From Macrostomum lignano (taxonomy: Eukaryota), in the NCBI GenBank assembly GCA_002269645.1, contig NIVC01001842.1, positions 167,135-231,134 of the forward strand: a DNA stretch of 64,000 bases, given 5' to 3'. The notes under the pieces were generated by a model. The model worked only from the letters and a program-made list of their open reading frames with translations. It ran no database searches and had not been told where the DNA came from. Positions 1 through 64,000 of the stretch are shown here, one piece after another; position 1 is the stretch's first letter; the number at the start of each line of letters is the position of its first letter. Both the position numbers and the translations under genes were made by a program.

Positions 1-25
1 GAATAGTTAAACAATCCAGATTCTA

Positions 26-4254
<4,229 letters not shown>

Positions 4255-4799
4255 TTCATTCGCTCCGATTTTTTGTTATAACTGCCTGCCTTAGAATTAA
4301 TCCGGCGGAATTCTAGGAAAAACCCGGAAAAAATCTGACTATAACAGATCTATCTATCGCGCAGGGCAGGCATGGCCCCGCAGTCTTGCATTACAGGAGT
4401 GGTAAATACTATGAACTCCGGTTCTGTTGCTATGCGGACTGAAATTATTCGGGGTTTCGCTTCAAATTGAAATTTTTATTTAATTGGCATGAGTCACATT
4501 TATGTGCAGGCTCAAAGCGCTGCATGTGAATTCCTATTGGATTTCGCTAGGCACCTATACGAGCTATATAGGAATTGTAAGATTCAAATTTGAACTGTTA
4601 GAATACGGATAAAAAAGCCTGATAAAGATTTAAGATGGAAAAGGTAATGATTAGCTGCAAAGGTAAAAGGTAATTTGTTTAAAACAGACACTAATAATGG
4701 TGATTAACAAGCAGTTATATAATACATAGTAGTGTAATCAATCGGCAGTAAATACATCATTAGTGTTTGCAAAATGCTTCTTCAGATGAGGCTGGACCA

Positions 4800-5250
4800 T
4801 TTAGAGTCACCCTGTACTTTTATTTTAGACTGGCGCTATTTTAGGGGACCATGTACTTATAGATACGCAGCATTTTAAGTGACCCTGTACTTTTATTTTA
4901 GACTGGCGCTTTTTTAGGTGACCATGTACTTTTAGTTTCGCAGCATTTTAAGTGACCCTGTACTTTTTTATTGGCAGCATTTTAAGTGACTTTGTACTTT
5001 TAGATTCGCAGCATTTTATGTGACTTTGTACTTTTAGATTCGCAGAATTTTATGTGACCCTGTACTTTTAGATCCGCAGATATCTAGGGGACTTTGTACT
5101 TTTAGATTCGCAGAATTCTAGGGGACTGTTACTTTTAGATTTGCAGAATTTTAGGGGACATTGTATTTTTGGATTCGCAGAATTTTATGTAATCCTGTAC
5201 TTTTAGACTGACGGCATTTTAGGTGACCCTGTACTTTTAAGATCGACAGC
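4800..5250. repeat. 34-bp minisatellite
   Basis: cattttaagtgaccctgtacttttagattcgcag; gtgac at 4986/5020/5054. Confidence 0.9.
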
Positions 5251-6121
5251 ATTTTGAACAAATAAAAACTGTTTTTCAACTGGCGATATTTTTTAAGAGT
5301 GTTTTAACAAACATTATTGTTAAAATCAACAGATTTGTTATTTTCGTTATAATAGCTACGAGCATTAGTGAAATGAAAATTCAACATGTTAAAAAATTAT
5401 TGGTTTAAAAACTATTTTAACAGTCGCTTTATTGACAGACCTCATTATTTCAGGGCTTCAACTTTTAAGAAGCAGAAAAATTGGCTGTTTTAGATTTAGG
5501 CTTAATTAGTATTGATTGATTGCTTAGACTGCATTAGCAAGCCGGTATTACTGTTATTTAACACGAGCAAATGCTACTAAAAGTAGCAATTATTGAAAAA
5601 TCGATGGGTATAAAATGAAGTCAAGAAAGGTTGTTAAAAGTCACAAACGTTAGTCACTAAGCACTTCAAAATAGCTTATCAACATAACATTATTAAATTC
5701 CAAACGGCTAATTCATTAATTTATTATTTATTAACTGAAATAATAGCACAACAGCAACAAGTAAACAACGTCAAAAAATTTTCAACACGATAAACCAGTG
5801 TATTTTAACTTGTAACTTGTAACTTGAATATTAATTTACCGCTAGAAACATAAATAATGACACACAGAGATACATTTAGTGGATGCTTTATGAGTGTCAG
5901 AGTGTAATACATAACGCAGAACAATTAATACACGATAATAGAGACAAAACAATTAGAGAAACCAAACACCGAGAACAGCCATATAAGTAAAATTGGTTAA
6001 GGGTCAACATTGCAGTAATGCTGGTGAAGCCAAGCATAAAACAAAAAGTTGATTAAAACAATTTATTTAATGAAAACAGAACCAAATCACCAAAACCGAA
6101 AAATTATCGCACAAAGGCTCG

Positions 6122-6397
6122 CTCCAGTCTTAAAAAAACCAGCCAATCAGACGCGATCAAGCCACTGTCGCACTTGTACTACACAGCCACCTCACTTCAG
6201 TCTAAAAATAGCTAGCCAATCAGACGCGACCAAGCCACACCGCACGCGTACAACGCAGTCACCTCACTCCAGTCTAAAAATAGCCAGCTAATCAGACGCC
6301 ACCAAGCCACTATCGCACGCATACTACGCAGCCACCTCACTCCAGTCTAAATTAAATAGCCAGCCAATCAGACGCGATCAAGCCACTGTCGCACGCA
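6122..6397. repeat. ~73-bp tandem repeat (3.5 copies) including the SRPRB stop codon
   Basis: agc(c/t)aatcag at 6141, 6214, 6286, 6362. Confidence 0.9.
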
Positions 6398-7373
6398 GGT
6401 GACGTCGTCCAAAGCAGAGCAGCAGGCGAAATCCACTTGACAGCCGGAGTCCGTGAATTCAAATTTTTTACCCTCTCGACCGAGGCGGCGCTCTTTAAAG
6501 TGGATAAACTTATGAAGTAAAAAAATCGATTTGAAATTGAACTAAAAATATACAAAATATTAAGATTACGTGATCTACGGAAACTCTGCGGATAAAACGT
6601 CACGTGACGCATTAAAAAAGAAGGCACGTGACCAACAAGGGAAAGCCTATATATACATCACGCTATCTACAGAAAAATCTGGAAATCACGTGACTACTGC
6701 GGGCCCAATAGAAAAACGCCCCAAGAGAAGCCAGCTGAGCTAAATCCCTTCACTCACCGGCAGATCCACCGCTGAGGCCGGCCAGAGCGCCAGCCCTGGT
6801 AGTTCGCAGAGTCTCCAATTCGCGTTCCAAAGCCAATCGAACATAAGCGTCAGTTTTGGCCATAGCCTGATCCTGCTTATTGCACAGAATCAAAACCTTA
6901 GTCCGGCCCTGAATATCGGATTCGGTCAGCAGATTATAGAGACACTCGGCGCAATCTTTCAATTCTTTAGCAATCGAATTGGCATCAATAACAAAGACTA
7001 CAGCTCTGGCGCTAGACTTGTACTTGTCCAGGTACTGCCTGCGCAGGCGTTCGTGACCGGGCAGGTCAACTACCCTCAACCGGCGCTTAGAAGCGGCTGT
7101 GCCAACAGCCAAGGGCTCGGACTGGTTGGCTTGCATAGAAGTCACAGTTGGCAGGGGTTTCGAATGCACCAACTGGCTGTACAGAGTAGTCTTGCCGGAG
7201 TCGCTAATGCCGCACAATAGTACCGTATTGCGCTGGCTTCTACGGCGTAACCATAGCAACAGATACACAACTAGCGGGGCTAGTAGGGCGATTATAGTAA
7301 CAGCGGCTACTGACACCTGCTGGTAGTTGATTGGACCGGCCTCTGAGGGCAGCGCTGACACGATTTGATCCAT
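6368..7373 (-). CDS. SRPRB: Signal recognition particle receptor beta subunit (246 aa, 2 exons: 7373-6758, 6492-6368)
   Basis: N-terminal TM anchor, G1 GISDSGKT, G3 DLPGH, G4 NKQD. Exon 2 read by hand: ERRLGREGKKFEFTDSGCQVDFACCSALDDVTCVRQWLDRV*, phase 1 on both sides. Confidence 0.93.
6599..6709. promoter_or_regulatory. Cluster of three CACGTGAC E-boxes plus a CCAAT box in the SRPRB intron
   Basis: CACGTG at 6601, 6625, 6687; CCAAT at 6705. Motif presence only; function unproven. Confidence 0.35.
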
Positions 7374-7449
7374 GCGGGAGGAATTACAGGTGCAAAAATA
7401 TAAGCAGAACTGTCACTGGAGAAAGTACGATGTCACTGCTATGCTAAAT

Positions 7450-7660
7450 CTTAATGGGGATTCTAATCTCTGCTACGCTAATTCTAATGGGGATTCTAAT
7501 CCCTGCTATGCTAATCCTAATAGGGATTCTAATCACTGCTATGCTAATCCTAACGGGATTCTAAGCTGCTATGCTAATCCTAATGAGGATTCTAATCACT
7601 GCTATGCTAATCCTAATGGGGATTCTAATCACTGCTATGCTAATCCTAATGGGGTCATTA
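7450..7660. repeat. 33-bp minisatellite
   Basis: ggggattctaatcactgctatgctaatcctaat. Confidence 0.92.
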
Positions 7661-8394
7661 GAACCACGTCTGTCTTAATCGTATTGCGAGAAATCTATGC
7701 AATAATTAAAAGCAGAAAAACAACACAAACCGATAATATTAACATAAATAAATAAGCCTATAATAATATGTAAACTTTAGGTAATATATGCAAAGTTATT
7801 CAAAAATTAGTAAATAAAAAATAATTCAATTTCTGAAGCACCGCATTAAGAATGATAGCGCGATAACAAAATATAAAGGAAACATCTAAAGACAAAAGGT
7901 TTAAATCAGGACGGATGTTGCCAAAAAAAGTATAATTTATGGAACAGAAACTCGGGGATAAAAAGCAACAGAGAAAATAATGAGCAACCTTTAACTTAAA
8001 ATAGCACTTGAATTGTTAAACAAATTTTTGATTCAAAGACAGCTTTTAGCAGCACTTATTCGGTAGCAGAACGATTTCACAATCCTGACTACTCAAAAGT
8101 AGTTAGTAGGATTAAAAAATGGAACGTAAGTTTTTTATTTATTTACAAGCACCAAAAATAGGTCGGCATTTGGAGCTGTCTTGGAGATGTCCGTGGGATG
8201 CTGATGCCAATGTCTGTGAACTACGAGCGTATTGTCAATTAAAGTGAACTTTTTGAAACTCAAAATAAGAAGCTATTTTAACTCAAAACATTTTTTGGTT
8301 TAAGCAGACCATCTAGAAGTGGCACTCTGGAAAAAAAACTGCCTCTAAAAGCGTCACCAAGGAAACAGACACCACTTGGAAGCACTATGGAAAA

Positions 8395-8570
8395 TTGTCA
8401 CTCTTGAAACTCTCCAAACTTGGAACTCTTGAAACACCCTCCAAAATTTTCACTCTTGAAACTCTCCAAAATTGTCACTCTTGAAACACCCTCCAAAATT
8501 GTCACTATTGAAACACCCTCCAAAATTGTCACTCTTGAAACACCCTCCAAAATTGTCACTCTTGAAACAC
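8395..8570. repeat. 27-bp minisatellite
   Basis: cttgaaacaccctccaaaattgtcact. Confidence 0.92.
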
Positions 8571-8761
8571 TCATCACTTGTCCATATATATCTACATTGA
8601 AACCATTCCAGTCGCTTTGTAATGCTACTATTTAAGTTGGCATAATGATTTGACGATATGTATCGAAATGAAATATAATATTGCGATTCCAACGGTAGCT
8701 TTTGTGCGCAGATAATAATCCAAATCCAATAGGCAGGCGGACTGTCCGACAAGTCAGCTGA

Positions 8762-9277
8762 TCACGAGCTACTCTGGTATCGCTGGATCAGCTTAGAAAC
8801 TGGGGCGACGCTGTCTGCAACAACAGAGGACCCTTCTTCGCCTGCCCCAGCGACTGTCTCCTTGGCTTGTGCTTTGGCACGGATCTCTCTATACTTAGCC
8901 AGAAACTCCGGTCCCGACTCCGCGCCGGTCGACATAGTCGTCTTAGCGGCGTCGCTCAATCGACGCTGTCGTTCGCGTAATACTTTAGACAGTTCAGCCG
9001 AAGTGCTTTGCTGCTGCTGCTGCTGCGGGCCGACAACAAATTTGAGTTCGCGAAGCATCTCCCACTGTTGGGAGCCGCACCTCGGCCGGGCCGGCCGGGA
9101 AACTGGCAACTCGGAACTGTCGCTTCCGCTAGATCTTTTTGGAAACGGAAATGAAGGACCGGGAAGCACAGCCCGAGAGTCGCTGTCATAGTCTGGCGTC
9201 GGATAGAACGCGTCGTCGTCGTTATTAACGTTGTCATGGTAACCAAATCCGCTCGATGCCGATTGACTGTTGGCCAT
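8762..9277 (-). CDS. Intronless 171-aa protein, possibly FAM107/DUF1151-like
   Basis: GC-rich ORF in AT-rich flanks with aacATGG start context. Motifs QQWEMLRELKF, SAELSKVLRERQRR and PEFLAKYREIR occur in FAM107 order. Coding is likely; the family call is tentative. Confidence 0.6.
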   Translation of the reverse strand: MANSQSASSGFGYHDNVNNDDDAFYPTPDYDSDSRAVLPGPSFPFPKRSSGSDSSELPVSRPARPRCGSQQWEMLRELKFVVGPQQQQQQSTSAELSKVLRERQRRLSDAAKTTMSTGAESGPEFLAKYREIRAKAQAKETVAGAGEEGSSVVADSVAPVSKLIQRYQSSS

Positions 9278-9314
9278 GTTGATATTTGGATGGCCAATTT
9301 TAGCATGATTTGAG

Positions 9315-9322
9315 TGACGTCA
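9315..9322. promoter_or_regulatory. Palindromic CRE (TGACGTCA) 38 nt upstream of the orphan ATG
   Basis: Exact motif match; function unproven. Confidence 0.3.
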
Positions 9323-9364
9323 TAAATGATACTTGAGTAATTTTCCAATGCTACCCATTGAGTC

Positions 9365-9545
9365 TAGATGACTGTTAAATGAAGCTAAATGATTACTAGA
9401 TGATGATTGATGATACAAAATGATGATTAGATGATTGATGACGCTAAATGATAACTAGATGATTGATGAAGCTAGATGATTATTAGATGATGACTGATGA
9501 TGCCAAATGATTATTAGATAATAATTGATAATGAATGATAACTTT
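9365..9545. repeat. GAT-rich degenerate repeat
   Basis: gatgattagatga variants. Confidence 0.75.
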
Positions 9546-10254
9546 GATATTATGATACAGTATTTAAAATCCCTAATTGCTAAGAATTACTAGCAGCTCT
9601 TAAATTCTGATAAATTACACCAACAACATAGATATCAATAACAGTAAAATAGAATCCACTGTCAAGAGGACAGATTCAAATAAAAAATGAATCGAAATGC
9701 ACCTAAATTCGATTTTGAATGACCGCTACTTATAGTAGTAGCAGTGGTATTATTATTATTAGCTCGATTTCAACAAATAAATTGCCAACCAAGTAAATTA
9801 CCAACATACAAATCGAACGAATGTTGTTTTTTGAAAAGTAGAAAACATTGAATTATTAAAGAACAAAACAGTTCTGCGAATCGATGACGTTTGTCAGGTA
9901 AAAAACTTTTTTTGCTCAGCGGAAGATCTAGAATAATGCAACTTATTAGAATCCAATAAAGCTGGTGGACAAACAGCGAACGCTTATTGTATATTAATTT
10001 ATTATTTACTAGGAAAATAGATATACCACGAAAGCAAAGCAGACAAATACACAAGCCTTTGGATACCTTTAATGTTTTAAGTCTTGGGCAAGTTATAGAA
10101 AACTTTCTGTAAAGGCTCTTTTAAATCGTAGCATGCTACTAAATAACAAGGTGAACTAAAATAAACGGTAAAAAAATGATTTGGATCACTTGGAATGGAG
10201 AGCAGCTAGAGAGATACATAGAAAAACACAGAGAGTGGCTGAAATAAATCTATA

Positions 10255-10640
10255 AGGAAAGGAGAGAAGAGATATTGTGAGAGTGAGGAGAGGGAGAAAG
10301 GAGGAAGAGGGGAGAAGAGATACACAGAGAAGAGAAGAGAGGGAGAAGAGATAGACAGAGAAGAGAGGGAGAAGAGATAGACAGAGAAGAGAAGAGAGGG
10401 AGAAGAGATGAGATAGACAGAAAAGAGAGGGAGAAGAGATAGACAGAAAAGAGAAGAGAGGGAGAAGAGATGAGATAGACAGAAAAGAGAGGGAGAAGAG
10501 ATAGACAGAAAAGAGAAGAGAGGGAGAAGAGATAGACAGAAAAGAGAGGGAGAAGAGATACACAGAGAAGAGAAGAGAGGGAGAAGAGATACACAGAGAA
10601 GAGAAGAGAGGGAGAAGAGATATAGAGAGAAGAGACGCAG
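10255..10640. repeat. AG-rich array downstream of the MEK stop
   Basis: gagagggagaagagatagacagagaa variants. Confidence 0.9.
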
Positions 10641-10970
10641 AAGAAAAGATGGAATGCTTGAGACCAAGAGACTGTTGTGAAGTACACCAGAAACGCGAAT
10701 GTGAGAGAGAGATGGAGCAAAGCCATAGGCTATTGTAGCGAAACTGACACAGCAAAATGCGAAGCAAACAAAAGACACAAAGGACAAACAACAACAACAC
10801 TGAAAACACAGACTAGCAGAAGGGACACTTGGAAATGCGGGCACAATGACTGATATTACACCGTATTCTATAAACTGAGACCACGATTACACACGCGAGA
10901 GTACGAGAATTATATTATAGTATAGTTATTATTATTATTATACCAGTTTGACAAGGTAATTTTTTTTAGT

Positions 10971-11242
10971 TCAAGCCTCATCAGCCAACACAGCTCGCAG
11001 GTAATTGCCCAGACAGATCTCCGGTTCCTGATTTTGTTCGTAACTCTGAATAAACGCGTGCTTCAACAGGCTCTCTAAGCCCAGCCGTTCTTTAGGATTT
11101 TTGCGCAGACAACAATCCACAAAGTCGCAGATATTTTCACTGAAAGCAAAGCTGGGCAGCTTCGGCGGCTGCTGATAGACAATGTAGGATAGCAGCTCGA
11201 ATATGGCCATCTGCTTCGGCCCGTTCTGGGGCGGCTCCATGC
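10971..11242 (-). CDS. MAP2K1: MEK last exon
   Basis: cgctaccgcag|GC ATG GAG...MAIFELL...LADEA*. Confidence 0.9.
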
Positions 11243-14200
11243 CTGCGGTAGCGAGGGGGCGATTCTTAGTATTGATATACAGTATTACGAGTATGATACT
11301 GCTTTCTGGGGCGATTCTCAATGTTTTTGGGGCGATTCTCAATGTTTTTGGGGCGATTATCGATGATTTCTTGGGGCGATTTTCAATGTTTTTGAGGCGA
11401 TTCTCGATGTTTTTGGGGCGATTCTCGATGATTTCTTGGGGCGATTTTCAATGTTTTTGGGGCGATTCTCAATGTTTTTGGGGCGATTCTCAATGTTTTG
11501 GGGCGATTCTCAATGATTTCTTGGAACGATTTTCAATGTTTTTGGGGCGATTCTCAATGATTTCTTGGGGCGATTCTCAATGATTTCTTGGGGCGATTCT
11601 CAATGTTTTCTTGGGGCGATTCTCACTGCTTTTTAGGGGCGATTCTCACTGCTTTTTAGGGGCGATTCTCACTGCTTTTTAGGGGCGATTCTTAATGTTT
11701 TCTTGGGGCGATTCTCACTGCTTTTTAGGGGCGATTTTAACTGATTTTAGGAGCGATTCTCACCGCTTTTTGGGATGATTCTTAATGTTTTCTTGGGGCG
11801 ATTCTCACTGCTTTTTTGGGGCGATTCTCACTGTTTTAGGGGTGATTCTCACTGCTTTCATTTCTAGAACCAATGTCAAAGGGTGATGAAAACAGCTTTT
11901 AAAATGTCAGATTCGCACATAAATTCTAAGTTTCAGACAGTTTAAAATTATGCATAAAAATGTCAGTCTAAATTTCTAAGAAATGCATACACATTCGCAA
12001 CGTTGCGCTTTTTTATCTTCCTGGATTAGTTCTGATTTTTATTCTGCCTTCTACTCAGTCCTTTCAGAGTGCTGAGTGGCGTGCAGAAGTGGAGCTTTGT
12101 AAAACGGGGATTAAGCGAAAAAGAAATCGCCGAGCAGCATGGGAACTGGCCAAGATGATCACAAGATGACGAGAGAGACGGACAGAGCATATTGGACGCA
12201 CTTTTATTTTGAACACCAAACCGACAGCGGGTGCCGAACAAGGCTAGGATGATTGAGTTTTTCGAGGGGCAATTCTACAGACAAATATTGCATATCGATG
12301 CTCTTTGCAATGTCCTGAGATCATGAAGAGTGACGGGATGCATTAATTAACAAGCAAAATCTATTTCATTAAAATGATGATTTTAAGTGCGATGTCAGGA
12401 TGATACTAAATGTGATGTCAGGATGATACTAAATTCGATGTCAGGATGATACTAAATGTGATGTCAGGATGATACTAAATGTGATGTCAGGATGATACAA
12501 AATGTGATGTCAGGATGCTACTAAATGTGATGTCAGGATGATACTAAATTCGATGTCAGGATGATACTAAATGTGATGTCAGGATGATACTAAATGTGAT
12601 GTCAGGATGATACAAAATGTGATGTCAGGATGCTACTAAATGTGATGTCAGAATGATACTAAATGTGATGTCAGGATGATACAAAATGTGATGTCAGGAT
12701 GCTACTAAATGTGATGTCAGGATGATACTAAATGTGATGTCAGGATGATACAAAATGTGATGTCAGGATGCTACTAAATGTGATGTCAGGATGATACAAA
12801 ATGTGATGTCAGGATGCTACTAAATGTGATGTCAGGATGATACTAAATTCGATGTCAGGATGATACTAAATGTGATGTCAGGATGATACTAAATGTGATG
12901 TCAGGATGATACAAAATGTGATGTCAGGATGCTACTAAATGTGATGTCAGAATGATACTAAATGTGATGTCAGGATGATACTAAATGTGATGTCAGGATG
13001 CTACTAAATGTGATGTCAGGATGATACAAAATGTGATGTCAGGATGCTACTAAATGTGATGTCAGGATGCTACTAAATGTGATGTCAGGATGATACTAAA
13101 TGTGATGTCAGGATGATACAAAATGTGATGTCAGGATGATACTAAATGTGATGTCAGAATGATACTAAATGTGATGTCAGGATGATACAAAATGTGATGT
13201 CAGGATGATACTAAATTTGATGTCAGGATGCTACTAAATGTGATGTCAGGATGCTACTAAATGTGATGTCAGGATGCTACTAAATGTGATGTCAGGATGA
13301 TACTAAATGTGATGTCAGGATGATACTAAATGTGATGTCAGGATGCTACTAAATGTGATGTCAGAATGATACTAAATGTGATGTCAGAATGATACTAAAT
13401 GTGATGTCAGGATGATACTAAATGTGATGTCAGGATGATACAAAATGTGATGTCAGGATGATACTAAATGTGATGTCAGAATGATACTAAATGTGATGTC
13501 AGGATGATACAAAATGTGATGTCAGGATGATACTAAATTTGATGTCAGGATGCTACTAAATGTGATGTCAGGATGCTACTAAATGTGATGTCAGGATGAT
13601 ACTAAATGTGATGTCAGGATGCTACTAAATGTGATGTCAGGATGCTACTAAATGTGATGTCAGGATGCTACTAAATGTGATGTCAGGATGATACTAAATG
13701 TGATGTCAGGATGATACTAAATGTGATGTCAGAATGATACTAAATGTGATGTCAGAATGATACTAAATGTGATGTCAGGATGATACTAAATGTGATGTCA
13801 GGATGCTACTAAATGTGATGTCAGGATGCTACTAAATGTGATGTCAGGATGATACTAAATGTGATGTCAGGATGCTACTAAATGCGATGTCAGGATGCTA
13901 CTAAATGCGATGTCAGAATGATACTCTCGCTCACCTCTCAGCCGCGTGCCGTTAACAGCGGCCTCTCTGTGCTCGGCCAGATTTCTTTGGCGGTCGCTGC
14001 TGAAAGCGCTGGTGTAGTCCCGGCTATCCGGCTGCGGAATGGGATAGCGACCAGTGGCCAGCTCGACCAGGCTTAGGCCCATAGACCAAACGTCAGACAA
14101 TATTGAGTACTCTTCGCCATTGAGTCGTTCCGGCGCCATATAGGACCGGGTGCCAACGAAACTGTTGGCCAGACTGTCGATTAGCTGGCCGGAGACACCA

Positions 14201-17200
14201 AAATCGCACAGTTTGCAGTCGCCTTCCAGACTAACCAGGATGTTGGAGGGCTTCACGTCTCTAGAAATATTTATGATGGATATATTGATTAGACCTACTT
14301 GGCTGAATGAAGCATCAATTATGAGGGACATCTTGTATTGCCTCTAATATACATATAGGTCTGTCTGACGCCAATTAGGAATGCTGTAGACTTGTGTCGC
14401 TAATGATGTCGTCAATTGTGTCGCTAATGATGTCGTCAATTGTGTCACTAATAATGTCGTTAATTGTGTCGCTAATAATGTCGTCAATCGTGTCACTAAT
14501 GATGTCGTCAATTGTGTCACTAATGATGTCGTCAATTGTGTCACTAATAATGTCGTCAATTGTGTCGCTAATAATGTCGTCAATTGTGTCGCTAATAATG
14601 TCGTCAATTGTGTCGCTAATAATGTCGTCAATTGTGTCGCTAATAATGTCGTCAATTGTGTCACTAATAATGTCGTCAATTGTGTCGCTAATAATGTCGT
14701 CAATTGTGTCGCTAATAATGTCGTCAATTGTGTCGCTAATAATGTCGTCAATTGTGTCGTTAATAATTTCGTCAATTGTGTCGCTAATGATGTCGTCAAT
14801 CGTGTCACTAATGATGTCGTCAATTGTGTCACTAATGATGTCGTCAATTGTGTCATTAATAATGTCGTCAATTGTGTCGCTAATAATGTCGTCAATTGTG
14901 TCACTAATGATGTCGTCAATTGTGTCGCTTATAATGTCGTCAATTGTGTCGCTAATAATTTCGTCAATTGTGTCGCTAATAATTTTGTCAATTGTGTCGC
15001 TAATAATGTCGTCAATTGTGTCGCTAATAATGTCGTCAATTGTGTCGCTAATAATGTCGTCAATTGTGTCGCTAATAATGTCGTCAATTGTGTCGCTAAT
15101 AATGTCGTCAATTGTGTCGTTAATAATTTCGTCAATTGTGTCGCTAATGATGTCGTCAATTGAGTCGCTAATAATGTCGTCAATTGTGTCGCTAATGATG
15201 TCGTCAGCTGTGACGCTAATGATGTCGTCAGTTGTGACGGTAATGATGATGCTGAATTGTGACGCTAATGATGATGCTGAATTGTGACGCTAATGATGCT
15301 GACTTGTGGTGCCAATTTAGATTGACTATTGATGCAAATTGAATGTAAAAACCTGGGTTGCCCATACTTCTAGTATTAAAAGAGAGCATCGATGAACTTT
15401 ATTTACTTGGCCGGAAAGGATTCCTCACAGAGCCCTATAGAGCTAGCAGTTACATGTAGTAGCAGTCATGTCGGACTGGTTTTCAAAGCGTCAAATGCTC
15501 GTATTGTATAAGCACTATGGACTATAGAAATCGCAGAAGCAGAGCAGAAAGGCGTGCGCAGATTTCATGACACAGTCTATTTTGCATCTCTAAGAGTTGC
15601 AAGTAGGTGAAGCCTAAGTTGCTAAGCCGATTGTTGTCATGGCAACCTCAAGAATAAGCAGCTAGACGTCTGGAACTTTTATTGTTGAATTCAAAGGCTT
15701 ACGCGCACAATAGGGATATCCAATGCGTTTTTGTGACGACAAAAAATTCTAACTGCCTCAATGAGAGCATTTTCCATCCTTTGTAATAATATCTTATCGT
15801 AATAATAATCTTATCTCAGGCGCTGTCATCCTGTTCGTACCCCCCCATCAAAGCATCCGTACCCTAGCAAAGACTAATTGACAACCGTCGTAACTAGCCT
15901 ATGCAACCAGTGCAGCGGCAATGTAACTCTTCACTATATCCCCAGTGCCTCTCTCGTCTCTTATCTTTTAACATCTACATACCTAATAAGCTTATGCGAT
16001 ACTCAGACTGTCTCTTCTCATATCTACCACTGTCTCTTCTCATATCTACCACTGACTTTTCTCATATCTACACTGTCGATTCTAATATCTACCACTGTCG
16101 ATTCTCATATCTACCACTGTTTCTTCTCATATCTACCACTGTTTCTTCTCATATCTACCACTGTCTCTTCTCATATCTACCACTGTTTCTTCTCACATCT
16201 ACCACTGTCTCTTCTCATATCTACCACTGTTTCTTCTTATATCTACCACTGTTTCTTCTCTTCTCTACCACTGTCTCTTCTCATATCTACCAGTCTCTTC
16301 TCTTCTCTACCACTGTTTCTTCTTATATCTACCACTGTCTCTTCTCTTTTCTACCACTCTCTCTTCTCATAGCTACCACTGTCTCTTCTCATAACTACTG
16401 TCTCTTCTCATATCTACCACTGTCTCTTCTCAAATCTACCACGTTCTCTTCTCAAATCTACCACTTCCTCTTCTCATATCTACCACTGTCTCTTCTCAAA
16501 TCTACCACGTTCTCTTCTCAAATCTACCACTTTCTCTTCTCATATGTACCACTGTCTCTTCTCTTTTCTATCAATGTCTTCTCATATCTACCACTGTCTC
16601 TTCTCATATCTACCACTGTCTATTCTCTTTTTTATCAATGTCTTCTCATATCTACCACTGTCTCTTCTCTTTTCTATCAATGTCTTCTCAACACTACCAC
16701 TGTCTCTTCTCATATCTATAATGACCTACCTTTGATATCCTGATATCTGCTTCCGTTATTTACACCACCAATTTCTTGTCATCATTTAGAACCAATATTA
16801 AAAGCACACACGGCCTCACCTATGCAGACAGTTAATATTCTCCCTCAGATAGATGAGCCCCTTGAGCACGGAACAGCTAATCTTGGCCACAATCGGTTCG
16901 GGCAGTCGGCCAGCTTTAGTGAGCACCAGATCGAGCGATCCAGCGTTCATGTACTCCATGCAGATGCAGATGGTGGCGGAGGAGTCCACGAAATAGGCGC
17001 CGAAGTAGCCGATGATGTAGGGACTGTTGCACGAGTGCAGCACCTGAGGAATTGGAAAAGTGCTTATTGAACTTTATTAAACTCAAACCAATTAGGCAGT
17101 GATTTTTTTAAGAACCACTAATTTTCCCGAAAATCAGAATTCGAATACATAACCAATTACCTCTGGTTAAGTTGAAATCCCAAACACAACAAATTGGATC

Positions 17201-19037
17201 CCAAAAAGAAATCCTAATTCCCACAAATTTGAATACCACTTTTCTAGATCCCAATAAGACATCCACCAAATCTCACAAATTCGAACACCATATTTCCAGA
17301 TCCCAATAAGAAATCCACCAAATCTCACAAATTCGAACACCATATTTCCAGATCCCAATAAGAAATCCACCAAATCTCACAAATTCGAACACCATATTTC
17401 CAGATCCCAATAAGAAATCCACCAAATCTCACAAATTCGAACACCATATTTCCAGATCCCAATAAGAAATCCACCAAATCCCACAAATTCTAACACCATA
17501 CTCCCAGATCCCAATAAGAAATCCCACCAAATCCCACAAATTTGAACACCATACTCCCAGATCCCAATAAGAAATCCCACCAAATCCCACAAATTCGAAC
17601 CCCATATTTCCAGATCCCAATAAGAAATCCACCAAATCCCACAAATTTGAATACCATATTTCCAGATCCCAATAAGAAATCCACCAAATCCCACAAATTC
17701 GAACACCATACTCCCAGATCCCAATAAGAAATCCCACCAAATCCCACAAATTTGAACACCATACTCCCAGATCCCAATAAGAAATCCCACCAAATCCCAC
17801 AAATTTGAACACCATACTCCCAGATCCCAATAAGAAATCCACCAAATCCCACAAATTTGAACACCATACTCCCAGATCCCAATAAGAAATCCCACCAAAT
17901 CCCACAAATTCGAACCCCATATTTCCAGATCCCAATAAGAAATCCACCAAATCCCACAAATTTGAATACCATATTTCCAGATCCCAATAAGAAATCCACC
18001 AAATCCCACAAATTCGAACACCATACTCCCAGATCCCAATAAGAAATCCCACCAAATCCCATAAATTTGAACACCATACTCCCAGATCCCAATAAGAAAT
18101 CCACCAAATCCCACAAATTTGAAAACCATATTCCCAGATTCCAATAAGAAATCCACCAAATCCCAAAAATTCGAACACCATACTTCCAGATCCCAATAGG
18201 AAATCCCACCAAATCTCACAAATTTGAAAACCATATTCCCAGATTCCAAAAAGAAATCCCAAATCTCACAAATTTGAAAACCATATTCTCGGAATTTCAA
18301 TAACAAATTTTATATCCCAAAAAATTGAACACCATATTTCCAGATCCCAATAAGAAACCCCAAATCCCACAAATTCGAATACCATATTCCCAGATCCTAA
18401 TTAGAAATCCCAAATCCCAGATTAACGTCGTAGCTATCCCGAGACTGAAACTAGAAGTGTAAATTCCATAAAAGTACAAATTCAACTACTAGTGGAACAC
18501 GAACCTCCAACTCTCTGATAATCTGGGCCCTAACAGACGGCTTGATTTCCAAATGAATAAGCTTCCTAGCCATAGCCTGTCTAGTGGGCCTGTGCAGCAC
18601 CCGTTGAACAACGCCAGAGGATCCGGCGCCCAATTCGGCGATATCGTCAAAGTCTTCGTGACGCAATTCGCCTATGCTGCGCTTGCGTTGAACAAATTCT
18701 GCCAGACGCTTGCGTTGACTCTCGTCGAGGTCCTGATGGCCCCGCTGCTGCTGCTCCTGCTGCTGTTGTTTCGCCTGCAGCTGCTGCTGATGCAGACGAA
18801 GCTCTAGCGAATTCAAATCGGCGCCGCTTGGCGTGGTTGCTATGGTGAGATTCATCAGGTTGCGCCGGCTGCCGCAGCCCGAACCGGAGCCAGCCTCCAT
18901 GCTGCCGGAACTGCTGACGCTGGTGTTGCTGCTGCTGGCCGCTGCCGCGCCTTCCGCTGCTGCCGACGCCGAGCCAGACGGAGGCGACGACGATGGTGTA
19001 CCAGCGGATTGGCCAGGCACCTGCAGCGACCGCTTCA
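10971..19037 (-). CDS. MAP2K1: MAP kinase kinase MEK1/2 orthologue (exons 19037-18505, 17043-16820, 14260-13935, 11242-10971; candidate first exon 19950-19881)
   Basis: [65 protein letters not shown]. Splice phases 0/2/1 are consistent. Confidence 0.93.
11295..11860. repeat. 21-22-bp minisatellite (MEK last intron)
   Basis: ggggcgattctcaatgttttt. Confidence 0.93.
12390..13925. repeat. 23-bp minisatellite, ~66 copies (MEK last intron)
   Basis: gatgatactaaatgtgatgtcag. Confidence 0.97.
13935..14260 (-). CDS. MAP2K1: MEK exon (catalytic loop, activation loop, insert)
   Basis: RDVKPSN...DFG...SLANSF...AVNGTRLR; 326 nt. Confidence 0.95.
14390..15300. repeat. 24-bp minisatellite (MEK intron)
   Basis: gctaataatgtcgtcaattgtgtc. 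Confidence 0.97.
16010..16715. repeat. 22-bp minisatellite (MEK intron)
   Basis: atatctaccactgtctcttctc. Confidence 0.95.
16820..17043 (-). CDS. MAP2K1: MEK exon (subdomains III-VIb)
   Basis: [17 protein letters not shown]...NCLHR; 224 nt. Confidence 0.93.
17185..18420. repeat. 52-53-bp minisatellite (MEK intron)
   Basis: tcgaacaccatatttccagatcccaataagaaatccaccaaatc(c/t)cacaaat. Confidence 0.96.
18505..19037 (-). CDS. MAP2K1: MEK exon: Ser/Ala-rich extension, D-site, poly-Q, subdomains I-III
   Basis: RRNLMNLTI docking-like motif; ...QIIRELE|gttcgt. Confidence 0.88.
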
Positions 19038-19144
19038 CTGAAGCCGAATTTTGTGTTATTTGAGCTAATGCTGGTTAAATACAAATAGCTCGTGCGTACT
19101 AACAGCACTGAGTATTAGTTTGCTATGTTGTCGAGGCAGAGATG

Positions 19145-19720
19145 CTGAAGACTTTTGGGGATAGTTTGGTGATGAAGATGCTGGGGATAGTTTGGTGATG
19201 AAGATGCTGGGGATAGTTTGGTGATGAAGATGCTGGGGATAGTTTGGTGATGAAGATGCTGGGGATAGTTTGGTGATGAAGATGCTGGGGAGAGTTTGGT
19301 GATGAAGATGCTGGGGATAGTTTGGTGATGAAGATGCTGGGGAGAGTTTGGTGATGAAGATGCTGGGGAGAGTTTGGTGATGAAGATGCTGGGGAGAGTT
19401 TGGTGATGAAGATGCTGGGGATAGTTTGGTGATGAAGATGCTGGGGATAGTTTGGTGATGAAGATGCTGGGGAGAGTTTGGTGATGAAGATGCTGGGGAG
19501 AGTTTGGTGATGAAGATGCTGGGGATAGTTTGGTGATGAAGATGCTGGGGATAGTTTGGTGATGAAGATGCTGGGGATAGTTTGGTGATGAAGATGCTGG
19601 GGATATTTTGGTAATGAAGATGCTGGGGATAGTTTAGTGATGAAGATGCTGAGGATAGTTTAGTGATGCTGGGATAGTTTAGTGCCGCTGGGATTGCTTG
19701 GTGATGAAGGTGCGGGGATC
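19145..19720. repeat. 26-bp minisatellite (putative MEK intron 1)
   Basis: gatgaagatgctggggatagtttggt. Confidence 0.96.
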
Positions 19721-19880
19721 GTTTAGTGATAAAAATTTTGTGGATTGTTCTAAAATAATAATCGCTTCAGAATAATCTAAAATATAAAAATAAATCGTTC
19801 AAATTTTACCTAGTTAATTTAAAAATTAACAAAAACATTTTACTAGACAAACAGCAGATAGTTTAAACCAAAATAATTAC

Positions 19881-19950
19881 CCTGCAACAAGTTGTCGGAA
19901 CAGGTGCGCAAAGTTGAACCAAACGTTTGAAATCTATGCTTGTTAAACAT
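19881..19950 (-). CDS. Candidate MEK first coding exon
   Basis: ATG TTT AAC ... TTG CAG G|gtaatt. Its phase-1 end joins acceptor ttcggcttcag|TG at 19037 to give GTG in the kinase frame (474 aa total). The ORF-track start at 19038 is GTG, not ATG. Confidence 0.45.
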
Positions 19951-20579
19951 GTCGGGCTATATTTTAGATTTTTATCAGTTCAAATTAAGCTTTATAGAAA
20001 CAGTCACTTTTAATAGAACAGAAATAGTGCTGGGTGGCGGGCAAGAGTATAAAGAGTAAAATTGGAAGTTGGAACACGATCAAATCTTTCTTATCTTCAG
20101 TAAAGCTTCTATCCAACGCGCTGAGCAAGTCGAATGAGTTAATACACTGCACTGCTTCAACAGAGAGAGAGAGATGCGGGATAAGAAGCTTGCTAGCTCG
20201 ATAATCCCTAATGGTACCCCCCGGAGAGATGCGGGGCGGGGGAGAGAGGCAGAGAAAGATGACGAATAGAAAGAGGGAAGCAAATGAGGGAGAAGAAGAG
20301 GGATGAAGAGGAAGAAGAGACCGTTTTCTTGGCCTCGGGGGCGACAACGGCCTAGTAATAATAGAATGCAGTTGGTGTGCACAGGGCGGCGGCTTAAGCC
20401 TTAGAAGCGACAGTAAAGAGACTTCTACACCAGTGCTATGCTAACACAATTTCGAGATCATAATGAGAAATTACTAAACCCAAAACTCTGTTCGCGTTAC
20501 GCTCGTAGTTAATTACATAACTTGCCTCGACTGAACTGGATTCTATAGCGCGAGATTGCCTCAGTTACAGTGGTGGATT

Positions 20580-21245
20580 GAGCGAGATTGCCTCAGGGAC
20601 AGGGGTGATTTCTGTGAGATTACCTTGCTCAGGGCAAGAGGAGATTTCTGCGAGATTGCCTCAGGGACAGGGGCGATTTCTGTGAGATTGCCTTGCCTCA
20701 GGGCAAGAGGAGATTTCTGTGAGACTGCCTCAGGGCAAGAGGAGATTTCTGCGAGATTGCCTTAGGGCAAGGGGAGATTTCTGCGAGATTGCCTCAGGGC
20801 AAGGGCCTCAGGGCAAGAGGAGATTTCTGCGAGATTGCCTCAGGGCAAGAGGAGATTTCTGCGAGATTGCCTCAGGGACAGGGGTGATTTCTGTGAGATT
20901 GCCTCAGGGACAGGGGCGATTTCTGAGATTGCCTCAGGGACAGGGGCGATTTCTGTGAGATTGCCTCAGGGACAGGGGCGATTTCTGTGAGATTGCCTCA
21001 GGGACAGGGGCGATTTCTGTGAGATTGCCTCAGGGACAGGGGCGATTTCTGTGAGATTGCCTCAGGGACAGGGGCGATTTCTGTGAGATTACCTCAGGGA
21101 CAGGGGCGATTTCTGTGAGATTGCCTCAGGGACAGGGGCGATTTCTGTGAGATTGCCTCAGGGACAGGGGTGATTTCTGTGAGATTGCCATAGGGCAAGG
21201 GGTGATTTCTGTGAGATTGCCTCGGGCAAGGGGTGATTTCTGTGA
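20580..21245. repeat. 32-bp minisatellite
   Basis: ttgcctcagggacaggggcgatttctgtgaga. Confidence 0.95.
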
Positions 21246-21806
21246 GAACGAAGAAACAAAAAACGAGTGGACAGGAACCCAAAAATCAGAGAAACAGAGA
21301 ACAAGTGTACATAAGAACAATAGAAATGAAGAATAAGAGAACAGGGAAACGAATCAGCTAACAAATACACAGATACATTAAAATCAACCAGCCCTCACAC
21401 TTCTTACTGACTAAAGCCGAGTTTCCAGTCCCTTCTTTTTTCTATTCTATGATAAATTTATATTGCAGAAGTCCCTGATTAAGCTTTCAAATAGTATAAA
21501 ACTTGTAGCTAGCTACTGTTAGTAACAATATTGAAATATTTCAAGTCCTATTTGATTGAGTCAAACAAAAACGCACTAAATTGGTAAACTAAAAATATTC
21601 GTATGTAAAGTATTGAAAATACTCTTATTATTATTATTATTTTCACACTTTGATATGGCAGCATTCATTATCTTCTAAGTATTTGAAGATAACCAGAGCT
21701 ATAGAATTATAGCTATAATGCCATATATGATGCCAAGAGTGGCACGAGTTCTAGCTAACAGCTCCACTGAGATCAAGAAGTTTGCATTTCTCCAGACCAT
21801 GCTTGG

Positions 21807-21961
21807 GCGCAACCTAGGGATTCACCTGGCCATTTCTATTGGCAACACACACATGTAAGTCACTATTGGATGGAATAGTAGTCACGTGACTGCTCTCAGC
21901 CAATAGCGACTTACATGTGTGTGTTGCCAATAGAAATGCCGGGTGAATCCAAAGGTTGCGC
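21807..21961. mobile_element. Palindromic MITE-like hairpin (~63-bp arms)
   Basis: Arm 21807-21869 is the near-perfect reverse complement of 21900-21961; the loop contains GTCACGTGAC. Confidence 0.7.
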
Positions 21962-22459
21962 ATGTATGCACCAGGCAATGGATATTACAAGCTAGGTAGC
22001 TTCAAATACTTCCTATTGTTAAGCAAATGCTCAATATTTTTGTACCAGTCAGCATAAAGGCCATTGGACAACATGCTAGTAGCATTAAGAAGGCTCTAAA
22101 AGATCCAAAGATAGAGTTCTACTTTTTGATGGAAGTTCTGCAGGTTTTTAATGTTTAAAGTTTCTCTTTTAATAGGGAAGCACTCAGATTTACTGCCTTT
22201 ATAATAAATTGAAATAAGTTGATACTTACATATTGCTAATAGAACTGACCAAGCTTCTATTATCCTACTGGAAGATAAACATAACTAATTTATACATTGG
22301 GTTGGGCTTTACAATAGCTAGCCAAGCAATTATTTATTGATATAGATGTCAATAACTAATAAATATGCCTTCAGGTCATGAAGGACTTCTTCCATATTAG
22401 AACTAAGAAGCTAAAACATTTGCCTTTTGATAGTAGGTTCATCTAGGCACAATAGCACA

Positions 22460-22860
22460 TCAAATGCTAGATCCAAATTGGCAGTATCATTTTTTATATA
22501 TTAACTAGATTCCAATCTTGGCTAGTGAGATACCAGAACATTTTCATTGATATAGAGATTAGTAGCCTAGAAATAGAGGAGTGTTAGTATCAAATAGAGA
22601 TAATAGAACTAGAGTTTAAAAGTTTTGTCAATTGCAATATTGCAAGTTTTTGGGAAGCAGTTTTATAAGCTAGCAATTATCTATTTCTCATTAGAGTTGT
22701 GAGAACATTGCTAATTTTGCTTTATAACAATGCAATAGTCAAGCATATTTTTAGTCAAATAGTAAACACTATTACCAAGAAAGGGATGAATAAGTTTGCT
22801 ACCCTTTATTATCAAGGCCCTAATAATCATACATATTTATTTAGTTACAAAGAATCTTAA
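22460..22860 (+). pseudogene. Fossil hAT transposase C-terminus (dimerisation domain)
   Basis: MLDP at 22464, then frame 22597: FWEAVL*ASNYLFLIRVVRTLLILLYNNAIVKHIFSQIVNTITKK, resembling hAT FW...YP.L..VA..LL.LPHSNA.VERIFS...TK.RN. Confidence 0.55.
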
Positions 22861-23457
22861 TCTAGCATCTTGGACTATTGCATTTTTATTTGTCCTTGTC
22901 ACTCAATATATTTAAGAATATACATCATATTTGCTGGGCCTAGCATTCATGTAGTATATCATTAAGGATTAAATGATAAGGCTAGCTTAGCTATTATAGA
23001 ACAAAAGCATAGCACTAGGCTATAAGAAGGCCTAGCAAATGTCATATTCATTAAGGTTCAGATAGGCTAAGAAAAAACAAGCAAGTAGTTTAGCATACTG
23101 CAAATTAGTGTTTTGCCATAGCCGTAGCTACAGCTATGGGATCCTCTGGCAAATATGGTAAAATAAGTACCTATGGCAGCTATAGATATGAATATGTAAG
23201 CTAGCTGCTCTAATGGCTATGACTATAGAAATATGGACATTCTTTCATTTTACGATCCCTGAGCAGGTCAAGTTTCGTCTTACAATCCCCATTAAAAAAG
23301 AGTCAAAAAGACACTCCAGTTTAACAAAAAAGTATGTTTCACATACATTTCAAAAGTCATTGCAACTCACTTTCTAGTCAACCTAATTCATTACTGCAAC
23401 TCACTTTTTAGTCAACTTGAGGATTGTTGGCGTAGTATTACTTATGAAAGCACGTAG

Positions 23458-24071
23458 CTTATATTCACTTTCATCATATGATCATTTAAATGGTGAAGTT
23501 ATATGTAGATGATTGCAAGATAAAACCGAAACAGCTTGTAGGTTTTGAATTATGATCACTGCATTGGTAGAATTGTATTAGAGGGATCATATGATGAAAG
23601 TGAATGGATTACACATTATATCCCTGGTGAAGTTGCACCAGTTCACAGCAGCTTTGGATACAAACTGCTACATCAATCTCTATCAACAATCTACAGGGTT
23701 CAAGAATGAAATTGTATTCATTATAAGATTCACAAGCGTCGCCCCCTCACTTTTGTCATATGATCCTCCCAGTTCATTGGACCTGTGTTATATCGAGTGG
23801 TGATTGTATGACCAAAGTGAGGGGGGAGGGGGGCATGTAAAAAGTGGGTGGCTTTTGGTTCGCAGACATATTAGAGGCTGCAATTGATTGCTTGGTTGAA
23901 ATGTCCATTATAGCGACAATTTCCTACCATTTCCTCATACAATCCCTCCAATACAATTTTACTATCGGTGTGATTGTAAGTCGAAATCTAGAAGCTCTTT
24001 TGGTTTTGTCTTGCAATCATCTGCATATAACTTTATCATTTAAATGATCACATAACGAAAGTGAATATAAG
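23458..24071. mobile_element. Degenerate foldback element: ~140-bp inverted arms with a nested inner hairpin
   Basis: 23458-23600 is inverted at 23930-24071; 23738-23765 is inverted at 23802-23828. Confidence 0.6.
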
Positions 24072-26279
24072 GACAGGCTTCTAACTTCTATAAGACATTT
24101 TTTTGTTAAAATGGCACACTTAGAAGTGGTCTCATTTTGAAGTTCGATTTTAAGAGCAATTTTCCATTCTCTGTGGGGGGATTGTATAACGAAAGTCTCA
24201 ACTCCTATAGGGACAGTGCTAGGTGATCGTAAAATAAAAGAATGCCAAAATATGATAGTTGTTGTCACATTCCATAGATTCCTGTAGCCGTAGTTATTGT
24301 GGCAGGTGGGATTCCATTATGTTGAGTAGTTTTTTTAACAATTGATGACTAAATCTTTATTTTAGTCAGTCTATGCATTGATCATTAAATTATTTTCCCT
24401 GGCTTGGAGTTGTCCAGCCAATGCTCCATCAAGTGTTCTACGCTCTGTATGCTCGCTTCCCTGTGCGGGAACTTTTGTTAGAATACACTTGCCACCCAGT
24501 TTTATGCGTAATGTTTTAAGCCCTGATCAGCGTTGCCCATTGTGTTTCCTATCAGCTGCTCCCATTTGTGGACCAGCTTGCTTTACTTTTTAAACTCCCT
24601 GTTTTTCTTGTAAAATTTTATACTTTGCCTTTCCTTCTCCCTCTCTTTTTCCTTCTCATTCTGTTTTTTCTATTGCCTAATTTCTGACAAGTTTTATGAT
24701 TTCTGACAGAGACCCCTATTTGCCCGCCAACTTTGCACGCCAAAATTTTAGCATGGCTTGTGCACGCGGGAAAATTCCCATGTGCAGGCCACCTTCTTGA
24801 GTATGGGTTGCAGTAACTACCCTACTGAAAGTAACCAGCTCAGCAAAAGCAACACATTAATTTTACAGTATCAGAATCTACGGCATCTCATTATTTGAAT
24901 GACCGCGCCGCTATACGACTGCTCCGCTATGATTACGACTACCCTCCCCTTGGACTTGAGAACCTGGCAGTTGGAGTAAAACAGGAGAAAGAATTTTGTT
25001 ATGATTTGTCTGCACAATTTCTGGATTTATTCATGCGAACTCAACGCCAACAGCAATTCAAATGTGGAATCCACCCCACCTTCACTGGTGTCAGCAACCA
25101 ATTTCAAAACACCCAACTTCCAAAAAAACTAACTCTTTTCCTCATCTCATTATTATTTTAATTATGTTAAAAAACTTAAAAATATTAGAAACAGGTAGAG
25201 TAAAACAAAGATACTTTTAGTAAACTGTATTATCAACTTAGAAACTTTTAAAATATACCTAAAAAAATACAATAAAACACTAGCAAACTCTAATTTTTAT
25301 AAATGTGAAAAAGTTCAGCATTAGTACTTTAAGTAACAATTAAGTATTGTTGCTCTAAAAAGATAGTAAATCAAATGGACCCTCCTTATTAGGGTGGAAC
25401 ACTACTGCAAATGAATTAATATTTAATATCATGGATGCTAATTTTAGGCCTAATCTTGAATCTCAATTGAATGCTTTTGATTATCTCAAAAACATAGGCC
25501 TATAACTTGAGTCTCAAAAATCTCTAAAACATGATATTGTCCAATTAACCCCTATAAAAAAGGTGCACTTAAGCTAGGCCCTCCGCCCTCGCATTATTTA
25601 AAATTTAAATAGCATTGTTTATTAATTTAGATAATAGGGCCTATAGAATATGCCTATTAAAAATACATAGATTAGATATAAATATAATAGGCCCCTATTA
25701 GGCCCTAAAAAAGCCATAGGGCATATATCCACAGAGAGTCAATTTATTAAATTCTTTAGATATAAAATAAGCCTACCTACTATAGTATAGTTTTTGCTTT
25801 ATTACTGAGCCAATCGGCCCATTAAATTCTGAGGTTGGTTCATTCACTCGACTCTTCGTCTTCACTGGTTGTAGAGATTCCATCCTTTTCCATAATGACA
25901 TTTCAGTAACCCAGTTTGATTTTCAGCAACCAAGTTAATGAAGCCTAAATTATAAATAAATCTTACATACCGTTTAGTAATATAAAATCTTACGCTTTAA
26001 CATCAACAATATGAGTGACGTTTATTATACAAGTTTTTAAAAAATATTATTTCGCGGCTTAAGCCCGTTCCCTCTTTCAAACACGTGCGACTTAAAAAGC
26101 TTAACAACATCCTTAATATTAATTCGTAATTGTATACTTTTTCTATATTAAATTATTAAAAGCTAAATATATAAAGTTATTTTTTGTCTATACAAATAGA
26201 AACTAAACTTTTTGCATACTGTTTTGAAAAACACTTTTTCGCGTGTTTTTTGGGTGACACAGTCCTGGATTTGGGATTA

Positions 26280-26658
26280 GAGCCTCTTCATATCGCCAGT
26301 TCGAAAAACGGAACCGGTTCGACGCTCTTCATTTCGATGGTTTGAAAAACAGAACCAGTTCCGGAACATAGTTCTGTTTCTGGAAAATGTTCGAGAAATT
26401 TTCTCGAACCGTTGTCATGTTTACACTTTACAGTAAAATATATTTGAAATCGTCAATTTTTTATTATTGATATACAATTATTCCGTTTTTGTCATATCCA
26501 AGAGGAAACAAGGTCATAGAACGACAAAATTAAATTGTAAAGACTGTCAAACATAAAATAGGTTCGAAGCTTCTCATTTCACAATCACACTGGTTCTGGA
26601 CTGGTTCTAGAACTCGAATTTATTCTGGTTCTAGAACCAATTGCCATGAAGAGGCCTC
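26280..26658. mobile_element. Possible PIF/Harbinger-type MITE
   Basis: Termini GAG(G)CCTCTTCAT inverted; flanks tta/cta; internal GAACCAG/CTGGTTC motifs. Confidence 0.4.
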
Positions 26659-26715
26659 CTAGTGAGACCCCTTCTTCGCTTTCAACAAAATTATCCTGCA
26701 CATGTGGTCACTGAT

Positions 26716-27209
26716 CACTTTGGCGACAAGTCGCTTCAGTGACAGTCATTTCGGTGACACATTTGGATCACTTTAGCAACCGACAATTAATAGGCCCTAG
26801 CCTCTAGGCCTAACAGCTAAAGAACATATGTATTTTTTGCCAATCAAACTTCACGATTACAAAGCAACACAAATCTATATTTATGTATAGGCCTATTTAG
26901 GTATTTAGTTAGGTAGCCTACATTTATTCTCAATTTAATAAATAGAAGGCAAGGTTAACATAAGCTCTAGTGGGGGATGTAAATCTGCATGCATTACTAT
27001 GTACTCGTACATTAACCAATCAGAATGGGGATGTGAAAGGTAGCATGAATAACAAAATACTGAAGATTTGTATTGCTTTTTTAATAAATCTGGATAAATC
27101 ACACTTTTTAATTGTGAAGTTTCATTGGCAAAAAATATGTCCTTTAGTTGTTATTAATTGTCGCCAAAGCAATCCAAATATGTCACCAAAATGACTGTCG
27201 CCAAAGTGC
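26716..27209. mobile_element. Non-autonomous element with repeat-rich TIRs (cactttggcgac motif)
   Basis: 26716-26790 is inverted at 27150-27209; another inverted copy lies at ~29610-29700. Confidence 0.5.
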
Positions 27210-27350
27210 AAGGTGCTCATGCCCTCCTTTATCTCCTTTATTTAAAATATTTTTGGGACTGTTATATTTTAGATATAAATGTTATATTATGGCATAGTTG
27301 TCTCGTCTATGCTGACATTATAAAGACATTATAAAGCTAATGTCATAGAC

Positions 27351-28044
27351 GGATGCCTGTCAAAACGGCCACACGCGAAACAGCCACACGACAAAATGGC
27401 CACCCCGTCAAAACGGCCACACGAAAAAATGGCCACTTAAAACAAAAAGGGTTGCAGATCGACTGTTCTATTCATTATGTTAAGGAAGCTTCTTTATATT
27501 AATTATTTGGCTGTTGCTGTGATCCAATTGCGCTTTACATACTCAAGCCACTCTCCCAAAGGCCCATTCAGGTGAGCAGGTAGATCACAGCTGTTTGAAG
27601 TTTGGCAGAATATCATTTGATGGCAAGTAAGCCAGGGCCATCACCTTTCTACAGAATCTGCGCAATGAGTAAGACACTGCGTAGCTGCGTGCAAGGCCAA
27701 GCTGCTGCAGATGGCGATACAGTGCTTGGCAAAAATGGAAGTTGCATCTGTGCAGCATTGCAGTGCTGAGCACAGTACGCGCAGCTGCCCAAAATGCCTG
27801 CTCTCTCTCTCTCTGCAACCATCCACCTTTATTCTTAATTGACCAGTGCCTCGGCCCCCATATATGCCACCCCCTCGATCATTTATCATTTATCTTTTTA
27901 CTTAAATGTACATTTAACCCTCCACTTCTCTTATCTCTTATTACAAATTATTACATCATGTGGCCATTTTGTTGTGTGGCCGTTTTGACAATATGGCCGT
28001 TTTGTCGTGTGGCCATTCTGCGTGTGGCCGTTCTGACGGCACCC
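27351..28044 (-). mobile_element. Mutator-like (MULE) deletion derivative with 10-bp TSD and transposase fragment
   Basis: TSD TGTCATAGAC at 27341-27350 and 28045-28054; TIRs GG(A/G)TGCC..GTCA(A/G)AACGGCCACAC with subterminal repeats; internal HRCNFHFCQALYRHLQQLGL...RKVMALAYLP, then frameshifted EWLEYVKRNWI. Confidence 0.9.
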
Positions 28045-28834
28045 TGTCATAGACAACTTAATTCGGTCTGTCTGCAACAGGGACTTTCTCCTTTATTTTA
28101 GCCACTTTAGCTACTAGGATTTTTAGCACTTGTACTTAACATATTGTTAGTTTAAGGTCTGTAGAGAAAACTAACGATTGAATTATGAGATATTTAATTG
28201 GAGTTAAATTGAATCTAAGATAAGCCAGTAAGTGGGCGCAGGGCCCAAACAATTATATTTATACCAGACATTAACTTAGGGGGTTTGAATTGCAGATAAT
28301 AAAGAGAGGGGTGGAGTGCGCGACTAAATAGAGAGGCGAGAATAGAGAACCAATCAGAAGGCAGCAAGGGAGAGAGAGAGATAAGAATAACAAGATTGAG
28401 CTGGACAGAGAAGAGAGAAAACAGAGTAAACAGAGACAAGTGAAGGTGAACTAAAGAAATGACTAGGAAAGTCGCGACAAGGTCCTTTTAAATAATCTTT
28501 TTAAAAAAATATTCTATCAACTTGTATTTTTTTCCTAGGCAAAGTTATGTAGAAAAATAGTTTATAAGTCCGAGCAAAGGTTTGTAGGCCTATATATGAT
28601 TAGTTAATATTTGAACAACTTTAAAGTAGCAACCCTAGGTTAGCCACAATATTAGATATGTGTAACTATCAAGCTAGAAATATACAAGTTTTTTTAAAGA
28701 CTGCAAATTGGCTAGAAAGATTATGTGATCAAAGCAGTCAATAAATAGGCCACAGAATGAAACAATTATGAGAGTACTACATCTTTTGAGAGTACAACTG
28801 GGAGAGTACATGAGAGTACAACTGGCTTTTGAAG

Positions 28835-29490
28835 TAGGGATTGGCAGATTTTTATCTCAAAGGCCAGATAAAGAATCTAGCTAATGGCTGCAGGGGCAGA
28901 TAAGAGTAGAAAGAAAAATTAATAGACAATAAGAGAAAGAAAAAGTGAGAGAAAGGATAAGAAAATAGATAAAATATAAGAATAGACAGGAGGGTAAGGA
29001 GAGAAAAAAGAGGAGGAAAGAGGAGTGCAAGGACAAAAGAGGGGAAGAGGCAAATAAGAGAGACAAGAAGAAAGAGGAGAGATGAGATGAGAGAGAGGAT
29101 ATAAAAGAAAAGAGAAGAAGGAGGAGAGAGGAGAAAGATGTGAGTAAAGATGAAAGAGCAAAGAACAGATGAAAGAGGAGAGATTAAAGAAAAGAGATAA
29201 TAAAGAAGAGTTAAAAGAAAAGAAGAGATGGAGGGGATAGCAAAGGAAAAAGAAAAGAAGAAGGGAGAGATAAGAGGAAATATAAGAGAGCCTAGAGGAT
29301 ACAGGAAAGAGTAGAAAAATAGAATAGAAATGAGCAAAATAAGAGTGAAAATAGAAGAGTAGAAAGTACAGGAGAATGGGAAGAATAGAAAGAGATAAAA
29401 TGAGAGAGAGAAGAGAGGAGACAGAAAAAAGATAGAAGTTTCAAAGGACCCAAAGGACATAGAGATGCAAAGGCAAAGGGCTAGAGTTTG
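28835..29490 (-). mobile_element. hAT-like MITE copy with TC/AG-rich filler
   Basis: Ends and flanks homologous to 30630-32049 in inverted orientation. Confidence 0.6.
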
Positions 29491-30629
29491 CCTATATAGG
29501 CCTTAGATAGACATTGCCTGTCATTGTTACGTTACCAAATTAAATCTCCTTTTTTTGGGATCAGTCAAATAGCCTCCTTTATTTTACTTTCTCAAAATGC
29601 GCGGGCACCCTGGAAGTGACTTGTTGCCGAAGTGACTGTCACTGAAGTGACTGTCGCCAAAGTGACTTGTTGCCAACGTGATTATAATTCGTGTATGCAC
29701 ATGCTCCGAACTCTACTGTCTCTTTGACTCTTTTTATCTGTCCATAATCTGAAATGAAATGATGTGTGTGCCATGTGGGTTTGTTTACTGATGGATATCC
29801 ATGCATGTTTTCAGAACAATTTCCTATATATTTAATTTCAAACTTTTTTTGAGGATATAAAGGCCTACTTATAGATAGGCTATGGTTTTAAAGAATAAAG
29901 AACATTCGTTTTGCCTATTTTTCATTTTTCCTTTTTTGGCTCACTGGACTGCCTTTTTAGTGCACTTAATTTGACAAAAAGCCTGCCATTTACTTGATAG
30001 CTTTTGTGTGGCAAATTCAATGGTATAATCAGGTATAGGCCTATCTAGCAATCTAGGCCTCTAGGGGTATAAGACAAGATAGCCATTCAGTCTCACTCAC
30101 CAAGATGGATAGCCACAGTTCTGAATGTCTAAATAGATAAGAATAGGCCTAGGCCTAAATCTAATACATTTAAATTCTTGTTTTTATTTATAAATTATTT
30201 ATTAATAGTAACTGGTAATAAGTATCAACTATCAATACATCAACATAATATTAAGTATTGGAATGTCAAAAATGGTCATGTCCCTACACTTTTAAATTAA
30301 GAAGACCATCAATAGTACCTAGCCCCTCTTTTAAGCAATTTTTCTTTAAATAAAGTCCTATCATTTTTATGATTTTCAAATCATATATTCCACAAGCTGT
30401 TGAAACCCGCGGAATTTGAACCCGGGGAATTCCAATCCCCAGAACTATTTTTGCATGTATTCTGAAATCTGAGCCCATCTGAAACAAAAACTTGTTAATA
30501 GTTAGTTAGTAGGATAAAGGTAAACAAAAATGGAGTACATTCGCATACAATTAGGATGTGAGGCAAACATATTGTTGGCTGGGGTGCTTTTACTTTAAAT
30601 AGGCAATTAATGTCTGTCTGACTCTAAAA

Positions 30630-32049
30630 CATGTATTGGCAAACTCTGGCCTCTGCCTCTGACTCTCCCTACGTCCCTTGGATCCTTTGAAACTTCTATC
30701 TTCTCTTCTGTTTCCTCTCTTCTCTCTCGTCCCTTGTCTCTTTTCTCCTCTCTTCTCTTTTTTCTCTCTCCTCTCTCCCCTCTTCTCTCGTCTCTTCCCT
30801 CATTTCTCTTCTTTTTCATCTCTCTTATCTCATCTCTTTTCTCTTTCCTCTCCTCGCACTCTTCTCTTATATTTTCCTTCACCTCTCTTCTCTCGTCTTT
30901 ATTTGCTCTCTGATCTCTCCTTTCTCTTCTCTCTCTTCTCTTTTATCTATTTTCATTTCTCTCTGCTTCCCCCTCTCTCTCTGCTTCCCCCCTCTCTCTG
31001 CTTCCCCCTCTCTCTCTGCTTCCCCCTCTCTCTCTGCTTCCCCCTCTCTCTCTGCTTCCCCCTCTCTCTCTGCTTCCCCCTCTCTCTGCTTCCCCCTCTC
31101 TCTCTGCTTCCCCCCTCTCTCTCTGCTTCCCCCTCTCTCTCTGCTTCCCCCCTCTCTCTCTGCTTCCCCCTCTCTCTCTGCTTCCCCCCTCTCTCTCTGC
31201 TTCCCCCTCTCTCTCTGCTTCCCCCTCTCTCTCTGCTTCCCCCCTCTCTCTCTGCTTCCCCCCTCTCTCTCTGCTTCCCCCTCTCTCTCTGCTTCCCCCC
31301 TCTCTCTCTGCTTCCCCCTCTCTCTGCTTCCCCCCTGTATCTTATCTCTCCTCTCCCATCTTTCTTCTCCTCTCTACTCTCTCCCCTCCATTCTCCTCTT
31401 TTCTTTCCTCTCGCCTCACTCACTTCTCTCTCCCTTTGTCTCTCCTCTCGTCTCTGTAATCTCTACTCTCCCATCTCTCGTCTGTTCATTTTCGTCTCTG
31501 CTCTCAGCTCATCCCCCTCTTTCATCTGTCATCTTTACTGTCTTATATGTTCTCTCATTCTGTCCTCTCTGTACTCTTTTCTTTCACCTCTTTTGTCTCC
31601 TCACCTTCCTTTCTCCTTTCTCCTCTTCTCTTCCCTCTTCTATATACTCTCTCCCTCTCTTGTCTCGTCTCTTCTCTCTCCACTCTCCTCCTTTATCTCT
31701 CATCTCTCATTTCTCATCTCTCCTTTTTCCTCTTTACTAACTCCTCTCTGCTCTTCTCTCTGCTCTCCTCTCATCTGCAGCTCTCTGCTCTCTCCTCTCT
31801 ACTCGCTCCTCTACTCACTCCTCTACTCTCTCTCTACTCTCTCCTCTCTACTCGCTCCTCTCTATTCTCTCCTCTCATTGTCCTCGCTCCCTCATCTCTC
31901 CTATTATCTTTTATCTTTTCTCTTATTCTCTCTCTCACCTCTCCTCTCTTTTCGAATCGTCTATTCCTTCTTCTCTCCACTCTCAACTGCCCCTCAGCCA
32001 TAAGCAGGATTCTTTTCTGGCCTTTGAGGTAAGAGTCTGCCCATTCCTG
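30630..32049 (+). mobile_element. hAT-like MITE copy with expanded TC-rich interior (includes ~19-20-bp CTCTCTCTGCTTCCCC array 30960-31335)
   Basis: Degenerate TIRs catgtattggcaaact / agtctgcccattcctg; subterminal ggattct..tctggcc.ttgaggtaa shared with 42306-42731. Confidence 0.6.
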
Positions 32050-32664
32050 CTTGGAAAGCCAGTTTTTGGGACGTAGTACTCTCATGGCTGTTCTCATGCT
32101 TTGATCATGTCATTTTTCTTGCCAATTTGCAAGCCCTGAAAATAATTTGTGTATCTTCAGCTCCACTGCAGTCTGCATCAATCTAACAATTTCTTAGGAG
32201 GCCATTTAAATTTTAAAGTACCTTTAAGAGAAACCTTAAATTTCCATGATGTGACTAATTTAGTAGAGTTGTATTGCATTGCATCGCCTTTTCATAAATC
32301 TTTCGCTTTTACAAACCATGCTGGATTACCCTGATTTGCCATCCACTGTTAAACTGCTGCAGAGTTTGCCTATACAGAGGACAGTGGGTAGAATTTCTCA
32401 TTAAAATGTTATGGATGGCTAAACGTAGCCTCTCAACGGGGGGTGCAGAGAAGGCCATAAACAAAGCTATTCCAAAACACTGTACATTTTCTATGTACAT
32501 TTAGTCCTATCGCCTGATCCTTCGTCTGGCTCTGGGGGAATGAGTGAGTGAGTGGCACAAACAACAGAAAAAGCAGACAAACTTCACATGCTTATAGTTT
32601 CTGTCCTGATTGAGATACAGAGTTGAGACTTTATATTTAGACAGAGAATAAGTCAATGAAGAAT

Positions 32665-33188
32665 TGTGTCAAGTTTGAAGTCAATTGCTTCACGTGGAGC
32701 AAACTTATGGCAGCCGAAAGTTAGTCATTTTAAACCCCTTTTTCACATCTGGGCCCAGATCGGGAAAGAGAGGCAGGCGGGCGGAGGTTGGGGTGGCTGC
32801 CTCGCTGAAAAAAACAGCCTAACTTTAAAATTGCACAGCGGCTTTCAGGATTAACTTTGAGATTTGAAATTTTACACGATTGTGTCAAAATAGTTGAAAA
32901 TTGCCTGTGTCAAATTTGAAGAGAATCGGTAGAAGTGGAGCGGCGCTATGGAGGATTTAGTGAAAAAATCGCGCATTTTGAGCAGTTTTTTGCACTTTTA
33001 GGTGGGAAGACTCAAATTTAGGAAATTTTAAGGTAGCCTAAGACATTCTCCGTAGTAAGTTTAGGGTGGGTGTAAAGTTTTGTGTAATTTGGTTGAGCGG
33101 TTTGGGAGTCCATAGCGATCAAAATTGTCCACACACACACACACACACACACAGAGTTTTGATTTTTATATGTAGAGATAGTATAGAT
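32665..33188 (+). mobile_element. Non-autonomous Helitron/Helentron (Lep1/HINE-like) fragment
   Basis: Repeated gtgtcaaatttgaa..aatcgg motif, then ggttgagcggtttgg, (CA)n at 33130-33153 and a ...tatatgtagagatagtatagat end, the layout typical of these elements. Confidence 0.45.
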
Positions 33189-33874
33189 CATGCTGGGTGC
33201 ATGCCCAAACAAAAATTGATAAGTACAAATGCAAGCCAAAAATTGATAACAATAAATGACATTTTTTACATTGTGAGAATAAACAACCTTTTTTCATTGC
33301 ATAAAAGACCCTTTTAACAGATAATTTGGTTTATTTTTCTGCTTTTTTGCCGATATTATTTATAGTGGAAAATTGATACATGCAAAGATTTGTTTAAATG
33401 AAAAAAGTACAGCAGTAAGTAGTAAGAAGAAAGAAAAGAATAGAAATTAATGCCAGGGTTTTTCATTTGAAAATATGAAATGTGGCACTTTGCCACAAGG
33501 GTTTTACAATTGAACCTAACTTTTGGCTACTATAAGTTTGGCTATATAAAGCAATGACTTCAAACTTGATACAATTTTTCTTTGATTTATTTTTCCTCCT
33601 ATATACTTACACTAAAAATAAAAATCTTTCTTGCTTGTATATGTAACAGGGCTGATGGTTCCTTCTTAATAATATCCCACTATTGCCACCAAAGTTGTTG
33701 TAGGGCTTTTGGCTCTCTATAAAATTCCACCGTTATGCCACTAAGTTGTACTAGGCCTTCAATTTCCCTGCTATTGAATTTATACTGCTGATACTAAATT
33801 CTGCCTTTGGTATTTCTAACTGTTTCTTAGAATTTCATTTGAATATACTGGTAGTGTTTTTATGTATTAGTTTG

Positions 33875-33950
33875 GTAGCGTCTTATGTATTAGTCTGGTA
33901 GCATCTTATGTATTAGTCTGGTAGCATCTTATGTATTAGTCTGGTAGCGT
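33875..33950. repeat. ~23-bp short tandem repeat
   Basis: tcttatgtattagtctggtagca x3. Confidence 0.8.
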
Positions 33951-34799
33951 TCTTAGTAAGTGGCCTGAGCGGTCTTACTGGTATATGTACTTTCTCTCTC
34001 CAGTCTGGGCGTTACCGAGATTAGAGGGTCACAGCAATTACTCTTAGTACTTCTCTTTGTATGAATCCCAAGTGCAACCTTCAACCTTCTTCACAATGCT
34101 CTTAGAAATGAATAATGATATGAGAACGATTTATTGAACACGTTTAAGCTTATAGCTAGCGAACAAGAGAGTTATCTTTTCTTGCCTACAATTCTCTTCC
34201 TTTTATACTAGTTGATTGCGTGTATTTTAAACAAATTGTTACAAGTTGAAAATATTTTGAGTATTAAAACAACAAATATAAATTTCGCGCTAATTTGAAA
34301 AACGAGTTTATAAGAAACAAAAGGTACCGCTATTACATATATGTGCAATCAATTTTCTCCCAAATGGCTTAACAGATTTTCATGTGACTGTATATTTGTC
34401 TTGGCTAAGAAATTGCTTAATGCTAAAGGGATTAAATATTCAAAAACATGCTTTTTTGCAAAGGTCAAGCAAACTTTTTGACTTGAAATGCATTGTAAGA
34501 ATGCTAGAAAAAAAACTGATTGGTTGAATTCTGATTATGAAATAGATTGCATCATAACTAAAATATAGCTCTGACTTGAATTGTGTCACAGTATTGAAAA
34601 TGTAGTGTGAAGTGTAGCACCAGACTTGATTTAGATTGCATAACCATATTGTTAACTGATATTGACTGACTGAGAAATTGATTATATCATAACTGCTTTG
34701 TGTGATCTTGCTTGCAAACTCTATGCTTGGAGTTTGGAAAATGTTGAATTATAAGTTTTTGTTAATTAAAGTTTTTTAATGCCAAGTAAACTAAAAACT

Positions 34800-35050
34800 T
34801 TAAAAAAAAGCATCATGTAAAAAAAATCATAAAGTGTCATGTAAAAATTATAGAAGCATCATGTAAACAATCATAGAAGCATCATATAAAAATCATAGAA
34901 ATGTCACATAAAAATCATAGAAGCGTCATGCAACTAATAATAGAAGCGTCATATAAACAATCATGACGTGACATGACATGTCATGACATACCTCATATAA
35001 AAACTAATAAAAGTGTAATTTATTAAAAAATCATAGAAGCATCATGGAAT
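34800..35050. repeat. ~22-bp degenerate minisatellite
   Basis: aaaaatcatagaagcatcatgt. Confidence 0.75.
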
Positions 35051-35079
35051 AGTAAATGTCATGTCAAAATTAAATAAAG

Positions 35080-36095
35080 CTATTGTGCTCTGATTCTTAG
35101 GGAGAATTATTGAGATGTCAAGGCTCACAGAGAATACCTGAAATATAAATGATTATGGGGGGTTTCTAAGATGCCAAAGCAAAAGTCAGAAGCTACTTCA
35201 AAGTACATGTAGTTTACTCAATTTTTATTATATTCTTTATTGGCTTGCCACAAGGGGGCACTGATAAAAGAAGAGTCATGTAAAAAGAAAAAAAGCACTA
35301 TGTAGACATTAAAGAAGAGTAATGTTGGAGTTAAAAGATTCATTTGGGAATTGCTATGATGTCAAGGCTTGGGGGGAATCATTATAGTGCTATGATTCTT
35401 AAAGAAGGAATCACTAAAATGTCAAGTTTAGAAGAGAAAGAAAGAATTGCTGAGATTTCAAGGCTTTAGGGTTGGGTTAAAGTTAGGTTTAGGTCAGGTT
35501 TGGGTTTATGGTTAGGGTTTAGAGGGTTTCAAGGTTGATAAGGGATTTTTCAGGTTTCAAGTTTTATAGGCGGCATCGCTAAGATGTCAAGGCTTATGGG
35601 GAGAATAGCTGAGATATCAAAGCTAAAGTCAGAAGCTACATATAGTTTATTGAAAACTTTTTATTATATTATTTGTTGGCTCCTCATGAGGGGGGGTTGC
35701 TGATAGAAAAAAAACAATTTAAAAAATAAAAGAAGCTTCATGTCAAAGTTAAGAGATTCATTTGGGAATCCCTACGATGTCAAGGCTTGCAGGGGATCAT
35801 TATAATGCTGTAGTGCTATAGTGACTCTTGGAGAGAATTACTGAAATGTCAATGCTTTAGGGTTAGTGTTAGTCTAGGGTTAGGGTTAGAAGGTTGAGAT
35901 TTTTTTAGATTTCAAGAGGGACATTGCTGAGATGTCAAAGGGAGAGTTGATATTTTAAGGCTTGTGAAGGGAATTGCTGACATGTCAAGGCTTACAAGAG
36001 ACTACATGATGGGGTATATTGCAAAGAGACACTACATGTAGTTTATTAAAAAACTTGTAATGCATTTTTTGGCTCCTTAATGGGGGCTGCTGATT
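35080..36095. repeat. Old ~443-bp tandem duplication with TTAGGG-like runs
   Basis: agtcagaagcta at 35184 and 35627; ttagggtt runs at 35466-35520 and 35857-35890. Confidence 0.7.
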
Positions 36096-36099
36096 GCTA

Positions 36100-36940
36100 G
36101 TCTCTGTCTAAATGTAATGTCTCAGCTCTATAACTCAATCAGGATAAGCATGTGAAGTTTGTCTGTTTTTTCTAGTGTTTTTGCTACTCTACTCATTCCC
36201 TCATAGCTTTCTTTGCACCTCTATAGAAAGGCTTTTAGCCACGTGATAGTTTAATGAGAGATTCTAGCCACTGCCTTATTAAGAGTATTTTGTCACACAA
36301 ACTGGCTTTCTAAGCACTTGACCTAATGCTATAGGATTTGCCCTAAATAGTATCAGTATCACCCTGCTACTCTCTGGAGCATGGTGACTCGAGACTTATA
36401 TTTTTTACCTCAAGGGCCCAATAGAGAATTTAGCTCATGGCTATAGACCAGATGAGAGGAAAATAAAGGGGATAGAGGAAAGCGTTGATAAAACATGAGA
36501 AAGAACAAAAGAGTTAAAAGGAGAGAGTAAATAAAAGAATAGCAAAAAGAAGAGATGTGACAGTAGAGAGAAAAAAGAAAAGAAAGATAAAAGAGCAGAT
36601 GAGAGAGTATAGAGAAGAGATGAGATGAGAGGAGAGGAAAAAGTAGAGAGAGGAGAAAACAAATATCAGAGACTAGAGTTAAGTAGTGCATGCTTTAGAC
36701 AGATGTTACTTGTCAATCTGTGGCAACCCCAATCAACAAAATCAATGGTTGCCTCAAATTTTTAAATATAACACAAATTTACTCCAATTTTTTTATTTAA
36801 CTCTATTCTTACTATTAACAAGTTTTTTTAGTATAGCTTCACATTTTAATGCATGCAAAAAAGTTCTGGGGATTGGACTTTAGCAGGTTCAAAATCTGCA
36901 GGCTTCAATAGCTTGTATAAAATAAAAATAAATGTTTTCA
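36100..36940 (-). repeat. Inverted, internally deleted copy of the 30380-32650 composite repeat
   Basis: 36098-36210 matches 32530-32650, 36215-36315 matches 32050-32480, and 36400-36930 matches 30395-30700 plus the MITE end. Confidence 0.7.
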
Positions 36941-37847
36941 ATGTTTACAACTCAAAGCTCAAAAAAGAGGATATGCCAAATTGAAATTTAATGTGTGCCA
37001 AAGTGCCACCTAGCCTTCTAATGATTTGTGCCATTTGGGAAAAATTTAGCAAGGGCACAAATTTGGCACAAAACCCTAAATATAAGAGTGCAAAAAGGAG
37101 AGATTAGAGATAAGATAATAGATAAGGGAGTATAGACCATGAGAGAAGATAAGAACAGAGAGGAGAGAAAAAGATAAAAAATAAGTGAGTAAAGAGGAAA
37201 AAAAATAGGAGAGTCTCTGATGTAATATAGTATAGTATATAGTAGTAAAACTTTGTATAGGATAGTATTGCATGATATAATGCAATATTCTACTATACAA
37301 AATTTCATGCAGAAGATATAGCAAAGTTTTTTTTCAAGTCTAAAACATAGTGAGGATAGAAAAAAGTATTTTTGAGTAGCACACTTATGGTAGACATCTA
37401 GCACATTGTATACTTTAACCATACTTGAGCAGGCATGAATTATCTGCATTTAACTGCTCTGTTTATCAATTCAATGCACTGTGTCTGGGCCATATACCAT
37501 AGAAAAATTGAATCGCATATGATTGGCAATTGTCTTCATATGAATGCGCAAATTCTTTAATGAAATGAAAAGTATTATATTAAGAATATAACCATGTTTT
37601 ACTAAATAACTTATGTCTTTCTAACCATAACTGGCAAATATCTGAAACTTAAAGAAGTGTAATTCTCATTTGTTGGCCCATCAATCATAGAATCAAATTT
37701 GTAAACTTCGCCAGTAAAATCGAAAATTCACTTCAAAATTGTTTTTTTTTCAAACTTCTGGACGAACCAAGCGAAAAGCTAGGCCAAGATTTAGAGCAGC
37801 TGAAGCTGCTAGAAGAATGCCAGTTCGAATCAGAGGAGCCAGAGTCA

Positions 37848-38496
37848 ATGCGCATATCGCCATTGGCTAGTGTGGCGCTCTCTGCCAAACTGATGCCACT
37901 TTTCCAAGATCGGGTTGATGGCGAATTCTACGTGTTTGATGGCGACTCTTTACTGATGGAGGCTGCGGCCACAGTCGGATGGCAATATGGCCAGCAATTG
38001 CATTTGTTCTATCTGGCCGAATCCATTCTGAAACTGCTCAAAGATCACGGCGGTGACTGTCAAGTTGTTTACTTTAATAGTTTTCGCAATGATCCACTGA
38101 TGGATCTGTTTAGGCGCGCTATGCAGTTACACCTTGCCGTCAACTGTTCAGTGCCTGTGCACACCGACTTGGCCAAGTCTTGCTTCGACCCAGCCTGGCT
38201 TCACTATTTGAAGGAGGAGAAGCCTCTGTTCTTTATGCTTCACGACGGTGTTGGCTATGGCGAATCTGCTGAACAGCGGCATGTGAATTTGGCTTTGTCT
38301 AGCCTGGCTCGCAGGGTGCCAGTTGCTTATGTTAGCAGTCTGCAGCAGAATGACATGAAGCTGCAAGCATCCTATGTACAGTGGATGCCACTGTATGGCA
38401 GACTATTTCAAAAGCTATCATGTACAGATCGATCGGCAATGGTCCCTGAAACTGATGATCATGTTGAAGCTTTAAAGACTGAGGCCGAGTTAATTG
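37848..38496 (+). CDS. DDX60: DDX60-like exon 1 (PIN-like N-terminal region; true start uncertain)
   Basis: [10 protein letters not shown]...[11 protein letters not shown]; ATT G|gtacgt. Confidence 0.85.
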
Positions 38497-41400
38497 GTAC
38501 GTTTTTAAATCTCTTTATTAGTTGATTAAGTCATACATGCGCAACCCTCTGATTTACACTGGCCATGCGACTAACTTTTTGACCAAAAATGTGACTTACC
38601 TGTGAAAGGAACCCTAAAGAAATTAACGAAATGTTGGGTAAACGGCAAGAGTCACTACGACTGTCTTACTAAGGCTAAATGCCTCGTCAACTAATTAGTA
38701 CTACGCCTGTATGTTTTTGGGTGGGTATTTTTACCAGGTCGGCCAGCAGTTGCGCATGTATGGATTAAGTGTTTAAAAGCTTGTTTATTTAAACTGCTAA
38801 ACTAATAACTGTATGATTTTTGTTTCTGTTCAGAACCAGGCAGTCGCCTGAAAGACCATCTCGCTGTCAGAGTTGCTCTCCGAGCTCTAGTTAAAGATAC
38901 TAACATCGAAAGCAACGACGAAGCTATTGAAAAAGTGAGCCGTTGGTGCCTGTATTTTGCCTGCATGTCCTCCATGACGCTGGACGACCGGCTTCAGCTT
39001 GTTGCTGCTACTAAAAGCGCCAATCAAGCCGCTGCTGCAGGCGACAAGGTAGAGGAGCAAAATTTGCTCTCTTCCTTGCATGAATTGGCCAAGCACCTGC
39101 GGCTCGAACTGCTGCCAATGAAGGGTCTCAACGAGTTCGCCGATCCAGAGTCTGTCGCCGATCTTATCGACATTTTTGTCTATCGTCGATTTGGTCAAGC
39201 CTGGATTAACCAACTGCCCGGTTGGCATCCGCGAGCGCGATATATTTTGGCTAAGTAAGTTCAGGCTTCAGTTTTCCGTTGAATTATGCTACAGTTTTTT
39301 GTAATTTTTTAGTACACCTGCCTAAATGGGCAGGTGTGCTTCCTGCCCAGGCGCATCTGAAGGCTGCGTACGGCCGTTCAGTCCAAGGACTGGGGGGGGG
39401 GGGGTAGGGGTCGCCATACAGCCTCAATTACCCCAGCTAATGCTGATGGCACCCATTTTACAGCTGGGTGAACTGAAGCAATGCAGAGTTAAGTGTCTTG
39501 CTCAATCAAGGACACAAATTGTTCCGACTAAGTTGGACGATAGTGTACGGCCAGTATTGAATGAAAATCAATAGGTAAATTAACATGAAGCACATTGGTT
39601 AAAACGGTTTAATAGGCTTCCCGGCTGAGTTTTTAACTTATTGTGACCAGCACAGAAAGAGGAGGTCACGGACACAGAGTATTAACTTGTTAGATTTTTT
39701 ATTTATCCAGCACTCGCTGCATATTTCTTCGACAGCTTGCGGCAAACTATTTCAGGTTCAGCCTAGGGACCAGCAAATTCAGCTATGGTCCAACCATACT
39801 CCATAGACACGTATCTCGAAAAAAACCAGCTAACAAGTGGCGGTTGGTTGAGATTGGATGGCCCTATGCTGAGATAGCTAGGCAATGGGGGGTTGTCTGG
39901 AAGCGAGAAAACATGGTAATGGCCATAGACACGAGCGGCGATAGCGGGGGTGTGGGAGCGAAGCCCCCCCACTTACAACCATAGACTATTTTATCTTACG
40001 CTCATAGACTGGTTCGTTTTCTAAAATGATATCCCGGTTAATTGCTTGAATGTCATTGCAATTGCCTTAACGTAAATTACCATAGACATTTTGAACAATG
40101 GCTATGTTTTAACCGTGACTATAAAAACAACAGGACGGTAAATAGCTCGTATCTGTTAATTCTGATTTTTAGTGATGCTACGTTAATTTAAAATATTTTT
40201 ATACGGCGTTCGATTTCTTTCAGATACGAAAGCTACGCCTCTAAAATTTGTACCGAGCTGCAAAAGCTGAACAGTGCCGATCAATCGGATGCCTCGCCTC
40301 TATTGTCGCTGTCAATCTCTGAGCAGGCGCTCCCACATGAGCCTGTCATTGAGCAGGCGGCTGAAATGGCGCCGCTTCAGCGTATCGACAATCGTCTGTT
40401 GAAAGAGTTTGCCGGCGAAATTCTTGACAAACTCGGCTCGTCTGGTTGCATATCATTAACTAACGAGCCTGGACAGAACTCGGCGATGCTATTCGACGAG
40501 CGCTGTCATTGGCACGTTAATCGGGAGCTTCGCGACGATTTAGAAGAGCAAGGCGAGCCTGAGCTGTCTTCTAATCCTATTCTAAGGCAGAGACAGCTGA
40601 AGAGTATTCAGAAGTACAAGAATTACATCAGCATGTACGGCGAGTCGCTGCATGGCGAGACTAGCGAGACTATCGTACTGTCAACCGGTTCTGACGGCGC
40701 GTCCGCTGCATCTGCCGGTGCTAACGAGAAGCCGAAATCTGCTAACCAGCAAAAGCAGAAGCATCAGAAGCAGCCAAAAGGCAAGTCAAAGCCAGTTTCT
40801 AAGGCTGACGCCATCAAAGAAGAGAATTTGCGCGCCAAAGCCGACAAAGATACGAAGAAGCTAAAGGAGCAGTGGAAAAATCTGTTGCCGGGCGTTAAAA
40901 AATTAGAACCGGCTCAGGCTATCGCTGAGGCCACGCGTATGGCGGAGTCCTGCACAGTGCAGGATCGAATTTTCGAGGAGCCGGTACTTTTCGTAATGCG
41001 AGAGCAGTACAAGCTGTGGAAGACCAGCTGTGCTAGTAGTGGAGGCAGCGGTAAGTCTTTCAGCGCCTTGGCAGATCTAGTGCGGACCCTGCACAAGTAC
41101 ACAACTGAGCCGTTGGTTAGCATGATTAGTTCTGAATTGCGCGTCAAGATTGCCGAATTATTTATCATGGTTGGATTCAAAGAGGCTGCCGCTGTCTCTA
41201 GTGTAGACGCGGAGCGCTTAAAACATGTGCAAGTTGAAAAAGAATGCGTCTGTCCACTGAATTATCGCGACTTTCAAATGCAGCACATGGGCCACCTGAT
41301 GCAGAGAAATGTTCGATTCGATCCAGATCCCAGGGTGAAGGGATTCATTCCCGACACCTGGCAGAGAGAACTGCTTGATGTGGTTGACAGGCGCGAGTCT

Positions 41401-44400
41401 GCCGTTATTGTTGCTCCAACATCGTCTGGAAAAACATTCTGCTCTTACTACTGCATGAAAAAGGTTCTGGAGATGAGCGACGAGGCTGTCGCTGTTTACG
41501 TAGCGCCAACCAAAGCTTTAGTGAATCAGGTTCAGGCTTCCATTAGTGCCAGGTTTTCTAAGCCAAACCTGACTCCCGGCATGGAGCTATGCGGAGTATT
41601 CACTCGAGACTATAATCACAAAGCCACTAGCTGTCAGATTTTGGTGACAGTGCCGCAGTGCCTTGAACTGCTGTTGCTGAGTCCCAGGCGTCAAGGCTGG
41701 GCTAGCCGTATTCGCTATGTGATCTTTGACGAAGTTCACTGCATTGGCACCGGGATCGGGGCGTTGTCTGGGAATATCTGCTCTGCCTAATCCGGTGTCC
41801 GTTTCTTGCCCTGTCGGCAACTATCTCTAACAAAGACTATTTTCACGACTGGCTGCAGACCATCAAGCAGTTTGTGCAGGTTCAAGACTCGACTCTTCTG
41901 AAGCAATCTCAGCCGATGCAGCCTAAGAAGCAACAGCGACAGAAAGGTGCCGCTCCTGCTGCTGTAGAAGGTTACAAAGTGAATCTGGTATCCTACTCTG
42001 AGCGCTATTCAGACATTCGCACTTCCGTTTATCTGCCTAAGAGTGAATTTATTGCTGAAGTTAATCCGTGCGCTTTTCTTAGCGACAAACTATTGCGAAT
42101 CAACGGATTCCCAAGGAATTTAAAGCTGTCACCGAAGGAATCTACCGAGGTTTGGTCAGCCGCTTTGCAGTGCTTCACGGACGATCCAGCTGCAGCTAAG
42201 GCTCTGCAGAAATTTAAACCGCAATCGTTTTTTGGCACCGAGCCAATTACTAGGTAATAATTAATGAGCAATCATTTTTTAATGTCTTTAGCCTACCAGT
42301 TAAAGCAGGGATCAGCAAAACCCGGCCCGCCAAGCCTTTCTATCCGGCCCGCTCAAGGTTTGCGTCTCTGAGCTTTCTTCTCCCTTCTCTCCCTTCTCTT
42401 CTCCCTTCTCTCCCTTCTCTTCTCCCTTCTCTCCCTTCTCTTCCTTCTCCCTTCTCTCCCTTCTCCCTTCTCTCCCCTCTATCATCTCCCTTTTCTCTCC
42501 TCTCTCTCATCTCTCTTCTCTTTATTCTCTTCTCTCATTTCTCTCTCCCTTCTTTTCTCTCTACCCTCTCTTCTCTCCTCTTCCCTCTCTCCTCTCTGCT
42601 CTCCCTTCTCTCCCTTCTATCCTCTCTCCTGTCTACTCCTCTATTTCCTCTTCTATTTCTCTTCCTCTGCCTCACAGTCATGCGCCGGATTCTTCATCTG
42701 GCCCTTGAGGTAAAAAGTTTGCCAACCCCTGAGTAAGACTCTGAAAAGACAAAAGCATACTTGAGCAACACGAGGCGATTGGATATTTTCCGTGACAATA
42801 GCCAAAATAGCGATTTAAACTGTCAACTTAAATCTCAAAAGAAAAAAAAGAACTTATATTTTTAAGGTGCTTCCGATATTTTATAATGACCTCGTGTTGC
42901 ACCTGTAAGGTTTTGGCCCTAAAATTGTGAAACATTTCCCACCCACCGCTTCAATTTAAAAAAAACGCAGAACGCAATTTCGGGAACTGGAAGTTGGCCT
43001 GAAATCGACTGTGTCTGAGCTGCTTCGCCAGAGTCCACATGCCAAGTCTACCCAGCTGCTAACTACAATTCAGTCAATTGAGGAGCAGCAGAATGTGACT
43101 CAACAGTTTGAGTTCCTATCCGACGTTGATCTTATTGAAAAATTTCCCGATCTAATCGATCGGCTGCGTTCCGAGGGTCGCTTGCCAGCTTTGGTGTTTA
43201 TGAACGATCGTAAAGGCATTGAAAACCTTGCCGCGTCGCTTGTCGATCGAGCCAATGATCGGATTAAGCAAGCCGTTAATCCTAATCTGCTAGAGCGCAT
43301 GGAGAAAGCTCGCGAAGCGATGGCCATCGCCGCCAAGCGCAATCGCGACAAAGAGGATTCGGACGATGAGAATCCAGCCGAGATCGAATTGGAGTCCTAC
43401 TACAGAGATCGGCTGGAACTGCGCAGCAAAATTCAGGCCTGCGCTTATTTTAAACCGCAGGCTGTGCAAGAATCTTTTCTCAACAAAGTGCTGGAGAAGC
43501 TGCTTGATGAAGATGTGAAGCATATGCTGGAATTGGGCGTCTGCTATCATCATGCCGGTTGTTCTTCGAAGCACCGACAAGCTGTTGAGATGCTGTTCCG
43601 TAGCGGTCATTTGCAGGTTAGTTTGGGTTGTTTGCTTCTGTTGTTCAGCTTGGGCCATGGCTCTGAGTAGCTGCTTTGTTCCCCTCACCCCACCTTGTAA
43701 GCCGTTATGGAAATCAATCATTTTGCATCAGGTCGCTGAAATATAGTGCCTGCGGCGTTAAAGTGAGTGCTTGCGGCGCTTGCCTGCGGCGCTAAAATGA
43801 GTGCCTGCGGCGTTAAAGTGAGTGCTTGCGGCGCTTGCCTGCGGCGCTAAAATGAGTGCCTGCGGCGTTAAAGTGAGTGCTTGCGGCGCTTGCCTGCGGC
43901 GCTAAAATGAGTGCCTGCGGCGTTAAAGTGAGTGCTTGCGGCGCTTGCCTGCGGCGCTAAAATGAGTGCCTGCGGCGTTAAAGTGAGTGCTTGCGGCGCT
44001 TGCCTGCGGCGCTAAAATGAGTGCCTGCGGCGTTAAAGTGAGTGCTTGCGGCGCTTGCCTGCGGCGCTAAAATGAGTGCCTGCGGCGTTAAAGTGAGTGC
44101 TTGCGGCGCTTGCCTGCGGCGCTAAAATGAGTGCCTGCGGCGTTAAAGTGAGTGCTTGCGGCGCTTGCCTGCGGCGCTAAAATGAGTGCCTGCGGCGTTA
44201 AAGTGAGTGCTTGCGGCGCTTGCCTGCGGCGCTAAAATGAGTGCCTGCGGCGTTAAAGTGAGTGCTTGCGGCGCTTGCCTGCGGCGCTAAAATGAGTGCC
44301 TGCGGCGTTAAAGTGAGTGCTTGCGGCGCTTGCCTGCGGCGCTAAAATGAGTGCCTGCGGCGTTAAAGTGAGTGCTTGCGGCGCTTGCCTGCGGCGCTAA

Positions 44401-47400
44401 AATGAGTGCCTGCGGCGTTAAAGTGAGTGCTTGCGGCGCTTGCCTGCGGCGCTAAAATGAGTGCCTGCGGCGTTAAAGTGAGTGCTTGCGGCGCTTGCCT
44501 GCGGCGCTAAAATGAGTGCCTGCGGCGTTAAAGTGAGTGCTTGCGGCGCTTGCCTGCGGCGCTAAAATGAGTGCCTGCGGCGCTAAAATGAGTGCATGCG
44601 GCGATAATGTGAGTGCCTGCGGCGTTAAAGTGAGTGCTTGCGGCGCTAAAGTGAGTGCTTGCGGCGTTAAAGTGAGTGCTTGCGGCGCTAAAGTGAGTGC
44701 TTGCGGCGCTAAAGTGAGTGCTTGCGGTGCTAAAATGAGTGCCTGCGGCGCTAAAATGAGTGCCTGCGGCGTTAAAATGAGTGCCTGCGGCGTTAAAATG
44801 AGTGCCTGCGGCGTTAAAATGAGTGCCTGCGGCGCTAAAATGAGTGCCTGCGGCGCTAAAATGAGTGCCTGCGGCGCTAAAATGAGTGCCTGCGGCGCCA
44901 ATATGAGTGTCTTTGGCGCCAAAATGAGCGCCTGTCTGCGGCGCCAAAACGAGTGCCTGTGATAGTAAAATGAGTGCCTGCGGTGCAAAAATGTGCGCCT
45001 GTGGCGCGAAAATGAGCGCTAACAATACCGATTCCCAAAATAATTTGCATGTAGGAATTTAGTCATGTACATGTAGAATTCTTGGCTTTATCCCCTCTTC
45101 CCACTATAAAATCCCATAGTGTTTTACTTTGGAATCTCTCTCGCGCCCCGTGCAGGTGGTCACAGCAACTGCCACCCTGGCTCTGGGCGTTCACATGCCC
45201 TGCAAAACTGTCGTATTCGCTGGCGATGACAAGTTTCTGGACGCGCTCAACTATCACCAGATGGCCGGTCGGTCCGGCCGGCGTGGCTTCGACAACATCG
45301 GCAACATTGTGTTCTACGGCGTGCCCGCCTCTAAGATTGCTCACCTGATCCAAGCCGACCTGCCCGAACTCAAGGGCGGCTTTCCGCTCACCTGCGCTTT
45401 CGTTCTCAGACTGTTGCTTCTGACTGGGAATGCCACTGATCCGGAGGTGGCCCACGCTAAAGCTGCTACGGTTTTGGAGCACCCGTTTGCTGCGCACCAG
45501 AAGCCGGATATGATGCAGCAATTGCGATTGTTCTTCCTGTTCAGTGCGGAGTTTCTGCACAGGCAGGATCTTATTAATGAGTTGGGCGCTCCTCTGGTGA
45601 GTCTCATTGAGTAACAATTTGGCACCGTGTGTTTTTCCCAAGCTGGATGCCATTTAGTCTAAGAGTCCTTTCACAGTCGTTGCAGGTAACACAGGTAAAA
45701 TAGTGAAAGAAGTGACTCTCTAGACGACTATAAAACGACGAGAGTCAATTTGAGGCGTTTTATTACCCGCGACTTTGAAACTAACAACTGTGTACATTTA
45801 GTCTACTTGTGTTAGTAGAAAGTTAAGCTTTAACAACGACTTTTTTGCGACTCCTTGTTTTACGATTCTCTGCAACTCACGTGACTCGCTCTCTGTCATT
45901 CTTCAGGACCTGGCCGGCTTAGTATGCCACATGGGCTACCAGCAGCCTGGCAACTTCGTGCTCACCTATCTGCTTCGATCTCCCGCTCTGCGCCAGCTGT
46001 GCGAGCCGGCTAGCAAACAGCTGCCGCCAATTCACTACGGATTCTATTGCGAGGGCTGTCAGACTGGCGAACCGATAGTTGGTCAGCGATTCAAGTGCAC
46101 CAAGTGCTGGTCTGACTACAGCCTGTGCTCCAACTGCTACTCCGGCCGACCCAATCACAGCCGGGGCCGGCAGCAGCACACGGCCGCCGATTTTGAGCGT
46201 CAATTGCCGCCGTTGCGAGTGCAATTCTCCGATGAGACGTTGAGAAAATTGGTTCGAATCCTGTGCCACCTGTTCACTAAGATGGAGCTGGCCCGGTCTC
46301 TGGTTAAAAGGACGGCTGATGGAGCTCTGCATTATTTAAGGTAATAAAATACCTGCCGTTTTTCCGCTAGAATCATTGATGCCGATTGGTAAACCTCTGA
46401 CAAAATACGTTTATCTTTGCTGATATGCTTTTACCCTACTAGTAGTAGTTCATGCTTGGAAAATGTTTGTGACAGGGATAGACAGAGTTTCTCTACAAAT
46501 ATAGAGCAGCTAAGACACAGAGTGTACATTCCTCAGGGGTATGGTTTTGTCTCGCATAGAAACGCCTAACCGCAGTACCCCTGTGACACTTGTCTCTGCC
46601 TGGCTGAAATCTTGTAATGAGTTAGTAGGCTGGGTTGGAGGGTAATAGTGGATCAGGAAGGGCTGTGGGTAGCTGTATAGGAAGGCAGGCCTATACCTGT
46701 TCCAGTTGATGCTCTGACGGTCTCCCTCGGAGTGCCCTCTGAGCGAACAGCCAGCGACCCTTTTAAAGCTGGATCAGCATTGGTCAAATGACTAACTAAC
46801 TTACTAACCCGGAGAAGGCACGGGCTTCCCTGATTGGTTCACTCAACCCTCTCTAGCCCCGGGGAGGTTTTGATTTGAGCTTGGAGTAGGTGCGACGCCC
46901 CGACGGTAGAGGGTAGGGCCCGCCCTCAGCCCGACTGGTGTCGCCTGCTCGGCTTGATGGCCACAGTTTCTCTTAGCCTAGCTTAGAAACCTAGTGTACA
47001 TTAGTACACTCCCAACTTGGATCCTAATTCATTCCTAGTGGCGTAAAAGCCTGTTCAGTGGCTGAGGCGCCTTATTACTAATTTTAGTTAGTTAGTGTAC
47101 ATTCCTCAGGGCCGCCAGGGTCGCAGTGCGTGCCTGCGTACATTGTAATCTCTCCCTCTCTGATTTCCAGGCCAACCGAGAACTCCAAGGTGCTTCTGAA
47201 GCCGCTGCCAACCGACATCGGATCGGCAGTCCATGACTACAACGCTGCCACAGCTGTGACTTACACCAATTACCTGCGCTGCATTGCCAAGTCTGGCCTG
47301 TTGAAATTCTCCACCGCTCTGCCGTTCAGCCGGTCCGCTCCCGTTGTGCCTAGCAGCAATAGCCAACTCCAAGTGTCAGCGGTGGCCCCCCTGGCCCGGC

Positions 47401-47798
47401 TGTCCTGGGGTCCCACTACTCCGGACTCGAACAAAGCACTCGATCGCGTGCTATTGAACGGCGGTAACAACAGCTCGGAACAGTTGCGTCGCCTGCTGCC
47501 ATTGGAGATCGTCACCGATGCGAATTTGATTCCGCTGCTGCCTACCAAGCGACTGTTAAACGCCTACGCTTTGGACTTTTTCACTCACTGCAGTCTGGCT
47601 TCGATTGTTCGCGACAATGGTATTCGTGTTGGCGATTTGTTCGACTTGCTCAAAGACTTCTTGCTGGCCTGCAGGGCTGTGTCCACTTTGCTGGCTCAGC
47701 TGGCCGCTGATCCCGACGATCCGGTGGTGTGCGCCTTCAAACAGGTGTCATTCGAGTACAAGGAGCGTTTTCAAAAAGCCTTCCCTGGCGCGCGTTGA
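37848..47798 (+). CDS. DDX60: DDX60-like Ski2-family DExD/H RNA helicase with inserted ZZ zinc finger (~1749 aa if the frameshift at 41758-41761 is corrected)
   Basis: Exons 37848-38496, 38834-39254, 40224-42253, 42971-43616, 45156-45596, 45907-46340, 47171-47798; phases 1,2,2,0,0,2 consistent. [17 protein letters not shown]-terminus, [45 protein letters not shown]. Confidence 0.9.
38834..39254 (+). CDS. DDX60: DDX60-like exon 2
   Basis: ttctgttcag|AA CCA GGC...; ends GCT AA|gtaagt. Confidence 0.85.
39325..39560 (+). mobile_element. SINE fragment with V-domain-like core (DDX60 intron 2)
   Basis: ggcacccattttacagctgggtgaactgaagcaatgcagagttaagtgtcttgctcaatcaaggacacaa (39448-39517) resembles the V-SINE core from memory. 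Confidence 0.5.
40224..42253 (+). CDS. DDX60: DDX60-like exon 3 (RecA1 domain; contains -1 frameshift at 41758-41761)
   Basis: tttctttcag|A TAC GAA; motifs Q, I, Ia, II, then III in the -1 frame; ACT AG|gtaata. Confidence 0.88.
42306..42731 (+). mobile_element. hAT-type MITE (DDX60 intron 3)
   Basis: TIRs CAGGGATCAGCAAA / TTTGCCAACCCCTG; subterminal CGGCCCGC; TC-rich filler; 8-bp flanks only 5/8 identical. Confidence 0.7.
42971..43616 (+). CDS. DDX60: DDX60-like exon 4 (RecA2, motif IV)
   Basis: aacgcag|A ACG CAA; [12 protein letters not shown]; GVCYHHAG; GHLQ|gttagt. Confidence 0.9.
43745..45015. repeat. 21-bp minisatellite with 55-bp higher-order block (DDX60 intron 4)
   Basis: tgcctgcggcgctaaaatga recurs at 43781+55n up to 44551, followed by diverged 21-mers. 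Confidence 0.96.
45156..45596 (+). CDS. DDX60: DDX60-like exon 5 (motifs V-VI)
   Basis: [21 protein letters not shown]...[10 protein letters not shown]. Confidence 0.93.
45907..46340 (+). CDS. DDX60: DDX60-like exon 6 containing ZZ-type zinc finger
   Basis: [17 protein letters not shown]...CEGC...CTKC...CSNC...H(x6)H...LVRILCHLF. Confidence 0.9.
46521..47111. mobile_element. 555-bp insertion bounded by an exact 18-bp direct repeat (DDX60 intron 6)
   Basis: AGTGTACATTCCTCAGGG at 46521-46538 and 47094-47111; (TTAG)n next to the right repeat; class unknown. Confidence 0.7.
47171..47798 (+). CDS. DDX60: DDX60-like last exon
   Basis: tgatttccag|G CCA ACC; [10 protein letters not shown]; [16 protein letters not shown]; TGA at 47796-47798. 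Confidence 0.9.
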
Positions 47799-47944
47799 AT
47801 ATTGAGTCAATTTAAGATTTTGAGCAATCTAATTGTCTCCCGTTAACAATAGCATATTTATAATTTTGACTCTACTATGCCCTAGACTAGACTTTTTCAA
47901 GTCAGTTTAGATTTTCAACGTATTACAATTTTTTATTCTCGAGA

Positions 47945-48640
47945 TGTTTCTTAGAATCTCTCCCAAGCCGTTTCCTAGAATCGTAACCAAGCCGTTTCTT
48001 AGAATCGTACCAAGAGGTTTCTTAGAATCATCAATAACCCTTGTTTTAGAATCTTTCACAGGCCGGCTCTTAGAATCGTTTCCAAGTGAGTTCTTAAAAT
48101 ATTTACCGATTTTTTTCTTAGAATCGTACCAAGAGTTTCTTAGAATCGTACCAAAAGTTTCTTAGAAACGTCCCAAGAGGTTTCTTAGAATCGTTCCAAG
48201 AGTTTCTTCGAATCGTACCAAGAATTTCTTAGAATCGTACCAAGAGTTTCTTAGAATCGTACCAAGAGTTTCTTAGAATCGTACCAAGAGGTTTCTTAGA
48301 ATGGTTTCCAAGTCCTTTATTAAAATATTTACCAATTTTTTTCTTAAAACCGTTACCAAGTTTTAAATATAATCGTTTCCCAACTCTTATTTTGAATCTT
48401 TCCGAGTCCAAATTTTAGAATCACCCACCAGTCTGTTCTTGGAATCGTAATCGGATTGTTTCTTAGAATTTTCTCTCAGCTTCTTTCTTAGAATTATCAA
48501 TATGTCTCTTCGTAGAATTGTTCTCAACCTTTCTCAGAATCTTTCTTAGAAAGTTTGCCAAATTGTTTCTTAGAATCCTTACAAATTTTTTGCAATTGTT
48601 TCACAACCCTGACTTGGAATCGTTATCAAGTCGTTTCTTA
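47945..48640. repeat. ~22-bp degenerate minisatellite 3' of DDX60
   Basis: gtttcttagaatcgtaccaaga. Confidence 0.85.
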
Positions 48641-49920
48641 GAATTGTTTTCAAGCCCCTTCTTACGTTGGCCGTTTCTGCTTTCACTCAGCAATTTCCAA
48701 TGAGTTGGTTTCTCTCCAGTTATTTCTCCCCTTATCCCATTGACGTCCGTGAATGATTTTGTTTTGTTCAGTCTGGATCAGTTGCTACAATTTTGTCAAT
48801 TTGTTTATCAACATTTTTGTAAGCCCCGGTTTTTTTCAAATTTTTATTAAGCAAAAATCTTTTTTTGAAGTAAAAAGTATTCTATGTACTTTTTTGGATC
48901 CAATGTCGTCTTTTTGCTTTCAGTTTGACAATAACAAAATAATATTTTTTCATTTTTAAAACTCTTTATTCGATTTTTCTCCGCTTTTTTATCAACAAAG
49001 TGGAAAGCAATTTATTAATAATATTGTATTTTTTCAATTTAATATATATTTTTTCTTTTGCTTTTTCGCCAATTTAATGAGTGGCTTATACGCTTGGTTG
49101 GTTCTCTCTTTATACAGGCAATAAAATTGATTAACTTGCTGCGTATTAGTGTCGAAATCTTTGCTCTGTGTGTGTGTTTCTTAGAATTTGTCAAATTTGT
49201 AAGCCTCCATGCTTCTATTTGAAGTTGACACAGTTAGTCATCTTTTTGTGTGTCCCAGTTGTTCGGATTTCAGAAGAAAAAAATACACTAAAAAGTTGTC
49301 AGCGTCTACTATGGTGTGGCTTTCAAAAACTAAGCGCCGTCGTTAGCTTGGAACTGCACAGCGCCGTCACGTGCTGCTAGCGCTGTTGACCCCCCCAAAA
49401 AAAACAAAGGAGACTGCTGTTTTGATAGACTTTCTTTATTCATTTTTTTCATGAAGCCGCTGGTTGATGAATGACCTGCGTGTTACTACTTTATTAAGTC
49501 TAGTAGTATAATTTGCATCTAAAAAGCATTTTTGTTAAAAATCTGTAAAAAAACATACAATGCACTCATAGATAGCTGTCTCTAATCTCTAATTATAGAT
49601 CCCGCTTATCCAGGTATTAATCCCTAATTATAGATCCCATACTTATCTAGGTGAAACCTGACAAAAAGCACAGTTTGAAAATTTAATTTAATAAAACTGG
49701 GATTTCGCAAATATTTACTCTTTTGCAGAAGCCTTTTAAATGGAGGCTTCGCAATTGACGAAACCTGCAGTGTATTAGTTATTTACTTTAATGCAATCGC
49801 TTTGCTTTCAAACAAAGTGCTTATTGAATTTTCAAATATTGATACTACGAACTAACTCGCGAAATCTAAAAATCTATTAAATCGAAAGTCTAATTTGCCA
49901 TCACTGAAAAAGTATATTTC

Positions 49921-52900
49921 AACTGTGCAGTGTCTGTACAGTGTTTAACTGCAGGTGTCTGTAGAGTGCTTAACTACAGGTGTCTGTAGAGTGCTTAACT
50001 GCAGGTGTCTGTAGAGTGCTTAACTGCAGGTGTCTGTAGAGTGTTTAACTACAGGTGTCTGTAGAGTGCTTAACTGCCTGTCAGAGTGCTTATCTACAAA
50101 GAGTCCGTAGAGTGCTTAACTGCAGGTGTCTGTAGAGTGCTTAACTGCAGGTGTCTGTAGAGTTTAACTGCAGGTGTCTGTAGAGTGCTTAACTGCAGGT
50201 GTCTGTAGAGTTTAACTGCAGGTGTCTGTAGAGTGCTTAACTGCAGGTGTCTGTAGAGTGCTTAACTGCAAGTGTCTGTAGAGTGCTTAACTACAGGTGT
50301 CTGTAGAGTGCTTAACTGCCTGTCAGAGTGCTTATCTACAAAGAGTCCGTAGAGTGCTTAACTGCAGGTGTCTGTAGAGTGTTTAACTGCAGGTGTCTGT
50401 AGAGTGCTTAACTGCAGGTGTCTGTAGAGTGCTTAACTGCAGGTGTCTGTAGAGTTAAACTGCAGGTGTCTGTAGAGTGCTTAACTGCATGTGTCTGTAG
50501 AGTGCTTAACTGCAAGTGTCTGTAGAGTGTTTAACTGCAAGTGTCTGTAGAGTGTTTAACTGCAGGTGTCTGTAGAGTGCTTAACTGCAGGTGTCTGTAG
50601 AGTGCTTAACTGCAGGTGTCTGTAGAGTGCTCAACTGCAGGTGTCTGTAGAGTGTTTAACTGCAGGTGTCTGTAGAGTGCTTAACTGCAGGTGTCTGTAG
50701 AGTGCTCAACTGCAGGTGTCTGTAGAGTGCTCAACTGCAGGTGTCTGTAGAGTGCTTAACTGCAGGTGTCTGTAGAGTGCTCAACTGCAGGTGTCTGTAG
50801 AGTGTTTAACTGCAGGTGTCTGTAGAGTGCTTAACTACAGGTGTCTGTAGAGTGCTTAACTGCAGGTGTCTGTAGAGTGTTTAACTGCAGGTGTCTGTAG
50901 AGTGCTTAACTACAGGTGTCTGTAGAGTGCTTAACTGCAGGTGTCTGTAGAGTGTTTAACTGCAGGTGTCTGTAGAGTGCTTAACTACAGGTGTCTGTAG
51001 AGTGCTTAACTGCCTGTCAGAGTGCTTATCTACAAAGAGTCCGTAGAGTGCTTAACTGCAGGTGTCTGTAGAGTGCTTAACTGCAGGTGTCTGTAGAGTG
51101 TTTAACTGCAGGTGTCCGTAGAGTGCTTAACTGCAGGTGTCTGTAGAGTGTTTAACTGCAGGTGTCTGTAGAGTGCTTAACTGCAGGTGTCTGTAGAGTG
51201 CTTAACTGCAGGTGTCTGTAGAGTTTAACTGCAGGTGTCTGTAGAGTGCTTAACTGCAGGTGTCTGTAGAGTGCTTAACTGCAAGTGTCTGTAGAGTGCT
51301 TAACTGCAAGTGTCTGTAGAGTGTTTAACTGCAAGTGTCTGTAGAGTGTTTAACTGCCTGTCAGAGTGCTTATCTACAAAGAGTCCGTAGAGTGCCAGCT
51401 TTACTGCAGGTGTCTGTAGAGTGTTTAACTGCAGGTGTCTGTAGAGTGTTTAACTGCAGGTGTCTGTAGAGTGCTTAACTGCAGGTGTCTGTAGAGTGTT
51501 TAACTGCAGGTGTCTGTAGAGTGTTTAACTGCAGGTGTCTGTAGAGTGCTTAACTGCAGGTGTCTGTAGAGTGTTTAACTGCCTGTCAGAGTGCTTATCT
51601 ACAAAGAGTCCGTAGAGTGCCAGCTTAACTGCAGGTGTCTGTAGAGTGTTTAACTGCAGGTGTCTGTAGAGTGTTTAACTGCAAGTGTCTGTAGAGTGTT
51701 TAACTGCAGGTGTCTGTAGAGTGCTTAACTGCAGGTGTCTGTAGAGTGCTTAACTGCAGGTGTCTGTAGAGTGTTTAACTGCAGGTGTCTGTAGAGTGCT
51801 TAACTGCAGGTGTCTGTAGAGTGCTTAACTGCAGGTGTCTGTAGAGTTTAACTGCAGGTGTCTGTAGAGTGCTTAACTGCATGTGTCTGTAGAGTGCTTA
51901 ACTGCAAGTGTCTGTAGAGTGTTTAACTGCAAGTGTCTGTAGAGTGTTTAACTGCAGGTGTCTGTAGAGTGCTTAACTGCAGGTGTCTGTAGAGTGCTTA
52001 ACTGCAGGTGTCTGTAGAGTGCTCAACTGCAGGTGTCTGTAGAGTGTTTAACTGCAGGTGTCTGTAGAGTGCTTAACTGCAGGTGTCTGTAGAGTGCTTA
52101 ACTGCAGGTGTCTGTAGACTTTAACTGCAGGTGTCTGTAGAGTGCTTAACTGCAGGTGTCTGTAGAGTGCTTAACTGCAAGTGTCTGTAGAGTGTTTAAC
52201 TGCAGGTGTCTGTAGAGTGCTTAACTGCAGGTGTCTGTAGAGTGTTTAACTGCAGGTGTCCGTAGAGTGCTTAACTGCAGGTGTCTGTAGAGTGTTTAAC
52301 TGCCTGTCAGAGTGCTTATCTACAAAAAGTCCGTAGAGTGCTTAACTGCAGGTGACTGTAGAGTGTTTAACTGCAGGTGTCTGTAGAGTGCTTAACTGCA
52401 GGTGTCTGTAGAGTGTTTAACTACAGGTGTCTGTAGAGTGCTTAACTGCAGGTGTCTGTAGAGTGTTTAACTGCAGGTGTCTGTAGAGTGCTTAACTGCA
52501 GGTGTCTGTAGAGTGCTTAACTGCAGGTGTCTGTAGACTTTAACTGCAGGTGTCTGTAGAGTGCTTAACTGCAGGTGTCTGTAGAGTGCTTAACTGCAAG
52601 TGTCTGTAGAGTGCTTAACTGCAAGTGTCTGTAGAGTGTTTAACTGCAAGTGTCTGTAGAGTGTTTAACTGCCTGTCAGAGTGCTTATCTACAAAGAGTC
52701 CGTAGAGTGCCAGCTTTACTGCAGGTGTCTGTAGAGTGTTTAACTGCAGGTGTCTGTAGAGTGTTTAACTGCAGGTGTCTGTAGAGTGCTTAACTGCAGG
52801 TGTCTGTAGAGTGTTTAACTGCCTGTCAGAGTGCTTATCTACAAAGAGTCCGTAGAGTGCCAGCTTAACTGCAGGTGTCTGTAGAGTGTTTAACTGCAGG

Positions 52901-55900
52901 TGTCTGTAGAGTGTTTAACTGCAAGTGTCTGTAGAGTGTTTAACTGCAGGTGTCTGTAGAGTGCTTAACTGCAGGTGTCTGTAGAGTGCTTAACTGCAAG
53001 TGTCTGTAGAGTGTTTAACTGCAAGTGTCTGTAGAGTGTTTAACTGCAGGTGTCTGTAGAGTGCTTAACTGCAGGTGTCTGTAGAGTGTTTAACTGCAGG
53101 TGTCTGTAGAGTGTTTAACTGCAGGTGTCTGTAAAGTGTTTAACTGCAAGTGTCTGTAGAGTGTTTAACTGCAGGTGTCTGTAGAGTGCTTAACTGCAGG
53201 TGTCTGTAGAGTGCTTAACTGCAAGTGTCTGTAGAGTGTTTAACTGCAAGTGTCTGTAGAGTGTTTAACTGCAGGTGTCTGTAGAGTGCTTAACTGCAGG
53301 TGTCTGTAGAGTGCTTAACTGCAGGTGTCTGTAGAGTGCTTAACTGCAGGTGTCTGTAGAGTTTAACTGCAGGTGTCTGTAGAGTGCATAACTGCAGGTG
53401 TCTGTAGAGTGCTTAACTGCAGGTGTCTGTAGAGTGCTTAACTGCAAGTGTCTGTAGAGTGTTTAACTGCAAGTGTCTGTAGAGTGTTTAACTGCCTGTC
53501 AGAGTGCTTATCTACAAAGAGTCCGTAGAGTGCCAGCTTAACTGCAGGTGTCTGTAGAGTGTTTAACTGCAGGTGTCTGTAGAGTGTTTAACTGCAGGTG
53601 TCTGTAGAGTGCTTAACTGCAGGTGTCTGTAGAGTGTTTAACTTCCTGTCAGAGTGCTTATCTACAAAGAGTCCGTAGAGTGCCAGCTTAACTGCAGGTG
53701 TCTGTAGAGTGTTTAACTGCAGGTGTCTGTAGAGTGCTTAACTACAGGTGTCTGTAGAGTGCTTAACTGCAGGAGTCTGTAGAGTGTTTAACTGCAGGTG
53801 TCTGTAGAGTGCTTAACTACAGGTGTCTGTAGAGTGCTTAACTGCAGGTGTCTGTAGAGTGTTTAACTGCAGGTGTCTGTAGAGTGCTTAACTGCAGGTG
53901 TCTGTAGAGTGCTTAACTGCAGGTGTCTGTAGAGTTTAACTGCAGGTGTCTGTAGAGTGCTTAACTGCAGGTGTCTGTAGAGTGCTTAACTGCAAGTGTC
54001 TGTAGAGTGCTTAACTGCAAGTGTCTGTAGAGTGTTTAACTGCAGGTGTCTGTAGAGTGTTTAACTGCAAGTGTCTGTAGAGTGCTTAACTGCAAGTGTC
54101 TGTAGAGTGTTTAACTGCAAGTGTCTGTAGAGTGTTTAACTGCCTGTCAGAGTGCTTATCTACAAAGAGTCCGTAGAGTGCCAGCTTAACTGCAGGTGTC
54201 TGTAGAGTGTTTAACTGCAGGTGTCTGTAGAGTGTTTAACTGCAGGTGTCTGTAGAGTGCTTAACTGCAGGTGTCTGTAGAGTGTTTAACTGCAGGTGTC
54301 TGTAGAGTGCTTAACTACAGGTGTCTGTAGAGTGCTTAACTGCAGGTGTCTGTAGAGTGTTTAACTGCAGGTGTCTGTAAAGTGCTTAACTACAGGTGTC
54401 TGTAGAGTGCTTAACTGCAAGTGTCTGTAGAGTGTTTAACTGCAGGTGTCTGTAGAGTGCTTAACTACAGGTGTCTGTAGAGTGCTTAACTGCAGGTGTC
54501 TGTAGAGTGTTTAACTGCCTGTCAGAGTGCTTATCTACAAGAGTCTGTAGAGTGCCAGCTTAACTGCAGGTGTCTGTAGAGTGTTTAACTGCAGGTGTCT
54601 GTAGAGTGCTTAACTACAGGTGTCTGTAGAGTGCTTAACTGCAGGTGTCTGTAGAGTGTTTAACTGCAGGTGTCTGTAGAGTGCTTAACTACAGGTGTCT
54701 GTAGAGTGCTTAACTGCAGGTGTCTGTAGAGTGTTTAACTGCAGTGTCTGTAGAGTGTTTAACTGCAGGTGTCTGTAGAGTGCTTAACTGCAGGTGTCTG
54801 TAGAGTGTTTAACTGCAGGTGTCTGTAGAGTGTTTAACTGCAGGTGTCTGTAGAGTGCTTAACTGCAGGTGTCTGTAGAGTGCTTAACTGCAAGTGTCTG
54901 TAGAGTGTTTAACTGCAAGTGTCTGTAGAGTGTTTAACTGCAGTGTCTGTAGAGTGTTTAACTGCAGGTGTCTGTAGAGTGCTTAACTGCAGGTGTCTGT
55001 AGAGTGCTTAACTGCAGGTGTCTGTAGAGTGCTTAACTGCAGGTGTCTGTAGAGTTTAACTGCAGGTGTCTGTAGAGTGCTTAACTGCAGGTGTCTGTAG
55101 AGTGCTTAACTGCAGGTGTCTTTAGAGTGCTTAACTGCAAGTGTCTGTAGAGTGCTTAACTGCAGGTGTCTGTAGAGTGTTTAACTGCAGGTGTCTGTAG
55201 AGTGCTTAACTACAGGTGTCTGTAGAGTGCTTAACTGCCTGTCAGAGTGCTTATCTACAAAGAGTCCGTAGAGTGCTTAACTGCAGGTGTCTGTAGAGTG
55301 CTTAACTGCAGGTGTCTGTAGAGTGTTTAACTGCAGGTGTCTGTAGAGTGCTTAACTGCAGGTGTCTGTAGAGTGCTTAACTGCAGTGTCTGTAGAGTGT
55401 TTAACTGCAGTGTCTGTAGAGTGTTTAACTGCAGGTGTCTGTAGAGTGCTTAACTGCAGGTGTCTGTAGAGTGTTTAACTGCAGTGTCTGTAGAGTGTTA
55501 ACTGCAGTGTCTGTAGAGTGTTAACTGCAGGTGTCTGTAGAGTGTTAACTGCAGTGTCTGTAGAGTGTTTAACTGCAGGTGTCTGTAGAGTGCTTAACTG
55601 CAGGTGTCTGTAGAGTGCTTAACTGCAGGTGTCTGTAGAGTGTTTAACTGCAGTGTCTGTAGAGTGTTTAACTGCAGGTGTCTGTAGAGTGCTTAACTGC
55701 AGGTGTCTGTAGAGTGCTTAACTGCAGGTGTCTGTAGAGTGCTTAACTGCAGGTGTCTGTAGAGTTTAACTGCAGGTGTCTGTAGAGTGCTTAACTGCAG
55801 GTGTCTGTAGAGTGCTTAACTGCAGGTGTCTGTAGAGTGCTTAACTGCAGGTGTCTGTAGAGTGTTTAACTGCAGGTGTCTGTAGAGTGTTTAACTGCCT

Positions 55901-58900
55901 GTCAGAGTGCTTATCTACAAAGAGTCCGTAGAGTGCCAGCTTAACTGCAGGTGTCTGTAGAGTGTTTAACTGCAGGTGTCTGTAGAGTGTTTAACTGCAG
56001 GTGTCTGTAGAGTGCTTAACTGCAGGTGTCTGTAGAGTGTTTAACTGCCTGTCAGAGTGCTTATCTACAAAGAGTCCGTAGAGTGCTTAACTGCAGGTGT
56101 CTGTAGAGTGTTTAACTGCAGGTGTCTGTAGAGTGCTTAACTGCAGGTGTCTGTAGAGTGCTTAACTGCAGGTGTCTGTAGAGTGTTTAACTGCAGGTGT
56201 CTGTAGAGTGCTTAACTACAGGTGTCTGTAGAGTGCTTAACTGCAGGTGTCTGTAGAGTGTTTAACTGCAGGTGTCTGTAGAGTGCTTAACTGCAGGTGT
56301 CTGTAGAGTGCTTAACTGCAGGTGTCTGTAGAGTGTTAACTGCAGGTGTCTGTAGAGTGCTTAACTGCAGGTGTCTGTAGAGTGCTTAACTGCAGTGTCT
56401 GTAGAGTGCTTAACTGCAGGTGTCTGTAGAGTGTTTAACTGCAGTGTCTGTAGAGTGCTTAACTGCAGTGTCTGTAGAGTGTTAACTGCAAGTGTCTGTA
56501 GAGTGTTTAACTGCTGTCAGAGTGCTTATCTACAAAGAGTCCGTAGAGTGCCAGCTTAACTGCAGGTGTCTGTAGAGTGTTTAACTGCAGGTGTCTGTAG
56601 AGTGTTTAACTGCAGGTGTCTGTAGAGTGCTTAACTGCAGGTGTCTGTAGAGTGTTTAACTGCCTGTCAGAGTGCTTATCTACAAAGAGTCTAGAGTGCC
56701 AGCTTAACTGCAGGTGTCTGTAGAGTGTTTAACTGCAGGTGTCTGTAGAGTGCTTAACTACAGGTGTCTGTAGAGTGCTTAACTGCAGGTGTCTGTAGAG
56801 TGTTTAACTGCAGGTGTCTGTAAGTGCTTAACTACAGGTGTCTGTAGAGTGCTTAACTGCAGTGTCTGTAGAGTGTTTAACTGCAGGTGTCTGTAGAGTG
56901 CTTAACTACAGGTGTCTGTAGAGTGCTTAACTGCAGGTGTCTGTAGAGTGTTTAACTGCCTGTCAGAGTGCTTATCTACAGAGTCTGTAGAGTGCTTAAC
57001 TGCAGGTGTCTGTAGAGTGTTTAACTGCAGGTGTCTGTAGAGTGCTTAACTGCAGGTGTCTGTAGAGTGCTTAACTGCAGGTGTCTGTAGAGTGTTTAAC
57101 TGCAGGTGTCTGTAGAGTGCTTAACTACAGGTGTCTGTAGAGTGCTTAACTGCAGGTGTCTGTAGAGTGTTAACTGCAGTGTCTGTAGAGTGTTTAACTG
57201 CAAGTGTCTGTAGAGTGTTAACTGCAGGTGTCTGTAGAGTGTTTAACTGCAGGTGTCTGTAAGTGCTTAACTCAGGTGTCTGTAGAGTGCTTAACTGCAG
57301 GTGTCTGTAGAGTGCTTAACTGCAGGTGTCAGAGTGTTTAATGCAGTGTCTGTAAGTGTAACTGCAGGTGTCTGTAGAGTGCTTAACTGCAGGTGTCTGT
57401 AGAGTGCTTAACTGCAGGTGTCTGTAGAGTGCTTTAACTGCAGGTGTCTGTAGAGTGTTTAACTGCAGTGTCTGTAGAGTGCTTAACTGCAGGTGTCTGT
57501 AGAGTGCTTAACTGCAGGTCTGTAAGTGTTAACTGCAAGTGTCTGTAGATGTTAACTGCAGTGTCTGTAGAGTGTTTAACTGCCTGTCAGAGTGCTTACT
57601 ACAAGAGTCCGTAGAGTGCTTAACTGCAGTGTCTGTAGAGTGTTTAACTGCAGGTGTCTGTAGAGTGTTAACTGCAGGTGTCTGTAGAGTGCTTAACTGC
57701 AGGTGTCTGTAGAGTGTTAACTGCAGTGTCTGTAGAGTGTTAACTGCAGGTGTCTGTAGAGTGCTTAACTGCAGGTGTCTGTAGATGCTTAACTGCAGGT
57801 GTCTGTAGAGTGCTTAACTGCAAGGTGTCTGTAGAGTGCTTAACTGCAGTGTCTGTAGAGTGCTTTAACTGAGGTGTCTGTAGAGTGTTTAACTGCCTGT
57901 AAGTGCTTACAGAGTGCTAGATGCAGCTTAACTGCAGGTGTCTGTAGAAGTGTTTAACTGCAGGTGTCTGTAGAGTGTTAACTGCAGGTGTCTGTAGAGT
58001 GCTTAACTGCAGGTGTCTGTAGAGTGCTTTAACTGCTGTAGAGTGCTCTACAGAGTTAGAGTGCTTAACTGCAGTGTCTGTAGAGTGTTTAACTGCAGGT
58101 GTCTGTAGAGTGTTAACTGCAGGTGTCTGTAGAGTGCTTTAACTGCAGGTGTCTGTAGAGTTTTTAACTGCAGGTGTTGTAGAGTGCTTAACTACAGGTG
58201 TCTGTAGAGTGCTTAACTGCAGTGTCTGTAGAGTGTTTTAACTGCAGGTGTCTGTAGAGTGCTTAACTACAGGTGTCTGTAGAGTGCTTAACTGCAGGTG
58301 TCTGTAGAGTGTTTAACTGCCTGTAGAGTGCTCTGTTAGAGTGCTTAACTGCAGGTGTCTGTAGAGTGCTTTAACTGGCAGGTGTCTGTAGAGTGCTTAA
58401 CTGCAGGTGTCTGTAGAGTGCTTAACTGCAGGTGTCTGTAGAGTGTTTAACTGCAGGTGTCTGTAGAGTGCTTTAACTGCAGGTGTCTGTAGAGTGCTTA
58501 ACTGCCTGTAGAGTGCTCTAAGAGTGTAGAGTGCTTAACTGCAGGTGTCTGTAGAGTGCTTACTGCAGGTGTCTGTAGAGTTTAACTGCAGGTGTCTGTA
58601 GAGTGCTTAACTGCAGGTGTCTGTAGAGTGTTAACTGGCAGGTGTCTGTAGAGTGCTTAACTGCAGGTGTCTGTAGAGTGCTTAACTGCAGGTGTCTGTA
58701 GAGTGCTTAACTGCAGGTGTCTGTAGAGTGCTTAAACTGCCTGTCAGAGTGCTTATCTACAGGTCGTAGAGTGCTTAACTGCAGGTGTCTGTAAGTGCTT
58801 TAACTGCAGGTGTCTGTAGAGTGCTTAACTGCAGGTGTCTGTAGAGTCTTAACTGCAGGTGTCTGTAGAGTGCTTAACTGCAGGTGTCTGTAGAGTGCTT

Positions 58901-61900
58901 AACTGCAGGTGTCTGTAGAGTGCTTAACTGCAGGTGTCTGTAGAGTGCTTAACTGCAGGTGTCTGTAGAGTGTTAACTGCAGTGTCTGTAGAGTGCTTAA
59001 CTACAGGTGTTGTAGAGTGCTTAACTGCAGTGTCTGTAGAGTGTTAACTGCAGGTTGTCTGTAGAGTGTTAACTGCAGGTGTCTGTAGAGTGCTTAACTG
59101 CAGGTGTCTGTAGAGTGTTTAACTGCAGGTGTCTGTAGAGTGTTAACTGCAGGTGTCTGTAGAGTGTTTAACTGCAGGTGTCTGTAGAGTGCTTAACTGC
59201 AGGTGTCTGTAGAGTGCTTAACTGCAGGTGTCTGTAGAGTGTTAACTGCAGGTGTCTGTAGAGTGCTTAACTGCAGGTGTCTGTAGAGTGCTTAACTGCA
59301 GGTGTCTGTAGAGTGCTTAACTGCAGGTCTGTAGAGTGTTAACTGCAGGTGTCTGTAGAGTGTTAACTGCAGGTGTCTGTAGAGTGCTTAACTGCAGGTG
59401 TCTGTAGAGTGCTCAACTGCAGGTGTCTGTAGAGTGTTTACTGCAGGTGTCTGTAGAGTGCTTAACTGCAGGTGTCTGTAGAGTGCTTAACTGCAGGTGT
59501 CTGTAGAGTGCTTAACTGCAGGTGTCTGTAGAGTGCTTAACTGCAGGTGTCTGTAGAGTGTTAACTGCAGGTGTCTGTAGAGTGTTAACTGCAGGTGTCT
59601 GTAGAGTGCTTAACTGCAGGTGTCTGTAGAGTGCTTAACTGCAGGTGTCTGTAGAGTGTTAACTGCAGGTGTCTGTAGAGTGCTTAACTGCAGGTGTCTG
59701 TAGAGTGCTTAACTGCAGGTGTCTGTAGAGTGTTTAACTGCCTGTAGAGTGCTTTCTACAGAGTCCGTAGAGTGCTTAACTGCAGGTGTCTGTAGAGTGT
59801 TTAACTGCAGGTGTCTGTAGAGTGCTTAACTACAGGTGTCTGTAGAGTGCTTAACTGCAGGTGTCTGTAGAGTGTTAACTGCAGGTGTCTGTAGAGTGCT
59901 TAACTACAGGTGTCTGTAGAGTGCTTAACTGCAGGTGTCTGTAGAGTGTTTAACTGCAGGTGTCTGTAGAGTGTTAACTGCAGGTGTCTGTAGAGTGTTA
60001 ACTGCAGGTGTCTGTAGAGTGTTTAACTGCAGGTGTCTGTAGAGTGCTTAACTGCAGGTGTCTGTAGAGTGCTTAACTGCAGGTGTCTGTAGAGTGCTTA
60101 ACTGCAGGTGTCTGTAGAGTGTTAACTGCAGGTGTCTGTAGAGTGTTAACTGCAGGTGTCTGTAGAGTGCTTAACTGCAGGTGTCTGTAGAGTGCTTAAC
60201 TGCAGGTGTCTGTAGAGTGCTTAACTGCAGGTGTCTGTAGAGTGCTTAACTGCAGGTGTCTGTAGAGTGCTTAACTGCAGGTGTCTGTAGAGTGCTTAAC
60301 TGCAGGTGTCTGTAGAGTGCTTAACTGCAGTGTCTGTAGAGTGTTAACTGCAGGTGTCTGTAGAGTGTTAACTGCCTGTCAGAGTGCTTAACTACAGAGT
60401 CCGTAGAGTGCTTAACTGCAGGTGTCTGTAGAGTGTTTAACTGCAGGTGTCTGTAGAGTGCTTAACTCAGGTGTCTGTAGAGTGCTTAACTGCAGGTGTC
60501 TGTAGAGTGTTAACTGCAGGTGTCTGTAGAGTGCTTAACTCAGGTGTCTGTAGAGTGCTTAACTGCAGGTGTCTGTAGAGTGTTTAACTGCAGGTGTCTG
60601 TAGAGTGCTTAACTGCAGGTGTCTGTAGAGTGCTTAACTGCAGGTGTCTGTAGAGTGTTAACTGCAGGTGTCTGTAGAGTGCTTAACTGCAGGTGTCTGT
60701 AGAGTGCTTAACTGCAGGTGTCTGTAGAGTGCTTAACTGCAGTGTCTGTAGAGTGTTAACTGCAGGTGTCTGTAGAGTGTTTAACTGCAGGTGTCTGTAG
60801 AGTGCTTAACTGCAGGTGTCTGTAGAGTGTTAACTGCAGGTGTCTGTAGAGTGTTTAACTGCCTGTCAGAGTGCTTACTACAGAGTGTAGAGTGCTTAAC
60901 TGCAGGTGTCTGTAGAGTGTTTAACTGCAGGTGTCTGTAGAGTGCTTAACTGCAGGTGTCTGTAGAGTGCTTAACTGCAGGTGTCTGTAGAGTGTTTAAC
61001 TGCTGTCAGAGTGCTTATCTACAAAGAGTCCTAGAGTGCTTAACTGCAGGTGTCTGTAGAGTGTTTAACTGCAGGTGTCTGTAGAGTGCTTAACTGCAGG
61101 TGTCTGTAGAGTGCTTAACTGCAGGTGTCTGTAGAGTGTTTAACTGCAGGTGTCTGTAGAGTGCTTAACTGCAGGTGTCTGTAGAGTGCTTAACTGCAGG
61201 TCTGTAGAGTGTTAACTGCAGGTGTCTGTAGAGTGCTTAACTGCAGGTGTCTGTAGAGTGCTTAACTGCAGGTGTCTGTAGAGTGTTTAATGCTGTCAGA
61301 GTGCTTATCTACAGAGTCCGTAGAGTGCTTAACTGCAGGTGTCTGTAGAGTGTTTAACTGCAGGTGTCTGTAGAGTGCTTAACTACAGGTGTCTGTAGAG
61401 TGCTTAACTGCAGGTGTCTGTAGAGTGTTTAACTGCAGGTGTCTGTAGAGTGCTTAACTGCAGGTGTCTGTAGAGTGCTTAACTGCAGGTGTCTGTAGAG
61501 TGTTTAACTGCAGGTGTCTGTAGAGTGCTTAACTGCAGGTGTCTGTAGAGTGCTTAACTGCAGGTGTCTGTAGAGTGTTTAACTGCAGGTGTCTGTAGAG
61601 TGTTTAACTGCAGGTGTCTGTAGAGTGCTTAACTGCAGGTGTCTGTAGAGTGCTTAACTGCAGGTGTCTGTAGAGTGTTAACTGCAGGTGTCTGTAGAGT
61701 GCTTAACTGCAGGTGTCTGTAGAGTGCTTAACTGCCTGTAGAGTGCTTAACTACAGGTGTCGTAGAGTGCTTAACTGCAGGTGTCTGTAGAGTGCTTAAC
61801 TGCAGGTGTCTGTAGAGTGTTAACTGCAGGTGTCTGTAGAGTGCTTAACTGCAGGTGTCTGTAGAGTGTTAACTGCAGGTGTCTGTAGAGTGCTTAACTG

Positions 61901-64000
61901 CAGGTGTCTGTAGAGTGCTTAACTGCAGGTGTCTGTAGAGTGCTTAACTGCAGGTGTCTGTAGAGTGCTTAACTGCCTGTCAGAGTGCTTATCTACAGTG
62001 TAGAGTGCTTAACTGCAGGTGTCTGTAGAGTGTTAACTGCAGGTGTCTGTAGAGTGCTTAACTGCAGGTGTCTGTAGAGTGCTTAACTGCAGGTGTCTGT
62101 AGAGTGCTTAACTGCAGGTGTCTGTAGAGTGCTTAACTGCAGGTGTCTGTAGAGTGCTTAACTGCAGTGTCTGTAGAGTGCTTAACTGCAGGTGTCTGTA
62201 GAGTGCTTAACTGCAGGTGTCTGTAGAGTGCTTAACTGCAGGTGTCTGTAGAGTGCTTAACTGCAGGTGTCTGTAGAGTGTTTAACTGCAGGTGTCTGTA
62301 GAGTGCTTAACTGCAGGTGTCTGTAGAGTGCTTAACTGCAGGTGTCTGTAGAGTGTTTAACTGCAGGTGTCTGTAGAGTGCTTAACTGCAGGTGTCTGTA
62401 GAGTGCTTAACTGCAGGTGTCTGTAGAGTGCTTAACTGCAGGTGTCTGTAGAGTGTTAACTGCAGGTGTCTGTAGAGTGCTTAACTGCAGGTGTCTGTAG
62501 AGTGTTTAACTGCAGTGTCTGTAGAGTGTTAACTGCAGGTGTCTGTAGAGTGTTTAACTGCAGGTGTCTGTAGAGTGCTTAACTGCAGGTGTCTGTAGAG
62601 TGCTTAACTGCAGGTGTCTGTAGAGTGTTTAACTGCAGGTGTCTGTAGAGTGCTTAACTGCAGGTGTCTGTAGAGTGTTAACTGCTGTCAGAGTGCTTAT
62701 CTACAGAGTCCGTAGAGTGCTTAACTGCAGGTGTCTGTAGAGTGTTTAACTGCAGGTGTCTGTAGAGTGTTAACTGCAGGTGTCTGTAGAGTGCTTAACT
62801 GCAGTGTCTGTAGAGTGCTTAACTGCAGGTCTGTAGAGTGTTTAACTGCAGTGTCTGTAGAGTGTTTAACTGCAGGTGTCTGTAGAGTGTTTAACTGCAG
62901 GTGTCTGTAGAGTGCTTAACTGCAGGTGTCTGTAGAGTGTTTAACTGCAGTGTCTGTAGAGTGTTTAACTCAGGTGTCTGTAGAGTGTTTAACTGCAGGT
63001 GTCTGTAGAGTGCTTAACTGCAGGTGTCTGTAGAGTGCTTAACTGCAGGTGTCTGTAGAGTGTTAACTGCAGGTGTCTGTAGAGTGCTTAACTGCAGGTG
63101 TCTGTAGAGTGCTTAACTGCAGGTGTCTGTAGAGTGCTTAACTGCAGGTGTCTGTAGAGTGCTTAACTGCAGTGTCTGTAGAGTGTTAACTGCAGTGTCT
63201 GTAGAGTGTTTAACTGCAGGTGTCTGTAGAGTGCTTAACTGCAGGTGTCTGTAGAGTGCTTAACTGCAGGTGTCTGTAGAGTGCTTAACTGCAGGTGTCT
63301 GTAGAGTGTTTAACTGCAGGTGTCTGTAGAGTGCTTAACTGCAGGTGTCTGTAGAGTGCTTAACTGCAGGTGTCTGTAGAGTGCTTAACTGCAGGTGTCT
63401 GTAGAGTGTTTAACTGCAGGTGTCTGTAGAGTGCTTAACTGCAGGTGTCTGTAGAGTGCTTAACTGCAGGTGTCTGTAGAGTGCTTAACTGCAGGTGTCT
63501 GTAGAGTGCTTAACTGCAGGTGTCTGTAGAGTGCTTAACTGCAGGTGTCTGTAGAGTGTTTAACTGCAGGTGTCTGTAGAGTGCTTAACTGCAGGTGTCT
63601 GTAGAGTGCTTAACTGCAGGTGTCTGTAGAGTGCTTAACTACAGGTGTCTGTAGAGTGCTTAACTGCAGGTGTCTGTAGAGTGCTTAACTGCAGGTGTCT
63701 GTAGAGTGCTTAACTGCAGGTGTCTGTAGAGTGTTAACTGCAGGTGTCTGTAGAGTGTTTAACTGCAGGTGTCTGTAGAGTGCTTAACTACAGGTGTCTG
63801 TAGAGTGCTTAACTGCAGGTGTCTGTAGAGTGTTTAACTGCAGGTGTCTGTAGAGTGCTTAACTGCAGGTGTCTGTAGAGTGCTTAACTGCCTGTCAGAG
63901 TGCTTATCTACAAAGAGTCCGTAGAGTGCTTAACTGCAGGTGTCTGTAGAGTGCTTATACTGCAGTGTCTGTAGAGTGCTTAACTGCAGGTGTCTGTAGA
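49921..64000. repeat. 25-bp satellite DNA, >14 kb, runs off the right edge
   Basis: gtgtctgtagagtg(c/t)ttaactgcag, roughly 550 monomers, with a recurring diverged dimer ctgtcagagtgcttatctacaaagagtccgtag. Confidence 0.98.

Follow-up and report, generated by a model that had tools for sequence, protein, structure and literature searches.

The DDX60-family helicase gene found in a 64,000-nucleotide stretch of Macrostomum lignano DNA (contig NIVC01001842.1, referred to here as the window) raised the question of whether a genuine ZZ-type zinc finger is inserted in its C-terminal region, as proposed in an initial annotation, and what such a finger would do in an RNA helicase. The gene was modelled with canonical GT/AG splice junctions throughout (12 of 12). 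Its start was set at the first ATG; the 5' end is uncertain, and the model of the M. lignano paralogue extends further upstream. Besides the PIN-like and DEAD domains given in Table 1, Pfam scanning detected a Helicase_C domain (PF00271, 37.7 bits, aa 1216-1293) and, in the whole protein, a ZZ domain at aa 1438-1476. Motif II was read directly in the product as DEVH. The DDX60-type winged-helix family (PF26076) is precomputed for every homologue found, and the Pfam copy used for scanning reports none, even for a metagenomic homologue (P0001) which carries it in the precomputed list.

The C-terminal region of the window protein aligned end to end with DDX60 homologues and with kDDX60 (7ase_f). 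DDX60/DDX60L of vertebrates, which are interferon-induced, and their invertebrate and fungal orthologues display the same PIN-like_DDX60, DEAD and Helicase_C domains and probably the same winged-helix and C-terminal helical regions, and their last 500 aa are 35-47% identical to the window protein. The window gene thus belongs, among the Ski2-like RNA helicases, to the DDX60 family, here in the free-living flatworm Macrostomum.

Table 1. Features of the DDX60-family locus, in window positions.
Feature	Position	Strand	Remarks
DDX60-family Ski2-like helicase gene	37848..47798	+	7 exons; conceptual product 1749 aa
Exon 1	37848-38496	+	gene model
PIN-like domain, DDX60-specific, N-terminal	37881..38414	+	Pfam PF23002, 92.9 bits, aa 12-189
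Exon 2	38834-39254	+	gene model
Exon 3	40224-42253	+	gene model
DEAD/DEAH helicase domain (RecA1), broken by frameshift	41362..41834	+	PF00270, 78.9 bits, aa 737-894; coordinates converted from gene model
1-bp frameshift, GGGG where the intact gene needs GGGGG	41758..41761	+	in DEAD domain, between motif II (DEVH) and LSAT
Exon 4	42971-43616	+	gene model
Exon 5	45156-45596	+	gene model
Exon 6 (winged-helix end, whole ZZ insertion and next helix)	45907-46340	+	ttcttcag/GACCTG, TTTAAG/gtaata
Full insertion relative to ZZ-less DDX60	46009..46224	+	72 aa (ASKQLPP...PPLRVQ); alignments with alpaca, heron, urchin, coral, Aspergillus and kDDX60
ZZ-type zinc finger core	46033..46179	+	49 residues; ligands CEGC, CTKC, CSNC, H-x6-H; frame 0
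Exon 7	47171-47798	+	TGA stop

In DDX60 proteins of alpaca, heron, urchin, coral, Aspergillus and T. cruzi, alignments showed an LCxP motif followed after about 6-8 residues by the pattern FSxxxxxxLVxVLxHLF. The window protein has LCEP ahead of the ZZ peptide and a 17-residue segment behind it, all in exon 6, while the DDX60/DDX60L orthologues examined are devoid of the insertion of about 65 residues seen in Macrostomum. A profile matched kDDX60 (7ase_f; E=2e-56) straight across the insertion site, where the latter has a short loop. Judged by these alignments, the segment is no chance match; about 65 residues have truly been inserted. The initial annotation had placed the finger between motifs which are nearly adjacent in vertebrate DDX60 and had noted that no ZZ was known in vertebrate DDX60; both statements agree with the alignments, as none was found in alpaca, heron or the other named DDX60 proteins. 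Of the limits proposed for the domain (46033-46200), the start was confirmed, and the peptide ends at 46179, somewhat short of the proposed end.

The insert scored above the gathering score of the Pfam ZZ family (PF00569, 21.4 bits), with 30.8 bits for the exon peptide, 32.6 bits (E=6.8e-8) for the insert alone and 25.8 bits for the whole protein; a failure to match this profile had been named in advance as grounds for rejecting the proposal. All eight zinc ligands are present in cross-brace order (three CxxC pairs, then H...H), and they are kept in the M. lignano paralogue (P0032) and in a metagenomic homologue (P0068). The Pfam alignment of the window domain ends at profile position 37-38 of 45, ahead of the histidine pair, the H-x6-H spacing being longer than usual. 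By sequence, the nearest solved ZZ domains are those of HERC2 (E=1.7e-7), PRT1, MIB1 and p62, and also KCMF1 (PDB hits, E 1.7e-7 to 8e-4). Among generic ZZ sequences, those of NBR1/p62-like autophagy receptors come closest. The solved domains share with the insert three C-x2-C pairs and two histidines, which they space as H-x1-3-H, and they reside in E3 ligases or autophagy receptors, whereas the window ZZ is embedded in a helicase. The profile score, the ligand pattern and the predicted fold together indicate a bona fide ZZ domain, as initially claimed, with predicted zinc binding.

The fold was modelled with AlphaFold2 using the C-terminal 500 aa as query and an alignment of 86 rows, which included generic ZZ segments. 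The model reached a mean pLDDT of 86 and a pTM of 0.84, with pLDDT values of 90-97 over the ZZ; a run from single sequence (pLDDT 39) was unusable. Foldseek superposed the ZZ part of the model on PRT1 ZZ entries (8zg9_E, 8zga_D) with a probability of 1.00 and TM-scores of 0.61-0.64 (target-normalised), and the best structural matches of the C-terminal model were Ski2 and Mtr4. Nothing relevant was found by Foldseek among viral structures. The model places the ZZ, which spans 189-250 in the 500-aa query, between helices at 162-178 and a helix at 256-270 with a hairpin at 280-290, and the alignment with the Hel308 profile stops at the insertion point. The ZZ is predicted to be inserted in a surface loop that comes after helix 3 of the C-terminal winged-helix domain, where this domain joins the ratchet/helical region; a check of this kind had been suggested at the outset, and the domain was indeed modelled as a loop insertion. 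Given the domain limits of Mtr4 and Hel308, the ZZ may emerge near the point where the arch is inserted in Ski2 and Mtr4, between the helical part of the winged-helix domain and the ratchet/helical bundle. From the predicted secondary structure and these structures, the two insertion points are candidate equivalents.

Two possible origins of the insert were considered and not favoured. The QLPP repeats flanking the ZZ are unlikely to be a target-site duplication, the repeat being missing from other lineages. As regards the gene in its present form, exon shuffling with flanking introns was dismissed: the insert lies entirely inside one exon, as had been noted initially, and the sequence around it is free of introns in three TARA/ENA contigs (L001, L002, L003); no flanking intron was seen in the two other lineages either.

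Few relatives were found to carry the insert. Recall was poor in a word-index search with the C-terminal 500 aa, whose 31 hits did not include the M. lignano protein of 87% identity; the same type of search with a profile of four insert-bearing sequences gave only 4 short fragments, and it was an exhaustive search of representatives that recovered P0032 and P0068. The former corresponds to UniProt A0A1I8FWF1 of M. lignano, entitled 'Helicase ATP-binding domain-containing protein', which is 87.6% identical to the window product over 1480 aa and has the same ZZ at the same site with all ligands (Pfam ZZ 22.6-28.4 bits). It represents a different copy or species: 7 residues of the 49-aa ZZ are substituted, among them the E of the first acidic position, which is V here, and neither exon 2 nor the C-terminus is part of its gene model. 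At least two metagenomic eukaryote lineages besides Macrostomum share an insert at the same site. In the first (P0068/P0182, from TARA and ENA metagenomes), whose nearest named relatives are coral and bird at 35-36% identity, all 8 ligands are present and the ZZ scores 21.6 bits. A spliced transcript of this TARA-lineage gene, Logan contig L004, retains the ZZ, so that the domain is kept in the mature mRNA of one metagenomic lineage. In the second (P0001/P0183, from ENA), the ZZ scores 19.4 bits and the second zinc site (CxxC and His ligands) is lost, with the ORF intact.

Outside these lineages, alignments with the named orthologues of alpaca, heron, urchin, coral and Aspergillus revealed no ZZ insertion, and PF00569 is absent from their precomputed Pfam lists. 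No other helicase with a ZZ was identified: of the nine hits exceeding 1000 aa in the exhaustive search, seven were scanned together with P0039 and turned out to be NBR1-like multi-ZZ autophagy receptors or a kinase. In a neighbour-joining tree built with the insert columns excluded, the insert-bearing sequences clustered, with a bootstrap of only 50% for a single ZZ-bearing clade. By these comparisons, the insert appears to be one ancient, lineage-restricted insertion, at that low bootstrap for the clade. As for its novelty, the DDX60+ZZ architecture is already in UniProt as A0A1I8FWF1, though unremarked, and in this respect it is not new. The literature search found no paper mentioning the architecture and none linking DDX60 with flatworms.

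The state of the window copy itself required a separate assessment. As a side observation which had been overlooked in the initial annotation, the helicase domain contains a frameshift. The coding sequence counts 5249 nt (2 mod 3), and one inserted N restores a single ORF of 1749 codons, whereas the uncorrected frame reaches a stop 9 codons past the G-run. At the same site the paralogue A0A1I8FWF1 reads GIGGIVWEYLL with no frame break. A tiny intron at 41761 was rejected as an explanation, since there is no GT...AG pair and no space between the conserved residues. The window copy thus has no intact ORF owing to this 1-bp frameshift, the gene being otherwise whole.

The missing G is either an assembly error or the mark of a pseudogene. 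In the latter case, the locus would be a recently inactivated copy in a polyploid genome, and its ZZ would be idle. According to two reports, M. lignano is a hidden polyploid in which many genes are duplicated (PMC5704211, PMC10468722), which would suit such a copy, and so would the early stop within the DEAD domain and the presence of an intact-looking paralogue. Against this stand the G-run as sole defect in 5.25 kb of coding sequence, the absence of any other stop and the full set of canonical splice sites. In long-read assemblies, moreover, a homopolymer length error by one base is the commonest artefact. We consider inactivation unlikely; the locus would be a recent pseudogene if the G deletion is real rather than an assembly error, and the window copy may then yield no protein whatever. 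This question concerns the locus only and is compatible with any reading of the ZZ.

Concerning function, the explanation we prefer, with a probability of roughly 0.55, is that the ZZ serves for docking, as a zinc-stabilised module of non-canonical specificity located where winged helix and ratchet meet, which was inserted anciently in Macrostomum and the metagenomic lineages. The domain would project from the helicase core as a rigid module and tether the helicase to a partner, which could be a protein tail, a short motif, the ribosome or RNA. Its role would be analogous to that of the arch in Ski2 and Mtr4 and of the k-DDX60 inserts contacting the 43S complex. All of these are accessory modules in the post-RecA2 region of Ski2-like helicases, and those of Ski2, Mtr4 and k-DDX60 dock adaptors or the ribosome; their folds (stalk and KOW/beta-barrel for the arch, a helix for k-DDX60) are unrelated to the ZZ. 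In trypanosomatids, most contacts between k-DDX60 and the 43S complex are made by domains and insertions which mammalian DDX60 lacks (PMC7773551), a precedent within the family for docking by inserts.

The nearest relatives of the insert suggested a different role, namely that of a working N-terminus reader, perhaps of altered residue preference, through which the helicase would be connected with N-degron, autophagy or ubiquitin pathways. In canonical ZZ domains, an acidic triad cages the free alpha-amino group at the N-terminus of the bound peptide; the ZZ of HERC2 reads SUMO1 or H3, that of PRT1 aromatic degrons and that of p62 Arg. The solved domains which resemble the insert most in sequence and fold (HERC2, PRT1, p62, KCMF1) all read N-termini, the autophagy receptors nearest in sequence point in the same direction, and the window copy retains two of the three acidic positions conservatively (E, D). 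The mapping on p62 given in the initial annotation, with D129 replaced by E, D147 kept and D149 replaced by S, proved correct by alignment. The triad as a whole is, however, poorly kept in the DDX60-ZZ sequences. Among the 52 closest generic ZZ domains, Asp occupies the equivalents of p62 D129, D147 and D149 in 49, 40 and 50 cases, respectively, while the four DDX60-ZZ sequences have E/V/T/V, D/D/E/Q and S/S/C/D at these positions (window: E, D, S). The conserved acidic triad expected of N-terminus readers, a group that also takes in ZZZ3 and p300, is thus not a feature of the DDX60-ZZ clade, as it is of the HERC2, PRT1, p62, KCMF1 and MIB1 domains. Additional evidence against N-terminus reading comes from the 87%-identical paralogue with its Val at position 1, from an extra Trp, the one additional residue in the pocket-forming C4-C5 loop, and from the lineage in which the second zinc site is missing. 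Because the acidic cage is unconserved in the clade, the specificity of DDX60-ZZ is most likely not the classical read-out of Arg/N-degrons or the histone H3 tail. The initially proposed link to N-degron, autophagy or ubiquitin signalling found no support in these residues, and we regard an N-terminus reader as doubtful.

A related and still more speculative idea, to which we attach very little probability, is that DDX60-ZZ reads a particular free N-terminus or short tail, for example the tail of a ribosomal or ubiquitin-like protein, or neo-N-termini left by proteases of viral or host origin. In a clade of marine and free-living invertebrates, it would then link a Ski2-like helicase of RNA surveillance physically with a signal of proteolysis or of the N-degron type. 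We know of no helicase in which RNA sensing is linked to N-terminal recognition.

The variability of the insert also fits a tolerated structural insertion without a ligand of its own, that is, a small zinc knot which folds independently and harmlessly in a permissive surface loop. Between lineages, the insert is only 33-40% identical with about 10 invariant positions, mostly ligands; the loss of part of the ligands in P0001/P0183 left an intact ORF, and all other DDX60 proteins work without it. The loss of one zinc site in the P0001 lineage and the wide variation of surface residues weigh against docking and would suit a merely tolerated insert too. Mere tolerance is nevertheless harder to reconcile with the full-length preservation of the insert in at least three lineages whose proteins are only about 40-45% identical overall, two of them with all 8 ligands, and with a ZZ which, within Macrostomum, is conserved like the rest of the protein (86% versus 87.6% identity). 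The high AlphaFold2 confidence further suggests a defined orientation. A tolerated insertion appears possible but rather improbable, and a docking module remains the reading we favour.

The helicase DDX60 has been implicated in antiviral defence and is still poorly understood; to our knowledge, no direct partners of DDX60 in animals have been mapped structurally. The DDX60-ZZ of Macrostomum represents an undescribed but modest variant of domain architecture. Its practical weight is limited: the architecture is rare and already in UniProt, the canonical pocket residues are unconserved, and the window copy is maybe broken. RNAi is available in M. lignano. The animal is described as tractable, with established methods of transgenesis (PMC7053086). 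Lineage-specific gain of interaction domains has been described for other invertebrate DDX60 proteins: in cnidarians and brachiopods, the helicase occurs in fusion with adaptor domains of the TRADD-N/Death-like type (Kaur et al. 2021, PMC8195603); these fusions are terminal and of the death fold, whereas the ZZ is an internal zinc finger insertion. The latter extends the invertebrate DDX60 habit of acquiring adaptor domains, and a DDX60 lineage whose helicase bears a compact, putatively dedicated module for interaction at one defined place on its surface may offer a handle on the docking partners of DDX60-type helicases.

Exon 6 of the DDX60 gene was found to carry a ZZ-type zinc finger. The exon-6 peptide reached 30.8 bits against the Pfam ZZ profile (PF00569, gathering score 21.4), the insert alone 32.6 bits (E=6.8e-8), and the domain 25.8 bits in a scan of the whole protein. 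The best PDB sequence matches were ZZ domains only, namely those of HERC2 (E=1.7e-7), PRT1, MIB1, p62 and KCMF1. Because the scores exceed the gathering score and these matches are all ZZ domains, the finger is real, far above chance level, at the site proposed in the initial annotation; a seven-exon gene model likewise places it in exon 6. The host protein is a DDX60-family Ski2-like helicase.

The joined coding sequence of 5249 nt would need one more base to be divisible by three. Its frame shifts at four consecutive G (41758-41761) inside the DEAD domain, and addition of one base there gave a single open reading frame of 1749 codons, the rest of the 5.25-kb sequence being free of defects. 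When 1.84 billion representative proteins were searched exhaustively with phmmer, the top match of the exon-6 peptide was P0032 (UniRef100_A0A1I8FWF1), a Macrostomum lignano DDX60-family protein with the same ZZ (87% identity, E=2.8e-82). Its identity to the whole gene model is 87.6% over 1480 residues, which places the window in Macrostomum; the gene would be a paralogue or homeologue in this hidden polyploid, or else belong to a congener. Since P0032 reads GIGGIVWEYLL through the shifted site, the window gene has lost a G from a stretch of five, and the cause is a homopolymer error in the assembly or else very recent pseudogene formation. The frame is also open 5' of the first ATG (37653-37847), where KLGQDLEQLKLLEECQFE resembles the N-terminus NLGKDLEQLRLQTECQFE of the M. 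lignano protein model; our model may thus not give the true 5' end, e.g. because of an upstream exon or trans-splicing.

Features of the window and domains of the conceptual DDX60 protein
Feature	Position	Strand	Remarks
DDX60 exon 1	37848-38496	+	gene model, canonical GT/AG joins
DDX60 exon 2	38834-39254	+	gene model, canonical GT/AG joins
DDX60 exon 3	40224-42253	+	gene model, canonical GT/AG joins
DDX60 exon 4	42971-43616	+	gene model, canonical GT/AG joins
DDX60 exon 5	45156-45596	+	gene model, canonical GT/AG joins
DDX60 exon 6 (carries ZZ)	45907-46340	+	acceptor ttcttcag/GAC, donor TTTAAG/gtaata, both canonical
DDX60 exon 7	47171-47798	+	gene model, canonical GT/AG joins
ZZ core, 49-residue peptide	46033-46179	+	translation, open frame
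PIN-like_DDX60 domain	aa 12-189		Pfam
DEAD domain	aa 737-894		Pfam
Helicase_C domain	aa 1216-1293		Pfam
ZZ domain	aa 1438-1476		Pfam
Potassium-channel-like gene exons	722-4275	-	pore region matches Ion_trans_2/Ion_trans; KCNQ-like motif GYGD...WWGVITVT, by eye
Signal recognition particle receptor beta subunit	6753-7412	-	one 220-aa ORF; Pfam SRPRB, 126 bits
Protein kinase gene exons	13870-19074	-	Pkinase matches on three ORF pieces; MAP2K-type look, by eye
Short tandem array	48000-48339		22-bp unit TTTCTTAGAATCGTACCAAGAG, 111-bp higher-order period
Satellite array	49926-64000		25-bp unit TGCAGGTGTCTGTAGAGTGCTTAAC, ~570 copies, ~89% matches
Translated-satellite 'ORFs'	267-845, 14347-15289, 15878-16740, 17380-18309, 19068-19766, 30611-32029, 44476-45058

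The short tandem array lies just past the 3' end of DDX60. The satellite array begins 2.1 kb 3' of the stop codon, spans at least 14 kb and extends past the window end. Many long 'ORFs' on both strands (e.g. THSLTHS..., TTSLATQL..., LSPLFS...) are translated micro- and minisatellites and not genes; one of them takes up the 1.5-kb intron that separates DDX60 exon 4 from exon 5. The kinase exons are split by long microsatellite-filled introns.

The finger had been described as lying between two motifs that are nearly adjacent in vertebrate DDX60, and alignments bore this out. LCxP and FSxxxxxxLVxVLxHLF are separated by approximately 6-8 residues in alpaca, boat-billed heron, sea urchin (Lytechinus), coral (Porites), Aspergillus and T. 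cruzi kDDX60 (solved structure, 7ase chain f); in the window gene the gap holds 72 residues (46009-46224). A short direct protein-level repeat brackets the ZZ (KQLPPI, 46018-46029; RQLPPL, 46201-46212). It is present in the M. lignano paralogue and absent from two metagenomic lineages, and is probably coincidental rather than a target-site duplication.

Beyond Macrostomum, an insert at exactly the ZZ site was detected in two lineages of metagenomic DDX60 proteins. In P0068/P0182 (ENA and TARA Oceans metagenome scaffolds, one Logan contig), the region is 33% identical, none of the eight ligands is missing, and the insert by itself scored 21.6 bits against Pfam ZZ. In P0001/P0183 (ENA metagenomes, 40-45% identical), the first zinc site is retained, neither the second CxxC nor the His pair survives, and the insert scored 19.4 bits. 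A neighbour-joining tree from which the insert columns were left out groups the ZZ-bearing sequences, with a bootstrap of only 50%; one old insertion behind all of them is the simplest reading. The other top phmmer matches scanned were generic multi-ZZ proteins (NBR1/p62-like receptors or a kinase), so the DDX60-ZZ architecture is rare and lineage-restricted. None of the homologues returned had PF00569 in its precomputed Pfam list, and full-text literature searches revealed no paper that links DDX60 to a ZZ domain or to flatworms. The same ZZ is already public, unremarked, in UniProt (A0A1I8FWF1).

In Macrostomum and in both metagenomic lineages the insert has no flanking intron, in agreement with the earlier view that it is not a case of simple present-day exon shuffling. 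Evidence on splicing comes from the TARA lineage. From position 293 on, Logan contig L004 (ERR6349624) matches the genomic scaffolds L002 and L003 at 99.8% identity, and it departs from them exactly at the genomic acceptor ...ccatttccag into a different upstream exon (L004 1-292 vs L002 1-286); the gene is otherwise intronless over 5.2 kb. Since identity ends exactly at the acceptor with another exon upstream, L004 is a spliced transcript of the TARA/ENA-scaffold gene with the ZZ retained, which argues against removal of the insert from mRNA in this lineage.

AlphaFold2 was run on the C-terminal 500 residues using an 86-row alignment (mean pLDDT 86, pTM 0.84). The ZZ was predicted with a pLDDT of 90-97; in Foldseek it matched the PRT1 ZZ domain (prob 1.00, TMt 0.61-0.64) and the core matched Ski2 and Mtr4. 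In the predicted secondary structure the ZZ comes after two helices of the winged-helix region (150-155 and 162-178) and precedes helix 256-270 and a small hairpin, and the alignment of a DDX60 profile with Hel308 reaches the insertion point and no further. From both, the ZZ would project from the winged-helix/ratchet junction, which we take to be the same general region as that from which the Ski2/Mtr4 arch emerges.

In canonical ligand-binding ZZ domains a free N-terminal amine is held by three acidic residues (D129, D147 and D149 in p62). These positions were compared between the 52 closest generic ZZ segments and four DDX60-ZZ (window, P0032, P0068 and P0001, in this order). Asp occupies the first position in 49 of the 52 generic segments (E, V, T and V in DDX60-ZZ), the second in 40 (D, D, E and Q) and the third in 50 (S, S, C and D); for the window copy, the initial mapping (D129 to E, D147 kept, D149 to S) was reproduced. 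DDX60-ZZ further differ from canonical domains by one additional residue in the C4-C5 loop and by an H-x6-H spacing. Judged by its residues, the pocket is non-canonical and differs even between the two Macrostomum copies. This variable acidic triad, together with the loss of the second zinc site in one lineage, makes a classical reader of N-degrons or of the H3 tail unlikely.

That the ZZ is a merely tolerated structural insert is possible and a serious rival. In favour of some function, a full-length insert has persisted across lineages that share only ~40% identity, every ligand is conserved in two of the insert-bearing lineages, and between the Macrostomum copies the ZZ shows the same level of conservation (86%) as the remaining protein (87.6%). 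We favour that the ZZ may act as a zinc-stabilised docking module of the DDX60 helicase with non-canonical specificity (probability about 0.55, a figure that includes the shown parts). Such docking would have an analogue in k-DDX60, whose lineage-specific inserts contact the 43S complex (PMC7773551), and would be in line with the reported adaptor-domain accretion in invertebrate DDX60 (PMC8195603). The significance of the DDX60-ZZ would be higher if a ZZ-dependent partner or an N-terminal ligand came to light.
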